DNA of 64,000 nt, taken from sequence record NC_105825.1; one strand, written 5' to 3'. The notes beneath the pieces are model-generated. The model saw only the letters and a list, made by a program, of their open reading frames with translations. It made no database searches and was not told the origin of the DNA. The DNA comes from Escherichia phage ECOP18. Within the stretch, counting starts at the first letter, position 1. Each line of letters begins with the position of its first letter. Both the position numbers and the translations under genes were made by a program. Positions 1 through 64,000 of this stretch are shown in pieces.

Positions 1-1905
1 AGTTCCATTAACAATCATGTTTCCGTGGAGAACCATTGCAGGGTTAACCCAACCAGACCCATTCCATTGCCTTGTAAATGCTGATTGTGGAGCATTACTA
101 TTAAATTCGGTTAATACATCATATCTAACAGGAGGACTACCAAAGTTATTCTGGAAGAAGGCGTTAGCTTGTCCATCCTCCCAGCCCCCAAGACCTGGAA
201 TACCTAAGGAGTACATTCCAGGACCACGTTGTCCATCATGTCCTATAGTACCTTCAGTACCGCTCCACTGAACTACATCAGACCAGCTAGTACCTTCAAG
301 AAGTTTGTTAGTAACTGGATCAAGTGTACCCGTAGTCGCATAGATATTTTGTGTCATATCGGTACGATTAGGTGGAGTTTTTGACCAGCCAGGAGGCGGA
401 TAATCTTGTTCTAGTGGTTTAGCAGGTAGAGATGTTGCTAACTTATAAACAAATACTGTTTGCTTACCTTGCATACCAGTACCCAGATCTACATCGCCAT
501 TAGGAGTTCCAATAACTACTCCACTAGAAATACGTAGCACATCGCCATCATAACGAATCCACTGTGTGGCATTACCAATATCTAACTTAGCTTTGGCAGA
601 GGTATTATCCATGCCCATCCAAATACCAGAGTTATTATCCCCCCAAGATTTACCTTGAGTGTAAATTGCTGGATTATCCTTACCAGATAAGTTAGTCATG
701 ATAAAGTTCGCAGCATTAATATCTCTAGTAATTACTTTACCATCAACGTTAACAACACGGTTTATAGGGTCAAAAGAAATAGGTGCTTTTCCTTCTTCAT
801 CTAGCAGACCAATGTTAATAGCACCAGTAGCTGCGTCGATTAAGAATGTCTGTCTCCAGATTTCTCCATCTTTCATGCTGCCCTTAATAAAGGCATAGTT
901 AACATCAATACCCGTCTCATTGACAAAGCTGTTGTCTAGAGGAGTATCTTCATTCAATATAAATGTTACAGGAGCTGATTCTGTTATATCCTGCTTATTT
1001 GGTCCCCAGGCAATTGACGAAACCTTAAAGGTATGTTCAACTTTCCACGGGAATGATATAATTGTTGCAGCCCTGGCAGCACCAACGTTTATCTTTTGAG
1101 CTTTAGCCCAGCCAGTCTTAGCGTATTCTTCAGAGTTTATATAAGTAACCAGAAATTCACGGACATTAGCACCCGCACCACGTTCCCAGTCCCACTCTAT
1201 TCTGACATCATATCGTTCCTTACCATCTGCAATTCGTGCAGCTTTAAAAACAATATCGATAGGTGCGGTAGGAGGAACAAAATTATACGCTACAGTTAAA
1301 ATATTAGGGAATTCATAATACCCAGAAGAATCAACTGTAACACCATCAGGCATAGTTACTTGACCAGATATTCTGATCTTATAATCTCCGATAGGAACTC
1401 CACCAAATTTAATAGTAGGTCCCAGCGCGCCTATATAATATTTAACCCATTCACTATCTTCTGATGCAGTACTTTTTAACTCAATAGTACAGTAGCTTGC
1501 TTCACCAGTTGTTTCTACAACAACTATCGGTGCACCTACCCCAACATCCACAGGTTCTGACTCTGATCTTGCTGCAATAATTGTTGGCTTCTCTTTTGTC
1601 CTAAAGTTAGTCTCATTAGAGAGATTGATACCAATCTTAGCCTCTAGCAGTTCAGAATCAATAATAGAGTCATAGAAAGCCCCCTGAATCTCATAGGAGG
1701 TAGAGGGGGTTAGATTATTAATCATTACGAAGAAAGTATCTATACCAGTGTAGTCACGTCTATCTATACTTTCTCCTATTTTTAACCAAAAAGATCTACC
1801 AATAACATCATAATCAGTATAAATGGAGTGCTGGACATAAGCCAAAGTATATCCAGTCATTATACTATTTAAGACCATTTTGGCTGGTGCATTATTTGAA
1901 ATCAT
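1..1905 (-). CDS. baseplate/tail-tip protein, pb4-like (partial; C-terminus beyond window start)
   Basis: Continuous minus-strand reading frame from ATG at 1903-1905 (overlaps stop of upstream gene) to window edge; lies downstream of pb3-like gene as in T5 order (from memory). Confidence 0.5.
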   Translation of the reverse strand, partial: MISNNAPAKMVLNSIMTGYTLAYVQHSIYTDYDVIGRSFWLKIGESIDRRDYTGIDTFFVMINNLTPSTSYEIQGAFYDSIIDSELLEAKIGINLSNETNFRTKEKPTIIAARSESEPVDVGVGAPIVVVETTGEASYCTIELKSTASEDSEWVKYYIGALGPTIKFGGVPIGDYKIRISGQVTMPDGVTVDSSGYYEFPNILTVAYNFVPPTAPIDIVFKAARIADGKERYDVRIEWDWERGAGANVREFLVTYINSEEYAKTGWAKAQKINVGAARAATIISFPWKVEHTFKVSSIAWGPNKQDITESAPVTFILNEDTPLDNSFVNETGIDVNYAFIKGSMKDGEIWRQTFLIDAATGAINIGLLDEEGKAPISFDPINRVVNVDGKVITRDINAANFIMTNLSGKDNPAIYTQGKSWGDNNSGIWMGMDNTSAKAKLDIGNATQWIRYDGDVLRISSGVVIGTPNGDVDLGTGMQGKQTVFVYKLATSLPAKPLEQDYPPPGWSKTPPNRTDMTQNIYATTGTLDPVTNKLLEGTSWSDVVQWSGTEGTIGHDGQRGPGMYSLGIPGLGGWEDGQANAFFQNNFGSPPVRYDVLTEFNSNAPQSAFTRQWNGSGWVNPAMVLHGNMIVNGT

Positions 1906-4754
1906 TAAATGGATGCCCACTCCACAGACTGTTCTCCATCATCCCCTTCTGCCCTAATACGAAAATACAATTTTCTATTTATACCTAGAGCATCACTGTT
2001 CTGGAGAGCAAAGTCTGCCTTATTATATGTTAATAAATAGTCATAAGTATACTGATTTTCAATACGTACACTTCTTAACATCCTATTTTGCGAATCGTGT
2101 ATTTCAAGGGTATAAAATATACTCTCTATTATATCTTCTTCAGGTATTCTATCCCAGGCTAGTTTCACATCTGGGCCAACAAACTCAGTTACATCCCCAG
2201 AAGCCGTATTAGTTACCCTAAAATTAGATACTATACTTAGGTTTTTAGCAGAGTTAAGTTCTATAGATAAGGTTACTGGAGAACTTCTTCTACCATTTAT
2301 ATCCACAGCCCTTATTTCAAATATCGCTAAGCCTGCAGGCTCTCCAATTATCTCTTGGATCATGCGTTCATTGGGATTTGTTTCTAGTTGCTGCACAATA
2401 TAAGGCTCAGCATGCCCGGAATGCACGATAGAGTAATAAACTACGTTATTAGTTAAGCTTGGAAGCCAAGATAACTCACCATTTTTTCCTATAGAACCAA
2501 CTAAACCACCGGGTGTAGGAGTATATTTAAAATCTCTAGGAGGAAGAACGTTGTTACTAATATCTGGTATATCATTACCACTATTATCTACTTGATCAGA
2601 GTTGATAAATACATCTTCCCCATACTCCTGTAGAGTAACATTTATCTTTCCTTCTCTAGAGTTTTCGACTTCATCTACTAAAAAGTACTTCTTATCCCAT
2701 CCGTAACGGTCGTATGTAAATGCAATAGCATCGTTAGGCTCAATACCAATGAATTGATATGGTAAAGAAAATGAGAGGGTTCTAGAATACCTAGATTTCT
2801 TAAGTTCTCTGTCTGCAAAACTTCTAGCAGTATAGTAGTTAGTTATATTTGCAAAAGATAATTGTAATTTTTTATCTAAATTTTTATCCTGCTCTTTATA
2901 TTTAGAGTTATAAAAGGTAATAGAGTTAGTTTTCCAGCTAAGAGCTGGGTCTACTATGGATGCTTGAACTGAGTTGAATTTATTTCTACCAGTAGTATCT
3001 GATAGCTCTAAATCACCATAAGTATCCAGAAAATTAATCTCTAATGGAGTATTAGAATATTTTTCTACAGTAATCCTATATTGACCAGATAAGTTGTTAA
3101 TAGCCCCACCGTAGGATTCTAGTAAACCTTGCACATTTTTAAATACTGATTCAGATGTATCTAGAATAGTATTCATTTGTACTATTTGTCTATTTTCTGC
3201 TAATGGATCAGTCCACCCAACATATCTCCAGTATGGCTGCCAGGATACTTGGTAAGATTCATCTATAATATCTAAGATAGCAGCTTCTTGTACCAATTGT
3301 TGTAGGGGGAACTGATCAATGGTAATATTAGCGCCATATCTATCAGAGGTTAAGTAATCAAGTGTTTGCCAAATACCATTTAAACTAGTACTATTAGCGG
3401 TTACTCTACCATCAGAATGATAGACTTTTACTTTTTTACCTTGAATTTCAGCACTAACTTCTGGAATCTCAGTTCTGTTTTCATTAATAGTAAAACGCAC
3501 TACGGCATAAGCAGTATCTAGTAGCTTATATCTAGCATCCCAGTACTCAGGCCCATTGCCATTCATATTTTGAAGATAAAACCCGCGGTTTTTAGCTATA
3601 TCTACTAGTACTTCAGAAGCCGTTTGGTCAGGTTTTCCATGATACGTCCAAATTCTTATGTCACCATTACCATCATTATACTTATACTCCTGCCCATGCA
3701 CGGAAGGACTACTAGAAGGTGTTCCTGACGCTATTCTTTGCATGGTGTCTCCTGCTACTTTTTTAACACCGAAACAGGTTCTAGCAGAGCTATCATTAGA
3801 GTCCATACAAATCATAGGGTTATCCCCAAAGGAAAAGTCAAGAAAACCGTCTATCTCTCCTTCAGCAAAAGCATATACTACGTAAACTATATTAGGATTG
3901 TGTAATTCCGTATCCGCAAAAATAGGTATTCCCGGTATTTTCTGTACACCATAAACTACTGGTATATACTTAGCAGCAAGGTTAAAATCTATATCTACTT
4001 CTTTAGTAACAGTCTCATAATACTTTTTAAGACTATAACTTCTAGATAGTCCAAATAGCTTTTTCTTAGACTTTAGCTTGTATCTTTCTTCCTGTACCTG
4101 ATATTTTGCTAGGATAGAGATACTTTTATTAGAGTGGAAGAACCCATAGTCTTCTTGATACTCTGGTCTTTTAGCACCATTAGATGGTACTAACTGTCCA
4201 GCTACAACTTCAAGCCCCCTATGGGAAGCGTCATCAGTATATCTACCATTAACTCTATCAAAGTCATAGAATTGGTTAGAACAATTCCAGGTAATTGTAG
4301 AGGTTCCTACTCCAGAGGTACTAATGTTATCTTTAATACCCCCTCCAGTAATCCTCCCCCTAAAGTATAGTAAAGGACCGTTTGTATCTGGGTCTACTGG
4401 CAGAATAGAACCATCTTCAGTAATAATTGCTTGATGAATTGATACGGTTCTATCTAAGAAGGATACACCATTTTGCACTAGTTTTAACACTTCATCCTGT
4501 GCTGTACCAGTAATAGTAAAAGATAGACTACCAATAGATAAATCTCTATTTTGTTTGTGTGAGCTAATAGACTTAACTTTACCCGCCTGGTATAAGATGC
4601 CATTATATAGTACATTCCTAAAATAATCAGTTAAATAAATAAAAGCAGTACTAGTACCAGTAGAGCCAGGTAACTCTAGAGAAATTAGACTAGCAGTTTT
4701 TATTCTGCTATTATTTTTTAAGTAGTTTCTAGCACTATCTAGTATTTTTTTCAT
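1905..4754 (-). CDS. baseplate hub protein, pb3-like (949 aa)
   Basis: ORF track; size and position between distal tail protein and pb4-like gene match T5 (from memory). Confidence 0.6.
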   Translation of the reverse strand: MKKILDSARNYLKNNSRIKTASLISLELPGSTGTSTAFIYLTDYFRNVLYNGILYQAGKVKSISSHKQNRDLSIGSLSFTITGTAQDEVLKLVQNGVSFLDRTVSIHQAIITEDGSILPVDPDTNGPLLYFRGRITGGGIKDNISTSGVGTSTITWNCSNQFYDFDRVNGRYTDDASHRGLEVVAGQLVPSNGAKRPEYQEDYGFFHSNKSISILAKYQVQEERYKLKSKKKLFGLSRSYSLKKYYETVTKEVDIDFNLAAKYIPVVYGVQKIPGIPIFADTELHNPNIVYVVYAFAEGEIDGFLDFSFGDNPMICMDSNDSSARTCFGVKKVAGDTMQRIASGTPSSSPSVHGQEYKYNDGNGDIRIWTYHGKPDQTASEVLVDIAKNRGFYLQNMNGNGPEYWDARYKLLDTAYAVVRFTINENRTEIPEVSAEIQGKKVKVYHSDGRVTANSTSLNGIWQTLDYLTSDRYGANITIDQFPLQQLVQEAAILDIIDESYQVSWQPYWRYVGWTDPLAENRQIVQMNTILDTSESVFKNVQGLLESYGGAINNLSGQYRITVEKYSNTPLEINFLDTYGDLELSDTTGRNKFNSVQASIVDPALSWKTNSITFYNSKYKEQDKNLDKKLQLSFANITNYYTARSFADRELKKSRYSRTLSFSLPYQFIGIEPNDAIAFTYDRYGWDKKYFLVDEVENSREGKINVTLQEYGEDVFINSDQVDNSGNDIPDISNNVLPPRDFKYTPTPGGLVGSIGKNGELSWLPSLTNNVVYYSIVHSGHAEPYIVQQLETNPNERMIQEIIGEPAGLAIFEIRAVDINGRRSSPVTLSIELNSAKNLSIVSNFRVTNTASGDVTEFVGPDVKLAWDRIPEEDIIESIFYTLEIHDSQNRMLRSVRIENQYTYDYLLTYNKADFALQNSDALGINRKLYFRIRAEGDDGEQSVEWASI

Positions 4755-5365
4755 AAACTTTCCCGTAAATTTAATAAGATGCCGGAATATGTTCCGTTAT
4801 TATTTAATGTAGATCCGAAAGCATCACCATTCATGAGTTTTGTTCTAAATAGTATCCCATTAAATACTGGTTTTTCAGCTCCAGTAGTAGTTACAAATAA
4901 ATCAGGATATAAATTTATAGACCATATATTGCCTGATTTGTTAAATGATGTTATTTTATATACTTTTGGGTGGTTAGACAGCTTAAATAGATCTCCAGGT
5001 TTTGGATTACCAGTTAGGAGCCCTTTTGTATCCATAGTAATATTGGAACCTTTTTGTCCCGCTGGTATATTTACTAAGTTAGTATTACCTCTAACCCTAA
5101 AAGCCTCATACTGAGGTAATATAACATCAATGTAGCCTCCTGTCCTTTTGTACTCTAGAATAAAAGCATCTAGAACACTATATTCATCTGGAAATAATTC
5201 TGGGTAGGAAATATTTATACCCCAGTATTGAGCAGATACCTTAACTTCGTTAACTTTACCATTAGGTAACTCATCACGAATTACTGGGTCATTATCAATC
5301 AGGTTAACACTTTCGAATCCTAATCCTGAAAGTTCTGGATTCGTGTATGGGTCTGGTAATCTCAT
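4751..5365 (-). CDS. distal tail protein, pb9-like (204 aa)
   Basis: ORF immediately downstream of tape measure gene; start overlaps pb3-like gene. Confidence 0.5.
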   Translation of the reverse strand: MRLPDPYTNPELSGLGFESVNLIDNDPVIRDELPNGKVNEVKVSAQYWGINISYPELFPDEYSVLDAFILEYKRTGGYIDVILPQYEAFRVRGNTNLVNIPAGQKGSNITMDTKGLLTGNPKPGDLFKLSNHPKVYKITSFNKSGNIWSINLYPDLFVTTTGAEKPVFNGILFRTKLMNGDAFGSTLNNNGTYSGILLNLRESL

Positions 5366-5474
5366 AGTTAATTTCTCCTCTTTAATAACAATATTATAAT
5401 AGTATTAGAAAATTTTATCAAGAAATTTTTATTTTTCCATAAAGAAAAGGAGGACTCAAAGTCCTCCTCCAGTT

Positions 5475-8400
5475 TTAAGAATTTCCTAATGTTTTCAGAC
5501 TAGCACCGTTCTCATTCAGAGCTAATTCTACTGCGTCTCTTAGAGCACCACTATTACTAGAGGCAAACTCTCTAAAACTTGCAGCATCCATAGCACTAAT
5601 ATTCAGGATGATAGGTCTTCCTGAAGTTGAGTTAGACGAGGTTTTTAGCTCATCATTAGGTGTAGCTTTCATAGGAACCATAGGGGTAACTACTTCTGTA
5701 CCATGCTCACCCATTTGATAGCTAACCCCTGGATACATATTACCACCCTCAGCACGAGGAACGAAAGAGTTGGCACTACCTATACCTTGATCGCCACGAA
5801 TATAAGATAGTTCACCTGCATTAGCAGACATGGACACATCTATATTCTTCTGACGCTCTCCTAAGGTTAAGTAACTAGTTGTATCCGCCCCAGAATCAGC
5901 AATACTTGACATACCAGATGCAGAAGATGCTTGTGCTAACGCCAATGCACCCGCTAAACCTGCCGCAACCATTAAAGGAATAGAGAACGGGTATGGTACA
6001 GCTGTTGCCGCTTGCATTACAGCTACTGCAGTTTGGATGATAATCTGCTTCTTAGCTGCATCTTGTTGAATCTTCAGCTTTTCAGCTTCTAGCTTCTTCA
6101 ATTTAGCTTTAGATGCTTCTGATTTACCATCACGTTTCTGCTCTGCTGCAATAGCCTGATCAATTGCACTAACCTGTTGACTAGTACTATATTGGATCAT
6201 AGAGGCTACGGTCTGCATACCGGAAGCAATCATAGATGTAGTATCTAAAGATCCCTGGGAGAATTGAATCATAGCATTGGTTAGGTTACCCATGCTTTGA
6301 GCTACAGCGGTTGCTTCAGAGTTTAGCTCAGATAGTTTAGAGATTGCCTGATCATAAGAAGCCATTCTATTTTGCATATCAGCAAAATCTTTATCTTCTC
6401 CAGATAATCCAGTTGTAGGGGTATACACAGCACCTACAGAAGACCCTACCTGTTGCTGCATCTGGCTATCTCTCTGTTTTCTAAGCTGTTCTAAGGCTGC
6501 TGAAGTTTTATAAATCTCATTACGATATTTAATTTCTTCTTCAGTATTACCTTTAGACAGCTCCAGCTGCTGCTGCAGAATAGATAACCTTTCAGTGAGA
6601 ATCTGGGACTGACCAGTGACATTTCTCTGCGTTTGGCTAACCTCTAAGGCATCCATAAGGGCGGATACATGAGTAGCAGTAGCTTGTTTCTCTGCTTCCC
6701 ATAACTCTCTACTTATCTGTGCTTGAGCACGTCTAGACTGTTCTGCCTCTTTTTGTTTATCCGCTTGTTTTAAGTACCACTCATATTTTTCTTCCTCTAT
6801 AGTTAGTTCTAGCTTTAACTGTGCTAATCTATACTGAGTGCTAGTCATAGTACGGTCATTCAGAAGAGCTATCTCACGATCTACACCCAGAATTTTATCT
6901 GTGTAATCCTTGACCTTTTTCTGGGCTTCCATACCCTGATTAGTAAGCTTAAGTTTCTCCAGCTGAATTTTTTCAATTTCTTTCTCAACAGCTTTATTTC
7001 CCTGGTTTGTTTGAAGAACACGGCGTAAAGCAGCTTCTTGCTCTTCTAACTGTTGCAACTCTAAACGTCTACCAGCTTCCTGAGCCTTTTCCTTATCCTT
7101 AGTTTGATTATACACATCGGCTATTTTCTGTTGAACTGCTAACTGATTTTTAGTTTCATTACCAGTTAGTTTAACATACTCGGACAAGGCCTGAGAAGCA
7201 GTTTTCATCTCAGATAACGTATTATAGCCTAAATTAAGATTTTTAACATACTCATCTGCACTTTTACCCGTACCTAGAGATAGAGATTCTATATTTTTTA
7301 TAGCATCTGCTAAAGTAGCACTAGTTTTAGCAGCAGTATCTGTATTCTGAGCAACGTTCTGTATATCATTAGCTAAGTCACTAGCAGTTTTCTTAGTCTG
7401 ATTGTACGCTTTCTGCTGCTCGGTTAGTCCTTTTAATACAGTAGAGTTAAAATCGTATACAGCATCAGGATCAGTAGTATCTCTCTGTAGATTAATTTGC
7501 TTCTGAAACTCGGGGTTAGCTTTTGCAGCAGCAGCTCCAGCAGCTTGATACGCTGATTTCCAGGCATTAAGGTTTTCAGTAGAATCCTCTACTTCCTTAC
7601 CAAGTCTAGTTACTTGTAGACCCATAGCTGCAGTTTCTGCTACAAATTGCTTATTGGCCTCCGAAGCACCTGCTGCTGCAAGACCAACAGGAATACCTTC
7701 ACCAACTTGACGTATAGCTAGTTTTGTATAGAAATCTGCTTGTTCCATTCGTTTATCGAACTCAGATTTTAGCTTATTACGCTTATCAAGAGATTCCTTA
7801 TACATATCTAGAGCTTTATTATAGCCTTCTTCAGAAGCAGCTAAACTTAAAGCAACAGCACCAACGTTGGTAGGGTCTATCTGTCTATTAGTTTTTTCTT
7901 GAGCTCTAGCTGCCTCCGCAGATATAGAAGCCTGAGAGGTATAAAATACTGTGTTGATAGCATCAATTACTGGCCCTAAATACTTAGCAGCAGCTTGTTG
8001 TATTTTTCTTAGTGCAGCATCTGCATTAGCAGCAAATTGCTCCCATGGAGTTGCACGTAGTACTTCATCTAGGTAGCCAAACCGCTTAGTAGATTCAGCA
8101 ATTACCGCGTTAGCGTATGCTTGTTGTTTCTGGAAAGTGGTAAGACTATTAACATTATATGTTATACCTGTGTTTGCAGCATTTAACTGTTTAACATAAT
8201 CAGCGTATGCGTCATTAAGACGGATGGTGACACCAAGTTCATCTAGAAGTTCGATTTCTTGTTTAGATACGCCCTTAATTACACGGTTAAGTGCATCAGT
8301 CATATCAACACCAAGAACAGCAGCAGCACGACGAGCTACTAAACCAAATTTATTAAGTTGTTCGGCATCAAATCCATAAGCAGATGCTGAAGATGCCTGT

Positions 8401-9155
8401 CTCATTGCTTCCTCAAAAGAAATAGCATATCCAGCAGCTTCTTGTAGTGATCTAGCAAGGGTCTGAACAGGAGTACCTGTCTGAGTACCTACTATAACAC
8501 CAAATTTTTCTAGACGATTTAGCTGATCACCTAGTTTAAGTTGTTCGAATGCAGATTGCAAAACGAAGATGTTGGAAGCAAGAGCTGCGTACATAATAGG
8601 TAAACTACCACCGATCTTAGCCATTGCCGCAAAATCACGAGTTGCACCGCGTGCGGAACCAGAAGTATTACCAATAGCTCTAGAAGCTCTGCCAGCAGCA
8701 CCAGCAGTATCATTAAAACCTCTAGCTGTGCCACCTAATGCTCTATTAGTATCATATAATCTATCCTGGACTTTTTCTGTTGCAGCTGCAACATCATTAC
8801 CCATTGTTTTAACAGATCTAGAAACTCCATCAAATCCGACTTCTAATTTATCTGCTACTTCAATCATTGTAATAGCGAGATCGTCTAACTTAGCTCCTAT
8901 ATCATTAATAGATTTAGTAACACTAAGCATACCTCTGCTAGCTTGCATTTTAGTAAGACTTTTTGCTGCTCTATCCGCTGCCCTCTCAATGGAGTAAAGG
9001 GTTTTGGGCATTTTACCTAACTGCTCATTTGTCAGTTCGGAAGCAGCAGCAGCGTTTTCCAACGCATCAGATACGTTTTCAATAGACTTTGCAGTACGAG
9101 TTGCCCCCTTCTGTTTAACGTCTATTAGTAATTCTCGTATTAGCTTATCAGTCAT
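5475..9155 (-). CDS. tail tape measure protein, pb2-like (1226 aa)
   Basis: Very long Ala/Gln/Lys-rich coiled-coil ORF with hydrophobic C-proximal segment; located between tail tube and baseplate genes. Confidence 0.8.
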   Translation of the reverse strand: MTDKLIRELLIDVKQKGATRTAKSIENVSDALENAAAASELTNEQLGKMPKTLYSIERAADRAAKSLTKMQASRGMLSVTKSINDIGAKLDDLAITMIEVADKLEVGFDGVSRSVKTMGNDVAAATEKVQDRLYDTNRALGGTARGFNDTAGAAGRASRAIGNTSGSARGATRDFAAMAKIGGSLPIMYAALASNIFVLQSAFEQLKLGDQLNRLEKFGVIVGTQTGTPVQTLARSLQEAAGYAISFEEAMRQASSASAYGFDAEQLNKFGLVARRAAAVLGVDMTDALNRVIKGVSKQEIELLDELGVTIRLNDAYADYVKQLNAANTGITYNVNSLTTFQKQQAYANAVIAESTKRFGYLDEVLRATPWEQFAANADAALRKIQQAAAKYLGPVIDAINTVFYTSQASISAEAARAQEKTNRQIDPTNVGAVALSLAASEEGYNKALDMYKESLDKRNKLKSEFDKRMEQADFYTKLAIRQVGEGIPVGLAAAGASEANKQFVAETAAMGLQVTRLGKEVEDSTENLNAWKSAYQAAGAAAAKANPEFQKQINLQRDTTDPDAVYDFNSTVLKGLTEQQKAYNQTKKTASDLANDIQNVAQNTDTAAKTSATLADAIKNIESLSLGTGKSADEYVKNLNLGYNTLSEMKTASQALSEYVKLTGNETKNQLAVQQKIADVYNQTKDKEKAQEAGRRLELQQLEEQEAALRRVLQTNQGNKAVEKEIEKIQLEKLKLTNQGMEAQKKVKDYTDKILGVDREIALLNDRTMTSTQYRLAQLKLELTIEEEKYEWYLKQADKQKEAEQSRRAQAQISRELWEAEKQATATHVSALMDALEVSQTQRNVTGQSQILTERLSILQQQLELSKGNTEEEIKYRNEIYKTSAALEQLRKQRDSQMQQQVGSSVGAVYTPTTGLSGEDKDFADMQNRMASYDQAISKLSELNSEATAVAQSMGNLTNAMIQFSQGSLDTTSMIASGMQTVASMIQYSTSQQVSAIDQAIAAEQKRDGKSEASKAKLKKLEAEKLKIQQDAAKKQIIIQTAVAVMQAATAVPYPFSIPLMVAAGLAGALALAQASSASGMSSIADSGADTTSYLTLGERQKNIDVSMSANAGELSYIRGDQGIGSANSFVPRAEGGNMYPGVSYQMGEHGTEVVTPMVPMKATPNDELKTSSNSTSGRPIILNISAMDAASFREFASSNSGALRDAVELALNENGASLKTLGNS

Positions 9156-9169
9156 GTTTTATTTTCCCA

Positions 9170-9202
9170 ATAAAAAAGGCTCTGGGCAAATCACCCAGAG
9201 CC
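9170..9202 (-). terminator. rho-independent terminator upstream of tape measure gene
   Basis: ggctctggg...cccagagcc hairpin followed by U-run on minus strand. Confidence 0.5.
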
Positions 9203-9237
9203 AAGCCTCATCGTGGAACGCCCATTGGAGGAAACTT

Positions 9238-9606
9238 TTACCGTGCGCGAGATTTAGCATGTGGCTTAACGTTAGGAATTCTCCCGTTTTGCGGTTTATG
9301 CTTCTCAGCACGTTTACGTGCAGCATCTACAGCTTTAGCATCAAATATATTGATAATGTGTAGAACAAATTCTTTTTCTATAGGATCAGTAATCCCATAA
9401 ATATCAAATAAAACACCTAATGCAGCCTTATCCTTACCTATAAAAATAGGAAAGTCACCTGGTATGAAACAGTCAATTAGACTGTTATAAATATTCATAC
9501 TAATAGCTACAATAGGTGGAAAATCTTCGAGTTCAACTGGCATAGCCTTAGGATCAGGCTCTATACCCATTGACTCGCAAAGTATTAAATATTGTTGTTT
9601 AGTCAT
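9238..9606 (-). CDS. putative tail assembly chaperone (122 aa)
   Basis: Small ORF directly upstream of tape measure gene; classic chaperone position. Confidence 0.35.
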   Translation of the reverse strand: MTKQQYLILCESMGIEPDPKAMPVELEDFPPIVAISMNIYNSLIDCFIPGDFPIFIGKDKAALGVLFDIYGITDPIEKEFVLHIINIFDAKAVDAARKRAEKHKPQNGRIPNVKPHAKSRAR

Positions 9607-9667
9607 TTTAGACGCTGAGCTTTTAATACATTTGTCTGCAAAATCAGCAACAGCATCTAGGAGTTCT

Positions 9668-10072
9668 TTACGCTTTTGGGCTACGAAAAGTGTCTAAGTG
9701 GAACACTGTCTGGTTGATCCAAGAATCAAACGCAGCAGAGTTCTGCATAAGCATTACAGCATTATCGCGACTAAAAGGAACTTCAGTTTCAGGATCAGCA
9801 TCTGTTTCAATCAGCATCAGTTTTTCAACGTCACCTACTGTCAAACCGGTCCAACCTTTAATAGCTGCGTCAACGAAGGCTTCAATGAACTTATCATCAT
9901 CCTGTACCTGAATCAAAGTACCATTAACCCATTCATCGCGTTTAGCAGAAGAAATAACACGTTTAGAGGTAGCACGAGACATATAGTTAAGTTCTAGTTT
10001 AAAGTTCGGCATACCCGGGTAGGAAAGAGTAATAGTACGAGTATCGAGAGTAATATCTTTTAAATTAATCAT
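9668..10072 (-). CDS. putative tail assembly chaperone (134 aa)
   Basis: Small ORF upstream of tape measure gene, start overlaps preceding gene. Confidence 0.35.
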   Translation of the reverse strand: MINLKDITLDTRTITLSYPGMPNFKLELNYMSRATSKRVISSAKRDEWVNGTLIQVQDDDKFIEAFVDAAIKGWTGLTVGDVEKLMLIETDADPETEVPFSRDNAVMLMQNSAAFDSWINQTVFHLDTFRSPKA

Positions 10073-10968
10073 TTTTTAATTTCTCCAAAGAAATCTATTC
10101 TCACTGGGTCTGAAGAAGCAGTAGGTATAATATCCCACTCAACTCTATACACATCTGAGAAATCTAGGCGTTTTGTAATACGTGCTAAAGGAAAATCTAT
10201 AGAAATATTATTATTTCTTATATTTAAAGGTACATCGGTCTCTGGTTCGATATTGTAAACCATATCTCCAGCAAAACGTTTTAAGTAGTATAGAGAAATG
10301 GTTGCCGAAGCATTCATTTCATTTACATAAGCTCTTTTATTATTATAAATTTTATTTATATCAAAAACACTCTTATCTTCTCTCCAAGAGCATTGCTGTT
10401 GAAAAGATAAAGAAGCGGAAATAAGGCCAGGTAAGATGCTACCGTTAGTAGAAACTATTACCGGGCTATAAGACATTGCTTCACCTTGTATAATAGAAGC
10501 TGCTTCTCTATATGTAGATACCTCGGAAAATTTCCCTGATTCAATACCAACATTAAGAATTGGTATATTCTTATCTAAAGAAAAATCTACAGTAGATACA
10601 TAGCAGTTCTCAAAATATACACAGTTATTATCTTTATTTACTATATAGATATTAAACATAATAGGTTCAATGTTGTTACTATATAGTGGTAGTAAGAAAG
10701 TATTACCTTTTCTATCAAAACCTAGCCATTCGAAAAAATTAGCTTCAGTAAGTGTATTACTAAAATTTATTGCTAATGATATAGAAGAAGGAGTTTGAGC
10801 ATTTATAATAGAGTCTGCATAGTTAGTTCTACGATGAACAGTCCTACGAAGAGTCTTGAATTCCTCGTAGGAAGTCTGTATATCATAGTTTGATAGGGCA
10901 TCAAAATGAAATGCCCTACCATCATACTCAACTATAACTTTTGACTCTCGCATTAGAGAGTAGTACAT
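10069..10968 (-). CDS. hypothetical tail protein (299 aa)
   Basis: ORF track; inside structural module. Confidence 0.4.
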   Translation of the reverse strand: MYYSLMRESKVIVEYDGRAFHFDALSNYDIQTSYEEFKTLRRTVHRRTNYADSIINAQTPSSISLAINFSNTLTEANFFEWLGFDRKGNTFLLPLYSNNIEPIMFNIYIVNKDNNCVYFENCYVSTVDFSLDKNIPILNVGIESGKFSEVSTYREAASIIQGEAMSYSPVIVSTNGSILPGLISASLSFQQQCSWREDKSVFDINKIYNNKRAYVNEMNASATISLYYLKRFAGDMVYNIEPETDVPLNIRNNNISIDFPLARITKRLDFSDVYRVEWDIIPTASSDPVRIDFFGEIKK

Positions 10969-10972
10969 TTAT

Positions 10973-12379
10973 TTAACCACCAGCACTAACTGTGATAGTT
11001 TTAGTACCTTCTACACCAGAACCGTCTTTAGCTACAGCCTTCACAGTAACTGCACCCGTTTTAGAAACATCAGCAGTTAATAGTCCAGATTCGGCATCAA
11101 TCGTAGCGGCATCACCACTAGAAATAGACCAAGTCACAGCCTTATTAGTAGCTTCTGGAGGGGTTACCTCAACAGACATCTGTAAAGTATTACTATTTGT
11201 TACAGAAGTAGCATCAGCAGCAGATTTAACTGTGATTGATTCGACTAGTTTTGGTGGAGTTTTGGCACCGTCCCCCGTAGCAATCAGATTAGCCACAGTA
11301 GTTTTTGTATACTTGTTAGAAAATCCAAGATAACCTTCGTCACCAGTATCCAAATCTGTAGGAATAGCCTTAAACTCTACTGAAGTACCAAGTACATCAT
11401 CAGTCTCAATAGTAGGAATGTTAACGTGTGCCTGTTTAGCGACTAACACAGTTGCCGGACGTTCATCATCATATTCACCACCGAGGATAAGTGCAATCTC
11501 AAACCTGTTAACCACCTTAAGAGTTTTGACCAGATCTTTATATAGCTCCATAGATCCTAGAGCTTTATCGTTAAGGTATGCTGTCAGAGAACCCGTTAAC
11601 TCAAACGCACCTGTAAATGAGCCGATTGGAATATTTACACGTGACATAATATTCGGGGTTAGGTACGTGATGTTGTTATTAATGGTAAAAGTACCACCAG
11701 TAATAGGAATATCATATGCCTTATCAGAATCCATATCCTTAATTTTTAGGATAGTTAACTTGTTCTTTATATAAGAACTCTGAATAGTCATATAGGTTTC
11801 ATCATCAATACCTAATGCATCAGGGTCAAATGGTTGGCTATCTAACGGGATGAGCTGATTACCATTACCAGACCAAGTTACACGACCAATATCTTCAATA
11901 TCAACGTTAACTTCTGCCTGGTTGATCTGGCAAGAGTCAATGTAACTCCACGCATTGTCAGTTAGAATGTAAATATGCAGCATGGCCAGTTCGTGATATG
12001 CGTTATCTTTGAAGTTAACCATGAAGTTAGTAGCATTATTATGTGCTCCAGTATCTCCATCAAGGTTAATAGCTTTACCACTAGAAAGTGCATGCCATAA
12101 CATATAGTCAGGAACAATTTGTTTGCTAGTAGTTTTATCCATGTATGGCAGGATATAGGTGGAGAAGCTCCACTCAGCTGCATTCAAGGAATCGTTAAAA
12201 CGTTTAGAACCACGAGTAGGACGCGGACCAGCTTCGTTAACAGTAATATCTGTTGAGTTACTGTCCTGACCCCAAGAAATATCATCCTGAACTAGAATCT
12301 CTTGCGTGTTGGTCTTATCGTGACCAGTCTTAACCGTAGACACGAAGATTCGAGTATTACGTAATAGTTGTAAAGACAT
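10973..12379 (-). CDS. major tail tube protein, pb6-like, C-terminal Ig-like domain (468 aa)
   Basis: C-terminus has bacterial Ig-like repeat character (VTVKAVAKDGSG...TITVSAGG); position upstream of chaperones and tape measure. Confidence 0.7.
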   Translation of the reverse strand: MSLQLLRNTRIFVSTVKTGHDKTNTQEILVQDDISWGQDSNSTDITVNEAGPRPTRGSKRFNDSLNAAEWSFSTYILPYMDKTTSKQIVPDYMLWHALSSGKAINLDGDTGAHNNATNFMVNFKDNAYHELAMLHIYILTDNAWSYIDSCQINQAEVNVDIEDIGRVTWSGNGNQLIPLDSQPFDPDALGIDDETYMTIQSSYIKNKLTILKIKDMDSDKAYDIPITGGTFTINNNITYLTPNIMSRVNIPIGSFTGAFELTGSLTAYLNDKALGSMELYKDLVKTLKVVNRFEIALILGGEYDDERPATVLVAKQAHVNIPTIETDDVLGTSVEFKAIPTDLDTGDEGYLGFSNKYTKTTVANLIATGDGAKTPPKLVESITVKSAADATSVTNSNTLQMSVEVTPPEATNKAVTWSISSGDAATIDAESGLLTADVSKTGAVTVKAVAKDGSGVEGTKTITVSAGG

Positions 12380-12405
12380 TTAATTATTTTCTCCTAATCT
12401 GTAAC

Positions 12406-12891
12406 TTATCTGCGAAGTGACCTACGTGGAGGCTGATACCTCACTGTTACATTTATTTCTGCTAAACCATATGGGGCCAGTAGACCCTCATCTGTACTAA
12501 CTGATGTAATGCTCATATCAGTCGCCTCACATGGGAAGGTCGATCCATTAGGTTTACTAACAGTATATTCTAAATTTCCACCTGTGTCAATAACGGTTTT
12601 TATATCCGCTACGAGTTTTTCAAGTTGCTCTTGAATGTCTGTTTTCTCTTTATCATACACCAGGATAGGAAGTTCTAAAAACATCCACTGTTGACCTGAG
12701 GGAAGATACTGCCCAGTTTCAGTTCCGATATGAACTGCAACATAAGGAAACTCTCGTATCTCCTCAAACTTATAAGTTTGACGTGAGACGTTTCCATACA
12801 AGTTATTAAAATATTCATCTGGTTGAGAGCCATCCATTTGTTTGGCTATTCGATCAACCAGAGCTTGTGCTATACTTGTTCTGTGATCCAT
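12406..12891 (-). CDS. tail completion/neck protein (161 aa)
   Basis: ORF between capsid and tail tube genes. Confidence 0.4.
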   Translation of the reverse strand: MDHRTSIAQALVDRIAKQMDGSQPDEYFNNLYGNVSRQTYKFEEIREFPYVAVHIGTETGQYLPSGQQWMFLELPILVYDKEKTDIQEQLEKLVADIKTVIDTGGNLEYTVSKPNGSTFPCEATDMSITSVSTDEGLLAPYGLAEINVTVRYQPPRRSLRR

Positions 12892-12894
12892 TTA

Positions 12895-13662
12895 TTAGGT
12901 TCCTTGATTAACCTTAATTTTGTATCTGGAGTGAATTAAGTCTCTTGCAGCTTTAGCTATCGCCTCTCCAATTAGTCTTTGAGGGTTTCTAGCACCTGGG
13001 TAGGGTCGTAATGACAATCTTCGATATGTAGATACTGCAGGATTAAATACTGAATATGGACGTACCATATAATTATATGTAACATTTAATTCAGGAGCAC
13101 CTTTGCTAGTTCCAGCATCTCTAAGCATAACATCTTTAACTTTTAGAGAATTTGCAAAACGACCTGTTCTAAATTTAAGTGGAGCCCCTGCTTTTTTCAT
13201 ATCCTTTATTAAGTATTCTTTAGCAACCAACTCCAGAATAACCTTCATATTACTATTTGATACAAAACGACCAGAAGCACCTGTTACTGCACCAGAATAT
13301 CCATCTTCTACGTCTCTAGGATCCCCAAAGTTTACTTGAACTCTACCAGTAGAACGTTTTTTACCCACAGAGGATTTTTTACCAGCAGTTGCCTGTATGA
13401 GGTTTTCCAGAGCACCTAAGTCTCCTGTTAGATCTAAGCTAGAAGATACAGCTTTTAGGATAGAAGCGGTCCTAACATTAAGGAGATCCTGTGATACCGG
13501 TTTTGAGAATTTAAAAGATACTTGAGCAATAGTACCATCTCTAGTGGGATCTTTTAGTCCTGTTTCAACAGAATATACAACAGTATTCTTATTGTTCTCG
13601 GAACGTCCAACATTATCTAGCTGCTCCTTAATAATTTGTGTAGCTAAATCAGAAAGAGACAT
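12895..13662 (-). CDS. head-tail joining protein (255 aa)
   Basis: ORF track; structural module position. Confidence 0.4.
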   Translation of the reverse strand: MSLSDLATQIIKEQLDNVGRSENNKNTVVYSVETGLKDPTRDGTIAQVSFKFSKPVSQDLLNVRTASILKAVSSSLDLTGDLGALENLIQATAGKKSSVGKKRSTGRVQVNFGDPRDVEDGYSGAVTGASGRFVSNSNMKVILELVAKEYLIKDMKKAGAPLKFRTGRFANSLKVKDVMLRDAGTSKGAPELNVTYNYMVRPYSVFNPAVSTYRRLSLRPYPGARNPQRLIGEAIAKAARDLIHSRYKIKVNQGT

Positions 13663-14174
13663 TATACTCTCCTGTAAACTTCAATAATAGTACGAATATG
13701 CTCTGGAATACCAGACTTAGTATTATTAAAAGTAACTGTTTCTCCGCCAATTGTTTTAGCTTGGCGATAATCCTGTTTGTGCCAATGATCTACTAGCATA
13801 CATGCTGCAAGTTTGAGATCCTCAGGTATTGGATTAAATCCACCTTGTGTGTATTCTACATCCATATAACCTTCTGGAGGGTTAAATTTAAGAAGTATAA
13901 CCCCATCAGAATACAACTTATACTGTTCAGGATCTATCTCCTTGTCGTTAATAGTCATTTTGGTTACTGAAGTAGCCGAGGGAGAACTTAAGAAGTATTT
14001 TTTACGAGTAGGTTTTGTATTGATTAACTGGTCTACCGCATCAGCATCATCCATACCTAAAAGGCTAGTAATCAGCGCATTGGCAGCAGTAATCATCATC
14101 TCTACTCCAGATTCTAGTTCAGGTCGTTTTAAACCACCGTATAATCTATAGTCTTCAGCTGTGATTATTTGCAT
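13662..14174 (-). CDS. head completion protein (170 aa)
   Basis: ORF downstream of capsid gene and its terminator. Confidence 0.4.
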   Translation of the reverse strand: MQIITAEDYRLYGGLKRPELESGVEMMITAANALITSLLGMDDADAVDQLINTKPTRKKYFLSSPSATSVTKMTINDKEIDPEQYKLYSDGVILLKFNPPEGYMDVEYTQGGFNPIPEDLKLAACMLVDHWHKQDYRQAKTIGGETVTFNNTKSGIPEHIRTIIEVYRRV

Positions 14175-14186
14175 TTATTTTTCCCA

Positions 14187-14212
14187 ATAAAAAAGGAGAG
14201 CCGAAGCTCTCC
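14187..14212 (-). terminator. rho-independent terminator after major capsid gene
   Basis: ggagagc...gctctcc hairpin followed by U-run on minus strand. Confidence 0.55.
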
Positions 14213-14233
14213 TTATCGGCTGAAAAGCCTGTA

Positions 14234-15610
14234 TTAAACTGCAGCGTAAGCACCAGATACAACGCCATTTGCAAAGTAACGTTGCAGGTTAACGCGCTGA
14301 GTAACGTAATATGCATCACGCTGTTTACCAGCTTGGCGCTCACGTTCAACAGTAACAGCACGCTGACGTGGCATTACGAAGTTATCTTTATAAACGATAA
14401 CTGCGAACTCTTTATCAGCAGCTTTAGCTGGGAAGTACTCAGAAACTACAACCGGCAGACCGTAAATACGACCAACCTGACCCTGTAGTTTAACAGCATC
14501 ATTACCAACCTGGGCAACATCCTGCCATTCTTCATCTTCCAGCAGATCGTAGTAAGCATCCATAGATACGATCAGTACTAGTTTGCTCAATTTCAGACCA
14601 TGACGGCCCAGTTTACGACGCAGTTTAGAGATAGTTTTAGCAGTTACCAGTACGGAACCATCAGCTTTAGCTTCAGTAGTAACTTTAGCACTATCTTCAC
14701 TAGCCAGAGTCAACAGACCTTTCGGCTGACCCGTACCATTACCAGTCATAAACGCTTCTTCGATAGAAACAGCATGTGCTTCGATCAGACGCTTACGCAG
14801 CAGAGGCAGCAGGGAGAAGATTGCATCTTCTTCAGTTTCATCAGTGATGAAGGACTTAGCAGCCAGCTTGTAAGTTTTGAAGCTGATTTCAGTCAGGGCA
14901 CCTTTAACTTCGTCACCAACAGTTTCGTCAGTACCAAATTTGGAAGCATCTACCCAAGTAGCTTTTCCAGCTTCTGGTTCAACGAGCATAGTAAGAATTT
15001 TGCTGGACATTGGCAGTTCATCGAACAGTGCACCAACTACTAATTCTTTCTGCAGATCACGGATAATACGGGTGGAGAAGATAGTTTCGTATGCTTCGCT
15101 AGACATAGAAACGGAAGAAGAACCATTGACAGCCTTAACGTGGGCTTTACCATGTTCAGTTTCGAATACGTCCTTCTCCATCATATAAGACAGAAGAACT
15201 AGTTTTTCAACTTCATCTTCAAAAGCTTCCTGAGTACCGTACAGTGCTTTAGCTACGCTATCACCGACGAAGGAGCGACCTTCACGAGCTGTCAGCAGAG
15301 ATTTAATTTCATCCTGAAGACCAACAATAGTTTCCTGTTGTTTTTCTACAGTTTGTGCAAACAGTTCTGCGCTCTTCTTAGATTTCTCATCCAGAGACTT
15401 AACCAGATCCAGAGCCTCTTCCAGACGCTTACGATCTTCGCCAACTGCTTTAGAAACCAGGTCATTCATACGAGCCAGTTCTTTTTCTTCCTGCTCTTTA
15501 CGCATACGTTCAGCTTCCTGAGCTTTCTGAGCAGCGGTCAGACCTTCCAGAGATTTAGCCAGATCACCCAGACCAAGTTCTTCTTTCAGCTTATTAATAT
15601 CAATAGTCAT
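14234..15610 (-). CDS. major capsid protein, pb8-like (458 aa)
   Basis: Follows prohead protease; N-terminal coiled-coil scaffold-like delta domain then capsid body; terminator immediately downstream. Confidence 0.75.
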   Translation of the reverse strand: MTIDINKLKEELGLGDLAKSLEGLTAAQKAQEAERMRKEQEEKELARMNDLVSKAVGEDRKRLEEALDLVKSLDEKSKKSAELFAQTVEKQQETIVGLQDEIKSLLTAREGRSFVGDSVAKALYGTQEAFEDEVEKLVLLSYMMEKDVFETEHGKAHVKAVNGSSSVSMSSEAYETIFSTRIIRDLQKELVVGALFDELPMSSKILTMLVEPEAGKATWVDASKFGTDETVGDEVKGALTEISFKTYKLAAKSFITDETEEDAIFSLLPLLRKRLIEAHAVSIEEAFMTGNGTGQPKGLLTLASEDSAKVTTEAKADGSVLVTAKTISKLRRKLGRHGLKLSKLVLIVSMDAYYDLLEDEEWQDVAQVGNDAVKLQGQVGRIYGLPVVVSEYFPAKAADKEFAVIVYKDNFVMPRQRAVTVERERQAGKQRDAYYVTQRVNLQRYFANGVVSGAYAAV

Positions 15611-15627
15611 TTTTAAATAATTCTCCG

Positions 15628-16260
15628 TTATTCTTTAACGTAGCCTAAAGCTATCGCAAGTTTTTCTAGTTCAGAAAGATTACGTTCTTGAGCTGGGACA
15701 GCTTTAGAACTTATTGCAGTAAAAGATTTACGCCATTCAGTATAATCATGACCATTCATGCTCTTAGCGAGATTGAACGTTGAGTCCTGATTACAAGGTA
15801 CAGAAACTACCGAAACTTCGTATAGTTCTAAATCTTTAATAATAAATATATCAGTAGCTTCATCCCACTCTGCATCTAGGCAGCGGAATCCGATACTAAA
15901 AGTTTTCAGTACACCGTTTTTAATTAGTGAAAAGATAGCCGGATCGGAACTTTCATAGATCTCACATTCGATTTCGAGACCCATTTCAGTAGGGTTAAGA
16001 TCAATACACTTACCGATTGGACGACGATGATCGTGTCCGAAAAGAATAATCGGGTTTTTCATATAGTTAGTAAGTGCATTAGATGTTTTCCACGCAGAAG
16101 CAGGAATTACATCACCAGCGCGATCTTTACTAATTGTATTAGCGAATCCACGGATTTTTACAACGCCCTCTTTGGATTCGCTATCAATAGATTTAATATA
16201 AGCATCTAAATGAACGGGTGCTGATTTTAACTTGTTATAGTCAATAGCAGCTTGTGTCAT
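15628..16260 (-). CDS. prohead protease, pb11-like (210 aa)
   Basis: Between decoration and capsid genes; size typical of prohead protease. Confidence 0.6.
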   Translation of the reverse strand: MTQAAIDYNKLKSAPVHLDAYIKSIDSESKEGVVKIRGFANTISKDRAGDVIPASAWKTSNALTNYMKNPIILFGHDHRRPIGKCIDLNPTEMGLEIECEIYESSDPAIFSLIKNGVLKTFSIGFRCLDAEWDEATDIFIIKDLELYEVSVVSVPCNQDSTFNLAKSMNGHDYTEWRKSFTAISSKAVPAQERNLSELEKLAIALGYVKE

Positions 16261-16263
16261 TTA

Positions 16264-16758
16264 TTAGCCTCCAGGAACAGTAGGATTAACTGTCACAGCA
16301 CATGCAGTAGAATCCTTACTTACTTGCTTACTATCTGTTACAGTTACTTTATAAGAGCCGGCATCCTCCGTAGCTGCTGCAGGCTTAGTATAGGTAGCTC
16401 CTGAAGCACCAGGAATAGGAGAACCATCTTTAGTCCATGCATAAGTATATGGACCAGTACCACCAGTTGCAGTAACAGAAAGTGTTAATGCTGCTCCCTC
16501 TTCAACTGACATGCTAGCAGTTAAATCTCTAGAAAGAGTTAATGGTGGAGCCGGTGGAGCAGGAGGAACTGCTTTACCATAGGCCTCTACAAATTTCTTC
16601 CATACTTTACGGTTAGTATGCGCAGATGAAAGCCCTAGTTCTCTACGCAGAAAAGCATAGCTAGGAACATATTTATGCGCAGCAACCGTAGCAAAGAAGA
16701 TATGAGATTCTGGCAGTTTTTCACCAAAAATGGTCTTTAGACCATTATAATCAATCAT
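16264..16758 (-). CDS. capsid decoration protein, pb10-like, Ig-like domain (164 aa)
   Basis: C-terminal Ig-like segment (TLSVTATGGTGPYTYAWTKDGSPIPGASGATYTKPAAATEDAGSYKVTVTD). Confidence 0.6.
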   Translation of the reverse strand: MIDYNGLKTIFGEKLPESHIFFATVAAHKYVPSYAFLRRELGLSSAHTNRKVWKKFVEAYGKAVPPAPPAPPLTLSRDLTASMSVEEGAALTLSVTATGGTGPYTYAWTKDGSPIPGASGATYTKPAAATEDAGSYKVTVTDSKQVSKDSTACAVTVNPTVPGG

Positions 16759-17972
16759 TCTTTATCTCCCTCGGTGGAACCTTGAGGTCTACCACCTTCT
16801 TGACCAGATACACCTGTTGCAGAACCAGCAACGTTAGCAGGAATACGAATCCTATCCATCTGCTCATCATCTAAAGGTTCAAGGTTCAGCTCTAAACGAG
16901 CTTCGTTACCAGTCATAATACCATTATTAACCAATGAGGTTAAATGTTTAGCCTCAGCTTCTTTATCTGGTGTTAATGCAGCTACTTCCTTAGTATTAGG
17001 AGTAATCTTATAACCAAAAAAGAAAGTAAGAGAACTAGTCAGTTTGTTCAGCATAGGAATGATAGTCATATAATAGAACAATTCGATGTTTGGTCGAATA
17101 TTCGCATTATTACCACCATCAAGCAGTACTTGCGGAACTCCAAAGGCTAGACAAATAGATTTATTAAATCCTTCGATGTCTTCCTTAAAGTCTAGATCTT
17201 TAAAAGAGGATATTTGGGAGTACGGTTTAGCTTTCATACCACCATCTAGAATCAGGACAGAAGACTGACCCGTACTAGGATTATAATCGAGTTGTAATTC
17301 TTCTTGTTTACGCTCACGCAATTTCTTGTTCAGGATTTCATCCGTTTCAAGAATAAGACCAATCACGGTTCCGTTATCGAGGAATTTCTCTTTAAAGTTA
17401 AGCATTTTAGAACGCTTTTCAAGAGAGTCAATAACAGTAGCAACACGAGATTGTCCAGAAATTTGAGAATTTGTGCCACACACGTAACTGTTATCCTTTA
17501 TAAAGATAATCTCATCTACGCGATAGTTTATCTGATTATTAAATATAAATTTTTTGATAAACTTATTGGCATCTGCCTCGACCTGCATAAGAGCAGCCGG
17601 GACATGGTAAAGCGATGTGCCATCCCAATAGATGTATGCACAACCTTCAAAAAGTAGGTCAGTGACTACAAGTCTACGGAATGTGCTTATATCCATGAAT
17701 GGATTAGGTCGTACATTTAAGAGAGTGTCTAGAGTCTTTGTTTTGACGCCATTAGCGTACGTAACAATATTATATTTATCTCCGACAGTATAAGAACACT
17801 CCGCCGCACTATCTATAACCATATTGGCAGTTCGATTGAGAATCTCAATCTTGCTATAGGCTTGTCCAGTGGTAAAAGGCTTACGGTTAGTGCGATGACT
17901 AACTGGTTCCATGTCTCTTATAATACGTTGACCCGGATTTAGCTTTTCAGTAATCCAGCTTTTAAAACCCAT
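16755..17972 (-). CDS. portal protein (405 aa)
   Basis: Size and position between terminase and protease. Confidence 0.7.
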   Translation of the reverse strand: MGFKSWITEKLNPGQRIIRDMEPVSHRTNRKPFTTGQAYSKIEILNRTANMVIDSAAECSYTVGDKYNIVTYANGVKTKTLDTLLNVRPNPFMDISTFRRLVVTDLLFEGCAYIYWDGTSLYHVPAALMQVEADANKFIKKFIFNNQINYRVDEIIFIKDNSYVCGTNSQISGQSRVATVIDSLEKRSKMLNFKEKFLDNGTVIGLILETDEILNKKLRERKQEELQLDYNPSTGQSSVLILDGGMKAKPYSQISSFKDLDFKEDIEGFNKSICLAFGVPQVLLDGGNNANIRPNIELFYYMTIIPMLNKLTSSLTFFFGYKITPNTKEVAALTPDKEAEAKHLTSLVNNGIMTGNEARLELNLEPLDDEQMDRIRIPANVAGSATGVSGQEGGRPQGSTEGDKE

Positions 17973-18424
17973 TATAAGAACCTTGCGAATCCTGATTTTG
18001 TTTCAGTCTTGACTTGTGTCTTTTCTTGAGGATTCTGTAATTTGTCTTTCTGCTTTTGAACCCATGCTTTCTGTTTATTAGCAGAAAATAATGGAGGTTC
18101 TTTCGTGTAAACCTTATGTAATAGTTGGTGATGGTGCTGGCACAATGTTACCACGTCCCTAACTAACTCATGCTCATATTTCTTGTAGAATGCTTCCCTA
18201 TTTGAAAGGACGATATTCTCATCAGTGAAATCCAGCTGGAGTTCTTTAGCAAATTTTTTTATTAGCTGAGATATAGTATGATAGTGATGAAGTTCTAGGT
18301 CTTCACTACTACCACATATAGCACAGCAACCATCCTTACTATACCTAGATTTTATACCATCTCTCATTATGGAAATGGCATCACGTTTGTACTTAGTATT
18401 AGTGGCCATAATCCTCCAATCCAA
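17972..18424 (-). CDS. HNH homing endonuclease (150 aa)
   Basis: CAICGS...LELHH...LCQHHH motifs. Confidence 0.6.
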   Translation of the reverse strand: MDWRIMATNTKYKRDAISIMRDGIKSRYSKDGCCAICGSSEDLELHHYHTISQLIKKFAKELQLDFTDENIVLSNREAFYKKYEHELVRDVVTLCQHHHQLLHKVYTKEPPLFSANKQKAWVQKQKDKLQNPQEKTQVKTETKSGFARFL

Positions 18425-19073
18425 AGCTACTTAGAAAGATTACTATATCCTCAGGAGCAACATTAAAAAATTCCGTGCTTCCTGTAAAATTAGAAAACCC
18501 ACAGTTTTTATTATAATATTCTCTGTGAACTTCCTTTTCTAAATCTAAAGCAGTCTCTCTATCAGGTAGATGATACATGGTGAACAAGTACAGGTCAGAA
18601 AATCCAGATTCTCTTTTAACTTCATTCAACCGTTTCTCAGGGTATAAGCTTATGCCTACTTTAGTACCGCTAGAGGAGGACATGATATAGAGGAATCCGC
18701 CATTCTCCCACTTAAGAGAACAATAAGGACATCTCTTACCTTGAGTCAATCCATCTAAGGTAATGAAACAGTCATGCCCATTATTGCAGCGTAGATGTAG
18801 TTTTGTTTTAGCATTAGTATAGCTGCTTAACAGAGTATACCCTATATTAGATATTCTGTTACTAACTTCATCTAACGATATTGTATTATTGGAGCAGTGT
18901 GGACAACCTCTCCTCATATGGAGTATAGAATGTGGTGTTGCTTCCCAAACGTGTGCTCTCTGGCATTTAAATACTGTTTTTATACGTTGGTTTACATACT
19001 CACCGACAATTTGGATTCCACGATCAGCTAATCTAATATTTATATCTTTTATTGTTAGCTTTTGTCGACCCAT
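18399..19073 (-). CDS. homing-endonuclease-like protein, Zn-ribbon plus GIY-YIG/T5orf172-type domain (224 aa)
   Basis: CPHC and CPYC motifs followed by GGFLYIM...VGIS...YHL segment. Confidence 0.45.
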   Translation of the reverse strand: MGRQKLTIKDINIRLADRGIQIVGEYVNQRIKTVFKCQRAHVWEATPHSILHMRRGCPHCSNNTISLDEVSNRISNIGYTLLSSYTNAKTKLHLRCNNGHDCFITLDGLTQGKRCPYCSLKWENGGFLYIMSSSSGTKVGISLYPEKRLNEVKRESGFSDLYLFTMYHLPDRETALDLEKEVHREYYNKNCGFSNFTGSTEFFNVAPEDIVIFLSSFGLEDYGH

Positions 19074-19244
19074 AGAATCTCCTACACCTCATGTAGAGCA
19101 TTAATTTTTCTTGTTTACGTTCTATTATGGGAGAAGTTCTCCCGATCAATGAATATAGTATACATAATCGTATCGAATTTGTAAAGGGGATTTTAAAATG
19201 CAGGAATGGGATACCAACTGAGTAGTATCCCATCCTATACTTAT

Positions 19245-20561
19245 TTATTTACCACGGGAAATAGAGTAAATTCCATAGCGCAGCGCATCACAGAGGTGAG
19301 AGTTAGCATCATGACGTGGTTTTTCACGTGATAATTTTTCTTCACCTTCTTGGAAGTCCCATTTATAGTTCTGCAACGCATGGATTAATGAGGAACATGA
19401 AGCATCTACAATAATCTTGCCTTGCTGGAATAGCGCTTGCAAGCATGCTAGACCGTCTAGGACAGATTTTTTAGCTGGAGCCGATGCAATTTCATGTTCA
19501 TAAGCTAAGTCCTGACGGAACTGAGCTGCGGCAGAGTCAACAAAAACACGATCAACTTTATAACGATCTATACAGTGCTGGATATACGCAGCATGTTGCG
19601 CTGTAGTTTTCTCCGCCTGCTGGTACTCTTCTAATACATAGTAAGTATCTGTATCATAGTGGTACTTAATAGTAAGAACTGCTGTAGGATCACGATAACC
19701 AACGTCAATACCAAGCAACGTTTCGAATGCTTCATCATCTTTAAAGAAGTGACGCATACCTTTAAGGTCTTTAACATGATCAATAGCATTAAAGGTATCG
19801 AAGATCTGACCTTCGAATACAGAGAAGTCAGCCTCATATTCCTGACGGAAGTAGTTTTTACTAACGGTACGACGTGCTTCTTCGATATCATTCAGATCAG
19901 CACGTGGGTTATCACGATATGTACCATGAATAGATACCCAGTTAGGCAACGTATCATCAAATCCATAGGCATAAAACTCTTTAAACCAGTTACCACCACG
20001 AGGAGTAGAGATAAATAGAGCCTTAGAGTTTGGTTTATCTAGGGTAGGGCGCAACTGAACTCTAAAGGCATCGCCACCAACATCGGAAATTGCCGCCTCA
20101 TCGAAGATGATAAAGTCATATGAACGTCCAACTGCGGAGTCAGCCTGCGCCGCAGAAGCTAGTTTAAACAGTGAGCCGTTTGCCAGCTCAATTTCTTTAT
20201 CTTTAGCATTCTCACGTTCAGTTTGTAGGCCATACTTCTTAATAAGACCACGAATCTGAGACCATCCGATGTTGGCTAGTGAGTAGTTAGGAGCAACTAC
20301 TAGTACCTTTACATTAGGTTCCAGCAATTTTAGGAACCCAAGTGTATATGCTATAAAGGACTTGCCCACACGACGTGATACACACGCCGTTACAAAACGA
20401 TGTCTAGGGTCTTCTAGAGCATTAATAATTGCTATTTGGGGGCCATTAGGTGTAATACCTTCTTGTGCTAGTATTCCTGAAACGGGTAGACGAAAGAAAC
20501 GTTTATCTATTCCGAAATCAATAACATCTACTGTGTTAACGTAGGGTCTTGATACTTCCAT
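19245..20561 (-). CDS. terminase large subunit (438 aa)
   Basis: Walker A-like VSRRVGKS, ATPase then nuclease-like C-terminus with acidic residues. Confidence 0.85.
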   Translation of the reverse strand: MEVSRPYVNTVDVIDFGIDKRFFRLPVSGILAQEGITPNGPQIAIINALEDPRHRFVTACVSRRVGKSFIAYTLGFLKLLEPNVKVLVVAPNYSLANIGWSQIRGLIKKYGLQTERENAKDKEIELANGSLFKLASAAQADSAVGRSYDFIIFDEAAISDVGGDAFRVQLRPTLDKPNSKALFISTPRGGNWFKEFYAYGFDDTLPNWVSIHGTYRDNPRADLNDIEEARRTVSKNYFRQEYEADFSVFEGQIFDTFNAIDHVKDLKGMRHFFKDDEAFETLLGIDVGYRDPTAVLTIKYHYDTDTYYVLEEYQQAEKTTAQHAAYIQHCIDRYKVDRVFVDSAAAQFRQDLAYEHEIASAPAKKSVLDGLACLQALFQQGKIIVDASCSSLIHALQNYKWDFQEGEEKLSREKPRHDANSHLCDALRYGIYSISRGK

Positions 20562-21043
20562 TACTTCTTACCTCCAGTAGCTAGGGAAGTAATTAAGTCC
20601 ATATAGTTTTGATCCCCAGCTCCAGCAATAATATTATTCTGGATATTGGTCTGATTAGCAGGAGCACGGACGGCAGCTTTAGCTTTTTCTAGCTCCACCA
20701 TCATTTTCATCTCTTCCATTTTCATCTTGTGCGCCTTCCAGAGAATATCCATAATATCCTGGTCAGAACCCATGCCGGTTTCTTCTAGTTCTTCTAGTTT
20801 ACGCTTAATAACTTCATCTAGAACACCAAACAAACGATCTCTGTTACGGAATCCACTTTCCATAAAAATATCGTTTAAGTAGTTCTTAACTTCACTACGA
20901 TTCATAATATCTCGGAAAGCAATTTCTGACATTCCAAGGCTACGTGCGGCAGAAGGCACATCGCTACCGCACTGTAAATAAGCTTCAATTACATCCATCC
21001 CTTCAGGGGACATAAGATCTGGTACTAATACATCATTTGCCAT
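20561..21043 (-). CDS. putative terminase small subunit / DNA-binding protein (160 aa)
   Basis: Helix-turn-helix-like [16 protein letters not shown]; directly upstream of large terminase. Confidence 0.4.
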
Positions 21044-21053
21044 ATTTCCTCCT

Positions 21054-22811
21054 TTAGGTAAGGCGTTGAACTGTTACTCTTAATCTAGGTAGAAAAACTG
21101 CACTACCTAAACTTACGTGCATAACTACCCCTAACTCTACATTTCCGTTCCCCAGATTTTTAGCAGTGTATATAAAACTATTTCTACTTAGGGCATTGTT
21201 AGGTGTGTATCTAAAAGCAGATGTAGTATGAAAAGGTACTAAATACCCTACTGGTAGTGTTAAAATCTGGTGGAATATCGCATCTCCATTACCATAACTA
21301 TATGCTCTTCTTCCTTGCACTTGAAACACGCCGTTATTCCATGTATTAGCAGGAACACCTGCACAGTTAAGATTACCTGATATAACTTCAGTGGTAAGAA
21401 TTACAGTAGCATTGCCACCCGGTATACCTAGCCCAATAGTTGATAAACCAACGTATCTATCTCCAGTTCCTGGGTAGCTGGGAGTAATATCATCCCCCAT
21501 GTAAGAACTACCAACATTTCCGCTAAAAAGTCGTAGTGGAACTGCTGAAGGCCCCCAAACAACCCCGTGTTCATTACCGATAGTATTATCATTAGAGTTT
21601 ACGTACCATTGCTTACCAGCTCCGAATTTGTAAATACTAATTTGAGACTTAACCCCTCCATAGTCCACAGGAGACCATAAACTCCCGTTACTAGAACCTA
21701 CAAGTTCACACCTTGCGGTGGTATCTCCAAAGGCCCCAGTGTACGCTGCATTATTTCCAACATATTCCATATCTGGTCTATAACCTAAGTTACCAAAAGC
21801 GTTCTGGTTAATAAACTTGTATCCAGTATTGGGAAGACTAACCCCTTTAATTATGAAATTAGAAGGAGATATAAGAATATCTGAACCAGTAAAAGGATTA
21901 CCAGAGATACTCATACCACCATTTGAGTATCTTAAATTCAGAACATACCAAATAACTTTAGTAGGGGTTATGTTATACCAATCCTGTAATATTGTAGCGT
22001 TACCAGATTGGTTAGCTAAATTAGTTGTAGACCCCCTACAAACAAATCTGTTACCTCCATCATGATACATAGTATTTACATTACCAGGAAGACCTTGTCT
22101 TACCCCACCATACCCACGTATGTTAGAGTTACAAACATAAAACCAATCGTGCCCTCTGTGTGCTGATCCTAAAGGAGACATCCATCCTGGGTCCCAGTAA
22201 TATTGGTTATTACCATCTATAGGTACTGTACTACTATTAGTAGGGAATCCTAACTGTGCAAAAGCTTCTGCAACAGTAATACCTACTGGAGCTCCTGCAC
22301 CCGGCCTAACTATATCATGATACGTACTATGTAAGGTAGTACCCCCTGTACCATTCCTAGAAATAGATTCTTCATGCCCTATAGATGGATTATAGTTATA
22401 TGTACCAGATGCCAGGCTATTACCAAATGCAAATCCACTAGTCTGGGAAACACTAGCAAAAGATCTAAAAGGATCTGCTTGAGTGGCAACTATAGTTTGA
22501 CCCACCTTACTCTGAGTACCATTAAGAAAAGCTCTGTGAGTACCATTAATCTCAATAGCAGTTAATATAACTCTACCGGGGTCATTGGATTTAATATTTA
22601 TTATGTCAGAGGGCATCTGACATACAAAAAACCCATTACCGGCATCACCTAACCCAGACTCATAAGTACCATCAACTAGGACAAATGGCATATCACTATG
22701 AAAAATACTATTGGTATTTGGACTATAGTGACGATTAATGTCACCACCAGATTCAGTATTTAAAGATAGTACGGTCTTACCATCGCTATATTTTCCAGCG
22801 AAAAAACCCAT
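21054..22811 (-). CDS. receptor-binding tail protein, pb5/Oad-like by position (585 aa)
   Basis: Gly/Asn/Ser-rich beta-type protein, divergently adjacent to lipoprotein gene as for T5 oad-llp. Confidence 0.55.
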
Positions 22812-22896
22812 ATAATCTCCTATTATAAAAATGTATTTGCTTTCATCTCTCTATTTTGCTATAATATATTCATAAATTAGAAATGGAGAGATAAAT

Positions 22897-23163
22897 ATGA
22901 AAAAGTTTGTGATTACACTAGTTGCCGCAGTTATGTTATCTGGTTGTGCACCTGCTCCCAAACCATTTTGTACTGGATTTGTAAAATCTTTTGGTGGTGC
23001 GGGAGAAGAACATTACGGCCTCAAGGTTCAAAAAGTTCGTATTAAGGGAGATCGATTCCCAGTAGTACAGCTCCGTACTAAGTTTGGGTGGTGGGATCTC
23101 AGTCAGTTTGACCTTAAATATGGTGATTGTAAATTTAAACTAGAGCAATCTAACTACCTGTAA
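22897..23163 (+). CDS. llp: lytic-conversion lipoprotein, Llp-like (88 aa)
   Basis: Signal peptide with lipobox LSGC; divergent from receptor-binding gene. Confidence 0.65.
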   Translation: MKKFVITLVAAVMLSGCAPAPKPFCTGFVKSFGGAGEEHYGLKVQKVRIKGDRFPVVQLRTKFGWWDLSQFDLKYGDCKFKLEQSNYL

Positions 23164-23276
23164 TTAGTATAAAGCAAAAAGACATCTAAGTAAACTAAAT
23201 TTTTTATTTTTTGGACGGTATATTGGCAGAAACCACTATGTAAGAAAAGTAGAAGTCCTTCTAGGAAGTCACGAGC

Positions 23277-23468
23277 ATGGTTGGTTATGCACAAATTATA
23301 AAATATTCCAAATACCAGACTCATAGGAGCATAAAAGATATGTCAAATAAAAGAAAGAACAGACGTGGAGAAGTGTACGAAGCGTGGATTAATATTTACG
23401 GATTTGGTTTTGTATTATTCCTAATCTTCGTAGGTTTTTGGTTAGCAGCTATGGCGGGGTGGATTTAA
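23277..23468 (+). CDS. small membrane protein (likely start at internal Met, ~42 aa)
   Basis: C-terminal hydrophobic helix FGFVLFLIFVGFWLAAMAGWI. Confidence 0.35.
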   Translation: MVGYAQIIKYSKYQTHRSIKDMSNKRKNRRGEVYEAWINIYGFGFVLFLIFVGFWLAAMAGWI

Positions 23469-23623
23469 TGGAATGGGTAATTATTGGCATATTCGTCTTA
23501 TTGATACTTCTCTTTGTAGGCTTACGTGTAATAGATACCTCTGTAACCCAAACAGAAATTAGATTAATGCAGTTGAGTAATAGATTATCTAGAATTGAAA
23601 CTTTATTAGAGGAGCGTAAATAA
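23468..23623 (+). CDS. small membrane protein MEWVII family (51 aa)
   Basis: ATG at 23468; single TM helix; ends ...RIETLLEERK. Confidence 0.4.
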   Translation: MEWVIIGIFVLLILLFVGLRVIDTSVTQTEIRLMQLSNRLSRIETLLEERK

Positions 23624-23730
23624 TGGAATGGGTAATTATTGCACTACTGGGGATTGTGATTATTGGGCAATGTATTCTAGATAATCACTTAGCTAGAATT
23701 GAAACCTTACTATCGGAGAAACGTAAATGA
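23624..23730 (+). CDS. small membrane protein MEWVII family paralog (35 aa)
   Basis: Not in ORF track (<60 aa); MEWVIIALLGIVIIGQCILDNHLARIETLLSEKRK, tandem paralog of preceding gene. Confidence 0.4.
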
Positions 23731-23921
23731 TGGAAGTAGTAGCTACACTAATAGTAATACTAGTCTGGGCAGTTTTCATTATTTCTTACACCGTGTACGT
23801 TCGCCTAAAAACTCTAGAAGCTCAAGTAAAACAACAACAATTTGCGCTAGAAAAATTAGTAGAACTGCAACGTTGTGATAGTACCCGTATTCTGCAAATT
23901 GAGAGGGAATTAGATGTTTAG
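23727..23921 (+). CDS. small membrane protein (64 aa)
   Basis: N-terminal TM helix then charged helix. Confidence 0.4.
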   Translation: MMEVVATLIVILVWAVFIISYTVYVRLKTLEAQVKQQQFALEKLVELQRCDSTRILQIERELDV

Positions 23922-24138
23922 TATTATAGTTGCTTTTATTATCGGGGTAATCGCGGGAGTTTTCGGGACGACTGCGGCTATTAACAAGCATCGTAAATAT
24001 ATTGCGGAAGTATCGCGGGAGATTGCGGAAAGAGAGCGGAAGTTTGACGAGAAACGTGCGGAGTTTGAGCGAGAATGGTCGGATGGATCTCGGGCGTCGC
24101 GGAAGAGATTTCGGGCTAAGGTGAGTGATGAAGAATAA
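23914..24138 (+). CDS. small membrane protein (74 aa)
   Basis: N-terminal TM helix then highly charged tail. Confidence 0.4.
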   Translation: MFSIIVAFIIGVIAGVFGTTAAINKHRKYIAEVSREIAERERKFDEKRAEFEREWSDGSRASRKRFRAKVSDEE

Positions 24139-24664
24139 CTTAAGTATACAGGGCATACAAGAAGCATTTGCTTATGATCCCGAAACCGGAGTTATTACCT
24201 GGAAAAGTGGTAGTCGTAAAGGAAAAGAAGCTGGCACTTTAAATAGAGGATATAGACAGCTTAAGTACAAAGGGTTTAGAGCTTATGCACATCAAATAGC
24301 TTTTGTTATTATGGAGAATAGATGGCCCGAGGAATGCGTTGACCATATTGACAGGAATAAACTAAATAATAGATGGTCAAATCTGCGAGAAGCTACAATT
24401 ACGGAAAATAATCATAATGGTAGAACTTCAAAAACATCCTCGGGCTATCTAAATGTTACGTGGCATAAGGGACTCCATAAATGGATGGTAAGATTACACG
24501 ACAAACATGGACTTATAAAGGGTACTACTGAGTATTTTTCCTACGATAGATTGGAAGATGCAGTAAATTATGCGAATTTACTAAGAAAGAAATTTCATGG
24601 CAGCTTTGCAGTACAAGAGGCATTCAAAGGGAACATACCAGATGTTGTTCAGTTAAACAGTTAA
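24125..24664 (+). CDS. HNH homing endonuclease (179 aa)
   Basis: HQIAF...CVDHIDRNKLNNRWSNLREAT...ENN motif block. Confidence 0.65.
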   Translation: MMKNNLSIQGIQEAFAYDPETGVITWKSGSRKGKEAGTLNRGYRQLKYKGFRAYAHQIAFVIMENRWPEECVDHIDRNKLNNRWSNLREATITENNHNGRTSKTSSGYLNVTWHKGLHKWMVRLHDKHGLIKGTTEYFSYDRLEDAVNYANLLRKKFHGSFAVQEAFKGNIPDVVQLNS

Positions 24665-24785
24665 TTAGCACTAAAATGACTTTTGCCAAATTCTTTGGAT
24701 TACGTACGCGTGGGTGGGTCCACTGCCTCCGGCGAAAATACTTAGTCTGCTAACCGCCACCCCCGTTACTATTACCATGCTAACT

Positions 24786-24822
24786 GTTTCACCCTGCAAC
24801 CATTTTAATTGCAGGGTGAAAC
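24786..24822. terminator. bidirectional hairpin between convergent genes
   Basis: Perfect inverted repeat gtttcaccctgcaa...ttgcagggtgaaac. Confidence 0.5.
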
Positions 24823-24839
24823 AATTTCAACTTTAATTA

Positions 24840-25574
24840 TTACGCAACTTTTAATTTCTCCATGTATTGTTGCGGGCTGCAACTATATTCTGCGCGTTCT
24901 TCCTCGGTCATACCTTCCCAACATAATTTCAAACGATCAGCTAGGAATTGATAATCATTATCATCGTCGAGGGATTCATCAATAAAGGTTTCACCTATCA
25001 ATGTAACCCCAATCGATAGAATATCGTTAACGGCTTGTGCGTCCAGCGTTTTAAATCCATATGACGCTGCCGCTGATAGCACGCCTTTATGATCATCAAT
25101 CATTGTAAAATCAGCGTTCGGATATAACTGTTTAAATAACTCAAAATAATAAGATTTATACACGGCGTCCTTGCTGTGGTATATTTCGCTAACCTTATCA
25201 GCTTTAAAATATTTATGCAGTGTGTCGCGGGAAAACACGCGGATATTGCTTTTATCACGACCACGCAAGCCTTGTTTGCGCAGGAAGTAATAATCTGATT
25301 TGCTCATTAGTCGAGCGGTGCAAATAATGTTTAAAGTATTTGCGTCATTCATGCACTGGCGCATGTATTCAACTAATGGTAATAATGTATCTTGCATTAT
25401 TAAATGATGTTTGCAGGCTTCATTTTTATACTTATTTAAATCTAAATTGCCCTCACTATCAAAGCAAGGCGCTACACGGTGGAAAGAATTAACAATAGTG
25501 CCGTCTAAATCCCAAATCATGACGCGGGAAATATGCGGGAAGCTGCGGGAAATATTCATAATAGCTTTATTCAT
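24840..25574 (-). CDS. dmp: 5'-deoxyribonucleotidase Dmp-like, HAD hydrolase (244 aa)
   Basis: HAD motif I (IWDLDGTI); size matches T5 Dmp (from memory). Confidence 0.65.
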   Translation of the reverse strand: MNKAIMNISRSFPHISRVMIWDLDGTIVNSFHRVAPCFDSEGNLDLNKYKNEACKHHLIMQDTLLPLVEYMRQCMNDANTLNIICTARLMSKSDYYFLRKQGLRGRDKSNIRVFSRDTLHKYFKADKVSEIYHSKDAVYKSYYFELFKQLYPNADFTMIDDHKGVLSAAASYGFKTLDAQAVNDILSIGVTLIGETFIDESLDDDNDYQFLADRLKLCWEGMTEEERAEYSCSPQQYMEKLKVA

Positions 25575-25661
25575 TTTGTTACGTTCTCCATTTAAGGGAT
25601 TAGATTAATTCAATCTTGCCAGCTAATTATATTAGATTAGCTGGCAATGTTCAATTAACTA

Positions 25662-26054
25662 TTAATTAGTGAGGCCATACGCTAGCGCGTCACCAATAAA
25701 GCTAAGATCTTCACCATGTACGCTAGAACGAATCCCCGCGCAAGTATAAACCATTGCGCTAGCTTCTGGATTGCAGACCGGACACGGCTTAACAACTGCA
25801 AACGCTAAACCGGATTTAAGCGCATCAATAATAATTGTTTGCACTGTCAAAGTATCAGCGTAAACGCCTTTTGCTTTTGTATGGCTTGCCACTTTGCCGG
25901 TATCATAAGCAAAGGTAGTAACCTGCAAAGCGTCGTTATAATTCAGCAAATCAAAATTAACTTGCCCCGCCTCGACGTGGTAACGTTCGCCGTTAGAATA
26001 AACCAGAACAATGGAAGACTGAGCGCGGTCAAATGGAATATTTTGCTTTTTCAT
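25662..26054 (-). CDS. hypothetical pre-early protein (130 aa)
   Basis: ORF track. Confidence 0.4.
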   Translation of the reverse strand: MKKQNIPFDRAQSSIVLVYSNGERYHVEAGQVNFDLLNYNDALQVTTFAYDTGKVASHTKAKGVYADTLTVQTIIIDALKSGLAFAVVKPCPVCNPEASAMVYTCAGIRSSVHGEDLSFIGDALAYGLTN

Positions 26055-26093
26055 ATTTATAAAACTCCGGTTAGTTTAATATAGGGATTTAAT

Positions 26094-26384
26094 TTATTGT
26101 ACTGTAATACTAGGAGAATGATTAGTTAATTCTAGTGGCACTTTAAACGTTTCTTGTGATAGCGTACAGGCATCTATAACAATAGCCCCCGCTTTACCTA
26201 CTACTAGCACACCATTATAAACAGGGATAATAAAATCACCTTTATGAATTGGATAATCGGGATATTCTAGGAGGTCAGAACATGCGCGATATACTTCCCC
26301 GTTTATATAAGCATCTTGATAAGAAATATCATCCAGTAAAGAGGATTTAGGGGAAAATTCATTGCTAGGTAAATTAATTTTCAT
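26094..26384 (-). CDS. hypothetical pre-early protein (96 aa)
   Basis: ORF track. Confidence 0.4.
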   Translation of the reverse strand: MKINLPSNEFSPKSSLLDDISYQDAYINGEVYRACSDLLEYPDYPIHKGDFIIPVYNGVLVVGKAGAIVIDACTLSQETFKVPLELTNHSPSITVQ

Positions 26385-26394
26385 ATTGCGTCAC

Positions 26395-26652
26395 CTATTT
26401 AATAATAATCTGCATCTGGTACGGCGTTAATTCACCGTTTACGGGTAAATTATTATCACTTAGCCACTCATAAAAAGCGCTATCGTCATCAAAAGGAACA
26501 ACATCATTATCACGGGAATCGACGGAAATAATGCCATCAGTATTAGTTTTGGCGGCTAGGATAGGCCCGAAGCTGTAAACTTTATCGGATTCCATTTCAT
26601 CGGGTGAAATGAATACTTTTTCGTCCAGTGTTTTGGGTAATGTAACTTTCAT
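26395..26652 (-). CDS. hypothetical pre-early protein (85 aa)
   Basis: ORF track. Confidence 0.4.
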   Translation of the reverse strand: MKVTLPKTLDEKVFISPDEMESDKVYSFGPILAAKTNTDGIISVDSRDNDVVPFDDDSAFYEWLSDNNLPVNGELTPYQMQIIIK

Positions 26653-26704
26653 TTTTGTGACTACTGAAATAGCGGCTATATTTCAAGCCGCCGCCCTGAT
26701 TTAA

Positions 26705-28369
26705 TTACGCAAAAAATTTGCCGTTTTTAAAGTCGATCAAAGTACGCTGGCCGTTCGCATAGGTAATAACATGCGTTTGCGTCCAGCTTGACGCGCCAAC
26801 GTTGTAACCCATGTCCAGACTACCAGCTACGCCAGCGGTATATACCCCGCCGTAAATGCTTGCCGTATGAGTATGCCCCGTGTTTAATTTGCCCAATTTC
26901 TTAAACTGTTTAGGATTGCCACGGCTGCCGTTAATGCCGTTGTGACCGTGTACGCCGCATTCAATGCCTGCAATTTTAAATGATTGGTCAGTTGTTAGGA
27001 AAATGGCGTTAAACTCGCAACCTGCAACCTTACGCAGCGCATAATCTAGCACGTTGAAAGTATCGTCTTTTTCTGCAATAGCTCCGTAAATCGCGGCATT
27101 TAGGCGGTGATACAGTTCCGCGTTGGCTGGATCGTCCTTAATGTTAGCATTACGATCATCTAACCAACGGGATAGCGCCAGATCGTGGTTTGATTCTACA
27201 ATGATCGTTTGAGAAAAATCGCGCTCCATTGATTCCAGTACGCGCCCCGTATCGATGAGATCATCCAGCACTTTATCACGTCCGGCGGCGTATTGTTTTG
27301 CTAGGAATACACCGGATGCACGGTTATGATGGTTGCGAGATGTAAAATCATGCACGTCATGGATAAACTGATATTTTGGTTTAAGAATATCAAGCAAGCT
27401 ATTTTCGCCAGCCCATGACGCAGCGGCGCAATCGTCATCTAATTTTTCGGCGTGAATATCGCCATACTGCAAGCCTAAAACATGCCCCGATGTTTCATAA
27501 CATCCGGCGGGAGTAGCGCAAACATTCAGATCATAAAATACCCCGCTTTCATCCATCGTTTCAAGCTGGCGAACAAAAAATTCCCCGTCCTCGTCGAACT
27601 CGACAACAAGCGCACCGAAATTATGAAGTGCTTCCGCTTTTTGTCCTGCTTTCTGCTGGATGTAATTTTTTAGCGTTGCCGTGCCAGTTGAATACATACG
27701 GCGCACTACTTCACCTTTTAAAGCTGGCACGCTTTCAGCGGTGATTTTAGCGTGACCAATTGCCAGCCCCTCAATATTGAGCGCCGTTGCAGTTTCTGCA
27801 AATCCTGAAAGCGGGTAATCTGCGGTTGGCAAAACATTAATTTCAGCCATGAAAGCAAAACGGCGGTTATTTAAAAACACGTTTTTGCTGCAAATATATT
27901 TATCAAATGCGGGATCGTATTTGATACCGTCTGCACCTTCTCCATTCTGGAAGCCGTTTTTATTATAAATATACTTAGAAACAAGCAAATCAGCACCGAT
28001 ATATTCAGCGAATTTTTCCAGACTTGCTAAAAAGTTTTTATGCGGGAAAGTATTATTTTGAATCGACGTAATAATAAAGCGTTTACCCTGTTTTACTTCC
28101 CATTGCTCAACCGTACTAGAAACAATTCCCGCCGCTTCTGGGCGCTCATCGTTTTTAATGGCTTTTGTTACTTTTGCCGCTTTCGGTTTAGCTGGTTTAT
28201 TTGCTTCCAGCCAGTCGCAGATAGCGGTTGAATGCTTCGTTGTATCGTAGACCGCTTTTGATATATCGTCGCAGACTTCCAGTTTAGTAGCGCGCAGACG
28301 TTTACCATAGAAATTAAAGTCAGCGGCCATTTTCAGGATAACGGTTTGTTTTTCTGCGGAAATAATCAT
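26705..28369 (-). CDS. A1: A1-like pre-early protein, metallophosphoesterase fold (554 aa)
   Basis: Calcineurin-like motifs (GDIH, SNHD, GHTH); size and position match T5 A1 (from memory). Confidence 0.65.
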   Translation of the reverse strand: MIISAEKQTVILKMAADFNFYGKRLRATKLEVCDDISKAVYDTTKHSTAICDWLEANKPAKPKAAKVTKAIKNDERPEAAGIVSSTVEQWEVKQGKRFIITSIQNNTFPHKNFLASLEKFAEYIGADLLVSKYIYNKNGFQNGEGADGIKYDPAFDKYICSKNVFLNNRRFAFMAEINVLPTADYPLSGFAETATALNIEGLAIGHAKITAESVPALKGEVVRRMYSTGTATLKNYIQQKAGQKAEALHNFGALVVEFDEDGEFFVRQLETMDESGVFYDLNVCATPAGCYETSGHVLGLQYGDIHAEKLDDDCAAASWAGENSLLDILKPKYQFIHDVHDFTSRNHHNRASGVFLAKQYAAGRDKVLDDLIDTGRVLESMERDFSQTIIVESNHDLALSRWLDDRNANIKDDPANAELYHRLNAAIYGAIAEKDDTFNVLDYALRKVAGCEFNAIFLTTDQSFKIAGIECGVHGHNGINGSRGNPKQFKKLGKLNTGHTHTASIYGGVYTAGVAGSLDMGYNVGASSWTQTHVITYANGQRTLIDFKNGKFFA

Positions 28370-28459
28370 AGTAATAAAACTCCATTAAAGGGATTAGATT
28401 AATAACGGCAATATTGCCAAATATAACGCCTCAAATAATAGGCGTTATAATTTGCAACA

Positions 28460-28657
28460 TTAATTTAAAGGCACTAGGCTAGAACTAACACCACAAGCAA
28501 CGGCAGCGATAAAACAAAGCAAGCCCAAACGTTTTGCTAATTTAGATTTACGTTTAAAATAATATGAATCTAAATCATTTTGAAAATAAGCGAACAATAA
28601 CGAGGCCGCCATAATAAACAAGCCTAGAATTAATGATTCAGTAGGATAAAAGATCAT
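28460..28657 (-). CDS. small membrane protein (65 aa)
   Basis: Two hydrophobic helices. Confidence 0.35.
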   Translation of the reverse strand: MIFYPTESLILGLFIMAASLLFAYFQNDLDSYYFKRKSKLAKRLGLLCFIAAVACGVSSSLVPLN

Positions 28658-28749
28658 TTTAAAAACTCCTGATTTAAGGGAAGAAAATAACTATCGCTAA
28701 ACAGTTATATTATTGCCCCCTCACTAAAAAAGGGGGCAAGGTATAACTA

Positions 28750-29157
28750 TTATTCGCCTGCGGCTTGTTTTACTTCCTCGGCAACGCCTAACAATTGCGC
28801 TACTGCGTCCAGCGTTTCAAGTTTTGCACTTTCAAGGCTTGCCAGATCATCGGCATCTTTGATAATGCCGGAATCGATAGCGTGTTTTGCAATAACGCGT
28901 ACATAATGAGCTTTGCGGATTGAACTACCGCCGCCAACTTTGCGAGGCTTATCGCTTTTTTGATATGCTTTTGCGCTGGTCAATTTTGACCGAACGGATA
29001 CGGGAGAAGCCGCGCCTACTGCTTTTGCAATCTCTTTCAGGCCGTCGCTATTTGCGAAATCTAAACCGTTTTCATTAATTAACTGTTGATACATGGAAAC
29101 AGCTTTCTGAGTGTTTTCTTCATTCCATGCGAATTTTGCGGTTTTAGCGTTAGTCAT
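28750..29157 (-). CDS. A2: A2-like pre-early DNA-binding protein (135 aa)
   Basis: Position upstream of A1-like gene; basic central segment. Confidence 0.45.
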   Translation of the reverse strand: MTNAKTAKFAWNEENTQKAVSMYQQLINENGLDFANSDGLKEIAKAVGAASPVSVRSKLTSAKAYQKSDKPRKVGGGSSIRKAHYVRVIAKHAIDSGIIKDADDLASLESAKLETLDAVAQLLGVAEEVKQAAGE

Positions 29158-29253
29158 GATGTAACTCCTATTAGTTTAATTTAAGGGATTAGATTAACTT
29201 AATGTTAATCGTTATATCCCCCTGAAATAAGGGGATATAAAGTTAACACTAAT

Positions 29254-29505
29254 TTACAATACAGCTTCCCATTTTTCGTTGCGTTGAACAACCTTTACAA
29301 CATCGCCGGATTTAACGCGAACGCTAAAAACGGGCTTGCCGTTGTTACTACGTTCATTTTCAGCGTATACCGCGTCGATTGTATCGAACGGCATAAGCGC
29401 CGCACCTTTAATACGTTCGGCCTTTCCGGTTAATTCATCCGTTTTAGTAACGAAAGGAATGAAGACGGATTGACCAACTTTCGGCGCGGTAATAACGTTT
29501 TGCAT
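29254..29505 (-). CDS. hypothetical protein (83 aa)
   Basis: ORF track. Confidence 0.4.
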   Translation of the reverse strand: MQNVITAPKVGQSVFIPFVTKTDELTGKAERIKGAALMPFDTIDAVYAENERSNNGKPVFSVRVKSGDVVKVVQRNEKWEAVL

Positions 29506-29735
29506 AATATAAACTCCTAGTTATTTGGGGATTGTTCCGCATTACCTGCTAGAAAGTAACAGCAGGTAATAAGTAACAATCCGCTCGCCAATATAATCAA
29601 TTTTAAAGAACTCCACGTAGGCCGCTATATCCCGTTAGGGGGCGGGATGCATTATGGTAAGCACCGACCGTCAAATTTTATCAAGTTATCGCTCTTATCG
29701 AACTGGGTACATCTTAAAACCTATCGGCTAGGTTG

Positions 29736-29939
29736 TCAAACAATTTTTTGCAATTTTTTATGATTTTCTTTTAGGTCAATCATAATATTTCGCCAGATCA
29801 TTTCCAGACCTTGCTGGCGACCTTTCTTGTACTGCGTGAATCTATATCTTACTGATCTTTGAGCTACTGTCAACAAATTTTTTGTTTTGCTATCTAGTGC
29901 CTTAATAGGCTTGCCAGTGATCAAAAGCGTTTGTTTCAT
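29736..29939 (-). CDS. hypothetical protein (67 aa)
   Basis: ORF track. Confidence 0.35.
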   Translation of the reverse strand: MKQTLLITGKPIKALDSKTKNLLTVAQRSVRYRFTQYKKGRQQGLEMIWRNIMIDLKENHKKLQKIV

Positions 29940-30386
29940 ATCGTCGATTCCTTATAATGAATAAGTTTACCGCCGATAGGCTTTAAGATGTACCCAATTT
30001 TTAAAGAGCGTGGCGGTAAACTTCCCGCCGTGTAGTTCGTCATTGCCGCCCTACGAGATAAATAATAGGGGATTCCCGAAAATGGCGCAACCTTATTTTT
30101 GTAAAGAAATGTAAAGGTAAAACTCACCGGACACCGTGCGGCGACGGCCTAAAATTAAAAGAAACGGGCGCGCGAATACCACAAAATAAAGCAAATAGGC
30201 AAGTAATTTTTTCATTTATATTTGCTTTGCCCTACTTGACAAAATCTAAAAAGCTCGTGGTAACGATAAACGGCTTATCCCCTTATGATGGGATGGCTAA
30301 AAACTTTATTGCGTTCTGGAGCGTTTTAGGCGCATTCTAGCCTTGTTGATAACTTATCCCCAAAAGCAAAAATGAAATTTTCCTAG

Positions 30387-30395
30387 TTATCCACT
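30387..30395 (+). promoter_or_regulatory. DnaA box-like (ttatccact)
   Basis: 8/9 match to TTATCCACA; inverted partner agtggataa at 30411-30419. Confidence 0.45.
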
Positions 30396-30497
30396 TGACT
30401 TTTATTTTCCAGTGGATAACTACTTATTTTATGAAATAAATTAATTGACTTTTATTTGTTAGTATGCATCGGAAAGATAGCAGACTAATAATTGCTA

Positions 30498-30512
30498 GAA
30501 TGATAATCATGC
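30498..30512. promoter_or_regulatory. Fur-box-like site (gaatgataatcatgc)
   Basis: Contains AATGATAATCAT, the core of the Fur consensus GATAATGATAATCATTATC. Confidence 0.35.
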
Positions 30513-30518
30513 TGGTGG
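30511..30518 (+). other. Chi octamer GCTGGTGG
   Basis: Exact match; second copy at 33872-33879, same strand. Confidence 0.4.
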
Positions 30519-30683
30519 ATTGTAACGACCTGAATTATTAGCAGACTATTAATCACGGAAAAATCTCATTAGCCAACTAACTATTTCATGATATATAATA
30601 TACATATAAATTAATGAGAAATAATAACTATAAGAAATCATCTAGCTAAGTGAGAACCACTATCATTTAAGTTATACACAAAG

Positions 30684-30692
30684 TTATCCACA
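30684..30692 (+). promoter_or_regulatory. DnaA box (ttatccaca)
   Basis: Perfect consensus 9-mer. Confidence 0.55.
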
Positions 30693-30763
30693 GCACTTTT
30701 TGACTTGACACGATAGGCGGCGATATAAGGACTTTTACACAGACTTATCTACAGGTTATTCCA

Positions 30764-30779
30764 CTGTATAAATATACAG
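30764..30779. promoter_or_regulatory. LexA (SOS) box-like palindrome ctgtataaatatacag
   Basis: CTGT-N8-ACAG with AT-rich spacer. Confidence 0.45.
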
Positions 30780-31046
30780 GGTAAAAAGGTAGTGTTAACA
30801 ACTGCAATCAATTTTAAGCGGCTTAAATCGCATTCTAACGAGCTAAACGCTGCGGGGTAATATTAAAGTAAAGCCTTAATGCGTCGCCCTGGTGGCTTCG
30901 CCGTGGTTTGCTCTTTATTGCACCGCTGCGCGGTTAGCATAAAAATAGGCGCTAGGCAAGGAAAATAAAAAGGTAAAATAATATTTGCCTATGCTAGAAA
31001 TTTACCTTTATCATTCACTCACCGATTAACGAGGGAGGCCGAACAA

Positions 31047-32057
31047 ATGAGGCTTTATAAACCTGATAATGCCACCGTTTTAAAAGGTGCATTGCGCAAC
31101 CTGCTGGATGGTAGCAAGTCAACCAGCATTAAACATTTTATTAACAAGATTGAAACTATTCATCAAAACTTTTTTGATGATTATGACGCTTATGATATGG
31201 ATAGTTTTCTACCCTTATATAGACAAGGGGCAACGCTAGTTTTATATAATCGGGATTGCCATATCTTTACAGGCAGGGGAGCGGGGCCGGATACCGATTT
31301 TATTGTTGCGCAGGGTAATAATATTGTTGCGTATCATAGCAATTCAGGCCGTCAATCATTTAATATAAATAGTTTTGAGCTTATTGGACTTGATCTGATA
31401 AATGGACTTTCTAGCATTGAGGGATTTTTAGATGTTATCTGGAAGTATTTACCCGCTGGATGGCATAAGCCGGATAACGACGGATCTCAATATACCGGTA
31501 TAATGGCTTTTGATGGCGACGGTAATTTTTTGTTACCACGGGAGCTATACCCATATATTTATGATGGGGATATAGAAAGCGCTGGTTTTTCTTTCTGGAA
31601 AGATGAAGATCAGATTATTGACAGCGTAGAAAACCATGCTGTAAATTCTAACACTCAAAGCGTTAACACTCAAACTACTGAAAACAAAGGAAAAAACACT
31701 AGGACCAAGATTGCTAACATCGTTGCCGCTAATAAATCCGCCGTTGTAAATGCTGCAAAACTGGAAGCGGGTAAAATTGCACTGACTCAAATCACGAAAG
31801 TAGCGGCTAAAAAAGCACCGTTCATGATTAAAGGCTATATTGATACGCCGATTGGTCGAGTAGTGATTGCTAACCTGCTAAGTGTAGCGGTTGACCAGTA
31901 CGCACCGACTAACCAGAAAGCGAAAGCGGTAGCAGGGGCGGCTATGGAAGCGGCAATGGTGGAAATGGTGCAAAGTTTTAACATCGCTGAAATGATTGAT
32001 GAAATGGTGAAAGGTATTGATATTTCTACTTTTACCACTAGCACCGAAATCGAGTAA
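31047..32057 (+). CDS. hypothetical protein (336 aa)
   Basis: RBS gagggagg upstream; N-terminal globular part, NT-rich linker, amphipathic Ala/Val/Lys-rich C-terminus. Confidence 0.6.
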   Translation: MRLYKPDNATVLKGALRNLLDGSKSTSIKHFINKIETIHQNFFDDYDAYDMDSFLPLYRQGATLVLYNRDCHIFTGRGAGPDTDFIVAQGNNIVAYHSNSGRQSFNINSFELIGLDLINGLSSIEGFLDVIWKYLPAGWHKPDNDGSQYTGIMAFDGDGNFLLPRELYPYIYDGDIESAGFSFWKDEDQIIDSVENHAVNSNTQSVNTQTTENKGKNTRTKIANIVAANKSAVVNAAKLEAGKIALTQITKVAAKKAPFMIKGYIDTPIGRVVIANLLSVAVDQYAPTNQKAKAVAGAAMEAAMVEMVQSFNIAEMIDEMVKGIDISTFTTSTEIE

Positions 32058-32066
32058 TAATATTTA

Positions 32067-32096
32067 GTGGGGATTATTTCCCCACTTTACTATTCC
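32067..32096 (+). terminator. hairpin plus T-rich tail
   Basis: agtggggattatttccccact followed by ttactatt. Confidence 0.45.
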
Positions 32097-32122
32097 CTTG
32101 TTAATTAATAGGAGGCTAACTA

Positions 32123-32617
32123 ATGGCTGAGGAAAAATACGGCTTCTCGCTAGGAGAAGTGAGCACGGCTAAACATGATATGATCATTTTAGTCGATTGT
32201 CATACTGGCTATTGCGGAGAAGGGAACACCGAAGAATACTTTGTTCCTGCTGGTACGGATCTGGACGCTTTCGCTCATGAAATGGCTATTGATAATGCTT
32301 CTCGTTTTGGTAGCGATGGCTATGAAGACGAAGAAACTGGCGAATGGTATGAAAATGAAAACGTATATGCAAGCCTTTATCATTATCAGCTAAGTAAATC
32401 CGGCACATATGTAAACGGCGGCGATCCTATTAATTCCGTCATGAAATTAATTATTAAATATGGTGGCGTCGAGATAATTGATAACAAAGCGGTAATATAC
32501 GCAAACCGATTAAAACAGCTTGTTTATATTCCTGATAGTACCCGATGGGATGAATACGCTGTTTTGCATGACGAATTGAAACGATGTTTCAATATTGAAT
32601 CCCTGCAAGTAGTCTAA
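32123..32617 (+). CDS. hypothetical acidic protein (164 aa)
   Basis: RBS aggaggc; Asp/Glu/Tyr-rich, no motif. Confidence 0.6.
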   Translation: MAEEKYGFSLGEVSTAKHDMIILVDCHTGYCGEGNTEEYFVPAGTDLDAFAHEMAIDNASRFGSDGYEDEETGEWYENENVYASLYHYQLSKSGTYVNGGDPINSVMKLIIKYGGVEIIDNKAVIYANRLKQLVYIPDSTRWDEYAVLHDELKRCFNIESLQVV

Positions 32618-32722
32618 TGTAAAGTTTTGTAAAGGTCGCCTTTTATGGTGGCCTTTTTTGTTATAATGCTTTTACACCAAAACGGTGGATTGAAAATTTT
32701 CCCAAAAATTTGGAGGCTTAAA

Positions 32723-32953
32723 ATGGTTGCTTATTCTTCTGCTAGTCATCTGTTTACCGCGCAAGGCTGGGTATCTAATCGTGCTGTCATCTATGAAATG
32801 GTGCAGGAGTTCGGCATTGCTAAAACTTATAATACCATTCAGGAACTATATAACGCCGATAAAATCGATCAGCAAACGGCTGGCTTTTTACTGGATACCC
32901 TGAAAGCTGAACATTGCACTAAAAAACAAGCCGCTAAAATTGTTTTAATGTAA
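32723..32953 (+). CDS. hypothetical protein (~76 aa; start moved to ATG with RBS)
   Basis: ggaggcttaaaATG at 32723; ORF track start 32645 lacks RBS. Confidence 0.45.
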   Translation: MVAYSSASHLFTAQGWVSNRAVIYEMVQEFGIAKTYNTIQELYNADKIDQQTAGFLLDTLKAEHCTKKQAAKIVLM

Positions 32954-33002
32954 TTAATAACGGGGCGTTACTTTCGCCCCGATAACTAGGAGGCTATCAC
33001 AA

Positions 33003-33150
33003 ATGGTTATTTTTCGATCTATTTTAGCGGGTATCTTGGGCGCTATTTTATCGTTATTTGCGATAGCTTTCGGCGTTCACGCTGTTATTATTGGCGCTGG
33101 CATTGCTGCGTTTTCTTATCTGCTGGGCTGCATGACTAGTAAAGGAGAAT
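33003..33150 (+). CDS. small membrane peptide (49 aa)
   Basis: Not in ORF track; strong RBS taggaggct; two hydrophobic helices. Confidence 0.45.
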
Positions 33151-33154
33151 AAAA

Positions 33155-33367
33155 ATGATCCGCAACGTTTCCCTTGCACGTTCGAAAGGCTTTAAGCTGG
33201 TGGATGTTAACACGTTCGAGCGGGAAGATTGTAAAATCGAATATGTAGCACGTAACAAAAATGCCTTTCGTGTTACCGAGAAAAAATTTGATAAGCGCGG
33301 CAACGTGATAGCTGAAACAGTTAAACATTTTGCCACCTTTTACGCTGCTTTTCGTGGGGTATTATGA
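33155..33367 (+). CDS. hypothetical protein (70 aa)
   Basis: RBS aaggaga; basic. Confidence 0.45.
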   Translation: MIRNVSLARSKGFKLVDVNTFEREDCKIEYVARNKNAFRVTEKKFDKRGNVIAETVKHFATFYAAFRGVL

Positions 33368-33486
33368 TTCAGCAAATTAAAACGGCTTTTCGTTTTTGGG
33401 GCGTCCTGCCTTCAATTGGTTTTATTCTGATAATTATTAGTCAGCTAATGATCATCGGCGGAACTATTTGGGAGCTATGCAAATGA
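33364..33486 (+). CDS. small membrane peptide (40 aa)
   Basis: Not in ORF track; start overlaps previous stop; single TM helix. Confidence 0.35.
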   Translation: MIQQIKTAFRFWGVLPSIGFILIIISQLMIIGGTIWELCK

Positions 33487-33827
33487 TAATTTATGAAGGC
33501 AATCGCTTTGTTGCTAATTACCGTCCGGCATTATTAGCAAACTATTTAAACCAGCTTTCCCCAGCTTATAAGGGCGTTATTAATATTTATGAGGGAAAGG
33601 CGCATTATAAAATTAATGCGGTCGTTGCCCGTGAACTAGCATTTCAATTTTTGACCTTTGCATCTTGTGACGTTCAGGTTATGGGTGAGGCATTAATCGC
33701 GGAAAATGAAGAGGATTTTATTAATATTTTCCGTAAGGTATGCACTGAGCGCTTGATAATGAAAGGCGCGTATATTCAATCAACTGCGGAAAGTATTGAA
33801 ACAGCATTTCGAAAGGTGGCGCAATGA
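33483..33827 (+). CDS. hypothetical protein (~114 aa)
   Basis: ATGA overlap with previous gene; ORF track frame 33468-33827. Confidence 0.45.
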   Translation: MIIYEGNRFVANYRPALLANYLNQLSPAYKGVINIYEGKAHYKINAVVARELAFQFLTFASCDVQVMGEALIAENEEDFINIFRKVCTERLIMKGAYIQSTAESIETAFRKVAQ

Positions 33828-33927
33828 GATTATATATTTTCGTTGGTAATGTTAAGGCAGCTAATGATTCCGCTGGTGGCGACAACGTTCGCCACCATTG
33901 GCAAAAATATATTTACTAGGAGTTATT

Positions 33928-34035
33928 ATGTCTGGTTTAATGTTTACCTTATTAGTAGTTTATAGCATAATTACGGCAGGAATAGTAACTTATGTTACTA
34001 GTAAAATTTGGCCGGGAATATATGGTAATTTTTAA
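33928..34035 (+). CDS. small membrane peptide (35 aa)
   Basis: Not in ORF track; RBS taggag; single TM helix. Confidence 0.35.
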   Translation: MSGLMFTLLVVYSIITAGIVTYVTSKIWPGIYGNF

Positions 34036-34050
34036 TAACGGAGCGTTATT

Positions 34051-34254
34051 ATGAGCAATAAAATTATTGTAACCAAAATCAGTACAATGGTTGATGTTTT
34101 TTACGTGCCAGATACGCCGGAGAATCGGCAAGCGGTCGAGCGGGGCGAATATGATAAAGTGATTTATGATCACGATGGTTATTATCAGTATTTGGTGGAT
34201 TCCTACGGGGAGGAGGAGAAGATCACGCATCGACTACCGGAGGAGGGTTTATGA
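34051..34254 (+). CDS. hypothetical acidic protein (67 aa)
   Basis: ORF track; RBS acggag. Confidence 0.45.
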   Translation: MSNKIIVTKISTMVDVFYVPDTPENRQAVERGEYDKVIYDHDGYYQYLVDSYGEEEKITHRLPEEGL

Positions 34255-34406
34255 AACGATGGTTTAATCACTGGTACAAGCGGTTTTTAGTACGCCGTCG
34301 CAAGTCTAGGCATCAAGATGAGTGGCGGGAGTGGGCAAAGCGTAACGGTTGCCCGCTACTATAATAATCACGGGGCGCAACTATCGGGAAGTGCCCCCAA
34401 TTCTCA

Positions 34407-34427
34407 AATGAGAATGATTCTCATTTG
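34407..34427. repeat. Fur-box-like palindrome, copy 1
   Basis: aaatgagaatgattctcattt. Confidence 0.5.
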
Positions 34428-34620
34428 ACCGCGCCCGCGATGGTTAGCCTGCTAATGATTAGGGTGTTACGTGTCGCCTTGTGTGATCGTTAGCGAGCTA
34501 ACTAATTTTCAAGCCTCCTCCAATTTTGCCCTTGTTTTAGTATCTCCACCAAAATTAAACGCGTTAGAATGCGATCTAGGACGTTTTAACGCTATATTAG
34601 AATTATTCACTGCGTAGGAA

Positions 34621-34640
34621 TACTGTATATTTATACAGTA
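34621..34640. promoter_or_regulatory. LexA (SOS) box-like palindrome tactgtatatttatacagta
   Basis: CTGT-N8-ACAG, close to consensus TACTGTATATATATACAGTA. Confidence 0.5.
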
Positions 34641-34648
34641 GGATAAGC

Positions 34649-34657
34649 TGTGGATAA
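34649..34657 (-). promoter_or_regulatory. DnaA box (tgtggataa)
   Basis: Perfect reverse complement of TTATCCACA. Confidence 0.55.
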
Positions 34658-34721
34658 GTCTGTTAATAACACCCCAAAATGGCTAGGATTCTGTCAAGTC
34701 AAATCGTGCTGTTAATAAGTC

Positions 34722-34730
34722 TGTGGATAA
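34722..34730 (-). promoter_or_regulatory. DnaA box (tgtggataa)
   Basis: Perfect reverse complement of TTATCCACA. Confidence 0.55.
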
Positions 34731-34796
34731 CTTAAATAATAGTGTTTCTCACTTCCGTTCTTAAATACGAATCACTATCATTTGCGTTCCACTTTC

Positions 34797-34815
34797 TAAA
34801 TGAGAATCATTCTGC
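34797..34815. repeat. Fur-box-like palindrome, copy 2
   Basis: taaatgagaatcattctgc. Confidence 0.45.
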
Positions 34816-34901
34816 TTTTTAAAGGAGAATCGTTTCACTTCCTGAATAATTCTCACTTCCATTCTTAAATGCGAATTATTATCATTCTCATTCCGCTTTT
34901 T

Positions 34902-34930
34902 AAATGAGAATCATTCTCATTATCATTCGC
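34902..34930. repeat. Fur-box-like palindrome, copy 3 (perfect 19-bp palindrome AATGAGAATCATTCTCATT)
   Basis: aaatgagaatcattctcattatcattcgc. Confidence 0.5.
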
Positions 34931-34964
34931 ATTCAGGCGAGCAGGGCAATTGCCCTGCGCTTTT

Positions 34965-35632
34965 GTGCAAATCCGACATTGCTCCACGGGTGTTACGTGC
35001 GGGCGTGTATGTGCGAATCCGACAATTTTTGGTAGTGTGCAAATCCGACCCGAAAAATTTTTATAGTGTGCAAATCCGACAATGAATTTTCCTAAAAACT
35101 CCAGCAATCACGAACTGCGTTCGAATCCTGTGGGGTATGTGCAAATCCGACACGGTTTTTCTAGGATTAAGATGTGCGAATCCGACAAGATTTTTGTGAC
35201 TTCGATTGGAGGGTGTGTGATTGTGTGAGTTTGGGGAGAAGTTGAGAGAGCGAGAAAAATTTGAGGGAACTGCGGGAGGGGCGCATGTTTGGTGCGGAGC
35301 ACCTGATTTGCGGGGATTTTGGGGAAGAGTTGAGAAGATTTGGGTTAATTTGAGATTAGTGCAGAAAAAGTAAAATTTTATTAGCTAAATGGAGCAAAAT
35401 AGCTTGACAAGTGAAAATTCTTGTGGCTCTAAAAACTCAGGCAATCATGGGCCTTCGGCCCGAAATAATGCTGCCATTTTCAGGAGATTATGTGTCCATG
35501 AAAACTCAGGCAATCATGGGCCTTCGGCCCGAAATAATGCTGCCATTTTCAGGAGATTATGTGTCCATGAAAACTTAGGCAATTGTGCAAATCCGACCAG
35601 TTTTTAAACTTATGTCAGTGTGCAAATCCGAC
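34965..35632 (+). repeat. dispersed direct-repeat family GTGC(A/G)AATCCGAC(A/C), eight copies
   Basis: Copies at 34965, 35011, 35037, 35068, 35139, 35174, 35585, 35619; each followed by a T/A-rich tract; spacing irregular. Confidence 0.7.
35432..35569 (+). repeat. perfect tandem duplication, 2 x 69 bp, each unit with GGGCC-TTCG-GCCC hairpin
   Basis: Unit aaaactcaggcaatcatgggccttcggcccgaaataatgctgccattttcaggagattatgtgtccatg repeated head to tail. Confidence 0.8.
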
Positions 35633-35677
35633 AGTAATTTCTGGAAATGTGTTTTGGAAAAATGCCCTCTAGAAATA

Positions 35678-35749
35678 ACCGCCCTCCCAATAACCGCCCT
35701 GTATTAAACCGCCTAGTATATGTTCCTAGAAACTTAGGAGAACCGCCCT
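35678..35749 (+). repeat. short direct repeats aaccgccct (3-4 copies)
   Basis: Copies at 35678, 35692 and 35741, plus a degenerate copy at 35707. Confidence 0.5.
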
Positions 35750-36077
35750 AGAAAGAGGGAGTATTTCGTGAGAACTCTGGAGTTTCTAGGAAAGTGTTGT
35801 GCCATCCTAGCAGAAGAGCGGCAACCGGTGTATCATCTTGAACACAAATATTGCCTTTAAATATTTTTAGTTATTTAAAAGTAAATATACCCCCATTTCA
35901 TGTGAGATTCCTCGTGGGGCGCGTGAGTATTACGGAAGAACTCTAATATTGGCCCGCGCTAAGACTAGCCGCTATAGCACAGACGCAAATAGAGTTGTAA
36001 TAATCATCGCCCCTAGAGTTCACAATAAGAGTTATTGTTAATCTATGAGATTATTATAACATACATTTTTAATAACG

Positions 36078-36833
36078 TCAAGAAGATTTTACTAATGTTT
36101 TTGGATTCTTCTTGGCTTTGAGATATATCCCTTTAGATGCTAGATAGATATATGTTGCTAGAAATGAAGATTCTGATCCCGATTCCTCATAGGTTAACGT
36201 ACCTCTAGGGTATTTATTTGTTTTAGGAGCATAGTTAAGCACAGCCGCAGTTAATGACCCTAATCCTAGAACATCTGCAAGACGTCTAAAGGTATTCTCT
36301 TCATCATGGATAGCATAAAGAATGTTATCTTCAATATCCGTTAATGGAATTTTACGGGTATGAGATACTGCAATCCGTGCTATCATAGCTCCAATTGTTT
36401 TATTAATATCCTCGAAAGAAACACTCTCCATATATTTTAGAGGGGGAAGATGGTCATATTTACATTTCTTAGGTGGAATAAGAAGTTGTTCAGGATAAGC
36501 CTCTAGTGCCTGACGAACGTTTGCTTCTGGATATGTTGGTAAAGGTTCATCTATAATAACATGTAAGAAATTAGCTCTGTGCCCCTTAGCAGTTGGATCT
36601 AAAGACTTCAATATTTTGTTCATATCCACGTATGAATACGCTAGATCTGCTTGAGGAGCATTAATATCAAACTTAATCTTCTTACCTTCCCATTTAGCAG
36701 GGAACATCTCACAAACAAACATTACTGCATGTTTAACATCTGGCTCTAGCTCTGATAGACATTTGTGATCTGCTGTTACTGCTAAAGCGAGTATATTCTT
36801 AAATTTATTAGCTTCTTCAATCATATATCCCAT
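36078..36833 (-). CDS. hypothetical early protein (251 aa)
   Basis: ORF track; no motif recognised. Confidence 0.45.
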   Translation of the reverse strand: MGYMIEEANKFKNILALAVTADHKCLSELEPDVKHAVMFVCEMFPAKWEGKKIKFDINAPQADLAYSYVDMNKILKSLDPTAKGHRANFLHVIIDEPLPTYPEANVRQALEAYPEQLLIPPKKCKYDHLPPLKYMESVSFEDINKTIGAMIARIAVSHTRKIPLTDIEDNILYAIHDEENTFRRLADVLGLGSLTAAVLNYAPKTNKYPRGTLTYEESGSESSFLATYIYLASKGIYLKAKKNPKTLVKSS

Positions 36834-37162
36834 GCCTGCTGACTATTATCACTAACTTGTGTCTTTTTCTTTCTTTGTGGTTTAAAAGCTCCTTTAGTAT
36901 TGCTTCTATTAGGCTCTAATTTATACCACAGCATTCCTAGCTGGTTAACCATATGAGCAACATTTCTAGGAGTCAATGGTGGTAGAAATTCGCAGTTTGA
37001 TATTTCCACTAATATATTAAGTAACTCTGTCTCTTTAGCTTTACTGTTTACTACCACCACGTATTCTAATGTTTCTACCTCGGAATCCTCGTCTTTATAG
37101 TAGAGGCTAAGAGTAATTAAATTGTCACCAGCAGGAGTTATTTTTGTTTTACCAAATATCAT
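36821..37162 (-). CDS. hypothetical early protein (113 aa)
   Basis: ORF track. Confidence 0.4.
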   Translation of the reverse strand: MIFGKTKITPAGDNLITLSLYYKDEDSEVETLEYVVVVNSKAKETELLNILVEISNCEFLPPLTPRNVAHMVNQLGMLWYKLEPNRSNTKGAFKPQRKKKTQVSDNSQQAWDI

Positions 37163-37755
37163 TAATTACCTCTCTTATCTTCATTAATAGCAGCTCCCAA
37201 CGCCTCCATAATAGCATCCTCTAAACTTCCATGTTTACCAGGATTATTAAAATGAATAGTACAAACAGAACTCCTAGAAACTCCAGCATCCACAGGTGCT
37301 ACGCTTCGCATATCAGATTCAAAAGCTTCTTGAGTATGTTTCAACTGCACAGAAGGGCCGTAATCTTCACCAACTCGATAAGATTGATTAGACGACAGCG
37401 TACCACCGCATGGAACATTGTGTAAATCCGATGATTTATTTAACAGTGCAATACCGCCTTTTGACCACGGGTCACTAACAGTGGTACTGGGACGATTTAC
37501 CTCAGTCTTCACGAGTTTATAACCAGCGTCTATTAGTGCATTAATCAGGTTATCAGCTGGGATGCGAGCCGTGCCAAAAATCTTACGAGCATCTTCAAGC
37601 TTACCTTCAAAATCTTTACACGCTCTAAGGTCGGTGTGTGCAAATGTTAGCTTCATAGATTTGAATTGTACAGTAGCAGTTAAATCTTTAAAGCTATAAT
37701 CCCATGTGTTCAGTTCATGGTCTAGTACTAATTGAATAGGTTGTTGTGTAAACAT
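37162..37755 (-). CDS. hypothetical early protein (197 aa)
   Basis: ORF track. Confidence 0.45.
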   Translation of the reverse strand: MFTQQPIQLVLDHELNTWDYSFKDLTATVQFKSMKLTFAHTDLRACKDFEGKLEDARKIFGTARIPADNLINALIDAGYKLVKTEVNRPSTTVSDPWSKGGIALLNKSSDLHNVPCGGTLSSNQSYRVGEDYGPSVQLKHTQEAFESDMRSVAPVDAGVSRSSVCTIHFNNPGKHGSLEDAIMEALGAAINEDKRGN

Positions 37756-37940
37756 TATTTATTCTCCAGTTTGTCTAACAGTTTATGGGCTGCTAGATTA
37801 TATTGTTTGAGTTCACGATTAAGGATTTGGTTCTCACACTTTAGCTCTAGATTCTTGTTGTTAAGAATGTTGCAGATTAGTAGAAGTGCTAGTATTAGTA
37901 ACAGAGAACCTACGAGCATTAAAAGAAAAAGAGTTTCCAT
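37755..37940 (-). CDS. small membrane protein (61 aa)
   Basis: TM helix then coiled segment. Confidence 0.35.
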   Translation of the reverse strand: METLFLLMLVGSLLLILALLLICNILNNKNLELKCENQILNRELKQYNLAAHKLLDKLENK

Positions 37941-38173
37941 TATTTAATTCCCATGTAACGTTTGAGATATATGATGAAGTCTTCTGCTGTATGCTCTACG
38001 CTACCTTGAGCTACGAATAGCTTGAGAGCTTCACGTTGTAACTTAAGAGCAGCCAACTCACCCCGTAATTTTACCAGATCTTCTGCTAGTTCTCTAGCTC
38101 TACGCATAATAGCAAAAGATACAAGTACTACGATGAATAACATAACTACTAAAATAATTGCTATGATTTCCAT
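37940..38173 (-). CDS. small membrane protein (77 aa)
   Basis: TM helix then coiled segment. Confidence 0.35.
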   Translation of the reverse strand: MEIIAIILVVMLFIVVLVSFAIMRRARELAEDLVKLRGELAALKLQREALKLFVAQGSVEHTAEDFIIYLKRYMGIK

Positions 38174-38451
38174 ATTAACATCCAGCTTTTATCACACATT
38201 TGGGCATGATCTATCAGTTCATTCATTGATGTGTTGTTATCATAAATGCACTCTAGTATATACTTTCTGTCAAATTCGTCAACCAAATATTCTACATTAT
38301 TTATTACTACTTTATACAGATCTGGGACTAGAGAGCATGTATTTGGTACGGGGCGACTGCTTAAGTCTATTTCATTATAGCCCCATGTTGTTTTAAATAG
38401 TTTGTTACTAAGTGCTGCTAATGGATTTGACCATATAATATAGCTACTCAC
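38161..38451 (-). CDS. hypothetical protein (96 aa)
   Basis: ORF track. Confidence 0.4.
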   Translation of the reverse strand: MSSYIIWSNPLAALSNKLFKTTWGYNEIDLSSRPVPNTCSLVPDLYKVVINNVEYLVDEFDRKYILECIYDNNTSMNELIDHAQMCDKSWMLIWKS

Positions 38452-38992
38452 TATTTATCTCCATTCTTAACTTTGAAAACTTATTATACCAAACTATATG
38501 ATTATCGTCAATTACAAATTTATGATAACATGCTGGTACGGTATAAGTTCCATAATCCGTGACACGCTGCACAACCTTGTGTGCACACAGTCGACAACCG
38601 TGCCCTTCTAAATGAGATCTAGCCGTTTGCCAGTAATAACCATCATGATCCGGACAATAGATCTCGACTTGCTGTTGCATTGTTTTATAATTTACACGCT
38701 CATACCCAAAGAAAGCTCCATGAGCTGCAACAGCTTTCTTGATAAATATAAGGTTTAGTGCTTCTTGCTGAAAGTCGGGATGTAGCTGCTTAATCTTATT
38801 TCTATTAATAGATCCATCAGATTTGATAAACCTATTTATTGGGAAGTTGTTAGCTTCCTCGATTAATAATTCATTTACTTTTTCTCTCATATTAGATATT
38901 CTCACAGCTAAGGTAGAAGCATTCGTAAGCATCACCAGTAAACTCTTTATCTTGTAGTATACACTTAGCCTGGTCTTGTGGTACTCCGGCAT
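38444..38992 (-). CDS. hypothetical protein with C-terminal Cys/His cluster (182 aa; true start may be internal)
   Basis: ORF track; overlaps next ORF by 100 nt. Confidence 0.4.
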   Translation of the reverse strand: MPEYHKTRLSVYYKIKSLLVMLTNASTLAVRISNMREKVNELLIEEANNFPINRFIKSDGSINRNKIKQLHPDFQQEALNLIFIKKAVAAHGAFFGYERVNYKTMQQQVEIYCPDHDGYYWQTARSHLEGHGCRLCAHKVVQRVTDYGTYTVPACYHKFVIDDNHIVWYNKFSKLRMEINSE

Positions 38993-39116
38993 CTAATAAT
39001 TGTTGTTTACTTGGCTTTTCAGCGAATACTTTTACAAAATATTCGCCATCCTGATTATACTCATTTATATCTCTAGTAAGGACATATACTTGCATTTGAA
39101 GTTCCTTGAAACACAA
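38892..39116 (-). CDS. hypothetical protein (74 aa)
   Basis: ORF track. Confidence 0.3.
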   Translation of the reverse strand: MCFKELQMQVYVLTRDINEYNQDGEYFVKVFAEKPSKQQLLDAGVPQDQAKCILQDKEFTGDAYECFYLSCENI

Positions 39117-39143
39117 AAGGCCAGAACAATTAAGTCCTGGCCT
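39109..39143 (-). terminator. rho-independent terminator
   Basis: aggccag...ctggcct hairpin followed by U-run on minus strand. Confidence 0.5.
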
Positions 39144-39149
39144 CTAGAA

Positions 39150-39587
39150 TTAATGAAGTTGTTTACCACTTCTTAAAATAGTGGCCGTTTCCATAAGATT
39201 TAACGTTGTATCACGCTTTTTGATTTGTTTGTCCAGTTCATCGGTACGTTTGCCAATGTAAGCGTTAATAGCCATATTCATAGCTGAGGCAAGATCTTCT
39301 TTGGTTATCTCTTCATTATCTAAAGCTAATTTAGCTAAAGAATCGAAAGTACTAGAAAGGCCTATAAGATCTGAGGTTTCACTGGCCAAAATAGGGTTAA
39401 TATTATCTATTGTTACTTCTAACATAGAGTTAACAATATCTTCTCCGTCTACTAGACCAGATTCAATATTACTCTCCCATTCCTTCATCTGCTCCAGCAA
39501 GGGATTTTTCTTTTCTGTCATGGTAGAGATTTCCTGTGTCAGTTGGTAAGAAGGATGATTGCGTTTTAGGTGGATGTTGTTTAGCAA
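39150..39587 (-). CDS. hypothetical protein (145 aa)
   Basis: ORF track. Confidence 0.4.
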   Translation of the reverse strand: MLNNIHLKRNHPSYQLTQEISTMTEKKNPLLEQMKEWESNIESGLVDGEDIVNSMLEVTIDNINPILASETSDLIGLSSTFDSLAKLALDNEEITKEDLASAMNMAINAYIGKRTDELDKQIKKRDTTLNLMETATILRSGKQLH

Positions 39588-39930
39588 TCCAGTTAAGAAT
39601 CAGCACACGACTAGGAACAATATCAGTGTTGTACCAGAAATCGTGAACCCATTGACGAGCATCCTCAAACTTACCAAATTTATACGCTTTCTTAAACAAT
39701 TCAAACCCAAAACAATCTGGTGTAAAGTCTACTTCACGATACTGAATTACTTTAGAACCAGTTAGGTCTTGGATCGCTGCATTAATTTCTGTATGCGAGA
39801 ATTTTGTTTCGTGAAACTTGTTAAAGAATCGGTAGTTGAAGCGTCCGTTCGTTTCGACAAACAACTGGATGAAGAGATCGTTAAATTGGTTATCAAACCA
39901 GTAATTCTGTAGTTGTTGTAGTGCTGTCAT
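39469..39930 (-). CDS. hypothetical protein (153 aa)
   Basis: ORF track. Confidence 0.4.
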   Translation of the reverse strand: MTALQQLQNYWFDNQFNDLFIQLFVETNGRFNYRFFNKFHETKFSHTEINAAIQDLTGSKVIQYREVDFTPDCFGFELFKKAYKFGKFEDARQWVHDFWYNTDIVPSRVLILNWIAKQHPPKTQSSFLPTDTGNLYHDRKEKSLAGADEGMGE

Positions 39931-40127
39931 TTACGAACTCCGTTAATCGCCATAATGATGCCTTCGTACATAAAAGGAAGTAACCCAGAAGTATAGAATA
40001 TATTTTCCGTTATTCCTAAATGTCTAAAAAGTATATTAAATAATGCTGTTAGAAACACAACCTGAGGCAGTAGTACAAAATACTCAGTTACGATCTTTGG
40101 TGCCTGATAAACAAGACGTTTTATCAT
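39927..40127 (-). CDS. small membrane protein (66 aa)
   Basis: Hydrophobic. Confidence 0.35.
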   Translation of the reverse strand: MIKRLVYQAPKIVTEYFVLLPQVVFLTALFNILFRHLGITENIFYTSGLLPFMYEGIIMAINGVRK

Positions 40128-40226
40128 TGTTTTTAAGTCTCCTTATTACTTTGGCCTGCTCCACAATAATGAAAACTGCGAGCACTAATAGTGCTATTAG
40201 CCCCGCAGTAACTGGTACTAAATCAA

Positions 40227-40553
40227 TCATGGGAGACGCCATACGTAATTAGCTGTCTGTAGGATCTTAGGTGTGTCATTATGATACATTACTACAGACT
40301 TTGGTGAGTAGCTATCAGCTAGTTCTTTACGAATCATTTCACACTCTTCACCAGTATCAATATTTTTAACTATCACTTTCATATTAAGTGGTGTTAATAC
40401 AGAAAGTGGTTTCCAAGAGTCCTCAATTTCAATTCCTACCTTTTTCTCAATTATCCTGATAACTTCTAATGTATCATCCGGAATACTTATATTATTATTC
40501 ACAAACTGTAATATCTCATGTAAGGTATTTAATTCATTAAAATTAAGCTTCAT
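40227..40553 (-). CDS. hypothetical protein (108 aa)
   Basis: ORF track. Confidence 0.4.
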   Translation of the reverse strand: MKLNFNELNTLHEILQFVNNNISIPDDTLEVIRIIEKKVGIEIEDSWKPLSVLTPLNMKVIVKNIDTGEECEMIRKELADSYSPKSVVMYHNDTPKILQTANYVWRLP

Positions 40554-40788
40554 CTTTAAGAATGTCCTCTACCATATCACAAGACTGTTGCAATTCATCA
40601 GCAATACGTTTAATATCGGTTTTTGTTACTTTACCAACTAACATCACCAGTAGCATAGAAAAGATAATAAGTGGAACTGGAATAACAAATAAAGCTACCT
40701 TAACAACATTCTTTGGTGCCCATGTGTGGTACTTGGTAACCAGTACACCAACCACAATCAAATAAAACGCTAGAATAAACATTATCAT
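40543..40788 (-). CDS. membrane protein (81 aa)
   Basis: Two TM helices. Confidence 0.35.
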   Translation of the reverse strand: MIMFILAFYLIVVGVLVTKYHTWAPKNVVKVALFVIPVPLIIFSMLLVMLVGKVTKTDIKRIADELQQSCDMVEDILKDEA

Positions 40789-41066
40789 TTTTTAATCTCC
40801 GTAATTATCTGAGCACGCATCACTTTATTAGGTAATTTTGTATTCCCAGCTATTGCTTCAATATTGTTTAGTTTTTCTTTTAGAATATCTGAGCGTCTCT
40901 GTGCTAGTTCAATATCTTGTTCTTGCTCTAGCAAACGGTGGTGTAGTCCATCATTAGTAATAAGCATACTTTCCATGTTTTTTCGTGCGTTTACAACGCC
41001 AATAATTCCACCAATCGCTACTAGCGTAGTAAGAACCAGTAACCCAATAAGAATTTCTGTAATCAT
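40785..41066 (-). CDS. membrane protein (93 aa)
   Basis: TM helix then coiled coil. Confidence 0.35.
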   Translation of the reverse strand: MITEILIGLLVLTTLVAIGGIIGVVNARKNMESMLITNDGLHHRLLEQEQDIELAQRRSDILKEKLNNIEAIAGNTKLPNKVMRAQIITEIKK

Positions 41067-41184
41067 TTATTTAATTCCTCTAAAGTAGGTAAGGGTTTTG
41101 TATGATCAAAAGTTTCTATAACAGCGTTAGACCCATGTAGTTCTAAACGTAGTTCATTAGCTCTTTGAACTGCCAACTCTAAAT

Positions 41185-41598
41185 CTAAATACCTAAAGTA
41201 GCCTCCGTGTATTGTAATACTTTCGGCGCTTCTGACCTGGACTCTCCATTGTTGTCGATCTTTTTCCAGGTAACTCCTAAGTACCCCGAATTAGATTGAG
41301 CGATTTTGCTGCGATTATTTTCTTGGGACGTACAATCTTTTAAATTACACCATCTATTATCGTTTCTTATATTATTTAAGTGGTGTACTAGATTTGGAAT
41401 ATATCCCTCCATGTACAAAAAGGCTAATCTATGGGCTGCATATCTTTTTCTACTTATCCCAATAAATATATAGCCATCCTTATCAGGACTACCGGCAATA
41501 CTACCTGCTTTACCCCGCCCTCTACTGACTTTCCTTATAAACACGCCCGTTTCCGGGTGGTATTCAAATAGCTCTTTTAATTTTTCTTGTGTTAGCAT
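41185..41598 (-). CDS. HNH homing endonuclease (137 aa)
   Basis: HRLAF...VHHLNNIRNDNRWCNL...ENN motif block. Confidence 0.6.
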   Translation of the reverse strand: MLTQEKLKELFEYHPETGVFIRKVSRGRGKAGSIAGSPDKDGYIFIGISRKRYAAHRLAFLYMEGYIPNLVHHLNNIRNDNRWCNLKDCTSQENNRSKIAQSNSGYLGVTWKKIDNNGESRSEAPKVLQYTEATLGI

Positions 41599-41888
41599 TT
41601 TTTCTTTAATTGCTTGACTTCACGCTCAAAGCTAGCTGCTCGGCGTTCTGCCACTGCTTGATGCTCCTTAGCAAAGCGTGCCTCTTGTTTTGCTAAGTTA
41701 AAGGCCATAGCGTTCTTGTTAAGAGAATCGTACATCTTCTTCATCGCCGGAATAGACATTTTCATCAGTTGCCCCTCAAATCCTTGCATGTCGAGAAGAA
41801 TTGCTAATACATTGGCCATTTCAGTCTTGGTAAGGTTAGAGGCGTCGAAGTCTTTAGTCATGTTTTCCATTAGAATTTCCTCTCTCAT
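41592..41888 (-). CDS. hypothetical protein (98 aa)
   Basis: ORF track. Confidence 0.4.
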   Translation of the reverse strand: MREEILMENMTKDFDASNLTKTEMANVLAILLDMQGFEGQLMKMSIPAMKKMYDSLNKNAMAFNLAKQEARFAKEHQAVAERRAASFEREVKQLKKKC

Positions 41889-41902
41889 TAATTTATGAAC
41901 TT

Positions 41903-41931
41903 ATTATACAGAATTTTAAGGCTTAAAGCAA
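41903..41931 (-). promoter_or_regulatory. early sigma70-type promoter (-35 TTGCTT, 17-bp spacer, -10 TATAAT)
   Basis: Read on minus strand; A/T-rich upstream tract; conserved downstream box. Confidence 0.6.
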
Positions 41932-41948
41932 CTGAATTTTTTAATTAC

Positions 41949-42380
41949 TTACCAATCGTTAACAACGCCGGAGAACTCAGAAGCAAAAACTTTTTCAAAT
42001 TTCTCTGCAATTTCAGGATGATCTTTGCAGATCAGCTCAATACAGGCTTCTGGAGTCATTCCTTCATCTTCAGGATCACCGTAATACTTGTCCCAAAGAT
42101 CATCAGGGATGATGTGCTCTGCCAAATCTTGGAAAGAGATTAGCTGATAACGTTCTGCTTCCTCAGGGAGGAGGATTTCACAAAGATCTTTATCTATGTC
42201 ACTACGGTAATCAGCAATTAGCAGGGCATTGCAAGCATGACACTCCCAAACCATCAAGCGCTCAGAAATAGGATTAGACTTATCCTGAACGTAGGACTGA
42301 AACAGGGTTCGGAAAGTAGCTTTAACTTGTTCAAACTTATCTGCTGCTGCAAAAACTAGAGCTTTATCAACTTTGTTCAT
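41949..42380 (-). CDS. hypothetical acidic protein (143 aa)
   Basis: ORF track. Confidence 0.4.
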   Translation of the reverse strand: MNKVDKALVFAAADKFEQVKATFRTLFQSYVQDKSNPISERLMVWECHACNALLIADYRSDIDKDLCEILLPEEAERYQLISFQDLAEHIIPDDLWDKYYGDPEDEGMTPEACIELICKDHPEIAEKFEKVFASEFSGVVNDW

Positions 42381-42539
42381 TTTTATTCCTTCTCATCAAT
42401 TTATAAAGTAATTATACAGAAACTTAGGCATTTTAGCAAATAAAACTTTTAATTAAAATGCCTAGTCCTGTGCCAATAGCAATACAAATGATTATAAGTA
42501 TTGCTACTGTTTGTATTACTCGTTTAATAATACCCATGA

Positions 42540-43061
42540 TTAGACATTTAACATCCAACTAGTTTTATCATGAGAAGTATATGTACCACTCATTATGTCT
42601 TCCAGCCGTACTGGTGATTTTGCATACTCAACGCAAACGTTAATATAACGAGGGTCTCCCATTAACTCAAAGTGAGTATGCCCGTGTAAGTTCTTCTTGC
42701 CCCTTAACTCTTCTGGATGTACTGGAGCATGGGAAAGCCAAAAGTTTTTATACTTAACTAGGGATTGTACATTATCTACTACTCCTACTAAGTCTTTGAA
42801 AGATAATCCTTCTCGCTCTAAGTCGTGGTTCCCCAAAACTAATGTAGTTCTAACATTGCTAAAGAGTTTTTCGAACTTCTCCAAACCATTTCTAGATACA
42901 AATGCATCTCCTAAAATATAAAATACTGTACGCTTATCTTTCATGGATGTAATAGTATCCATAATAAATTCATCATGCTCTTCCATAGTAGAGAAGATTG
43001 GTCTGAATTTAGTAATATTTGCATGTCCTAAGTGGAGATCACTCCAAAAGCAAACTTTCAT
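42540..43061 (-). CDS. calcineurin-like metallophosphoesterase (173 aa)
   Basis: DLHLGH and GNHD motifs. Confidence 0.5.
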   Translation of the reverse strand: MKVCFWSDLHLGHANITKFRPIFSTMEEHDEFIMDTITSMKDKRTVFYILGDAFVSRNGLEKFEKLFSNVRTTLVLGNHDLEREGLSFKDLVGVVDNVQSLVKYKNFWLSHAPVHPEELRGKKNLHGHTHFELMGDPRYINVCVEYAKSPVRLEDIMSGTYTSHDKTSWMLNV

Positions 43062-43936
43062 TAAAGAATCCTCTGTATGCCACAGCTATCTTCTCGAAGC
43101 GTGGTAAATGTTGTGATTTTCCCCGTTTCATCATTAACTTGCGCAACTGTCAACTGCCCGTTGAAAACACCGCCAGTATCAAGATAAACACGATTCTGGT
43201 ATAAAATAGGGTAAGGTACTCCAGTATGCCCGTGAAACACAAAGTCTACCCCACTAACTGGAGGTACTTCTATCCTGTATTTTTCTTTAAATCCTGCATA
43301 ACGCTGGAAATACGAGTGTTCCTCACCCTTTTTGGACAAATGGAAGCCTATTTCTTGGATTACATCTCGATCCCATAAGTATGGTTCAACATGGTATCCA
43401 GGATGGTCGTGTGGGTCTTCCTTAGCTGCTTCTACTTGTGCAATAAGATTATCCCATACTGGGGTTTCTACTTCATTACCACATTCTTTGTACGTAAAAG
43501 GTACACCACCATGAACAACACCAAACTTCTTACCACGATGTCTAACAGTTAGGAATACTGGCATTTTTTCAGCCATATCTTCGGCAATATTTTTAATGGT
43601 ATCCTCGTCTAGCTCATTCATAGCCCACATACCGCCATTATACATCCAGTTAGCCCAATCTCCTACAATCATAAATTGGTCATGATTACCACGAACGCTA
43701 CAGAAACGTGGATTATATAGGAATTTGGCTAGAACTTGTAGGTTCTGCGTGCCCCGATCAATTAAATCCCCCACGCATACAACGCAATCTTTCTTGCCGT
43801 TATAGCCAGCTAACTGTAGTGCATCTTCTAGTAAATCGTTGCATCCATGAATATCACCAACAAAGAATAAGTTAACATCATCAGGTACTACTAGTGTTTT
43901 ATGCACATTAAATTCTTTTTTCATAATTATTCCCAA
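43061..43936 (-). CDS. Ser/Thr protein phosphatase-like, PPP family (291 aa)
   Basis: GDIHG, GDLIDRG and GNHD motifs. Confidence 0.6.
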   Translation of the reverse strand: MGIIMKKEFNVHKTLVVPDDVNLFFVGDIHGCNDLLEDALQLAGYNGKKDCVVCVGDLIDRGTQNLQVLAKFLYNPRFCSVRGNHDQFMIVGDWANWMYNGGMWAMNELDEDTIKNIAEDMAEKMPVFLTVRHRGKKFGVVHGGVPFTYKECGNEVETPVWDNLIAQVEAAKEDPHDHPGYHVEPYLWDRDVIQEIGFHLSKKGEEHSYFQRYAGFKEKYRIEVPPVSGVDFVFHGHTGVPYPILYQNRVYLDTGGVFNGQLTVAQVNDETGKITTFTTLREDSCGIQRIL

Positions 43937-44172
43937 ATAACATTTAAAATAGTTGTACCATAATTATTTGATAGTTTTAGAGTATAACCATCTTTATAGA
44001 GGGCTTTTATAGCTTCATAACTAATTTCATCACGATTAAATTGTATAAAAGAACCCCCAGCCTCTACAGAAGCTAGAATCCGTCTTTTAACGTATCTATA
44101 CGGCTTCTTTCTGCTCTTGAGAAGAGCAGCTCTATTAACTCTAGCTAAACGTTTTGCTTGCTCTGCTAACAT
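43927..44172 (-). CDS. hypothetical protein (81 aa)
   Basis: ORF track. Confidence 0.4.
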   Translation of the reverse strand: MLAEQAKRLARVNRAALLKSRKKPYRYVKRRILASVEAGGSFIQFNRDEISYEAIKALYKDGYTLKLSNNYGTTILNVIWE

Positions 44173-44269
44173 TTAATCCTCCTATCAATCTATATAAATA
44201 TTATACCAAAATTTTTAGCAAAAAGCAAGTAAAATAAAAGCCTGATCAGCTAAGATCATGCTTTGTTTA

Positions 44270-44560
44270 TTAGTCCTCTGGATTATCATCCAGGAAATTT
44301 TTAATAGCTTCGTGCATAGTTTCTTTACGAAGCTGACGTCCAATCAGAATATGATTAGCTTCTACTCGACCATTAGGTAAGCGATCCGCCAGAACTACTA
44401 CAGGAACTTGGCGTACTCCAAATTTCTGCATTAATTCTGTATTATCAGTCTCTTTATGGACTTCCAAATTATATTCATTGACTACTTTATCAAATACTGG
44501 CTCAAACATTTTGCAAGGATTGCAAGTAGAACCTTTCAATAGATATACTAATTTACTCAT
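44270..44560 (-). CDS. glutaredoxin/thioredoxin-like protein (96 aa)
   Basis: CNPC active-site-like motif near N-terminus. Confidence 0.4.
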   Translation of the reverse strand: MSKLVYLLKGSTCNPCKMFEPVFDKVVNEYNLEVHKETDNTELMQKFGVRQVPVVVLADRLPNGRVEANHILIGRQLRKETMHEAIKNFLDDNPED

Positions 44561-44984
44561 AGTTATTAATGGCCTCTAAGAAGTTTTTCATAGTTTTTAC
44601 GGTTGCGGTGCTCAGATCAAGACTTACACCCAAACACTCGGTTAGTGCTTCCTGATAAGGAGCCTTTAATCTGCCTTCTGGGACTTCTACCTTCTTATAT
44701 TCTTTATTTTTGACCTTTTTAATCATAGTCTCTAGTACAAGAAGCGGTAATTTAGCACCTTCAATATCAGTACCCAAAAGTTCAGTTAAAATTTTATTAA
44801 GATCAAGACGAGTTAACTTTTTGCCCTTAGACATAGATGCACCTACCTTTGTATCAATAGATTTTTCCGCTTTCTTTTCGAGCTTTTTGTACTCAGGAGA
44901 GTCATGATTACGGAGTGCAATGTTTAGCTCGTAATGTGGTATACGAAAATGTTCCGCCATTTGAGTATAGAAACGATCAGACAT
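44553..44984 (-). CDS. hypothetical protein (143 aa)
   Basis: ORF track. Confidence 0.4.
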   Translation of the reverse strand: MSDRFYTQMAEHFRIPHYELNIALRNHDSPEYKKLEKKAEKSIDTKVGASMSKGKKLTRLDLNKILTELLGTDIEGAKLPLLVLETMIKKVKNKEYKKVEVPEGRLKAPYQEALTECLGVSLDLSTATVKTMKNFLEAINNYE

Positions 44985-45059
44985 AATATATACCTCTCTT
45001 AACTAATTTATGTATATATTATATAATAACTAGGGCTAAAAGTCAACTACTTTTTTATC

Positions 45060-45476
45060 TTAATTTACTGCATGTATAAATCTTTTCCTAACTAGATACA
45101 TAGTTATTGGGTAAATTGAGTACATAAGTATCGGGGAGAAAAGGGTGAAATACGCTGTAACTCCCCCAGCTAACATCAAAGGTATTAATGCTAGAGTAAG
45201 GGCCATAAGAATCATACCGAATGAAACAGCCAAAGCTATGGATATAGGATTCTCTAGTTCCATCCATAACCAACAATATTTCGTATCTCTATGGCAATTG
45301 CATTTACAAACGCCGAATGAACCCATAATTATATACTCTAGTCCGTGAATAACCTTTATTAATAAGCTATTTCGGGTAGTTAATGCAATGATAGTAAAGA
45401 CTATCATTAAAACGAATACTACTAGACTTATTTTCCAGATACCTAGCAGCATCATAGTGAATAGTTCTGCAAACAT
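45060..45476 (-). CDS. membrane protein (138 aa)
   Basis: Multiple hydrophobic helices. Confidence 0.4.
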   Translation of the reverse strand: MFAELFTMMLLGIWKISLVVFVLMIVFTIIALTTRNSLLIKVIHGLEYIIMGSFGVCKCNCHRDTKYCWLWMELENPISIALAVSFGMILMALTLALIPLMLAGGVTAYFTLFSPILMYSIYPITMYLVRKRFIHAVN

Positions 45477-45553
45477 GGCTTTCTCCTATCTTCAAAAATT
45501 ATTAAAGCCCCCTTTGCCTAAAAAGGCGGGAATATTCCCGCCTCAGTTATTAA

Positions 45554-45967
45554 TTAAACTAGTTCGACATGACCGCCATCATAGGTACCACGTTTTATTT
45601 CATCGTGATAATCTCCTGAAGCATTCCAATCGGCACCAAAACGAAGTTTAATGCCTAGTTCTTTACCAGCTTGTTCAAAAGCCTTTTTAACTGCCCAAAA
45701 TGCTTCTAGGTCATTCCAATCAATCTTGCCATTAATGTATGGAGCAAAATCAAGAGCATCTCCAGTAATATGCTTGCTTTTACTAGGATCTTTTAAAAAT
45801 GAAGTACCATTAGCAATATTCTGGGCACTTTGTGCTACTGTACGAATACCCTGTACGATCGTGAAATCATATGGAGATAATTCTAAAGCTCTACGAGCTA
45901 CTTTTTGTAGCTCTGGCTTAACGGTAGCTAATTGTTTTTCGCTATTTTTACCAAATTTAAAACTCAT
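45554..45967 (-). CDS. endolysin, M15-type L-alanyl-D-glutamate peptidase-like (137 aa)
   Basis: His/Asp metal-ligand pattern (H...D...H) and size as T5 endolysin (from memory). Confidence 0.55.
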   Translation of the reverse strand: MSFKFGKNSEKQLATVKPELQKVARRALELSPYDFTIVQGIRTVAQSAQNIANGTSFLKDPSKSKHITGDALDFAPYINGKIDWNDLEAFWAVKKAFEQAGKELGIKLRFGADWNASGDYHDEIKRGTYDGGHVELV

Positions 45968-46620
45968 ATTGATCTACCTAAAGATCTCTGTTGTGGGGAA
46001 CAGAGCTTTGTTAAATACTCGTTAAATTTCTCAGAATCGGCTGCATCTACAGGATTATCTTTCCAAGCAATACCAATATATCCAGCATAGATATTGTTTA
46101 GATTGAAATACGGACAAGTGTATATGTAATTAAAAGTAACGTTCTTAAACGCAGGTATATTTAACCCCATGTATTTATTTACTTTTACACTTAAATCCGA
46201 CGCGTAGTTAAAGCCGTCTAAGTGACGTCTATATAGCTCAGACGTCTTATTTACCGCTTTATCGGCCAAGTCAGCCCTATCTAATTGCGCATTGCTTTCC
46301 CATGCAATAATGTTAGAATAATCATTAATGGCATCGGGTTTATACTTGACTACAAAAACAGCATCCGCACCCGTTTGGGAAAAAAGCACCATGCTCTTTT
46401 CTCTAGCTACGTTAGGAAAATTACTTATCCTTTGAGTTTGAACATCCTGTAGAACCGCAGACGTGGAGAAAGTCTTTAAGAATGACATCACCTCACTAGT
46501 ATTACTAACAAATAAGAAAATAATGACAGCAACTAAGATAGTTAGCAGACGTTTAAGAAGCGATGCTGGATCTTTCGCTTCTTGGAGCAGTACCGTTAAT
46601 AATTGTAAGAACTTTTCCAA
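45964..46620 (-). CDS. holin-like membrane protein (218 aa)
   Basis: Directly upstream of endolysin; N-terminal TM helix. Confidence 0.45.
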   Translation of the reverse strand: MEKFLQLLTVLLQEAKDPASLLKRLLTILVAVIIFLFVSNTSEVMSFLKTFSTSAVLQDVQTQRISNFPNVAREKSMVLFSQTGADAVFVVKYKPDAINDYSNIIAWESNAQLDRADLADKAVNKTSELYRRHLDGFNYASDLSVKVNKYMGLNIPAFKNVTFNYIYTCPYFNLNNIYAGYIGIAWKDNPVDAADSEKFNEYLTKLCSPQQRSLGRSI

Positions 46621-46732
46621 TTGTAACCTCCTCTAACCAGTACCATTATACTAATTTTGGAGGAAAATTACAATGTGTTTTTAAAGATTTTCTTTGGAGC
46701 ACAAAATTTTGTCGTTGTCAAGAAGAATTTTA

Positions 46733-46766
46733 GATAAAAGAAAAGCCAGGGTCGTTAAACCCTGGC
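46733..46766 (-). terminator. rho-independent terminator
   Basis: agccaggg...ccctggct hairpin followed by U-run on minus strand. Confidence 0.5.
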
Positions 46767-46776
46767 TTAAAACTAC

Positions 46777-47376
46777 TTACTCTTCTTTATGCTCCTCTGA
46801 TTGAGGTAACTGGGCTTTATTATACTGCTCAGATCGATATTTTGCCAAGATTTCAATACGCTTATGGATTTCTTTGCTATCTAGATAGATATTTTTGTTG
46901 TATTTTACCATCTCGTCGATTTCGTCTATTGAGAAGAACGGATAGTAGACATCTAGCATCATATCTTCTACTAACTTGTTGTAAGATTCATAGGCTTTCT
47001 TGATTTCTTGACCCTTCTCACAGAATCCGCCAGAGAACGTGTGTCCCATTAGCGTAGCATGTGGATGTACTACCCATCCATGACAGGATAGGAAAATTGT
47101 ACAGTAAGCAGAAGCACTAGGACCAACCAGATGCCCTATAACTGTTCCACGGCAATTAGCAATTAAGTTAGATAACTGTGCAGCAGTATCAACATAACCA
47201 CCTGGGCCATTAATCATCAGATTAATTTCGTCGTCCTCATTTGCCTGCATAAGTACCATTGATAAATCACGGTATTCATCCGGCGGGCCTAATTCTTCAT
47301 CAAAGAAAAAGGTATACTCATTAGATTGGCGAATGGAGTGAAACAGGTTAGTCTTTTCTTCTTTTTTATTAGTCAT
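46777..47376 (-). CDS. ClpP-like serine protease (199 aa)
   Basis: Weak resemblance to Clp protease fold (GPGG, Ser/His context). Confidence 0.35.
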   Translation of the reverse strand: MTNKKEEKTNLFHSIRQSNEYTFFFDEELGPPDEYRDLSMVLMQANEDDEINLMINGPGGYVDTAAQLSNLIANCRGTVIGHLVGPSASAYCTIFLSCHGWVVHPHATLMGHTFSGGFCEKGQEIKKAYESYNKLVEDMMLDVYYPFFSIDEIDEMVKYNKNIYLDSKEIHKRIEILAKYRSEQYNKAQLPQSEEHKEE

Positions 47377-47388
47377 AGCGATCCTTGA

Positions 47389-48141
47389 TTATCCAACTAG
47401 TGGTTCTAGCTCTAAGTCACAGAAGTTATAAACTTCTAGTTTAAGGTTATTGATACCATCGAATTTATTAACTAATTCGTGAGTAATATATTTTGCAGGA
47501 ATACCACTTTCAGATGGATGATCTGATTTAATAGTGAACTTCTGCTCAGCGGGTACTACATTTACTATCAAAGAATCCATATCTAAATGGTTTGTTTCTC
47601 TGAGTAACTCTCCTTCATTGGGGAATCTAACATCTGTTATTACGGCGACATCTGGGTCGTCTTTAAAGATGGATTGCTCCAGAATTATGAGCCAAATGCG
47701 TTCATGCACCAGCTGCCTTCCTAGCTCTGTCCCTACGAGCTGTAACATTTTTCTCGGAGAAATAAATAAACTATAAAGTCCGTCTTCTTTATTCTCTGAG
47801 ATAAGTTGTTGAGGATTAAGATATTTTTCCTCAAAAATAGGCCAAACGTACGAGAAGTCTTCAAACTTATCGATACCGTACTTAAACCACACATCTCTGG
47901 CTCGCTCCAATTGAGATTGTGTGACCGTAAACCATTGGTCAATCTCTTTTCCTCTGCGCTCTCCTAGAAACTCTGGAGTTACACCGAGGATTACGGATGC
48001 AAGTTCATAAACAGGCTTAGCAAAACTATAACGACGGGATAAACACGTTGGATACGTGTCATTACACCAATCGATAATTAATTTTGCAACGGTATCTTTT
48101 CCCGAACCAGCTTCACCATGTAAACCAACTAATACTGACAT
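47389..48141 (-). CDS. deoxynucleoside monophosphate kinase-like P-loop protein (250 aa)
   Basis: Walker A GEAGSGKDT. Confidence 0.5.
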   Translation of the reverse strand: MSVLVGLHGEAGSGKDTVAKLIIDWCNDTYPTCLSRRYSFAKPVYELASVILGVTPEFLGERRGKEIDQWFTVTQSQLERARDVWFKYGIDKFEDFSYVWPIFEEKYLNPQQLISENKEDGLYSLFISPRKMLQLVGTELGRQLVHERIWLIILEQSIFKDDPDVAVITDVRFPNEGELLRETNHLDMDSLIVNVVPAEQKFTIKSDHPSESGIPAKYITHELVNKFDGINNLKLEVYNFCDLELEPLVG

Positions 48142-48494
48142 TAATCTTTCCTATTGTTAATTGGTGGATAGTAAACTAAGCAACGTTTTTCTTGTAAATC
48201 TTGGCGATAGAAGCAAACCATACCAGTCAGTCGTGAGATATATGAATATTCTGCCTCGCGGCATTTTGCCAACATATTCCAATCTTTATATGGTACAACA
48301 ACTACTACGCCATCTTCGCCATTTGTAGCTAATTTCTTTTCGAATTTGAAATCAAAGCTACAAGGCTGAAGTCCTTTAGGCCAGTCTACATGAGCTTGCT
48401 TTAACTCATGAGATGACTCTGGTTTTATTTCTTCTGCACAGCCTGTGATTGTGATTGCGGCTGCGAGCAGTATTCCAAGTTTCCAGTTAAACAC
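48141..48494 (-). CDS. outer-membrane lipoprotein, o-spanin candidate (117 aa)
   Basis: Signal peptide with lipobox ITGC; overlaps i-spanin candidate. Confidence 0.4.
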   Translation of the reverse strand: MFNWKLGILLAAAITITGCAEEIKPESSHELKQAHVDWPKGLQPCSFDFKFEKKLATNGEDGVVVVVPYKDWNMLAKCREAEYSYISRLTGMVCFYRQDLQEKRCLVYYPPINNRKD

Positions 48495-48874
48495 GCTAAT
48501 CTTTCCTCGAACTCTTTACTCTGCTTTTTAGCAATTAATGTTACCAATCCAGGCTTTGCAGCTATAATATCTTGGCGACTAAGAGCTTTATCTAACTGCT
48601 TAATCTTTTTGTCTAGATCTGCTTGCGAAATATTATTCATTGTGAAATACTGATTCATTCTAGTCTCACGAAGTTCACTTTCAGCTTTCACCTTATTAAG
48701 GGAAGCCTCTAGAGAAGAAATCTTTTTAGTAGCTACCGCAAGATCTCCCGCTAAAGTCTCCACTTTATCTACTAAGTGATAAGCACCGAATCCGATGCCT
48801 ATCGCTAGACCTGCTCCCAGGATATACCACTTACCGTGCCATATTCCTGAAAGAAGTTTTTGTATCAAATCCAT
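48425..48874 (-). CDS. i-spanin candidate (149 aa)
   Basis: N-terminal TM helix followed by coiled coil. Confidence 0.4.
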   Translation of the reverse strand: MDLIQKLLSGIWHGKWYILGAGLAIGIGFGAYHLVDKVETLAGDLAVATKKISSLEASLNKVKAESELRETRMNQYFTMNNISQADLDKKIKQLDKALSRQDIIAAKPGLVTLIAKKQSKEFEERLACLTGNLEYCSQPQSQSQAVQKK

Positions 48875-49529
48875 GCGCTGCTAACCTGTCTTTATCTGAT
48901 ACTTTAATCATATCAGGCTCACCAGTTCCTAGTACACCGAAGATATACTGTTCGAGAACTTGGTGTAAACGGTATAAGTTACTTTCAATTTCCTGCCACG
49001 GAATACCGGACTGATGGAAACGAATGTTAGTCTGAATTACGAAGTTACGAACATCATCGTTATCGTTCTTCTTAATACCTTTCACATATGCAATTGGTAC
49101 ACGCAGTTCGGATAAGATGCGTTCTGCTTTAGGTTTTGCTTCAGCGAGCAAATCACGCATTGTTTCACGAACATCTCCGAGACTCTTATCCATTAAGTAA
49201 GAGCGAGCATGTAATCCCATCTCTTCCATTTTATCGAACATAGAGTCGAGGTTGAACGTTTTGAAGCTAAATGCTGGATGCCAGCAGTATAGCTCGTGTA
49301 ACCAGTAAACTTCACCTGCAACAAATAGTGGGTTTACAAAATATTCGAAATCACCACGGAAAGATAGCGAACCATCACGAAATACCTGGCGACTATGCAC
49401 GATGTTCTTTTCTGCATCATCAGTTACTTTAACCAGTAACTCTTCAGTTTTACGCTCCCAAACACGATCTGGGTCGAACAAACTGTTCTGCAAATCATAC
49501 ACATCGGCGAACTTAGAAATAATCCTCAT
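48831..49529 (-). CDS. hypothetical protein (232 aa)
   Basis: ORF track. Confidence 0.45.
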   Translation of the reverse strand: MRIISKFADVYDLQNSLFDPDRVWERKTEELLVKVTDDAEKNIVHSRQVFRDGSLSFRGDFEYFVNPLFVAGEVYWLHELYCWHPAFSFKTFNLDSMFDKMEEMGLHARSYLMDKSLGDVRETMRDLLAEAKPKAERILSELRVPIAYVKGIKKNDNDDVRNFVIQTNIRFHQSGIPWQEIESNLYRLHQVLEQYIFGVLGTGEPDMIKVSDKDRLAAHGFDTKTSFRNMAR

Positions 49530-49560
49530 ATTTAATCCTCTTGCCTCAATCTATAAACAT

Positions 49561-49589
49561 ATTATACAAAAGTTTGGGCATCTAAGCAA
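49561..49589 (-). promoter_or_regulatory. early sigma70-type promoter (-35 TTGCTT, 17 bp, -10 TATAAT)
   Basis: Read on minus strand. Confidence 0.6.
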
Positions 49590-49683
49590 CTAAAATTTTA
49601 TTATAAAAATAGCCCAGTCGCAAAAGTGCAGGCTGGGCTTTGTCATTATTTGCTTTTGCTAGTAAGCTGACTTAGTGTCAATC

Positions 49684-50064
49684 TTATGTAATATTAGTTT
49701 TTCTAGCTTTGTGCAGTACCCCTGCATTTCTCCATAACTTAATATCATCTACTGTTTCTTTATAAGGAGCTATGGTAAAACCTAGTGGGCCAGCACTAAA
49801 TAATCCTAAGAATCCTATTGCACGCATATAGAATAAGCATTCTTCGCCTGTCATTCCTTCAACTGCTTTTCTTTGTTTTTCGTTTTCAAACTCGTGCTCC
49901 TTGTTGTCTATACGAAGGTGTTTAATGAACCATTCAGCAGAATATTCATCTAAGTGTCTAAGTATAGCTACTGCATACCCAGCGCCGATTAAAAACCAAG
50001 TGGTAACAAGAATTAGTACTATAGTCATATAATCTCCAGTTAAGGTCAGCGACCAACTCACCAC
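49684..50064 (-). CDS. membrane protein (126 aa)
   Basis: Hydrophobic helices. Confidence 0.4.
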   Translation of the reverse strand: MVSWSLTLTGDYMTIVLILVTTWFLIGAGYAVAILRHLDEYSAEWFIKHLRIDNKEHEFENEKQRKAVEGMTGEECLFYMRAIGFLGLFSAGPLGFTIAPYKETVDDIKLWRNAGVLHKARKTNIT

Positions 50065-50138
50065 TTACCGCACTAAGGGGCACGACTCCCTTATCCGTAA
50101 CAGTTGCAGGTGACGCAACTCGGTCCTACGCGAGTTCT

Positions 50139-50423
50139 TTAGGTATTCTGCATTTCAGCTTTAAATTTTTTCATATTACGAGTCTTTCTATAAAAGAAAA
50201 ACACATATGTTGGGCCTAGAAGAATATCCACAATAAATATCATAGATCTAGCACATCTGAGTAATGTTTTATCATCAAGAGGAGGCAGATCTAACGGTCG
50301 AGTTTTATGTATAACGTATAATATTACATCTTTATTCTTAGAAATATACAGATCATCAACCAAGCTGTAAATAGCTACTATAGACCCAATGACGAACCAA
50401 AGAGCAAATGGAGAAATAATCAT
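50139..50423 (-). CDS. membrane protein (94 aa)
   Basis: Hydrophobic helices. Confidence 0.4.
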   Translation of the reverse strand: MIISPFALWFVIGSIVAIYSLVDDLYISKNKDVILYVIHKTRPLDLPPLDDKTLLRCARSMIFIVDILLGPTYVFFFYRKTRNMKKFKAEMQNT

Positions 50424-50716
50424 TTCAGATCCTTTTCATTAATTAGAATATTAGTAAACAGTGGAGTAACCCCTAGACTCATAGTAGGTCCAAACGTATT
50501 CATGGCTACCCACAATTGCATAGTGATCATCCCATCTTTAATCTCCGGATCTTTATATTCTTCGATACGTTTTTTGGCAAAGGCAACTACATCTGGAATA
50601 CTACCGTTCTTTACAACATGATCATGCCAAAACTGAGCGTTTTCACTTCGTAGGAATGTTAAAACATCCTTAGTTGCTGGAATCTGCACTGTGCTATTGA
50701 TGTTTAGTCTTTTCAC
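50420..50716 (-). CDS. hypothetical protein (98 aa)
   Basis: ORF track. Confidence 0.4.
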   Translation of the reverse strand: MKRLNINSTVQIPATKDVLTFLRSENAQFWHDHVVKNGSIPDVVAFAKKRIEEYKDPEIKDGMITMQLWVAMNTFGPTMSLGVTPLFTNILINEKDLK

Positions 50717-51113
50717 GTTCTTCTCTCCGACGTTTAGATTCTTTCATCATATGAGCTGCTACAACTTCGTGGTAGTAGTCATTAATGTTATCTTCTGGCA
50801 AGAAATGCTTAATAGTCTCTAGCTGACAAATAACTCGATGAAGATGGCTATTTGGTAGACATAATTTCATCCCCGCAACAAATCCAGAGAAGCCTGGAAC
50901 ACTGAACATAGGTTGGGCTTCTACTCTACCTTCAGAGTTGATATTAAGCTCAATTGAGATACCCATTTTCATGCTGTAAAGCTGGCAGTACTCCCCATTA
51001 CCAGACCTTGACCAAATAGTGAAGTCCTCATCAATTTGATCTTGGATTTCTGTAATTGCAAATTTAATTCTAGGGTCTAAATTATTCATCTTCACCTTCA
51101 AAGTCGCAATCAT
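50694..51113 (-). CDS. hypothetical protein (139 aa)
   Basis: ORF track. Confidence 0.4.
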   Translation of the reverse strand: MIATLKVKMNNLDPRIKFAITEIQDQIDEDFTIWSRSGNGEYCQLYSMKMGISIELNINSEGRVEAQPMFSVPGFSGFVAGMKLCLPNSHLHRVICQLETIKHFLPEDNINDYYHEVVAAHMMKESKRRREEREKTKHQ

Positions 51114-51447
51114 AACGACAAGTAAAAGAATCAGAACTATTAGTACGTTGAGTGGTTATTTCACCGCGTTTGCTAATAGTAACGGCTGGAGTAGAGAAGT
51201 TTTTATTAGTATATATTTCTACTTTACCATTACGTTCCTTAACATCACGAACTTTACCATACTCGGTAATAATGCCGTTCTGTTGGACTTTAACATTACC
51301 ATTTTTCATAGAAACTTTGGTAGATGCCAGAGAACCGAAACTAACTGCGGAGATCATCAGTGCAATAATAAACTTATTCATCTTCATCCTCCCCACTACA
51401 ATCACGACATACATCATAATCGTTGAAAGAACGTTCGTGAGCTTCAC
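51082..51447 (-). CDS. secreted protein (121 aa)
   Basis: N-terminal signal-like hydrophobic segment. Confidence 0.4.
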   Translation of the reverse strand: MKLTNVLSTIMMYVVIVVGRMKMNKFIIALMISAVSFGSLASTKVSMKNGNVKVQQNGIITEYGKVRDVKERNGKVEIYTNKNFSTPAVTISKRGEITTQRTNSSDSFTCRYDCDFEGEDE

Positions 51448-51655
51448 ACCACCAAGAACAAGAATCGCAGAGAAACATTTCGGTTTTCTCCAGTGCTTGA
51501 CCTAAAAGATCATCAGCTTCCTCAGCAGTAATCTTCAATCCGCACACATCTGCCACACGTTCTTTAATTAAACGACCTGCTTCATGGTAGGACATACAGG
51601 TTCCCGCAACATCATGTTCAAGAACATGAATGGCACAGTCTAGGCGATTTTTCAT
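51374..51655 (-). CDS. Cys-rich acidic protein (93 aa)
   Basis: CDSCSWWC and CRDC motifs. Confidence 0.4.
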   Translation of the reverse strand: MKNRLDCAIHVLEHDVAGTCMSYHEAGRLIKERVADVCGLKITAEEADDLLGQALEKTEMFLCDSCSWWCEAHERSFNDYDVCRDCSGEDEDE

Positions 51656-51683
51656 TTCAAACCTCTCTCATCAATTTATAAAC

Positions 51684-51712
51684 ATATTATAGCAAGAAAA
51701 GAGAGGTTTAGC
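51684..51712 (-). promoter_or_regulatory. early sigma70-type promoter (-35 TTGCTA, 17 bp, -10 TATAAT)
   Basis: Read on minus strand. Confidence 0.6.
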
Positions 51713-51731
51713 AAATGAATTATTTCAGAAT

Positions 51732-52079
51732 TTAGTCATAGCACCACCATAACCCACGCTTACGCATGTCATGATCGCGATTATAATCATAATTTTCTGG
51801 ATCTTTCATCACGCGGTGGAGTTCTTGACGATTCCCTTGACGAACCATTTTATTAGAATGCCACTTAACATTCTTACTAATAGAATTCCAGTTATAACCA
51901 TCCTTTTTCTCATTACGAATGGTTGCTTCCTTCATTTCTTTCTTGATGTCGTCCCAGGATTTGGCATAAATAACACGAATCCAGTAGCCATTTTCTTTGA
52001 AGAAAGAATATTCTTGAGAAAAGTGTTCTTTAGACTTCCACCACTGATCACCAGATTGTTTACGATAAGTACGGCTCAT
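51732..52079 (-). CDS. hypothetical basic protein (115 aa)
   Basis: ORF track. Confidence 0.4.
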   Translation of the reverse strand: MSRTYRKQSGDQWWKSKEHFSQEYSFFKENGYWIRVIYAKSWDDIKKEMKEATIRNEKKDGYNWNSISKNVKWHSNKMVRQGNRQELHRVMKDPENYDYNRDHDMRKRGLWWCYD

Positions 52080-52154
52080 ATTACCTCCATTAAGTCTTTT
52101 AAATTAACCTAATGTGGATGAATTTTATTATACATAGATTATTTACCTATATAC

Positions 52155-52190
52155 AGAAAAACCCCAGACTACTTATTCAATAGCTGGGGT
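52155..52190 (-). terminator. rho-independent terminator
   Basis: accccag...ctggggt hairpin followed by U-run on minus strand. Confidence 0.5.
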
Positions 52191-52200
52191 TTGTTATTAA

Positions 52201-52515
52201 TTACAGATCGGGGCGTTCATCTTCGAAACAGCCTGAGCTGATTCCTTCTCCGAATCCTACAAAGCCATCAAATTCATCATTTGAGATGCCCATAATCATC
52301 GCTTCCATTTTCCTGATCTCCGAGGTTTTCATGCCTGCTTTACTATTCTTATAGTACTTGCGAGGGTTCCCGCACATCCAACAAGAACAGATGCAAGGAG
52401 TAGTAGTGATAATACCTAACCGCTTAGGGCTTTCTTCATGTGGAAAGACTGTCCAGTACTTCTTGCGGTTGTTCTTCACACGTTGCCGGTGATGGCGTCT
52501 TAATGCTCGATCCAC
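52201..52515 (-). CDS. hypothetical Cys-containing protein (104 aa)
   Basis: ORF track. Confidence 0.4.
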   Translation of the reverse strand: MDRALRRHHRQRVKNNRKKYWTVFPHEESPKRLGIITTTPCICSCWMCGNPRKYYKNSKAGMKTSEIRKMEAMIMGISNDEFDGFVGFGEGISSGCFEDERPDL

Positions 52516-52596
52516 ACATTTCTCCTAAAACTTGGGAGATAAACGGAGTTTGCTCGACTACCTTACGTAGTTCGTAGAAACCGTACCCAAACCCCA

Positions 52597-52965
52597 TTAC
52601 ATCGCCTGAGTAAATGTACGACTAATAACATCGTTCTGCTGTTCACGCGTCAGTGCGTTAAAACGTACAGCATAGCCAGAGACACGGATGGTCAACTGAG
52701 GATATTTTTCAGGATGTTTCTGCGCATCCAAAAGCTGATCACAGCTTAACACATTGACATTTAGGTGCTGACCACCTTCGATTTGAGGGGCGACTTCCAC
52801 TTTGACTTCACGGAAGGCTTCGGGATCGAATTGTGGTGTGATACCTTCTAGATCTTCAACTAGAACTTTCTGTTTAAGTTCACCGTTGTCGGAGTATAGC
52901 TGAATAATCTGATTTTCATGAACAAGGTTAATTACGCCAGATTTAAGATTTTGATATGCTTTCAT
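52597..52965 (-). CDS. autonomous glycyl-radical cofactor, GrcA/YfiD-like (122 aa)
   Basis: C-terminal glycyl-radical fingerprint [19 protein letters not shown]. Confidence 0.6.
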
Positions 52966-53007
52966 TAGATCTCCCCGATGTTAGAATTTGGCTCAGCTAT
53001 TTATTCT

Positions 53008-53202
53008 TTATACTTTTCCATAGTATACGGAAACTGTCTTACCAGTTTGGTTCATGACATATGCTACTTCATCTTCTTTTAAAAAGATGGCTTGGTCTAC
53101 TCCAACTATAGCCAATCTTTTATTTCTAGGATTAAAGCTTACACTTTTGCCTGTATGAATCTGTTCCCCATTCTTGGCTGACATTATTTTAATTGTTAAC
53201 AT
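53008..53202 (-). CDS. hypothetical protein (64 aa)
   Basis: ORF track. Confidence 0.35.
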   Translation of the reverse strand: MLTIKIMSAKNGEQIHTGKSVSFNPRNKRLAIVGVDQAIFLKEDEVAYVMNQTGKTVSVYYGKV

Positions 53203-53239
53203 AGCTGCTCCTAAAGTTAGCTATCTCTAGCTCTTTTAA

Positions 53240-53315
53240 TGGTAGTTAGTAGTGGATTTGAACCACTGTAGTCGCTCCGTATGAAGGAGGTGCATAACCA
53301 CTCTGCCAACTAACT
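53240..53315 (-). tRNA. tRNA, anticodon CAT (Met, fMet or Ile2)
   Basis: Manual fold: 7-bp acceptor AGTTAGT/ACTAACT, T-arm AGTGG-TTCAAAT-CCACT, loop TTCATAC, CCA encoded. Confidence 0.55.
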
Positions 53316-53482
53316 AGTTAATTCTTTATAGGTTAGATCTAGAAGATCTTTCTTACTGATAAGTCCTTCTCTATATTGGTCAATAAACATATCTATTCTA
53401 GAGTTCTCTGAGACTTCTATATCAGAAAGTTCAGCAAATATTTTTGCAAGTTTATCAATATCTTCCATACATAACCTTAATT

Positions 53483-53559
53483 TGGTACTCCGGGAGGGAT
53501 TTAAACCCCCGATCTCTCGGTTATCAGCCGAGTGCTTTAGATCGCTAAGCTACCGAAGC
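53483..53559 (-). tRNA. tRNA-Ile (anticodon GAT)
   Basis: Manual fold: acceptor GCTTCGG/CCGGAGT, anticodon stem CTCGG/CCGAG, loop CTGATAA. Confidence 0.65.
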
Positions 53560-53560
53560 A

Positions 53561-53788
53561 TTAACATTTTACAGCAGAACGTTTGCCATTTCTAGGTGCA
53601 CCTGGAAGTCGTGCACGTTCTGCCATTCTTCTCTTAATCTTTGAGATATTTTCTAGTGTTTGTTCCTCCGGCTTAATACCTGAAACACTACACCACTGAT
53701 TACCATCCCATGCGGTAATGATCATAACACCATTACTCATGATCTTTTCTGTAAAAGTAATCCTCATTATAGCAACTCGTCTAAGCAA
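53561..53788 (-). CDS. hypothetical protein (75 aa)
   Basis: ORF track. Confidence 0.35.
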   Translation of the reverse strand: MLRRVAIMRITFTEKIMSNGVMIITAWDGNQWCSVSGIKPEEQTLENISKIKRRMAERARLPGAPRNGKRSAVKC

Positions 53789-54060
53789 GAGGTATATTTA
53801 AGTTTACCATCTTTATCTACTTTGATTTCGACTTCCGCTCGTGGTACTTGATGAACTACACCATGAATCATCTTATAGCGAATGCCTTTAGCTGGTTCAT
53901 GCTCTTTTGGAAATACTTGCTTAACCGTTACTACCTTAAAACCCTCACGCGGTGTTAACACTACTACTTGATCACCTTCTTTGATCTTCCAAGAGCCAGG
54001 AAATTCATAGGTATAGCGTTGACCACCAGTTTGGAACACAACAGAAAGATAACGTTTCAT
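53767..54060 (-). CDS. hypothetical protein (97 aa)
   Basis: ORF track. Confidence 0.4.
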   Translation of the reverse strand: MKRYLSVVFQTGGQRYTYEFPGSWKIKEGDQVVVLTPREGFKVVTVKQVFPKEHEPAKGIRYKMIHGVVHQVPRAEVEIKVDKDGKLKYTSCLDELL

Positions 54061-54090
54061 TTGGCTTCCCTCTCATTAATTTATATAAAT

Positions 54091-54119
54091 ATTATAACAA
54101 TAAATAAGAGAGAAAGCAA
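54091..54119 (-). promoter_or_regulatory. early sigma70-type promoter (-35 TTGCTT, 17 bp, -10 TATAAT)
   Basis: Read on minus strand. Confidence 0.6.
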
Positions 54120-54127
54120 ATGAATTT

Positions 54128-54322
54128 TTAATAAAGTTTAGTCACTTCATAAACTATACTACGAGATTCTTTATTACGTTCTATTAAATTAGAATATGCT
54201 TTTTCAGCTTCATTTTTAGTATTAAAGTCTATAACGTGGGAGGTATTCGCTCTATTTGATTGACTATACCAGATAACTACTAATAATTTAAACATAATAG
54301 TCCTTAAGTTGGTGCTGGGCAC
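54128..54322 (-). CDS. hypothetical protein (64 aa)
   Basis: ORF track; 3' end abuts tRNA. Confidence 0.3.
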   Translation of the reverse strand: MPSTNLRTIMFKLLVVIWYSQSNRANTSHVIDFNTKNEAEKAYSNLIERNKESRSIVYEVTKLY

Positions 54323-54396
54323 AGGATTCGAACCTGTAACGGGATTACTCCTCCTGATTACAAATCAGGTGCATTCAACCATTCTGCCGACCCAGC
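54310..54396 (-). tRNA. tRNA with long variable region; anticodon loop reads TGT (identity uncertain)
   Basis: Manual fold: acceptor GCTGGGT/GCCCAGC, T-arm ACAGG-TTCGAAT-CCTGT, anticodon stem CCTGA/TCAGG, 15-nt variable region. Confidence 0.45.
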
Positions 54397-54561
54397 AGAA
54401 CCCGTTATTTCAACGGGATTTCTTTTTCAATAATAGGAGACTTATCAGTCATAACCGCCATTGCCATTTGTTGTAGAAATTCAAAGGTGAAGGCTACACG
54501 TTCTTCACCAATCTCTACTTCTACACGTTTCTTTTGTTTATCGATCTTGACTTTTAGGTTA

Positions 54562-54813
54562 TCAGCCATTAGAGAGTACAGTACTGGTAGTTGGCAATAC
54601 TACAGATGAAGCAACAGTGTTTAAATGCTTTCTCCAGTCTAGGTTAAATTGTTTTCGAAACTCTTCATAAGGTTCTTCTGGATAAAAGCTAAAACCTCCT
54701 TTCTCATCATTCAGGATAACAGAGCCGTCAGTTTGTTCGTATGCTCGGTATGTTTCTCCAATAACAATAACTCGTTTTTCGGTACTTTTATTACGAAACT
54801 CAAAAACGTGCAT
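54562..54813 (-). CDS. hypothetical protein (83 aa)
   Basis: ORF track. Confidence 0.35.
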   Translation of the reverse strand: MHVFEFRNKSTEKRVIVIGETYRAYEQTDGSVILNDEKGGFSFYPEEPYEEFRKQFNLDWRKHLNTVASSVVLPTTSTVLSNG

Positions 54814-54829
54814 AATGTTTCCTTAAAGT

Positions 54830-54905
54830 TGGAGCGGCTAGAGGGAATCGAACCCTACTCAGCGAGGCTTGGAAGGCCTGCGGCACAACCCGTGTGCTTA
54901 ACCGC
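54830..54905 (-). tRNA. tRNA-Gly (anticodon TCC)
   Basis: Manual fold: acceptor GCGGTTA/TAGCCGC, loop CTTCCAA. Confidence 0.55.
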
Positions 54906-54913
54906 TTATTGTT

Positions 54914-54989
54914 TGGCTGGAGAAGGAGGAATCGAACCTACCATTAACGGAGTCAAAGGCCGTTGTGCTAACCGTTACACTACTCTCCA
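54914..54989 (-). tRNA. tRNA-Gln (anticodon TTG)
   Basis: Manual fold: acceptor TGGAGAG/TTCTCCA, discriminator G, loop CTTTGAC. Confidence 0.6.
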
Positions 54990-54995
54990 ATTATT

Positions 54996-55071
54996 TGGCT
55001 GGGATGCCACGGATCGAACGTGGAACCTTCGGAGTCAGAGGCCGACGATCTGCCAATTGATCTACATCCCA
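54996..55071 (-). tRNA. tRNA-Gln (anticodon CTG)
   Basis: Manual fold: acceptor TGGGATG/CATCCCA, D-stem GATC/GATC, loop CTCTGAC. Confidence 0.6.
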
Positions 55072-55083
55072 ATAATTTTTATT

Positions 55084-55278
55084 CTACGGAAAAATTGTTG
55101 TTGGCTCAGATTCTTCCAAACGTTTGCCTTCATGATCAACACGAATAACGCCGCATCCTTCGCAAATCACAACTGCACCATAACCTTCTTTGACCTCAGC
55201 TTCTGTAATCAAACCAGAAAGATCACCAGTATCTTTACCCCACATATCAATGGAGCATTGTTTGCAGAAATCAGCCAT
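55084..55278 (-). CDS. zinc-ribbon protein (64 aa)
   Basis: CKQC...CEGC motifs. Confidence 0.4.
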   Translation of the reverse strand: MADFCKQCSIDMWGKDTGDLSGLITEAEVKEGYGAVVICEGCGVIRVDHEGKRLEESEPTTIFP

Positions 55279-55303
55279 ATTTTATTTCCTATTTAAGTTA
55301 ATT

Positions 55304-55380
55304 TGGGGTGGCTAGTGAAATTCGAATCCACATAGGCCTGATTCACAATCAGGATCATTAACCAATTATGATATAGCCAC
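55304..55380 (-). tRNA. tRNA-His (anticodon GTG)
   Basis: Manual fold: acceptor GTGGCTA/TAGCCAC, anticodon stem CCTGA/TCAGG, loop TTGTGAA. Confidence 0.65.
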
Positions 55381-55603
55381 AATTGAAAACTCGCAGGGTT
55401 AGCGAAACCTTCCTCAATTAGCATGTTCTAGAATACTAATCAAGTTATCTCCTATTGCACGCAGCTCAAGACGAGTACGAATTTTCAATTGTGGCGGCTC
55501 TCAGAAACTCTTCTACTCTAGTCTTAGCAGCTTACTCCCGAACGCATGTCGGGGAAGTCTTACTAAGCGCATCAAATAGCACCGTTACACTTTGAGCCAT
55601 TGG

Positions 55604-55700
55604 TGTATTAAGAAGCAGAAGGACTTGAACCTTCACGAGATAGACCATTTATCTCAGCCGCTTTATGAGGTATGTTGCAGGGAGTGGATGTTCCCTATAA
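55604..55700 (-). ncRNA. tRNA-like element with canonical T-arm but no matching acceptor stem
   Basis: T-arm GAAGG-TTCAAGT-CCTTC and hairpin GAGATA-AATGGTC-TATCTC; no 5' acceptor partner found. Confidence 0.25.
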
Positions 55701-55746
55701 ACCTTTTAGGCAGCCCCGTCTACCGATTCCGGCATACTTCAGGATT

Positions 55747-55841
55747 TGGAGGTAGGTAAGGGGATCGAACCCTTACACCGTATCACTACGATCAACCGAT
55801 TTCAAGTCGGAGTCCAGCGCCAGCCATTGGATTGACCTACC
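55747..55841 (-). tRNA. tRNA-Ser (anticodon TGA), long variable arm
   Basis: Manual fold: acceptor GGTAGGT/ACCTACC, T-arm AAGGG-TTCGATC-CCCTT, loop CTTGAAA. Confidence 0.6.
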
Positions 55842-55853
55842 ATATAAATTGTT

Positions 55854-55944
55854 TGGCGGAAGAGGAGAGATTTGAACTCTCAAGCCGTTTTACCAGTCAG
55901 CCACTTTCCAAGCGGTTTTCGTCACCAATTCGATTTGCTCTTCC
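55854..55944 (-). tRNA. tRNA-Ser (anticodon GGA), long variable arm
   Basis: Manual fold: acceptor GGAAGAG/CTCTTCC, T-arm GAGAG-TTCAAAT-CTCTC, loop TTGGAAA. Confidence 0.5.
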
Positions 55945-55980
55945 AATAACAAGATGATGCCTCTATCACACCAGGCAGTT

Positions 55981-56053
55981 ACGCCTCGCTGGGATTCGAA
56001 CCCATTAAAACAGCTCAACCGAGATAGTAGGTTTAATTTACTCTGACCATCAA
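55981..56053 (-). ncRNA. tRNA-like element (GGGTTCGAATCCC T-arm) without recognisable acceptor stem
   Basis: T-arm at 55989-56005; no complementary 5' strand within tRNA distance. Confidence 0.25.
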
Positions 56054-56056
56054 ATT

Positions 56057-56133
56057 TGGTGCGTGACAAGGGATTCGAACCCTCAAAACCCGACTTCTAA
56101 GGACGGTATGTATGCCAATTCCATCAATCACGC
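56057..56133 (-). tRNA. tRNA, anticodon loop reads TAG (Leu-type anticodon on short-variable-arm scaffold)
   Basis: Manual fold: acceptor GCGTGAT/GTCACGC, T-arm GAGGG-TTCGAAT-CCCTT, loop CTTAGAA, 5-nt variable loop. Confidence 0.5.
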
Positions 56134-56138
56134 GTATT

Positions 56139-56217
56139 TGGTGGAGAATAACGGAATCGAACCGTTCTGATGTCCTCGGTGCAAGCGAGGTGTCCACTCC
56201 ATGCAGACCCATTCCCC
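56139..56217 (-). tRNA. tRNA-Ala (anticodon TGC)
   Basis: Manual fold: anticodon stem CCTCG/CGAGG, loop CTTGCAC, acceptor with G3-U70 pair. Confidence 0.6.
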
Positions 56218-56455
56218 AAATTATTTAGTTTACTAAGGCTATTAGCTCGGCGTAACTACAGCACCTTCGCTTCGAGCGGAAGGAACCGCGTCATCTCGCA
56301 AACCCGATACACTATTCAGTTGCCACTGAATCTAGTGGACTAATCTAGAACTTCTCCCGAATCGTAGGGATCGTGCTTTTTGGCAGCCAGTCCTAGGTCG
56401 AACTAATACCTTAGTGAACTATGATGAGGATTTCTCCTCATCAATTTATATAAAT

Positions 56456-56484
56456 ATTATAACAAGAAATTAAGCATTAAGCAA
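56456..56484 (-). promoter_or_regulatory. early sigma70-type promoter feeding leftward tRNA cluster
   Basis: -35 TTGCTT, 17-bp spacer, -10 TATAAT read on minus strand. Confidence 0.6.
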
Positions 56485-56502
56485 CTGCGTTTTTCTTGAA
56501 AT

Positions 56503-56581
56503 TGGTAGATCGCCTGGGACTCGAACCCAGAACCTTCCGATTAAAAGTCGGATGCTACTAAACCTATTGAGCTAGCGATCT
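56503..56581 (-). tRNA. tRNA-Lys (anticodon TTT)
   Basis: Manual fold: acceptor AGATCGC/GCGATCT, anticodon stem TCCGA/TCGGA, loop CTTTTAA. Confidence 0.65.
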
Positions 56582-56769
56582 ATTAGTAACCATTATACAC
56601 TTCTTTAATAGAGTGGACTTTTAAGTAAGGGTGATTAGTACTAAACTCTACCATTACTTCATCCCAATTTTTACCATAATGAGCGAGTAAGGATTTTGAT
56701 GTATTCTTACCTAACCGTTTGTCACTTACTACTAATCGAAATACTTTCATTTCGAAATCCTCTATTAAA

Positions 56770-56847
56770 ATGGAAGCGGGTGCAGGAATCGAACCTACCT
56801 CTTTCTAGCTTATGAGACTAGCGATCTCTACCAGAGATCTAACCCGC
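56770..56847 (-). tRNA. tRNA-Met-like (anticodon CAT), unpaired position 1-72
   Basis: Manual fold: loop CTCATAA, T-arm GTAGG-TTCGATT-CCTGC. Confidence 0.5.
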
Positions 56848-56853
56848 AATTGT

Positions 56854-56930
56854 TTGGTCAGTGCGGCAGGACTCGAACCTGCGACCCGAAGCATCCAAGG
56901 CTCCCACGCTACCAACTGCGCTACGCACTG
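56854..56930 (-). tRNA. tRNA-Pro (anticodon TGG)
   Basis: Manual fold: perfect acceptor CAGTGCG/CGCACTG, loop CTTGGAT. Confidence 0.65.
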
Positions 56931-56939
56931 TTAATTCTT

Positions 56940-57137
56940 TTATTGTGGAGGAATATTAATAATTCGTCCGTCTACACAATAAACGGTACTAGGAATTGTA
57001 CTATATATGTAGAAATTCTTTATATTACTCTCTCCGCCACAGAAATTTTTAGCAAATTCATACTCTTTATTAATGGTTGAGTCAAGTTTAAAACAACCAG
57101 TAAGTAGGAATACAGACAGCAGTAAAACTTTTTTCAT
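56940..57137 (-). CDS. small lipoprotein (65 aa)
   Basis: Signal peptide with lipobox LTGC; embedded in tRNA array. Confidence 0.5.
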   Translation of the reverse strand: MKKVLLLSVFLLTGCFKLDSTINKEYEFAKNFCGGESNIKNFYIYSTIPSTVYCVDGRIINIPPQ

Positions 57138-57169
57138 TTTGCTTTCCTTCTCAACACTTTATAAGGTAT

Positions 57170-57198
57170 ATTATACAGAGAATTAAGCATAATAGCAA
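57170..57198 (-). promoter_or_regulatory. early sigma70-type promoter (-35 TTGCTA, 17 bp, -10 TATAAT)
   Basis: Read on minus strand. Confidence 0.6.
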
Positions 57199-57347
57199 AT
57201 GAATTTTTAATAAATTTACTTATTGTGTAGGCCACCTGGAGGCTACCAACCCCACGGCTGACAAAGAAGTTTGCGAGACCTCTCTTAAGTGCCAGAATAG
57301 ACCCGCCGATCTATCGGAACCTACATAATAAGTAAACTTTATAGTGT

Positions 57348-57468
57348 CATTCTAGACAGGACTCGAACCTGTTATCACTTGTGCGGACTTACGAGAACCA
57401 TTCTTTCACTCGAATCGAACGAGCTTCTGCCCTCGCCAAGCTGGTTTCCCCATCAACCACGCTAGAAT
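57348..57468 (-). ncRNA. structured tRNA-like region (two T-arm-like hairpins inside a 7-bp inverted repeat)
   Basis: attctag...ctagaat terminal pairing, internal ACAGG-ACTCGAA-CCTGT and ACTCG-AATCGAA-CGAG hairpins. Confidence 0.25.
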
Positions 57469-57632
57469 GTTTGATTGTTTTCAGTGCAAGAGTCCGAGTC
57501 TTGGACACGACCGCTTCGCAAGTACATAGGCAGCTTATCATGAGTCAGCACTTCCGAATTGCTAGCTCCGTGTTCTGCACTGAAATTTTATTAGTTTAAC
57601 CGTAAAGTATTATCTACTTCACCATTAATTGT

Positions 57633-57938
57633 TCAGCATTCTTCTGGGATTGCTGGTGTAGCCTTATATTCCCACCATTCAGAACCGTCGTATTCACCAC
57701 GTTCTAACCAAGTTCCATCAGTAAACCACACGTTACCATAAAGCAATTGCCCACCGAAACCAGAATCATATTTAAAGTCTAGATTATTTAGAAAATCTTC
57801 AATATCTTTTTCTGTATAACCTACGGGTAACACCCAAACTTCTTTGTCCCCATAATAACCGAATTCTATCTTAATACACTTAACTTCAGAATTAATATTC
57901 TTTAAGGCAAGTAACAATTCTTCTTTAGCATTAATCAT
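57633..57938 (-). CDS. hypothetical protein (101 aa)
   Basis: ORF track. Confidence 0.4.
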   Translation of the reverse strand: MINAKEELLLALKNINSEVKCIKIEFGYYGDKEVWVLPVGYTEKDIEDFLNNLDFKYDSGFGGQLLYGNVWFTDGTWLERGEYDGSEWWEYKATPAIPEEC

Positions 57939-57964
57939 AGCATATTTCTCGTACTAGTTTAATT

Positions 57965-58041
57965 TGGCGCGACCGATGGGATTTGAACCCACATTCTCTC
58001 CCGTGACAGGGGAGTACCATTACCAAGCCAGCCCCGGTCGC
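57965..58041 (-). tRNA. tRNA-Asp (anticodon GTC)
   Basis: Manual fold: acceptor GCGACCG/CGGTCGC, anticodon stem CTCCC/GGGAG, loop CTGTCAC. Confidence 0.7.
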
Positions 58042-58050
58042 ATAATTCAT

Positions 58051-58236
58051 TTACTCAGCTTTGAGTTTTTCAATAGCTGCATTAAGTTCTTTAAGAAACT
58101 TTTTTCGTACATTAAGACGGTTGAGACTTACTAGTATATCATGTTTAAGTTCTTCGATGTATTTCTTCTCAACTTCAATATTGTTGATAGTGCTATCACG
58201 ATGAACTTCTAGCTGTGCAATTACATTCTTGGACAT
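58051..58236 (-). CDS. hypothetical coiled-coil protein (61 aa)
   Basis: ORF track. Confidence 0.35.
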   Translation of the reverse strand: MSKNVIAQLEVHRDSTINNIEVEKKYIEELKHDILVSLNRLNVRKKFLKELNAAIEKLKAE

Positions 58237-58337
58237 GCTTGTTTCCTCAGTTATTAATGAAAATGGTATCTGTGACTGAATTCGATGTCAGCAATGATAG
58301 CTGGTTGGCTACCGGTTTACTTAACTCTACACAGAAT

Positions 58338-58421
58338 TTGGCGGGCCGTGTAGGATTCGAACCTACGTTGTCTTTCGACATGGATTAACAGTCCACCGCC
58401 AAACCGCTTGGCTAACGACCC
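58338..58421 (-). tRNA. tRNA with extended variable hairpin; anticodon loop reads GTT (Asn-type)
   Basis: Manual fold: acceptor GGGTCGT/ACGGCCC, T-arm GTAGG-TTCGAAT-CCTAC, loop CTGTTAA, variable hairpin GTC-GAAA-GAC. Confidence 0.45.
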
Positions 58422-58572
58422 TAAATTTATATTGCTGACTAGGATTTTCACCTAGACGGAGTTAGCACCGTAGCGTGTAGCGGCATACCTCTCCAAACCG
58501 TGCCTCATCTTTCAATTACGGAGACAGTGTTCCTACGCGTGCCTGAATTGATTTAACAACTCTTTCAGCAAA

Positions 58573-58649
58573 TTGGACGACCGCATGAGATTTGAACTCA
58601 CATAAAAAGGATTTGCAATCCTTCGCCTAAGCCATTCAGCCAACGGTCG
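58573..58649 (-). tRNA. tRNA-Cys (anticodon GCA)
   Basis: Manual fold: acceptor CGACCGT/GCGGTCG, loop TTGCAAA. Confidence 0.6.
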
Positions 58650-58718
58650 ATTTATCTTGTTCTGTCATGTTGCTTCTCCAGTTCAATTTATGTAATTATT
58701 ATACAGAACTTTTGGAAA

Positions 58719-59006
58719 CTAAGCAACTACATTTTTTAAAAATTTGATGCCTTTCTTTTTCTTCTTATATTTCCACGTTAAGGGATTCTGTCGATTATGA
58801 ACGCTTGAGATCTTTGTCTCGTCAAAGTTCTTCAATATCATGTAATCACAGGATAATTGTTCTAATGGAATGTGATCACCGTCAAAAGCGTATACATAAG
58901 GCTGTTGACTAGCACGATAATGATAGACTTTGTTAATTCTACGTTTCAGCAACTTATCCGCGCAGTAAATAAAGAAGTTTTCAGGATGCATCAGCAGCTC
59001 CCTCAA
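58719..59006 (-). CDS. hypothetical protein (95 aa)
   Basis: ORF track. Confidence 0.4.
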   Translation of the reverse strand: MRELLMHPENFFIYCADKLLKRRINKVYHYRASQQPYVYAFDGDHIPLEQLSCDYMILKNFDETKISSVHNRQNPLTWKYKKKKKGIKFLKNVVA

Positions 59007-59089
59007 TTTGGTGCACCCTGTTCGTATCGAACGAACCTCTCAAGCTCTTCAGGCAAGCGCTAATCCATCTCAGCTAAAGGTGCAAATTT

Positions 59090-59166
59090 TGGCAAACCTA
59101 CTAGGACTTGAACCTAGACCGTACGGTTTTGGAGACCGACATGCTGTCCAGTAACACTCTAGGAAT
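59090..59166 (-). tRNA. tRNA-Trp-like (anticodon CCA), imperfect acceptor stem
   Basis: Manual fold: T-arm CTAGG-TTCAAGT-CCTAG, loop CTCCAAA; two acceptor mismatches. Confidence 0.4.
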
Positions 59167-59173
59167 GCAGGAT

Positions 59174-59250
59174 TGGCGTCCTGTGCGGGGATCGAACCCA
59201 CAAATCCTACCTTGAAAGGGTAGTGACTTTACCAGTTTGTCTAACAGGAC
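59174..59250 (-). tRNA. tRNA-Glu (anticodon TTC)
   Basis: Manual fold: acceptor GTCCTGT/ACAGGAC, anticodon stem CTACC/GGTAG, loop CTTTCAA. Confidence 0.7.
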
Positions 59251-59257
59251 TTAAATT

Positions 59258-59348
59258 TGGTGTTGGATGATGGAGTCGAACCACCCGAGACCCTTCCGAG
59301 TCGGCAGATTTACAGTCTGCTTCGCTACCTCTACGATACTAATCCAAC
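59258..59348 (-). tRNA. tRNA-Tyr (anticodon GTA), long variable arm
   Basis: Manual fold: acceptor GTTGGAT/ATCCAAC, anticodon stem GCAGA/TCTGC, loop CTGTAAA. Confidence 0.7.
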
Positions 59349-59476
59349 ATATTTAAAAGTATTCAAATACTAGTTTAAACACTTTTAGATATGTTTCCAA
59401 ATTAGATAACTATTATATCAAGTTTTATGGCACTGAGCAAGTCAAATTTTAAAGAACTTGCTCAGTGCTGTATTAG

Positions 59477-59752
59477 TTAGTCGAACTTAGGAGCGACAGT
59501 TAAGGAGAATGGAAGTTCGAAAACTTCTTCGCCCTCATCACTAACAGTAATTACACGACCTTTAAGTTCAGACATTGAAATATCAATATCAGCTTTTGCA
59601 TCTGGAGCCATGCCAGCTTCAATACATTTAGCTTTAACTTCCGGCAGAAGTTCTACATCGTAGAAATAAAGCCATTCAATCTCACCTTCCCAGCCTTCCC
59701 AGGATTTACAGATTGCACTTTCAATACCAGTTGCTATAACACGATTTTGCAT
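59477..59752 (-). CDS. hypothetical acidic protein (91 aa)
   Basis: ORF track. Confidence 0.4.
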   Translation of the reverse strand: MQNRVIATGIESAICKSWEGWEGEIEWLYFYDVELLPEVKAKCIEAGMAPDAKADIDISMSELKGRVITVSDEGEEVFELPFSLTVAPKFD

Positions 59753-59781
59753 TCGTTAACTCCTTCATCAATTTATATAAC

Positions 59782-59810
59782 TATTATACCAGAAATTTAA
59801 AGCAAAAGGC
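59782..59810 (-). promoter_or_regulatory. early sigma70-type promoter (-35 TTGCCT, 17 bp, -10 TATAAT)
   Basis: Read on minus strand. Confidence 0.55.
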
Positions 59811-59842
59811 AAGTACATTTTTAAAAATTCTGTTTGGAGGAG

Positions 59843-60049
59843 CTAAACTCCAGATTCTTCAGCTAAGTCTAGGCTAATAAGAGATATAGCCATAATTGCT
59901 GCTCCGTGTTCTCTTTCTCCTGTCTCTTTAGCTAGGGTTATAATATCAAGAAATTGCTTATGAAAGTCTGCAACCTCTTGAGTCATACCTGCCTCAGCAA
60001 TCATGCCTTTAAGCATGAAACGTTGTGCGGTAATTTCGGGATTAGCCAT
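59843..60049 (-). CDS. hypothetical protein (68 aa)
   Basis: ORF track. Confidence 0.4.
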   Translation of the reverse strand: MANPEITAQRFMLKGMIAEAGMTQEVADFHKQFLDIITLAKETGEREHGAAIMAISLISLDLAEESGV

Positions 60050-60224
60050 GTTGTTTCTCCAGTTTCATGTTTAATAGTCTACAAATAAAATCAATGTCTT
60101 CATCTGTGCCTAGATCTCTATCTTCAAGAGTTGCCTTGAAGTTTTTCGTCAATTCCATGAGGATAACTTCTATAGAACGACGTGTTGGCGGAGGTGGATG
60201 TCTATACATCTTATTTCCTTAAGT

Positions 60225-60301
60225 TGGTAGGGGTGGTGGGATTCGAACCCACAAAACCTGAATTTTAAGTCCAGTACCTATGCCAATTCGATTACACCCC
60301 C
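60225..60301 (-). tRNA. tRNA, anticodon loop reads TAA (Leu-type anticodon on short-variable-arm scaffold)
   Basis: Manual fold: acceptor GGGGGTG/CACCCCT, T-arm GTGGG-TTCGAAT-CCCAC, loop CTTAAAA. Confidence 0.5.
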
Positions 60302-60402
60302 ATGTAATCAGTTTATTAGTTGATACATATTATAGCCTAGTGAAAATCCTACTACTAGTCCCACAAACCAACCAATATAATAATCTTTTAGTTTCACAGG
60401 TA

Positions 60403-60588
60403 TTATCCTCGTTCAATATCTAGGGAAACACCGCAGTTAGGATTAATACCTGTACCGTTGCAATTTGAACAAATCCAGATATTGCAAAAAGTATCTCCTG
60501 CTTCTGCATCAGAACTTTCACCAATTCCCCTACACTCAGGGCAGGCACATTCTTCTAGCTCTTGCTTGAGTTCTTGAAACTTGGACAT
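60403..60588 (-). CDS. zinc-ribbon protein (61 aa)
   Basis: CxxC...CxxC pairs. Confidence 0.4.
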   Translation of the reverse strand: MSKFQELKQELEECACPECRGIGESSDAEAGDTFCNIWICSNCNGTGINPNCGVSLDIERG

Positions 60589-60597
60589 ATAGTCTCC

Positions 60598-60790
60598 TTA
60601 GTCAATTACTTTTGAGGCTTCAAGGGAGTCGATATAGTATACGTTTTCTACCATAATCATATAATCTGCCACTTTATCCATAGCTTGGGCCTCAGAGGTA
60701 GCTCTGGCTAACCTATATCCTTTTTTATATTCATCCGGGTATTCTCTATCTTGAATAAATACAACATAAACTATGTATAATTCCACTTGT
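60598..60790 (-). CDS. hypothetical protein (~63 aa, GTG start)
   Basis: RBS aggggа-like AGGGGA 6 nt upstream of GTG at 60788-60790; ORF-track N-terminal extension overlaps two tRNAs and is rejected. Confidence 0.3.
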
Positions 60791-60816
60791 AATCCCCTAA
60801 TTAAGTTGGTGGCTCC

Positions 60817-60894
60817 CCGAGGATTCGAACCTACGTACCTTCCGGTTATGAGCCGGGTGCTCATACCATATGAGCTTGAGAACCAGAATTTGGC
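60817..60894 (-). tRNA. tRNA, anticodon CAT (Met, fMet or Ile2), extended D hairpin
   Basis: Manual fold: acceptor GGTTCTC/GGGAGCC with two G-U pairs, loop CTCATAA. Confidence 0.45.
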
Positions 60895-60900
60895 GGAAGA

Positions 60901-60989
60901 AGTGGGAATCGAACCCACAAGGCTATATTTCAAACCGACAGATTAGCAATCTGCTGCAATACCGTTATGCTATTCTTCCGAATTTATAA
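60901..60989 (-). tRNA. tRNA-Ser (anticodon GCT), long variable arm
   Basis: Manual fold: acceptor GGAAGAA/TTCTTCC, T-arm GTGGG-TTCGATT-CCCAC, loop TTGCTAA. Confidence 0.6.
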
Positions 60990-61000
60990 GATATATTATA

Positions 61001-61570
61001 TTAGAAATTTAGCTTCATAGCAAGAAAATTTTTCAAGTTTTCGGTAGACATCTCATCCACATCTACGGGAGAAACAAAGCCGTTTAATTTTCTAGCAAAT
61101 TTTTCACCCGCAGGATCGTTGTCTCCGACAGCTACCAATTTAAAAGGTAATAATTTCAGTTGCTTTAATAACGCTTTTCCTGGAGAAGAACCTAACATTG
61201 CCAGGGCTGGATAACCAGCGTTATGTAGCGCAACTGCCTTAAATACAGATTCAGCGATCAATACTACTTTTTCATCTCCATTGAGAGTTTCTAGTCCCCA
61301 TACACACTGGGTAGTAGAATAAGTAAAATATTTAGCTTCAAAGGGACACTTACTATGACCTTTTGGAGCAGAAGGATTATACGTCTGATAGCCTCGCAAC
61401 ATCCCGGAGAAGTCATACAACGGGACTGTTAGCCATCCTTCCGGACTTAACCAGCAATGATATTTATCTGTATCAAATCCTCTGGATAAGAGGTGCTGTG
61501 TTAGCTCATCAACATTCATATTTGGTTCCTCTCTCAAATTTATAGATATATTATACAGAGAATTTAGCAT
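61001..61570 (-). CDS. small Toprim-domain protein (189 aa)
   Basis: Toprim-like acidic motif LVAVGDNDPAGEKFARKL preceded by a Glu-containing strand (VLIAESVFKA); N-terminal Cys/His pairs. Confidence 0.45.
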   Translation of the reverse strand: MLNSLYNISINLREEPNMNVDELTQHLLSRGFDTDKYHCWLSPEGWLTVPLYDFSGMLRGYQTYNPSAPKGHSKCPFEAKYFTYSTTQCVWGLETLNGDEKVVLIAESVFKAVALHNAGYPALAMLGSSPGKALLKQLKLLPFKLVAVGDNDPAGEKFARKLNGFVSPVDVDEMSTENLKNFLAMKLNF

Positions 61571-61578
61571 TCAAGCAA
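61550..61578 (-). promoter_or_regulatory. early sigma70-type promoter (-35 TTGCTT, 17 bp, -10 TATAAT)
   Basis: Read on minus strand. Confidence 0.6.
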
Positions 61579-61694
61579 TCAAATTTTTTAACTTTTTAGA
61601 GGAAAATCATAGGGCACTTAAGGGTAGCAGATAAGTGGGGAGGACCAAAATTTGTGACCCCACTAAAAATCCGGGGGCAATTTTTAAAGACCCC

Positions 61695-61723
61695 TTGACA
61701 TTTTCGCTGGGGTAGTGTAAAGT
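61695..61723 (+). promoter_or_regulatory. sigma70-type promoter (-35 TTGACA, 17 bp, -10 TAAAGT)
   Basis: Upstream of plus-strand island; RBS aggaggtg follows. Confidence 0.5.
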
Positions 61724-61785
61724 ATATGTTATGGATGAGTGATCAAAGAGACACACATTTTCTATATACTAGGAGGTGTCAAAAT

Positions 61786-62775
61786 ATGACAGAAGAAGTA
61801 GCTAAGAGTCCTGAGACCGTCGCTAGCGTTGCAGCAGAACTGCACCGTCACGAGGAATCAGATAAGAAAAAGTGGGAGAAGGTCAGAGTCTACGAAGAAA
61901 AACATCGTGAACACGATGATGAAGAAGAAGATGACGATGATGAACATTGTCATAAATATGGAAAACATAAAATGCAAGAACCAGTAAACGTATTCACTAG
62001 TGGCTTCCCTGGCCTACTGGGTGGTTACCCAGCAAACGCAGGTGCTTTCGGTGGTGAAGGTATGGGACTATTCGGAGCTATCCTAATCGGTGCTCTATTA
62101 ACCGGCGGATTCGGTGGTTTCGGTGGATTCGGTGGACGTGGTGTAGTTGGTGAAGGTACCGCAGTTGATGCAGTACTTCAGAACCAAGATACCGCTAGTA
62201 TTCTAGCAGCTATCAACACTACTCGTACAGAGGCTAACCAGGGTACTGGAGCTGTTTTAAGCGCAGTTAACAATGGTTTTAGCCAGACAACCCAAAACCA
62301 GAGCCGTGATACTCAGTCTGTACTAACTACGATCTACGGTACAGGTGCTAATCTGTCTAATCAGATCTGCCAGGAAACTCGCAACGTTATTCAGGGTCAG
62401 TTCGATCTTTCTCGCCAGATTGATCAATCTTTCGCAGCTAACCAGATAGCTCGTGCACAAGATAAGTTTGATTCTGCACAGATCGCTTTCCAGCAGACTT
62501 TACAAACTAATAACCAGTTTGCCGCTGTTCAGGCTCAGATGTGTGCTAACCAGAACTCTCTGGAACGTCAGATCGCTGAATGTTGCTGTGAACTTCAGAC
62601 TGCGATCGCTGGTGTAACTACTGCGCGTATCCAGGATGAGTTAGACGCATGTCGCCTACGTGAAGCAATCGCTGCGGGTAGCGGTGCTAACGGTCAGGTA
62701 ATTAATCAAATCGCTTTAAGTCTTGGTGCTATCACTCAGACTCTGGCTGGTCTGCAGGCTAAACTGCCGGCTTAA
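61786..62775 (+). CDS. hypothetical protein with acidic N-terminus, glycine-zipper hydrophobic segment and Gln/Asn/Thr-rich C-terminus (329 aa)
   Basis: Start moved to ATG at 61786 with RBS aggaggtg; segment GLFGAILIGALLTGGFGGFGGFGG. Confidence 0.55.
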   Translation: MTEEVAKSPETVASVAAELHRHEESDKKKWEKVRVYEEKHREHDDEEEDDDDEHCHKYGKHKMQEPVNVFTSGFPGLLGGYPANAGAFGGEGMGLFGAILIGALLTGGFGGFGGFGGRGVVGEGTAVDAVLQNQDTASILAAINTTRTEANQGTGAVLSAVNNGFSQTTQNQSRDTQSVLTTIYGTGANLSNQICQETRNVIQGQFDLSRQIDQSFAANQIARAQDKFDSAQIAFQQTLQTNNQFAAVQAQMCANQNSLERQIAECCCELQTAIAGVTTARIQDELDACRLREAIAAGSGANGQVINQIALSLGAITQTLAGLQAKLPA

Positions 62776-62796
62776 TATTAAGGGGAGGAGCCCCTT

Positions 62797-63213
62797 ATGA
62801 GTAAATATGGTTTTGTAAATAACGGACTTAATCAAAGTATGGGCTCCCAGCAGCCCATTCCGGGTCTGGATAACCCCTACTTACAACAGTTGCAACAGCG
62901 TTTAGCAGAAGCGCAACAGATGCAGCAACAACTCCAGCAAAACCCTGGAAGTGTGAGTCCTATGCAAATGATGCAGCAAATGAGCGGGCAGTCGCAAATG
63001 CCTCAACAAATGCAGCAACAGGTGCCTCAGCAGCAAGTTCAGCAACAAACCCAACAACCGCAGGTTTCTGCGGAAGGACAGGCAGTACTAGCCCTTTTCG
63101 AAGACTTCGCAAAGACAGAGGATGGGAAACAGCTTGTATCACTTATGGGTAAGTTTAATAGCTTCTGCCAAAGCCAAGTTGCAAAAGCTCAAAATGGGGG
63201 TAGTAACTCCTAA
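62797..63213 (+). CDS. hypothetical Gln-rich low-complexity protein (138 aa)
   Basis: RBS ggggagg; long QQ-rich tract. Confidence 0.5.
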   Translation: MSKYGFVNNGLNQSMGSQQPIPGLDNPYLQQLQQRLAEAQQMQQQLQQNPGSVSPMQMMQQMSGQSQMPQQMQQQVPQQQVQQQTQQPQVSAEGQAVLALFEDFAKTEDGKQLVSLMGKFNSFCQSQVAKAQNGGSNS

Positions 63214-63222
63214 GGAGGAAAT

Positions 63223-63417
63223 ATGTGTTGCAGAAAATCTGTTTCGTGCTGCCCAGTGCCTGTAGCACGTTGTTGCTCTCCAGCAATGTTTACGCAAATA
63301 CCGGCGTTCAATCCCTTTGCCTTTAAACCTACTCTTATCCTGCCCCCTAGAGTAGATTTTCAGTCAAGATTGGCCTCCCGTATGGGTGGTTGCTGTACAC
63401 CGAGAGTATGGTTCTAA
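63223..63417 (+). CDS. small Cys-rich protein (64 aa)
   Basis: RBS aaggagg; CC and CxxC pairs. Confidence 0.4.
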   Translation: MCCRKSVSCCPVPVARCCSPAMFTQIPAFNPFAFKPTLILPPRVDFQSRLASRMGGCCTPRVWF

Positions 63418-63430
63418 ACCAAAAACAAAA

Positions 63431-63464
63431 GCCCCTGCCGAAAGGTAAGGGGCTTTTTCTTTTG
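63431..63464 (+). terminator. rho-independent terminator
   Basis: gcccct...aggggc hairpin followed by ttttt. Confidence 0.6.
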
Positions 63465-63472
63465 CCTTAAAT

Positions 63473-63507
63473 ACAGAAAAGCCCGCGCTCTCGTAGGAAA
63501 CGCGGGC
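63473..63507 (-). terminator. rho-independent terminator for convergent minus-strand gene
   Basis: gcccgcg...cgcgggc hairpin with U-run on minus strand. Confidence 0.5.
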
Positions 63508-63532
63508 TTGGTTCGAAGATTACGTGTAACTA

Positions 63533-64000
63533 TTACTTGTTACGCATATCCATGATCATTTGACCATCGTAGCCAGTACCTACCACAGTCTGAGGTACAC
63601 CACCTTGATACTTCTGAGCACGGATCATTTCAACTTCCAGTTGTTTCCAACGAATCATTTCAGGAGTAATGGTACGTTGCAATGCGGCGTTAGCTTCAGC
63701 TTCTTTCTTAGCTGCGTACAGTTTAGCATCTGCGTCACGTTCATTAGCAATAGCTTGGTTGTTACGAGCTTCACGATCTGCTTCTGCTTGTTTAACTTTT
63801 TGCTGTGCTTCCTGTTCAACGCGAGCAAGTTCAGCTTTCGCAGCATTAACTTGCTCTTCACGAACTTTGGTATTCTGTACCTGTTCCATGATTACTGGCG
63901 GCAAGGTAATATCCTGAAGGAATACCTGCTTAACTGTGTAACCATATGGGCGCGCATACTCTTCAACTTCCTGTTGAATTGCAGTTTGCAATTGAGCCTG
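63533..64000 (-). CDS. SPFH/band-7-like protein (partial; N-terminus beyond window end)
   Basis: C-terminal coiled-coil tail rich in Glu/Ala/Lys after a QDITLPP-type segment; resemblance is weak. Confidence 0.35.
   Translation of the reverse strand, partial: QAQLQTAIQQEVEEYARPYGYTVKQVFLQDITLPPVIMEQVQNTKVREEQVNAAKAELARVEQEAQQKVKQAEADREARNNQAIANERDADAKLYAAKKEAEANAALQRTITPEMIRWKQLEVEMIRAQKYQGGVPQTVVGTGYDGQMIMDMRNK

Follow-up and report, generated by a model that had tools for sequence, protein, structure and literature searches.

The stretch of DNA analysed here, a 64,000-nt window from Escherichia phage ECOP18 (NC_105825.1), very probably carries the host-recognition end typical of Tequintavirus (T5-like) genomes, in the form of a BF23/Hrs-type allele. 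The cassette is already well known and comprises a BtuB-type tail-tip protein, a receptor-blocking lipoprotein and a group of tiny membrane proteins that are carried by T5 too. Over 3 kb its nucleotide sequence is 98.7% identical to that of Salmonella phage SP01 and 96% identical to that of DaisyDussoix, and its gene order is the same in more than 400 T5-like records. All the ORFs named in a first-pass annotation, which had been made from the sequence letters, are present in the ORF map, including a 585-aa tail protein (21054..22811, minus strand) whose gene directly adjoins that of the terminase small subunit (20561..21043, minus strand). The layout, with the receptor-binding protein (RBP) and terminase small subunit genes side by side and a divergent lipoprotein gene, recurs in T5, BF23, DaisyDussoix, SP01, Stitch and phiR2-01, and the RBP gene has been reported to lie upstream of terminase in every case (PMC8594841).

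The 585-aa protein matches phrog_4815 across residues 1-585 (E 5e-274 in a PHROG profile search) and the pb5 chains of known structure (PDB 8b14_B and 8a8c_B, E 1e-50). It is 99.8% identical to its SP01 counterpart, 97.6% to DaisyDussoix, 73.7% to DT571/2 and 55% to phiR2-01, with values of 67% to BF23 Hrs and 30% to T5 pb5, both over 100% of the length. By these alignments, the protein is a full-length homologue of T5 pb5 and BF23 Hrs, that is, the receptor-binding protein of the Markadamsvirinae, and not a non-receptor tail component. The comparison with pb5 and Hrs had been suggested in the first-pass annotation, where it was also remarked that the protein is shorter than T5 pb5, which is indeed so (pb5 has 640 residues), and that the receptor might differ from that of T5, a view with which the non-FhuA character of the allele agrees.

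Previous work has divided T5-like RBPs into three clusters, predicting use of BtuB, FepA or FhuA (PMC8594841), and BtuB dependence is documented for DT57C and DT571/2 (PMC4728585), phiR2-01 (PMC8624392) and BF23 (PMC10644984). The RBP is 55-74% identical to those of phiR2-01, BF23, SPC35 and DT571/2 and at most 31% identical to the T5, S131 and Klebsiella-phage types, with not a single tabulated record falling between 31% and 55%. On this measure it groups with the RBPs of BtuB-dependent phages rather than with the FhuA or FepA types, and the receptor of the phage is almost certainly BtuB, the vitamin B12 transporter, since the accompanying lipoprotein is 98.9% identical to that of BF23, a one-residue variant of which excludes BF23-type phages but not T5. 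The most variable stretch of the RBP spans residues 150-270 or thereabouts. Because this central third shares no more than 33-60% identity with BF23 and the literature searched holds no receptor experiment on the exact allele, predicted BtuB use depends on cluster membership together with the near-identical lipoprotein. Divergence in residues 151-270, where identity to DT571/2 is likewise limited (57-77%), could in principle have carried the protein to a receptor other than that of the characterised Hrs proteins. We consider such a switch highly improbable, however: the cognate lipoprotein is of the BtuB-blocking BF23 kind, DT57C has retained BtuB use in experiments despite having a similarly diverged Hrs and conserved Llp (PMC4728585), and every RBP more than 55% identical to this one falls in the published BtuB cluster (PMC8594841).

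Divergently oriented from the RBP gene is llp (22897..23163, plus strand), encoding an 88-aa protein with a signal peptide and the lipobox L-S-G-C17 (Pfam LPAM_1 matches residues 1-18 with 23.7 bits, the cut-off being 20). The protein is 98.9% identical to BF23 Llp over 88 aa, with a pN/pS of 0.04, and matches phrog_1119 over its full length (E 2e-26). Its cysteines are invariant, C25 and C78 being conserved in addition to C17. An AlphaFold2 model (pLDDT 82.8) takes the form of a small beta-barrel, whose top match in BFVD is the receptor-blocking protein of phiR2-01 (TM 0.80) and whose second fold match is a protein of phage CEC_Kaz_2018 named 'super-infection exclusion protein'. AlphaFold2 models of free Llp have been described as inaccurate (PMC9586334), and a Foldseek search of the PDB with the present model gave nothing at E <= 0.001 (best E 0.3); no PDB match was found by phmmer either. 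Experimental support comes from DT57C, whose Llp differs by one residue from that of BF23 and reduces plating of BF23 and DT57C more than 100-fold whilst leaving T5 unaffected (PMC4728585). The first-pass proposal that this divergent 88-aa lipoprotein with its LSGC lipobox is the receptor-blocking partner of the RBP is supported by comparison with a near-identical protein that excludes phages.

The description of the protein as Llp-like needs to be narrowed. BLASTP against T5 Llp gives E 4e-4 and 28% identity over 67 aa, signal peptide included, and hhalign returns a probability of 79% over 27 columns only, so that detectable homology appears to be confined to the signal peptide and first cysteine and to be weak beyond the signal peptide. 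Both proteins match phrog_1119 over their full length and have three cysteine positions in common. The name therefore seems apt for function and for the broad PHROG family, but not for closer relationship to T5 Llp, which at 77 aa is only marginally similar. The lipoprotein appears closer to the Cor-type lipoproteins of T1-like phages: hhalign to a Cor-annotated protein of the Drexlerviridae phage grams gives a probability of 97.7%, and the Cor-type proteins of T1-like and lambdoid phages (phrog_1119) are likewise small lipoproteins in which two more cysteines are conserved. The target of classical Cor is FhuA, which it blocks; the Llp seen here is instead paired with a BtuB-type RBP. It also scores below the cut-off of the lambdoid Cor equivalog model lamb_exclu_cor of NCBIfam (15.6 bits against 31).

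The closest characterised parallel is the hrs-llp pair of BF23 (Mondigler et al. 1996, 2006; OR083247), which has the same order and orientation beside terminase and is followed by the same four small ORFs and then the right terminal repeat. BF23 Hrs is longer, however, at 595 aa, and strongly diverged in its central third, and BF23 lacks two features present here, an additional paralogue of 51 aa and an HNH endonuclease insertion. The Hrs-Llp pairs of DT57C and DT571/2 (Golomidova et al. 2016, PMC4728585) similarly combine a diverged Hrs with an almost invariant BF23-type Llp, and both BtuB use and Llp-mediated exclusion have been shown for these phages by experiment. DT571/2 also lacks the 51-aa paralogue. 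Compared with BF23 and with DT57C and DT571/2, the present RBP represents a third Hrs allele, common to SP01, DaisyDussoix, LVR16A and others. T5 itself has the same architecture (oad, encoding pb5, then llp and T5.159-T5.162) and the same kind of early promoter, but uses FhuA as its receptor and is without the 51-aa paralogue.

Upstream of llp lies a sigma-70 promoter of the T5 early type (22837..22866, plus strand), made up of TTGCTT, a 17-nt spacer and TATAAT, with A-rich sequence upstream and an ATAAATT box downstream. A generic promoter and terminator scan returned background levels and missed this promoter, because TTGCTT scores only 3/6 against TTGACA; it was recovered by a T5-specific pattern search. 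Across the window, 12 matches to TTGCT-N17-19-TATAATA were counted where 0.09 would be expected. Eleven of these matches lie on the minus strand in the early/tRNA region, and the llp promoter, which aligns with them, is the only match in the first 41 kb. In the spacer between llp and the first small ORF (23164..23339, plus strand) no terminator-like site, no Rfam match and no structured RNA was detected (fold z-score -0.04). The GenBank annotation of BF23 predicts an additional promoter in this spacer, which counts against co-transcription with llp. Stop and start codons overlap among the small ORFs. Given the early promoter at llp and the lack of a detected terminator ahead of the small ORFs, we infer that all are probably co-transcribed and that llp and the small ORFs are likely to form one early operon.

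Where the receptor module ends can be read from an alignment with the T5 locus. In blastn comparisons the match between the window and T5 breaks off at 21091 and is picked up again at 23304, so that the part exchanged relative to T5 is 21092-23303 only. This block, which lacks nucleotide homology to T5, comprises the RBP gene, llp and 140 nt of the spacer downstream of it; the small ORFs are outside it. At the other end of the region a gene for an HNH homing endonuclease (24125..24664, plus strand; Pfam HNH_3, E 6e-12), which is not part of the module, sits after the small ORFs and before the terminal-repeat boundary at ~24716-24717 (mapped from the T5 and BF23 repeat_region coordinates). The segment 24114-24712 is missing from T5, BF23 and DaisyDussoix but is found in FGS017.

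Between 23277 and 24138 the plus strand carries five small ORFs, rather than the four originally counted, all containing a single 17-residue segment of strong hydrophobicity (Kyte-Doolittle 2.5-3.15), in keeping with their description as single-helix membrane proteins. The first (23340..23468) encodes a C-terminally anchored peptide of 42 aa orthologous to T5.159 (phrog_8596, E 2e-30), 78.6% identical to both T5 and BF23, with a pN/pS of 0.15-0.36 and AGGAG 9 nt upstream of its ATG. Translation from 23277, which would give 63 aa, is less likely and was rejected, since both the T5 conservation and the phrog_8596 match (residues 22-63 of the longer form) set in only where the shorter form starts. 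Next come two peptides with N-terminal transmembrane segments that had been proposed as paralogues from their shared MEWVII...RIETLL pattern. Both match phrog_6369, and their genes are identical over the first 18 nt with a near-identical 3' motif. The 35-aa peptide (23623..23730; E 4e-26, or 3.8e-26 unrounded) is the T5.160 orthologue, 94% identical to T5 and 97% to BF23 (pN/pS 0.04-0.13), and the 51-aa peptide (23468..23623; E 9e-17, or 8.9e-17 unrounded) is a lineage-specific tandem duplicate. The 51-aa form (pN/pS 0.07-0.57, changes conservative) is found in 34 phage records with three different RBP alleles; it is missing from T5, BF23, FGS017 and DT571/2, and its absence has been seen together with the RBP allele found here. 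The slot varies among phages, the duplicate being present or absent, and PS3-1 has a different pair. A 64-aa protein with an N-terminal transmembrane segment and a helical tail (23727..23921; phrog_5851, E 2e-34) is the T5.161 orthologue, 87.5% identical to T5 and 40-43% to Epseptimavirus homologues (pN/pS 0.30-0.67). The last ORF (23914..24138; phrog_6447, E 8e-44), the T5.162 orthologue, encodes a 74-aa protein in which the N-terminal segment precedes a highly charged helix; its 97% identity to T5 is limited to residues 1-67, the C-terminus being replaced by the HNH insertion. Its match to LapA_dom falls below cut-off (23.9 bits against 28). When 1.84 billion protein representatives were searched exhaustively with HMMER, just five relatives were found, all close T5-like ones, making transfer of function to this protein impossible.

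Leaving aside the duplicate, the small ORFs are collinear with T5.159-T5.162 (78.6%, 94%, 87.5% and 97% at the amino acid level; 88-92% nucleotide identity), and their PHROG assignments are those listed for T5 in a published supplement (PMC11879866). Judged by these comparisons, the four are conserved backbone genes and the fifth a T5.160-type tandem duplicate. The family is limited to T5-like phages, Epseptimavirus included. That some of them, especially the 51-aa and 35-aa ORFs, might not be genuine genes is hardly credible. They are very short, and some GenBank records annotate them inconsistently or not at all, but replacements are conservative across the pN/pS range of 0.04-0.57, the ORFs have Shine-Dalgarno motifs and are coupled by overlapping stop and start codons, and they are conserved across genera with PHROG profile matches. 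With pN/pS below 1 the small ORFs are under purifying selection, which is strong for the 35-aa and 74-aa proteins.

What these peptides might do is a separate matter. Searches of Pfam, NCBIfam and PADLOC for functional homologues gave nothing or only sub-threshold transmembrane-plus-helix matches (LapA, ZapG, FtsL, GspM and SecE), which we treat as artefacts of composition or topology. In the literature we found no main-text mention of T5.159-T5.162, which appear only in the supplementary tables of a CRISPRi-ART knock-down screen of T5, where all four, like llp, are scored 'Not Fit' (PMC11879866). The first-pass annotation had suggested that the peptides could extend the superinfection-exclusion function; on a receptor-specific reading, they would act with Llp on the same receptor. 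Their position next to llp in the same orientation, probably in one early operon, and their dispensability in the laboratory, which llp shares, would fit such a role. Comparison with T5 appears largely to refute it, however, and we regard it as barely tenable: the peptides lie outside the block that is swapped with the receptor allele, they are 79-97% identical in both FhuA-using T5 and BtuB-using BF23, the presence of the paralogue is uncoupled from the RBP allele, and none has a lipobox or signal peptide for outer-membrane placement. Lying outside the exchanged block and conserved to this degree in a FhuA-using phage, the peptides do not belong to the exchangeable receptor module.

A role in lysis or its timing, as holins, antiholins or spanin-like proteins, is very unlikely. 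Their single-pass topology, coiled-coil-like tails and location beside the gene for an outer-membrane lipoprotein could suggest one, as could the weak LapA, ZapG and FtsL-type matches, but the promoter is early rather than late, and the T5 holin and endolysin (T5.041 and T5.040) are encoded elsewhere in the early region, the holin being scored 'Fit'. A spanin or holin identity was rejected: the peptides match no PHROG or Pfam lysis family, and their tails, at 16-50 aa, do not reach the length of an i-spanin. Unlikely, though less starkly so, is that the peptides add a second layer of exclusion that does not depend on the receptor, or take over the host envelope, at the inner membrane, perhaps by keeping out the DNA of related phages or disturbing a shared inner-membrane machine, with the 35-aa/51-aa slot as a diversifying hot spot. 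Conservation across Tequintavirus and Epseptimavirus whatever the receptor points this way, as do the early promoter context, the variable slot with its different pair in PS3-1, and the fact that the 35-aa and 74-aa proteins are strongly constrained by purifying selection yet, like llp, score 'Not Fit' in single-phage laboratory infection. Against it, Pfam, NCBIfam, PADLOC and the PHROG functional labels show no homology of the peptides to known exclusion or defence proteins, the family does not extend beyond T5-like phages, and the literature searched offered no experimental pointer in this direction.

These results can be set within a mechanism that draws in part on related phages. A single copy of the RBP at the tail tip would, by homology, bind the TonB-dependent transporter BtuB and trigger DNA ejection. 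The strong T5-early-type promoter would then allow the divergent lipoprotein to be made soon after infection and, by analogy with T5 Llp and FhuA, for which the FhuA-Llp crystal structure provides the template (PMC9586334), Llp may jam the plug of BtuB from the periplasmic side. Later phages using the same receptor would fail to adsorb, and progeny would not be lost on cell debris. The small ORFs, probably co-transcribed with llp, would form an early, laboratory-dispensable operon of inner-membrane peptides, for which our best guess, offered no more than tentatively, is a receptor-independent accessory role at the cytoplasmic membrane, such as blocking the DNA entry of related phages.

Beyond correct annotation the significance of the locus is small, but public labels given to the small ORFs ('tail fiber', 'receptor blocking' and 'tail assembly') are wrong. 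We predict with high confidence that the phage uses BtuB and that infected cells would be immune to BF23-type phages, which is useful for the design of phage cocktails. It is distinctly unlikely, though conceivable, that the llp-linked operon of four or five inner-membrane proteins found in all Markadamsvirinae constitutes an undescribed receptor-independent layer of protection. Were this the case, the layer might block DNA entry of related phages at the cytoplasmic membrane or act on an inner-membrane machine such as TonB-ExbBD, which is shared by FhuA, BtuB and FepA, and the duplicated, variable 35-aa/51-aa slot would be evolving under phage-phage conflict. The question of what the T5.159-T5.162 peptides do concerns the T5 group as a whole, and T5 is the better phage in which to pursue it.

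The 3.6-kb region has matches in more than 400 T5-like phage records, the closest being Salmonella phage SP01 (98.7% nucleotide identity) and Escherichia phage DaisyDussoix/Bas31 (96%), both members of Tequintavirus. Its 585-aa receptor-binding protein (RBP; minus strand, 21054–22811) is encoded directly next to the terminase small subunit (minus strand, 20561–21043), with the large subunit at 19245–20561, and a location upstream of terminase is invariable for this gene (Maffei et al., PMC8594841). The protein matches phrog_4815 along its whole length and the solved pb5 chains 8b14_B and 8a8c_B with an E-value of 1e-50. The first-pass annotation had noted that it is shorter than T5 pb5, as indeed it is (585 versus 640 aa), and had called for alignment to pb5 and Hrs; full-length alignment to T5 pb5 (30% identity) and BF23 Hrs (67%) identifies it as a pb5-family RBP. 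Full-length identity is 99.8% for SP01, 97.6% for DaisyDussoix, 73.7% for DT571/2, 71.5% for SPC35 and 55% for phiR2-01. Compared with BtuB-type relatives the protein is mosaic, the N-terminal 90 residues and residues 271–420 being conserved and residues ~150–270 most diverged. T5-like RBPs fall into three clusters that predict use of BtuB, FepA or FhuA (Maffei et al., PMC8594841), and BtuB dependence has been established experimentally for BF23 (PMC10644984), DT57C and DT571/2 (PMC4728585) and phiR2-01 (PMC8624392).

The strongest argument for BtuB as the receptor comes from the divergently transcribed llp gene (plus strand, 22897–23163), whose 88-aa product has a signal peptide, an LSGC lipobox and a Pfam LPAM_1 match above cut-off. 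With BF23 Llp it shares 98.9% identity (pN/pS 0.04). DT57C Llp, one residue different from that of BF23, reduces plating of DT57C and BF23 more than 100-fold and leaves T5 unaffected (PMC4728585). The lipoprotein thus stands as the receptor-blocking partner that had been proposed and, as a near-identical relative excludes BF23-type phages, we are confident from these comparisons that the ECOP18 RBP would recognise BtuB. Across 400 records Llp identity is either at least 94% or ~68% (the Epseptimavirus type), even beside RBPs just 67–74% identical; this matches the description by Golomidova et al. (PMC4728585) of diverged Hrs proteins paired with a BF23-type Llp that hardly varies.

More distant relationships are less clear-cut. 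T5 Llp aligns with the ECOP18 protein at a pairwise BLASTP E-value of 4e-4, with much of the alignment being signal peptide, and hhalign gives 79% probability over 27 columns only, whereas for phage grams, which is T1-like, the Cor-annotated lipoprotein aligns over the full length at 97.7%. PHROGs unites T5 Llp, ECOP18 Llp and Cor in phrog_1119, and cysteines C17, C25 and C78 are invariant in all three, in keeping with an intramolecular disulphide previously noted as shared (PMC9586334); the curated NCBIfam lambdoid Cor model did not reach threshold. An AF2 model (pLDDT 82.8) is a small beta-barrel. In BFVD its fold matches those of the receptor-blocking protein of phiR2-01 (TM 0.80) and of a protein from phage CEC_Kaz_2018 that bears the name 'super-infection exclusion protein'; neither a fold search nor phmmer found a match in the PDB. 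Because the relationship to T5 Llp is weak, the plug-jamming mechanism seen in the FhuA–Llp crystal structure (PMC9586334) offers an analogy only, by which ECOP18 Llp would jam the plug of its receptor as T5 Llp does that of FhuA.

The 85-nt spacer between RBP and llp contains TTGCTT and TATAAT separated by 17 nt; an A-rich element precedes them, and there is also an ATAAATT box. This T5-early-type promoter (plus strand, 22837–22866) is one of 12 matches to TTGCT-N17-19-TATAATA in the window, where 0.09 would be expected. The remaining 11 have conserved flanks and all lie on the minus strand at 41875–61601, interspersed with the 20 tRNA genes (53240–60979), making the llp promoter the sole one of its type in the first 41 kb. 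This fits the early expression published for Llp.

Downstream lie not four small membrane proteins, as first annotated, but five, of 42 (23340–23468), 51 (23468–23623), 35 (23623–23730), 64 (23727–23921) and 74 aa (23914–24138), all on the plus strand and each with the single strongly hydrophobic segment expected. Stop and start codons abut or overlap, with Shine–Dalgarno motifs within the 3' end of the preceding gene. In the 176-nt gap after llp, searches for a terminator, a stable structure or an Rfam family found nothing, and the simplest reading is a single early operon from llp to the 74-aa gene, possibly including the HNH gene beyond, but the BF23 record has an additional predicted promoter in the spacer.

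That HNH_3 homing endonuclease (insertion 24114–24712, ORF 24125–24664) replaces the last 14 codons of a T5.162-type protein, leaving 74 aa rather than 81. The same insertion occurs in FGS017 (93% nucleotide identity) and is missing from T5, BF23 and DaisyDussoix; SP01 has a different HNH at this position, and HildyBeyeler an intact 81-aa gene with a homing endonuclease just downstream. A 224-aa ORF with Cys-rich motifs (minus strand, 18399–19073), on the 3' side of the gene for the large terminase subunit, resembles a further endonuclease insertion; in the SP01 record the corresponding position carries an 'endonuclease' annotation. The HNH insertion lies just outside the terminal-repeat boundary (~24716–24717), mapped from the T5 and BF23 repeat_region annotations. 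To its right are the terminal-repeat pre-early genes dmp and A1, then the 20-tRNA cluster; the window thus extends from the late region across one copy of the terminal repeat into the early region. Two direct-repeat pairs ~10 kb right of the boundary (34746–34917, 68 nt, 104 nt spacing, 87% identity; 35422–35559, 69 nt in tandem, 94%) may mark the inner end of the terminal repeat or a T5-like injection-stop region.

Nucleotide homology to T5 ends at 21091 and restarts at 23304, 36 nt ahead of the 42-aa start codon, so the exchangeable unit comprises RBP, llp and part of the spacer; on this evidence the small ORFs belong to the backbone. The 42-, 35-, 64- and 74-aa proteins are 78.6%, 94%, 87.5% and 97% identical to T5p155–158 (alias T5.159–T5.162), and similarly to their BF23 counterparts. 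Among Epseptimavirus, Stitch and phiR2-01 both have 42-, 64- and 74-aa homologues, some unannotated, and Stitch alone a 35-aa one; the unannotated peptides include 42-aa homologues (80% identity) at 2807–2926 of the phiR2-01 locus (L007) and 3192–3311 of the Stitch locus (L010), and a 35-aa homologue (83%) at L010 3100–3189. None was detected in Sugarland or Slocum, which are more distantly related. A search of 1.84 billion proteins gave only five cluster representatives for the 74-aa family, each a close relative.

The 51-aa and 35-aa proteins are paralogues, as proposed: both match phrog_6369, and their genes share the first 18 nt exactly and a near-identical 3' motif. The 51-aa gene occurs in 34 records (RefSeq duplicates counted) and is missing from T5, BF23, DT571/2 and FGS017, the last despite its ECOP18-type RBP. 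It accompanies three Hrs alleles: the ECOP18 type in PK7, the DT57C type in LmqsSP1 and MET_P1_100_107, and a BF23-like one in HildyBeyeler. Its pN/pS of 0.07–0.57, with every replacement conservative, indicates that the gene is being maintained; the ends that are conserved are also where its neighbours' translational-coupling signals lie. The position is variable, since in Salmonella phage PS3-1 (L015 429–1590) the 51-aa/35-aa pair is replaced by transmembrane peptides of 41 and 48 aa, the latter ending RLSRIETLLEKYK. PS3-1 also has an HNH endonuclease between llp and a T5.159 homologue shortened to 34 aa, and a T5.162 homologue split into two ORFs.

That the small ORFs are spurious is very unlikely: pN/pS is below 1 for all of the 42-, 35-, 64- and 74-aa genes (0.04–0.13 for the 35-aa gene). 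CRISPRi-ART in T5 scored llp and T5.159–T5.162, which carry the same PHROG numbers, as 'Not Fit', that is, dispensable in single-phage laboratory infection (PMC11879866 supplement). Pfam, PHROG, NCBIfam, PADLOC and the literature searched gave no functional assignment. GenBank names for T5.159–T5.162 homologues are contradictory in LmqsSP1, MET_P1_100_107, PS3-1 and SP01, and the labels 'tail fiber', 'receptor blocking', 'receptor binding' and 'tail assembly protein' are clearly wrong and represent annotation noise.

The suggestion that the peptides extend receptor-specific exclusion is very unlikely on these comparisons, as they lie outside the exchanged block and include four that are 78.6–97% identical in T5 and a paralogue uncoupled from the RBP allele. 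Small membrane peptides might instead act in lysis, but this is unlikely given that T5 encodes its holin and endolysin elsewhere, the T5 holin scored 'Fit', spanins would need longer tails than these peptides have, and the promoter is of the early type. We weakly favour an accessory role at the inner membrane that does not depend on the receptor; the more specific proposal that the peptides would block DNA entry or take over the envelope is rather doubtful.

The tandem duplicate is the only undescribed detail of the locus, and is a minor lineage-specific variation; the other small ORFs are known hypothetical T5 genes. Many GenBank records contain an annotated locus that is nearly identical, and the RBP–llp module is already known: it was reportedly described for BF23 in 1996–2006, and work on the module was taken up again in 2016–2023. 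We are confident that in ECOP18 the two proteins would together provide BtuB recognition and a lytic-conversion mechanism.

Follow-up and report, generated by a model that had tools for sequence, protein, structure and literature searches.

Why does the DNA that a T5-like phage injects first carry, within a single non-coding stretch, sequences that resemble recognition sites of host proteins? The question arises from a window of 64,000 nucleotides of Escherichia phage ECOP18 (sequence record NC_105825.1). A preliminary description of this window had placed DnaA boxes, a LexA-type palindrome, a Fur-like site and a Chi octamer in about 1 kb of intergenic DNA between divergent gene blocks, and had suggested that the phage either recruits or titrates host regulators on first-entering DNA.

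Position of the region in the terminal repeat

The source phage is T5-like (Tequintavirus), and positions 29940-31046 are the central untranslated region of a T5-type terminal repeat, located on first-step-transfer (FST) DNA. The setting described earlier, intergenic between divergent gene blocks on first-entering DNA, was correct. The region is 100% identical to LTR positions 4919-6025 of Escherichia phage MM-1, from which the ECOP18 window differs outside the terminal repeat. It lies between the leftward pre-early genes dmp-A1-A2 and a rightward ORF block, as Repeat Regions 1 and 2 do in T5, and the gene order around it is the same as in T5, whose record annotates both the FST DNA and the injection stop signal (iss). 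The HNH gene that splits Repeat Regions 1 and 2 in T5 is absent from ECOP18, so that the two regions are fused here. The region contains pre-early promoters and one copy, the left, of an inverted repeat of 132 nt; the right copy is 3.8 kb away.

29940..31046, no strand: central untranslated region of the terminal repeat, equal to T5 Repeat Regions 1+2 in Davison's naming
30648..30779, + strand: left inverted-repeat copy (IRC-spacer-IRD), 77% complementary to 34623-34754
34623..34754, - strand: right inverted-repeat copy (IRD'-spacer-IRC'), injection-stop-signal candidate; the T5 iss is annotated at the homologous place
30813..30847, no strand: further inverted-repeat arm with the motif GCGATTTAAGCC.../TTAGAATGCG, partner at 34555-34589

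The left copy matches the 131-bp IRC-spacer-IRD of Davison, with its partner a few kb to the right. In T5, Repeat Regions 1-3 and iss occupy the same place and contain the 131/132-nt inverted repeat (Heusterspreute 1987; Wang 2005; Davison 2015; bioRxiv 10.1101/866236), and T5 and ECOP18 are alike in having eight DnaA or DnaA-variant boxes, with pairs 3 nt apart and a box-to-box spacing of 61 nt. The ECOP18 terminal repeat is another member of the T5 type. The two repeat copies flank a variable block of accessory pre-early genes, and to the right of the right copy follow the repeat families D1-D8 (compare the DRE/DRD repeats of T5). According to the literature, the main FST stop lies to the right of the right copy; Davison cites Rhoades for a second, minor FST stop near the left copy, a band near 5.8 kb. 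A motif related to that of the further arm was seen in Klebsiella, Erwinia, Aeromonas and Vibrio relatives. Rfam returned no known RNA family in 28500-36500, a span that includes the central untranslated region.

Across 15 aligned Tequintavirus and Epseptimavirus sequences the mean conservation of 29940-31046 is 85%, and because close relatives are conserved throughout the region, conservation among them cannot single out motifs. Motif counts were compared with those in 2000 dinucleotide shuffles of 29940-31046. Whole-genome counts refer to an approximate genome composed of the window and 44 kb of the MM-1 record; its joins are inexact and the counts are approximate only.

DnaA arrays and SOS-type boxes at the repeat arms

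All motifs listed in the preliminary description were found in the sequence, the coordinates of the Fur-like one being slightly loose. What it overlooked is that the LexA-type box and the DnaA-box pairs form one arm of the 132-nt inverted repeat, and that three further DnaA-type boxes (30672-80, 30733-41 and 30745-53) are present, which form two pairs with 3-nt gaps.

30387..30419, no strand: inverted pair of near-consensus DnaA boxes, TTATCCACT / AGTGGATAA, with TTGACT in between
30672..30692, + strand: DnaA box pair TTATACACA-aag-TTATCCACA, with a 3-nt gap as Davison describes
30733..30764, + strand: DnaA box run TTTTACACA-gac-TTATCTACA-gg-TTATTCCAC
30762..30781, no strand: left LexA/SOS-type box CACTGTATAAATATACAGGG, 16/20 to the consensus, approximate heterology index 4.25
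30985..31014, + strand: promoter-like site TTGCCT-18-TATCAT, at the position of an experimentally characterised T5 promoter upstream of gene 011
34621..34640, no strand: right LexA/SOS-type box TACTGTATATTTATACAGTA, 19/20 to the consensus, approximate heterology index 0.57
34649-57 and 34722-30, with variants at 34638-46, 34661-69 and 34710-18: right-arm DnaA boxes, within 34623-34754

The perfect DnaA box TTATCCACA is located at 30684-30692 and the inverted DnaA-like pair at 30387-30395 and, as the inverse, 30411-30419. The claim that such boxes are unusually dense held against the shuffled controls: TTWTNCACA was observed three times against 0.11 expected (P<5e-4), TTATCCACA with at most one mismatch seven times against 0.26, and DnaA-box pairs with a 3-nt gap twice against 0.001. 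In the approximate whole genome, all three copies of strict TTATCCACA lie within the two repeat arms. Each repeat copy has two pairs of DnaA or DnaA-variant boxes with 3 bp between the partners, as is typical of T5, and the two copies are mirror-image modules in which two DnaA-box pairs 61 nt apart are followed by a weak third DnaA-like box and by an LexA/SOS box overlapping this third one. In the left module the boxes of the run at 30733-30764 are arranged head to tail with a period of 11-12 nt and weaken toward the LexA box, which the last of them overlaps. The inverted pair at 30387/30411 is conserved below the average of the region; two phages have other sequence in its place, and Epseptimavirus has lost the right copy. 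The Aeromonas and Vibrio relatives again have TTATCCACA boxes in inverted pairs. The DnaA boxes match the eight-box set already published and are therefore already known, and recruitment of host DnaA by entering T5 DNA is likewise a published hypothesis (Davison, bioRxiv 10.1101/866236).

The same arrays could be read as parts of an origin-like element, in which DnaA and AT-rich DNA would promote unwinding for replication or recombination-dependent synthesis and LexA would serve as an SOS-sensitive lock. The phased boxes adjoin a very AT-rich stretch of ~90 nt (30560-30650, seen by eye), and Davison noted the likeness to oriC (bioRxiv 10.1101/866236). However, the T5 origins are located near the genome centre and the replication genes enter only in the second step (Davison, bioRxiv 10.1101/866236), and the modules occur in inverted duplicate, unlike known origins. 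We thus regard an origin as very improbable.

The LexA-type palindrome CTGT-N8-ACAG, CTGTATAAATATACAG, is present at 30764-30779 and is also above the shuffled expectation (one observed against 0.004 expected, P=0.0045). A mean of 0.10 20-mers per shuffle (200 shuffles of the window) agreed with the SOS consensus TACTGTATATATATACAGTA in at least 16 positions, and 19 agreeing positions never occurred. Each of the two LexA-type boxes lies at the inner edge of its repeat copy and abuts the DnaA array, and the right one belongs to the injection-stop-signal repeat. By an approximate heterology index, trained on 30 E. coli operator sequences, both boxes rank with the best E. coli SOS operators, showing the low heterology together with CTGT-N8-ACAG that is characteristic of an LexA operator, and the right box surpasses all 30 operators compared. 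In 39 distinct T5-like loci the right box matches the consensus at 19/20 positions in 33 and at 17-18/20 in the remainder. The left box is found across the same set of loci and is decayed in about six of the 39 phages; it is therefore dispensable in some of them.

Beyond the close relatives, CTGTAT-N4-ATACAG stands beside TTATCCACA boxes in the relatives from Klebsiella, Erwinia, Proteus, Aeromonas and Vibrio, in which A1 is only 33-73% identical. LexA-type boxes persist across six host genera despite flanking non-coding DNA that can no longer be aligned. Variation or flipping is confined to the central 4 nt and leaves the half-sites unchanged, as would be expected for a dimer with LexA geometry. 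An exact-pattern scan of viral contigs for an LexA-type box together with a DnaA box gave 82 stretches, mostly T5-length genomes or contigs with distant A1/A2 homologues. Phages with A1 homologues were also examined from alpha-proteobacteria (Rhizobium), as hosts with a different LexA motif; in these phages A1 lies inside replication modules, and the T5-like repeat and layout were not found. Judged by its sequence, one palindrome of the stop-signal region is an SOS operator.

Alternatively, the palindrome could be the site of a phage protein, for example of an A1/A2 complex that would cut there and so free the arrested DNA, in line with the restriction-like model of Davison, and its SOS-box likeness would then be coincidence or mimicry. 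We consider this improbable. Such a site gives no reason for a 19/20 match to the host LexA consensus, flanking TA included, nor for a palindrome that stays fixed while A1 and A2 diverge to ~33% identity. Moreover, the fold predicted for A2 resembles GcrA/Myb rather than the LexA winged helix, and domains of the GcrA type recognise sites of another kind; A2 itself matched nothing in the Pfam copy searched or among PDB sequences, its relatives being tagged PF26822.1 in the protein database. No cleavage is known.

If host LexA is the ligand, it might act as an ordinary repressor that, through its boxes, keeps promoters shut and lets a portion of the first-entering DNA be transcribed only under host SOS. 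Its targets could be the accessory gene block or transcription running outward over the DnaA arrays. The boxes contain TATAAA/TATATT and flank the rightward pre-early operon, and in the window the -10 hexamer of a leftward promoter-like sequence, TTAACA-16-TATATT (10/12), falls within the left box. However, the -35 of this sequence is absent in T5 and, judged by eye, in the Klebsiella and Erwinia relatives, and the promoter-like neighbours of the right box are weak. The promoter of gene 011, annotated at 6411-6489 directly before the gene in the T5 record, lies ~200 bp downstream of the left box, and the operon terminator lies upstream of the right box. Promoter scans of the window and T5, with other relatives inspected by eye, found no consistently conserved promoter overlapping the LexA-type boxes, which leaves LexA without an obvious regulatory target. 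Repression of this kind is unlikely in our view, if the least so of the alternatives considered here.

Chi octamers and the Fur-like sequence

30496..30514, no strand: Fur-like sequence TAGAATGATAATCATGCTG, 14/19 to the Fur consensus GATAATGATAATCATTATC
30511..30518, + strand: Chi octamer GCTGGTGG in non-coding DNA; the octamer and the 9 nt after it do not vary among the 15 aligned relatives
33196..33203, + strand: Chi octamer inside a T5.014-like gene, missed in the preliminary description
33872..33879, + strand: third Chi octamer of the repeat, GCTGGTGG

The two Chi octamers reported earlier, the first and the third of the repeat, are both present and on the same strand. The one between them has an orthologous site in T5, AKFV33, chee24, DT571/2, Sw2 and others. 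Chi is over-represented in 29940-31046 (one observed against 0.008 expected, P=0.008) and in the window (four against 0.93), where three copies lie in the terminal repeat, all on the + strand. The sites of the repeat are carried by the accessory gene block and the adjacent spacer, and an excess in or near terminally repeated DNA is also known from P1. Across eight genera, 18 sites lie on the + strand and one on the - strand, with 0.35 expected, and in Sugarlandvirus, where the gene block is inverted, Chi is still on the + strand. Chi is not a transcription-factor site; that nearly all copies share one strand suggests that RecBCD acts on the terminal repeat, and does not suggest regulation. The orientation would suit RecBCD arriving from the right end, in the right repeat copy, and not from the first-entering left end; termini have been mapped in a minority of the relatives. 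T5-like pre-early functions are reported to inactivate RecBCD, which weakens any late role of Chi.

The Fur-core match AATGATAATCAT, given earlier as 30498-30512, is present at 30499-30510. Its reading as a Fur site was not sustained: a match of at least 14/19 was observed once against 0.09 expected, which is not significant (P=0.077), the conservation of the site is only average, and position 30499 is kept in ~30% of relatives. We therefore rejected a Fur box at 30496-30514 as a chance-level match conserved no better than its surroundings. As a separate observation, Fur-like sequences are in excess elsewhere in the terminal repeat.

Could the remaining motifs, too, be by-products of an AT-rich, repeat-rich and conserved region with nothing functional beyond the known repeats, and the Chi bias a consequence of G-rich coding strands? 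The Fur-like match is indeed at chance level, the overall conservation in close relatives is high, and Chi outside the terminal repeat lies on the coding strand in the approximate genome. The shuffle tests speak against this explanation, however, as do the survival of motifs where the flanks no longer align, the 18-to-1 strand bias and the retention of Chi on the + strand despite gene inversion. We give it hardly any credence.

Possible role at the injection stop and known systems

The earlier suggestion that host regulators are recruited is thus well supported at the level of sequence for DnaA and for LexA, is not supported for Fur, and does not apply to Chi. Titration is unlikely, because two LexA and eight DnaA boxes per entering genome would hardly deplete abundant host proteins. 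We consider it moderately probable that DnaA and LexA dock on the entering DNA at both repeat modules, with the Chi sites facing RecBCD from the right end. Host DnaA would oligomerise on the phased boxes during DNA entry, and an LexA dimer would bind the high-affinity box with which each array ends on its inner side, resulting in two host-protein complexes, one per module. The right complex would contribute to whatever structure arrests the DNA at the first-step stop, and the left one, in the 29940-31046 region, could be its partner or a secondary hold site. The role of LexA would most likely be architectural, as a cap or stabiliser of the DnaA array, and not that of a classical promoter repressor. 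The Chi sites would be readable solely by leftward RecBCD entering from the right end of the repeat, either at the right terminus of the genome (the right-hand repeat copy) or at any break to the right of the stop signal; there, Chi would halt degradation and favour recombination within the terminal redundancy, as proposed for P1. The DnaA-hold model itself is still a hypothesis, and papers of 2023 and 2026 call the stop mechanism untested or poorly understood.

Going further, we speculate that LexA together with DnaA could be a working part of the T5 injection brake, its state tuning how firm or how long the hold is, while one-way Chi would channel RecBCD/RecA to terminal-repeat recombination. 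Healthy cells would contain intact LexA, and it would be depleted once A1 has broken down the host DNA or the SOS response is induced. We give this extension little chance of being correct. At least one T5-like phage record names DH5a as host. DH5a is recA1 and unable to cleave LexA, and if the recorded host is recA1, LexA cleavage cannot be required for infection.

The stop of T5 DNA after 8% entry and its restart are an old open problem, for which DnaA is the only host factor proposed so far. A LexA brake, if real, would be the second host factor for a pause unexplained for ~50 years. A near-consensus SOS box at each DnaA array and one-way Chi, in the Demerecviridae members examined, add two well-understood host systems, and since mutants exist for both (lexA(Def), lexA(Ind-), recA, and recBCD or recC alleles affecting Chi recognition), the question is directly testable with standard strains and phage point mutants. 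Should LexA binding prove irrelevant, the catalogue would still be corrected, an anonymous palindrome becoming an SOS operator by sequence. New to the known picture would be that the palindrome bordering IRD/IRD' on the inside is an SOS box by sequence, and that the Chi sites cluster on one strand. LexA, SOS, Fur and Chi do not occur in the Davison preprint, which treats repeats, palindromes and DnaA boxes (bioRxiv 10.1101/866236), and are likewise absent from the 2023-2026 T5 papers examined. Literature searches that combined T5, Tequintavirus or Demerecviridae with LexA, SOS box or Chi found no relevant paper; an earlier mention in Heusterspreute 1987, Wang 2005 or Davison 2015 is conceivable.

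In comparison to E. coli SOS operators, the phage boxes share CTGT-N8-ACAG and the AT-rich centre, the right box being one position off the consensus. Unlike these operators, they are two inverted copies separated by 3.8 kb, each joined to a DnaA array, and have no consistently conserved overlapping promoter. In coliphage 186 (tum), CTXphi and colicin operons, LexA boxes couple mobile elements to host DNA damage. The GIL01 gp7-LexA report likewise describes a mobile element with a high-affinity LexA box that couples it to the DNA-damage state of the host. These elements are temperate phages or plasmids in which LexA represses a defined promoter, whereas the T5-like carrier is strictly virulent and its boxes lie on DNA that pauses in transit, with no evident target promoter. 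With oriC-type arrays the phage modules have in common that strong consensus 9-mers nucleate runs of weaker boxes in the same orientation, spaced by about one helical turn beside AT-rich DNA; in contrast to oriC, the phage boxes have 2-3 nt gaps within pairs and are duplicated in mirror image. Chi clusters near terminal repeats have been described for P1 (Subramaniam and Smith; bioRxiv 10.1101/2021.07.08.451572), and in both P1 and T5-like phages Chi is over-represented in or beside terminally redundant DNA, where it would be met by RecBCD entering the genome end. P1 has ~50 Chi sites in both orientations and needs RecA/RecBCD for growth, whereas T5-like phages have 1-4 per repeat in essentially one orientation, are reported to inactivate RecBCD early and include at least one with DH5a as listed host; the last two points argue indirectly against a dependence of T5-like growth on RecA/RecBCD. 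T5-like terminal repeats would be a further case, next to P1, of a phage in which Chi appears to be under selection.

Setting of the region and its DnaA boxes

Hundreds of T5-like phages match the repeat at 75-99% in a sequence search, and coordinates in the long terminal repeat (LTR) of Escherichia phage MM-1 are converted to window coordinates by adding 25021. The region 29940-31046 is flanked on the left by A1, A2, gene 007 and hdi (gene 008), all on the minus strand, and on the right by the gene 011 block on the plus strand, a gene order that agrees with its placement in the LTR. The DNA to the left of the repeat (24400-25600), in which an HNH endonuclease adjoins dmp, does not match MM-1; its matches are other T5-like phages, at only about 91%. 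Since the repeat is near-identical to that of MM-1 whereas the DNA outside it is different, the window represents a related genome in whose assembly the repeat copies were collapsed into one. According to the T5 annotation, the repeat is the first-step-transfer DNA, the first to enter the host, with the injection stop signal (iss) at 9140-10149. The region corresponds to Davison's Repeat Regions 1 and 2, a large untranslated stretch that is separated by an HNH gene in T5 and fused in most relatives (bioRxiv 10.1101/866236). In the window, both are fused.

The DnaA, LexA-type, Fur-like and Chi motifs listed in the preliminary description were all recovered in place, and additional DnaA boxes were found at 30672, 30733 and 30745. 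Chance expectations were obtained from 2000 shuffles of the 1.1-kb region that keep its dinucleotide content. Three consensus DnaA boxes (TTWTNCACA) were observed versus 0.11 expected, seven copies of TTATCCACA with at most one mismatch versus 0.26, and two pairs of DnaA boxes at a 3-nt gap versus 0.001. A site density beyond shuffled controls was likewise found for CTGT-N8-ACAG (one versus 0.004, P = 0.0045) and Chi (one versus 0.008, P = 0.008), but not for the Fur-like match of 14/19 (one versus 0.09, P = 0.077, not significant).

Together, the DnaA pairs and the LexA-type box make up the left arm (30648-30779) of a 132-nt inverted repeat with its partner arm at 34623-34754. In a comparison of 25 T5-like phages, Davison assigned a 131-bp IRC-spacer-IRD element to Repeat Region 2 and the inverted counterpart, IRD'-spacer-IRC', to Repeat Region 3, immediately left of the first-step shear point (bioRxiv 10.1101/866236). 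Both arms together hold eight DnaA or DnaA-variant boxes, always paired at 3 bp; Davison also recalls a minor first-step band close to the left copy and hypothesizes that membrane-bound DnaA retains the DNA at these boxes (bioRxiv 10.1101/866236). This layout is exactly reproduced in the window, with the same box-to-box distance of 61 nt as in T5.

DnaA box pairs of the two arms
30672/30684 and 30733/30745: left copy
34649/34661 and 34710/34722: right copy

In an approximate whole genome, composed of the window and the missing 44 kb of MM-1 with unverified joins, strict TTATCCACA occurs three times, each time in one of the two arms. Earlier work had already described this region with its repeats and DnaA boxes; the window adds one further member.

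Other repeats and promoter-like sites near the region
29690-29728 and 29972-30010: 39-nt inverted repeat (85%) bracketing hdi (gene 008) and strong leftward pre-early promoter-like sites
29873-29846 and 29739-29711, minus strand: these promoter-like sites, within the bracket
34964-35636: TGTGCAAATCCGACA, eight copies across 670 nt, right of the stop-signal arm
35422-35559: tandem duplication of 69 nt with the hairpin GGGCCTTCGGCCC, likewise right of this arm

The TGTGCAAATCCGACA copies may be the counterpart of Davison's DRD repeats. In Vibrio phage BBMuffin, TGCAAATYCGA-type repeats likewise follow the right module.

Fur-consensus-like sequences with at least 14/19 matches number 16, in excess of the 4.2 found in shuffles, and 11 of them lie in the repeat or just left of it (24944-24968, 34397-34926 and others in 24.9-35 kb). 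The consensus is best matched by GGAATTGATAATCATTATCATCGTC, which lies about 60 bp to the left of where the repeat begins, and by AAATGAGAATCATTCTCATTT, a palindrome present in five copies to the right of the stop-signal arm. Comparable palindromes centred on GAATC/GATTC occur in Klebsiella, Erwinia, Aeromonas, Proteus and Vibrio relatives.

LexA-type palindromes and their conservation

The palindrome occurs twice, at 30764-30779 and at 34623-34638, and T5 carries both boxes as well. Written as 20-mers, the left box CACTGTATAAATATACAGGG matches the consensus TACTGTATATATATACAGTA at 16/20 positions and the right box TACTGTATATTTATACAGTA at 19/20. When the whole window was shuffled 200 times, 20-mers with at least 16 matches numbered 0.10 on average, and none had 19. 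On an approximate heterology index trained on 30 E. coli SOS operators, the right box, at 0.57, is better than all of the training operators (1.0-10.4), and the left box scores 4.25, the next best 20-mer in 64 kb reaching 9.1.

The right box matches at 19/20 in 33 of 39 distinct T5-like loci and at 17-18/20 in the remaining six, and CTG...CAG is always retained. The left box usually matches at 17/20 and is decayed in about six phages, in parallel with Davison's remark that the left copy is less essential (bioRxiv 10.1101/866236). Because the whole region is 85% conserved in close relatives, motif conservation among them tells little. More telling are distant relatives found via the A1 protein, at 73% down to 33% identity, which comprise Klebsiella Sugarlandvirus, Erwinia KEY, Proteus, Aeromonas and two Vibrio phages. 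Alignment of their non-coding DNA with the window is lost; nearly every one has, in the equivalent untranslated stretch, at least two CTGTAT-N4-ATACAG palindromes, each adjoining TTATCCACA boxes. Viral contigs were scanned for the exact pattern box-gap-TGTGGATAA, which gave 82 stretches, most of them in T5-length genomes or in metagenomic contigs with A1/A2 homologues of 27-38% identity; a few are unrelated, the DnaA-like 9-mer being merely a gene start. One metagenomic lineage whose A1/A2 homologues are distant has a LexA-type box, inverted DnaA boxes and a plus-strand Chi within about 60 nt (loci L069 3390-3445, L127 2216-2271 and L133 8592-8647).

The half-sites are fixed, while the central four bases are variable (AAAT, ATTT, ATCC, GGAT) or flipped between close relatives. 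In the 39 loci, the centre (30770-30773 and 34629-34632) is AAAT or ATTT, flipping independently per copy between close relatives, and the perfect-consensus centre ATAT was not seen. Judged from sequence, this is the pattern that would be expected of a symmetric dimer with LexA spacing. A phage-encoded protein that co-varies with its site could in principle bind the palindrome. However, the palindrome holds the host consensus across six host genera with one common LexA motif and is more simply read as a putative LexA site.

LexA, SOS, Fur and Chi are not mentioned in Davison's text (bioRxiv 10.1101/866236), nor is LexA in the T5 papers of 2023-2026 that were covered, and searches of the T5 literature for these motifs gave nothing relevant; on this coverage, priority is not certain. 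The inner palindrome of both copies as a putative near-consensus SOS operator, conserved across Demerecviridae, appears to be new, and so does the one-strand Chi cluster.

Module anatomy and a proposed role of LexA

In every genus the order is DnaA pair, spacer, DnaA pair, weak DnaA-like box and LexA box, the last forming the inner end of the DnaA array. The weak box overlaps the edge of the LexA box (TTATTCCAC left, GTAGGATAA right). Variable accessory genes are bracketed by the two modules.

Features next to the LexA-type boxes
30813-30847 and 34555-34589: second conserved inverted-repeat pair, TTTAAGCGGCTTAAATCGCATTCTAACGAGC and its inverse, about 35 nt inside the LexA boxes
30798-30771, minus strand: leftward promoter-like site TTAACA-16-TATATT (10/12)

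A GCTTAGAATGGCTTACAGG-type motif, related to TTTAAGCGGCTTAAATCGCATTCTAACGAGC, recurs in Klebsiella, Erwinia, Aeromonas and Vibrio relatives, often in multiple copies.

Classical repression by LexA would agree with the leftward promoter-like site of the window, whose -10 hexamer falls inside the left box. However, T5 lacks its -35 element, and so, by eye, do the Klebsiella and Erwinia relatives. Gene 011 is preceded by a characterised promoter at about 200 bp downstream from the left box; the terminator of the operon is located upstream of the right one. These features lead us to favour an architectural role, in which LexA at the inner end would cap or stabilise the DnaA oligomer. For at least one relative, DH5a is given as host in the record. 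This strain is recA1 and unable to cleave LexA, and LexA cleavage would thus be dispensable for infection.

The suggestion that entering DNA recruits host regulators is supported at the sequence level for DnaA and LexA, which may act there as proposed, and unsupported for Fur; titration of these regulators, also suggested, is unlikely. The old injection-stop problem becomes testable with existing lexA, recA, dnaA and recBCD strains.

In Sugarlandvirus, the block between the repeats is inverted compared with Tequintavirus (locus L011 6714-8928 versus window 31047-33400). Its gene 011 homologue (36% identical, E = 2e-44) is found on the opposite strand and at the opposite block end, adjoining the right module. 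The inversion points to past recombination between the two inverted repeats.

Chi sites of the terminal repeat

Four Chi octamers are present in the window versus 0.93 expected, and three of them are in the repeat.

Chi sites of the repeat
30511, plus strand: non-coding site
33196-33203, plus strand: absent from the preliminary description; inside the T5.014-like gene, with an orthologous site in T5 and most relatives
33872, plus strand

In every relative, the stretch from A2 to the right module contains one to four Chi sites on the plus strand and next to none on the minus strand. The sites are partly non-orthologous. Eight genus-level representatives together hold 18 on the plus and one on the minus strand (composition expectation 0.35; sign test, 7.6e-5). 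In Sugarlandvirus, Chi stays on the plus strand, antisense to the inverted genes; thus, G-richness of the coding strand does not account for the bias. Non-coding Chi sites of several genera have a longer common context, GCTGGTGGAT(A/T)..(T)AAC (window 30511-30527; relatives' loci L014 8230, L015 9102, L017 13331 and L018 13563), and the conserved Chi unit may be longer than the octamer.

Chi is recognised solely when RecBCD approaches from the 3' side, so that plus-strand sites would act on an enzyme that moves leftward after loading at the repeat's right end. For virion DNA, this entry would correspond to the right terminus of the genome, which is 1.5-5 kb away from the Chi sites of the right-hand repeat copy. 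The Chi sites would give the first-entering left end no protection. Chi, listed in the preliminary description next to the regulator sites, belongs to a process different from regulation. T5 pre-early functions are reported to inactivate RecBCD, which together with the recA1 host DH5a disfavours a large role of Chi. The nearest parallel is P1, in which Chi sites are clustered close to the terminal repeats and have been proposed to promote RecBCD-dependent circularisation (bioRxiv 10.1101/2021.07.08.451572).

Follow-up and report, generated by a model that had tools for sequence, protein, structure and literature searches.

A T5-type rightward pre-early operon with variable gene content in the Escherichia phage ECOP18

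A pre-early operon in the long terminal repeat

The stretch of DNA analysed here (the window) comprises 64,000 nucleotides of Escherichia phage ECOP18 (NC_105825.1), a Tequintavirus. Eleven genes (g1 to g11) tile positions 31047–34364, all on the plus strand, with a coding density of 92.6% over this interval. GGAGG-type ribosome-binding sites (RBSs) precede nearly every start, the weakest being that of g6, and ATGA overlaps are found at four junctions (g5/g6, g6/g7, g7/g8 and g10/g11). GC skew is positive in this block only. The block is 99.8% identical to phage MM-1, where it aligns to positions 6026–9342 of the left terminal repeat; in the window, the long terminal repeat is represented by one collapsed copy fused to the right genome end. 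Within this repeat, the operon has the divergent pre-early promoter region on one side and the injection stop signal on the other, and its transcription runs away from dmp/A1/A2 (A2 homolog at 28750–29157, minus strand). The sequence-only reading of this DNA had described a compact plus-strand module of about ten genes, opposite in polarity to dmp/A1/A2, adjoining a repeat block and situated in the DNA that enters the cell first. Each of these features is borne out: the repeat block is confirmed at 34400–36000, and in this T5-like phage the region belongs to the first-step-transfer DNA.

The same reading had proposed an undescribed system, and this proposal does not hold. The block is the T5-type rightward pre-early operon, which is annotated in T5 as T5.011–T5.017 (NC_005859) and whose promoter has been characterised in that phage, and thus the locus is not new. 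Gene-by-gene tblastn comparison shows a colinear order, with amino acid identities to T5 of 89% (011), 83% (012), 65% (013), 100% (014), 92% (015) and 88% (017), whereas for T5.016 residues 1–19 alone match. The T5 operon (NC_005859, 6495–9157) shares its terminal-repeat position, orientation and promoter with the ECOP18 block, and in both phages DnaA-box inverted repeats flank the operon and an injection-stop repeat block lies downstream. ECOP18 differs from T5 in carrying an additional gene that has no T5 counterpart (g2, 164 aa) and two additional small cassettes (g6 and g9), in having T5.016 reduced to 19 codons and a g4 product 10 residues shorter than T5.013, and in a divergent control region that lacks hegG (T5.010).

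A consensus scan identified a putative sigma-70 promoter for the operon at 30985–31014 on the plus strand (-35 TTGCCT, 18-nt spacer, -10 TATCAT), accompanied by an A-rich upstream element. In an alignment with T5 6380–6510, BF23 and Bas26, this promoter is nearly identical to T5 6411–6489, where NC_005859 records a promoter, and is conserved in the other two phages. The T5 promoter upstream of gene 011 has been experimentally characterised (Annor 2026, bioRxiv 10.64898/2026.04.02.716235). A search for the classic T5 promoter sequence PN25 gave no match, so the operon is not driven by that promoter.

Three plus-strand hairpins are candidates for transcription terminators. The first (32066–32086, 8-bp stem), which follows g1 at the position of the putative terminator 7534–7559 of NC_005859, has a weak T-run and therefore probably causes only partial termination. 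The second (32631–32662) follows g2 and resembles an intrinsic terminator, with a 10-bp stem and a T-run; the BF23 record carries a predicted terminator and promoter at the equivalent site. The third (34372–34397) lies at the operon end, at the position of the putative T5 terminator 9275–9296 (NC_005859). There may be an internal promoter before g3. An Rfam scan of 29000–37000 yielded no match.

The operon is bracketed by the arms of an imperfect inverted repeat of 132 nt (30648–30779 and 34623–34754, 77% complementary). The left arm carries the DnaA boxes TTATACACA, TTATCCACA and TTTTACACA, and the right arm carries paired DnaA boxes and is where the repeat block of the injection stop signal begins. 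This arrangement corresponds to the IRC-spacer-IRD described by Davison in T5-like phages (bioRxiv 10.1101/866236).

Encoded proteins and their orthologs

Scans of the ORFs with Pfam, NCBIfam, PHROG and PADLOC recovered only DUF7566 (in g1) and PHROGs lacking a function. None of the ten proteins compared with the PADLOC defence families (g1–g7 and g9–g11) gave a match at E ≤ 0.1, and PDB sequence searches with g1, g2, g5 and g7 gave no match below E = 0.5. All of the ORFs, including the small ones, are under purifying selection, with pN/pS values of 0.03–0.41 pooled against at most 14 related phages; g6 and g9 each offer a single informative comparison.

The first gene, g1 (31047–32057, 336 aa, phrog_4263), encodes the ortholog of T5.011 (89% amino acid identity) and matches the whole Pfam DUF7566 model across residues 2–334 (1e-112, 377 bits, cut-off 27). 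Its product consists of a variable alpha/beta N-terminal domain (residues ~1–185), a Q/N/T-rich linker (187–216) and a helical C-terminal module (~217–330); the AF2 model has a pLDDT of 58. With pN/pS at 0.41 in the N-terminal and 0.13 in the C-terminal part, g1 is a fast-evolving N-terminal domain attached to a nearly invariant C-terminal module. The C-terminus had been described as amphipathic; it is indeed helical, and rich in Ala, Val and Lys, but its hydrophobic moment reaches at most 0.35 and it contains no transmembrane (TM) segment.

Whereas the DUF7566 model covers the full T5.011-type protein, an exhaustive search showed a wide distribution for the C-terminal ~125 residues only. This module is present in 679 representative clusters and is elsewhere joined to unrelated N-termini, including HIRAN domains. 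Homology of the g1 N-terminal domain to HIRAN found no support, as the C-terminal modules alone align. T5.011 is a bipartite protein, with a C-terminal module that is common in uncultured phages and sometimes fused to a DNA-end-binding HIRAN domain. Such a fusion fits the published phenotype, as toxicity and a perturbed nucleoid are reported for T5.011 (Mahata et al. 2021, PMC8201957; Annor 2026), and it offers a route for further study.

The acidic g2 protein (32123–32617, 164 aa, pI 4.4) belongs to phrog_6741 and to no Pfam family. The gene is found in BF23, other Tequintaviruses and Epseptimaviruses and is missing from T5, and therefore the screens based on T5 could not include it. Its fold is predicted with confidence and resembles no solved structure; comparison with DNA mimics of the Ocr and ArdA type revealed no fold match, and we do not assign g2 to that group. 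In a Klebsiella phage the g1 homolog is likewise followed by a 164-aa gene, but hhalign did not support its homology to g2. Given these attributes, g2 represents a family-wide, confidently folded protein overlooked by the T5 screens.

The g3 gene (32723–32953, 76 aa, pN/pS 0.12) encodes the T5.012 ortholog (83%) and is preceded by the RBS TGGAGG. A longer reading of 102 aa from 32645, of which residues 27–102 are matched by phrog_5145, was rejected because its start lies inside the terminator hairpin and has no RBS. T5.012 was not toxic in the T5 screens (PMC8201957; Annor 2026). The next gene, g4 (33003–33152, 49 aa, phrog_5607), specifies a hydrophobic hairpin peptide (Kyte-Doolittle 2.54) orthologous to T5.013 (65%). 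Expression of T5.013 caused a lysis-like loss of cell integrity in one study (Annor 2026), contrary to an earlier screen in which it was not toxic (PMC8201957).

The basic g5 protein (33155–33367, 70 aa, pI 10) is the ortholog of T5.014 and is 100% identical to the T5, BF23 and oldekolle proteins, with a pN/pS of 0.03. Neither screen found T5.014 to be toxic (PMC8201957; Annor 2026). The g7 protein (33483–33827, 114 aa) is the ortholog of T5.015, matching phrog_4379 at 4e-62 and the T5 reference protein (YP_006843, 114 aa) with 92% identity over residues 1–114. T5.015 is an Ung-dependent nickase that binds Ung and nicks abasic (AP) sites, and its toxicity requires Ung (PMC8201957). The likeness between the two proteins extends over their full length; the nickase activity was demonstrated for T5.015, whereas g7 is known by sequence.

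The sole functional PHROG label among the ORFs sits on g5, where it is apparently misplaced. In public annotation, g5 is called 'endonuclease nicking abasic sites... Ung', yet it corresponds to T5.014, a protein distinct from the T5.015 studied by Mahata et al. Genes are listed by T5.0xx locus tag in that study, and T5.014 was among the non-toxic ones (PMC8201957). UniRef names the 70-aa protein 'ORF015' and the 114-aa T5.015 (AAS77062.1) 'DNA-(apurinic or apyrimidinic site) endonuclease'. The PHROG and RefSeq label on g5 is therefore probably an off-by-one error whose true bearer is g7, and it is spreading through annotations.

The remaining products are small. The single-TM peptide of g6 (33364–33486, 40 aa, Kyte-Doolittle 2.33) has a pN/pS of 0.15 from its one informative comparison. 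Its gene is sporadic, being shared by MM-1 and phB7 only among the 15 loci compared, and its exact sequence occurs on 31 contigs within a 20-member cluster. The 31-aa g8 (33824–33919, phrog_22819, pN/pS 0.26) is a conserved ORF and corresponds to T5 8641–8733, which is unannotated there. A second single-TM peptide, encoded by g9 (33928–34035, 35 aa, RBS TAGGAG, Kyte-Doolittle 2.05, 17-member cluster), forms a sporadic cassette common to slur09 and MM-1. Overlapping both g8 and g9 in another frame is the 19-codon remnant of T5.016 (33864–33965, within an ORF at 33843–33965), probably a recombination scar left when g9 replaced the body of that gene. Maximum 19-residue Kyte-Doolittle scores of 2.0–2.5 give g4, g6 and g9 the hydrophobicity expected of the small membrane peptides anticipated from the sequence. 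The acidic g10 protein (34051–34254, 67 aa, pI 4.6, phrog_6973) is the ortholog of T5.017 (88%), which is non-toxic (PMC8201957; Annor 2026). Finally, g11 (34251–34364, 37 aa, pI 11.6, RBS GGAGGAGG, pN/pS 0.15) encodes a Trp/Arg-rich protein, and a homologous ORF lies unannotated at T5 9154–9264.

The presence of each gene was tabulated across 15 phage loci. The g1 C-terminal module, g5 and g7 form a core that is found in all Markadamsvirinae phages compared, and the association of g5 with g7 is constant. Absence of g2 is confined to T5, g6, g8, g9 and g11 are sporadic, and the remaining genes come and go. Comparison with one Epseptimavirus had made g3 and g4 appear Tequintavirus-specific, but three more genomes refuted this.

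Proposed function and its alternatives

We judge, with a probability of roughly 0.78, that the operon products are independent accessory effectors of host takeover rather than parts of one machine. Two observations lead to this explanation: the gene content varies among phages, which favours a string of independent effectors over a single multi-gene system, and three of the T5 orthologs have distinct toxic phenotypes. On plasmid expression, 011 and 015 were toxic in one screen (PMC8201957), and 011, 013 and 015 were toxic in another, each with its own phenotype (Annor 2026). The sequence-only reading had looked to this DNA for host-takeover functions, and this part of it holds. It had also called for tests of toxicity on expression and for deletion of the genes, and such checks are mostly published for T5; removal of hegG-017 from a phage that already carried left-arm deletions gave viable phage with smaller plaques. 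However, a function has been assigned to only three of the eleven proteins, which weighs against our explanation; accordingly, we infer it rather than assert it. Moreover, the functional data all come from T5 orthologs, and g4 is just 65% identical to T5.013. The constant adjacency of g5 and g7, together with the pN/pS of 0.03 for g5, indicates that these two proteins could work together, which goes beyond a simple string of effectors.

Under the effector explanation, host sigma-70 RNA polymerase would initiate at the 30985–31014 promoter once the terminal repeat enters the cell. Transcription would proceed through g1, presumably terminate in part at each of the hairpins that follow g1 and g2, and read through into g3–g11, a string that is likely to be translationally coupled. 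The products would then act within the few minutes preceding second-step transfer, and literature on relatives supports expression before that step (PMC13250531). The g7 protein would bind host Ung and nick the abasic sites that Ung makes in uracil-containing host DNA, whereupon replication and division would stop. The g1 protein would perturb the nucleoid, and we infer that its C-terminal module binds a conserved partner, with the fast-evolving N-terminal domain conferring specificity. The g4 peptide would damage the membrane, and g2, g3, g5, g6 and g8–g11 are probably useful in particular hosts only.

The class I genes 0.3–0.7 of T7 and the immediate-early ORFs of T4 (ndd, alc) are likewise small, dense, driven by host promoters, mostly dispensable and often toxic. 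The ECOP18 operon resembles these early strings in its densely packed small genes within the first-entering DNA. In contrast, we found no sequence or fold similarity to them, and two-step injection creates a separate expression window.

The alternative that survives best, although we regard it as unlikely, is that the operon or a single gene within it supplies the function that protects T5 second-step DNA against restriction enzymes, CRISPR-Cas and RecBCD, and is thus an anti-defence module. In an equally doubtful narrower form, one gene, most plausibly g5 or g1, would shield Tequintavirus second-step DNA from restriction enzymes and CRISPR-Cas. A pre-early protection function has been inferred for T5 but not assigned to a gene (PMC10644984; PMC8594841; bioRxiv 10.1101/866236), and most operon proteins have no assigned function. 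Deletion of the right operon leaves phage that are viable on E. coli F, and therefore RecBCD protection cannot rest on this operon alone. On the other side, phage with the additional hegG-017 deletion form smaller plaques, which speaks for the protection role. The invariant and basic character of g5 makes it an attractive candidate, as do the acidity, wide distribution in the family and unusual fold of g2, but T5 is insensitive to restriction (PMC10644984) despite lacking g2, and neither a PADLOC model nor the fold of a DNA mimic was matched. Comparison of the restriction-insensitive Tequintaviruses with the more sensitive Epseptimaviruses singles out no gene, the g1 N-terminal domain alone differing consistently, and Maffei et al. 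explain part of this difference by recognition-site number (PMC8594841). Davison's preferred candidate is T5p007 of the left operon (bioRxiv 10.1101/866236). Regardless, the operon retains value as a short list for DNA protection in T5-like phages and for host takeover in the first minutes.

Less probable still is that g4, g6, g9 and their neighbours work at the inner membrane and, instead of attacking the host, either control the channel for DNA entry and the way injection pauses and resumes or exclude superinfecting phages. Three hydrophobic peptides do occur in one operon, the bracketing DnaA-box repeats have been associated with the stop signal for injection (bioRxiv 10.1101/866236), and T5.013 affects cell integrity. 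However, second-step transfer requires only A1 and A2, phage without hegG-017 complete infection, and the membrane-peptide genes g6 and g9 are sporadic.

It is highly improbable that several of g6, g8, g9 and g11 are not genes, with that part of the block serving as spacer or regulatory sequence: they span a mere 31–40 codons, no PHROG family covers g6 or g9, g8 overlaps the T5.016 remnant in a different frame and several public records leave these smallest ORFs unannotated, but their pN/pS values are 0.09–0.26 where they are present (g6 and g9 on one informative comparison each), the length and reading frame of g6, g9 and g11 are maintained over many contigs (clusters of 17–23 members), and these ORFs carry RBSs and ATGA coupling.

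Gene content and identity of the operon

The interval 31047-34364 is tiled by eleven plus-strand ORFs (g1 to g11) with a coding density of 92.6%, and ATGA overlaps occur at four junctions (g5/g6, g6/g7, g7/g8 and g10/g11). Thus, the compact plus-strand operon recognized in the sequence-only reading is borne out. The same reading called its ribosome-binding sites (RBSs) perfect, and GGAGG-type sites do precede nearly all of the ORFs, the weakest site being that of g6. The anticipated assortment of small membrane-type, acidic and basic proteins is also evident, as represented by hydrophobic peptides (g4, 33003-33152; g6, 33364-33486; g9, 33928-34035), acidic proteins (g2, 32123-32617; g10, 34051-34254) and basic proteins (g5, 33155-33367; g11, 34251-34364). 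Every ORF is under purifying selection, with pooled pN/pS values from up to 14 related phages ranging from 0.03 (g5) to 0.41 (the N-terminal half of g1). These genes are real. A 102-aa ORF starting at 32645 was rejected as a false start, given that its start lies within a terminator hairpin and that the PHROG profile match is confined to the final 76 residues, a stretch with an RBS of its own.

On sequence comparison, this block is the T5.011-T5.017 operon of the T5 reference record (NC_005859), matched gene for gene. Orthologs were assigned for T5.011 (g1, 31047-32057; 89% amino acid identity), T5.012 (g3, 32723-32953; 83%), T5.013 (g4; 65%), T5.014 (g5; 100%), T5.015 (g7, 33483-33827; 92%) and T5.017 (g10; 88%). 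The initial observation was correct, but the locus is already known, and its proposed status as an undescribed system does not stand. In the window, T5.016 is reduced to its first 19 codons, in a different frame, and this remnant looks like a recombination scar left where a cassette carrying g9 took the place of the T5.016 body.

Counterparts of g8 (33824-33919) and g11 exist in T5 without annotation. The conserved g8 homolog (T5 positions 8641-8733; 31 aa, 90% identity) and the conserved g11 homolog (9154-9264; 37 aa, 86%), the latter located past T5.017 and within the annotated injection stop signal, indicate that the count of 17 pre-early genes for T5 may be too low.

Transcription signals and genomic setting

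A predicted promoter (30985-31014), with a −35 element TTGCCT, a −10 element TATCAT and an A-rich upstream element, is located upstream of g1. It aligns almost base for base with an annotated T5 promoter (6411-6489) and is kept in BF23 and one Epseptimavirus. The T5 promoter upstream of 011 has been called experimentally characterised (Annor et al., bioRxiv 10.64898/2026.04.02.716235). Hairpins that match the sites of putative terminators in the T5 or BF23 records reside 3′ of g1, g2 and g11.

Promoter and operon are together enclosed by a 132-nt imperfect inverted repeat (30648-30779 and 34623-34754) with paired DnaA boxes, three of which lie on the plus strand (30672-30741) and two on the minus strand (34649-34730). 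The full extent of this repeat (30648-30847 and 34555-34754) comprises 132 nt plus 35 nt that are 77% complementary. This arrangement matches a structure reported for T5-like phages, wherein an IRC-spacer-IRD element has its inverted partner at the injection stop signal (Davison, bioRxiv 10.1101/866236).

Approximately 4.5 kb around the operon shares 99.8% identity with Escherichia phage vB_EcoS_MM-1 (MM-1, a Tequintavirus) and 90-95% with over 100 other T5-like phages. The equivalent operon of MM-1 (6026-9342) resides inside a 10.4-kb left terminal repeat. In the window, this repeat is present as a single copy, with the right genome end (receptor-binding tail protein and cor) as its left neighbour and the first early genes adjoining its right side, and therefore the source record is a permuted assembly in which the two repeat copies have been collapsed. 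Given this location, the earlier placement of the operon in the first-injected DNA is correct.

Several differences from MM-1 were also observed. The window carries approximately 560 additional bases where the right genome end meets the terminal repeat (24110-24668), and this extra segment includes an HNH-endonuclease-like stretch (24161-24442). The dmp region, which makes up the initial 1.4 kb of this repeat, is just 86% identical between the two phages, and approximately 300 bases (26098-26396) do not align to MM-1. Elsewhere in the repeat, the two phages share 98.6% identity.

A probable set of independently acting effectors

Of the experiments that had been recommended for these genes, those on toxicity and deletion are already published, though for the T5 orthologs rather than for the ECOP18 genes. 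When T5.002-T5.017 were cloned, 008, 011 and 015 proved toxic, and gp015 was found to bind Ung and to nick the abasic sites that Ung makes, which leads to arrest of replication and division (Mahata et al., PMC8201957). All 17 T5 pre-early genes were subsequently expressed by Annor et al. (bioRxiv 10.64898/2026.04.02.716235). In that study, gene 011, whose wild-type form was unclonable whereas a recoded version could be cloned, caused slight cell elongation with uneven nucleoids; gene 013 caused a lysis-like loss of cell integrity; and gene 015 caused elongation with guillotined nucleoids. The same work established that A1 alone is responsible for host DNA degradation, and that a T5 mutant lacking hegG-017 in addition to left-arm deletions, such that only A1, A2, hdi and 009 are left, is viable but forms smaller plaques.

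Among the 15 phages that we compared for gene presence, the C-terminal module of g1, along with g5 and g7, occurs in every member of the Markadamsvirinae. By contrast, g3, g4 and g10 are variable, g6, g8, g9 and g11 are sporadic, and g2 is missing only from T5. Some phages carry an additional gene of approximately 100 codons between g1 and g2. This mosaic gene content, considered together with the three differing toxic phenotypes, favours a series of separately acting effectors over a single system. With a probability of roughly 0.78, we favour the explanation that the operon is a pre-early string of independent takeover effectors driven by a host promoter. Its products would include a nickase, a protein that perturbs the nucleoid, a peptide that damages the membrane, and several accessory proteins of conditional use.

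An anti-defence role, as had been suspected from the position of the genes, is an unlikely alternative. T5 is insensitive to restriction and CRISPR (PMC10644984; PMC8594841; bioRxiv 10.1101/866236). Counting against such a role of the operon, the T5 deletion mutant is still viable, T5 has no g2, and a between-genus comparison picked out no gene. A membrane role in injection control or superinfection exclusion is less likely again. It is very improbable that the smallest ORFs are non-coding, as the four smallest have pN/pS values of 0.09-0.26, those for g6 and g9 each being derived from one informative comparison.

Proteins of continuing interest

Although the specialist value of the locus is low, there is remaining value in the unassigned proteins g5, g2 and g1, in an annotation correction, and in the restriction phenotype. 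The correction concerns the description 'endonuclease nicking abasic sites generated by host uracil glycosylase Ung', which is attached to the 70-aa g5/T5.014 protein by PHROG phrog_4227 and by many RefSeq and GenBank records, including NC_005859. We consider this label very probably wrong for g5/T5.014, and judge that it belongs to the 114-aa g7/T5.015 protein. The Mahata gene list uses T5.0xx locus tags (PMC8201957), the numbering of Annor et al. is that of NC_005859, with 013 as a two-TM protein (bioRxiv 10.64898/2026.04.02.716235), and T5.014 was non-toxic in both screens (PMC8201957; bioRxiv 10.64898/2026.04.02.716235). In UniRef, the AP-endonuclease name belongs to the 114-aa T5.015, whereas the 70-aa protein appears under "ORF015", taken from a different T5 record, and the SIA3lw record already names the 114-aa protein as the endonuclease. 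Most likely, ORF015 was mistaken for T5.015. If the label is indeed wrong, then the operon's most conserved protein, g5, has no assigned function. Its sequence is the same in T5, BF23, oldekolle and ECOP18 despite synonymous divergence of up to 34%.

Homologs of g2 form 18 clusters, all from T5-like phages, with conserved motifs that include TGxCG, GGDP and RLKQLVYIP. This protein falls outside both toxicity screens because T5 lacks it. Its AF2 model is confident (pLDDT 87, pTM 0.82), and the fold recurs in structures predicted for uncharacterised proteins of phages that infect Klebsiella, Pectobacterium, Pantoea and Vibrio. Some homologs carry an inserted CxxC...CxxC segment. In four of these (P0013, P0014, P0016 and P0018), an insertion of approximately 17 residues (columns 76-100 of alignment A1) reads CPECG...CEDC/CPDC, a spacing typical of zinc ribbons, and it is located exactly at the most acidic loop of ECOP18 g2 (YEDEETGEWYENEN).

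The g1 protein has two parts. An alignment of 28 homologs shows almost no variation in the last 125 residues, whereas identity in the N-terminal domain falls from 95% to about 60%; relative to Epseptimaviruses, the two parts are 90% and 34% identical, respectively. The DNA coding for the C-terminal part diverges by approximately 15%, and thus the constraint acts on the protein. When 1.8 billion representatives were searched exhaustively, 679 clusters matched, most of them over residues ~200-334 only, and the module is always C-terminal in proteins of 110-550 residues or else stands alone. HIRAN is one type of partner, being combined with DUF7566 in at least 30 clusters. The C-terminus had been described as amphipathic; it is helical and rich in Ala, Val and Lys, but its low hydrophobic moment leaves this description poorly supported. 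AF2 modelled g1 poorly (pLDDT 58), and the fold matches of this model were uninformative. We infer that the C-terminal module may serve in docking or assembly with a conserved partner, and that the variable N-terminal domain is possibly DNA-directed, which would fit the nucleoid phenotype.

Among cultured phages, the T5.011-type module is found only in T5-like phages. Two genes fusing HIRAN to the DUF7566 C-terminal module are present in uncultured phage-like contigs of approximately 90 kb (L016, 8001-9671; L017, 8001-9092), where they end long same-strand arrays of small, unannotated early-style ORFs and are near genes for RdgC, a DNA methylase and an SNF2-type helicase. Within 8 kb, the genes with Pfam annotation include no recognisable homolog of A1 or A2, and therefore the module may extend beyond T5-like phages.

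The 336-aa frame of g1 is intact in the window, as in T5. A length difference of one base has led to annotation of the MM-1 homolog (6026-7035) as two CDSs (6026-6805 and 6802-7035), and this difference is either an error in the MM-1 sequencing or the mark of a pseudogene in that phage.
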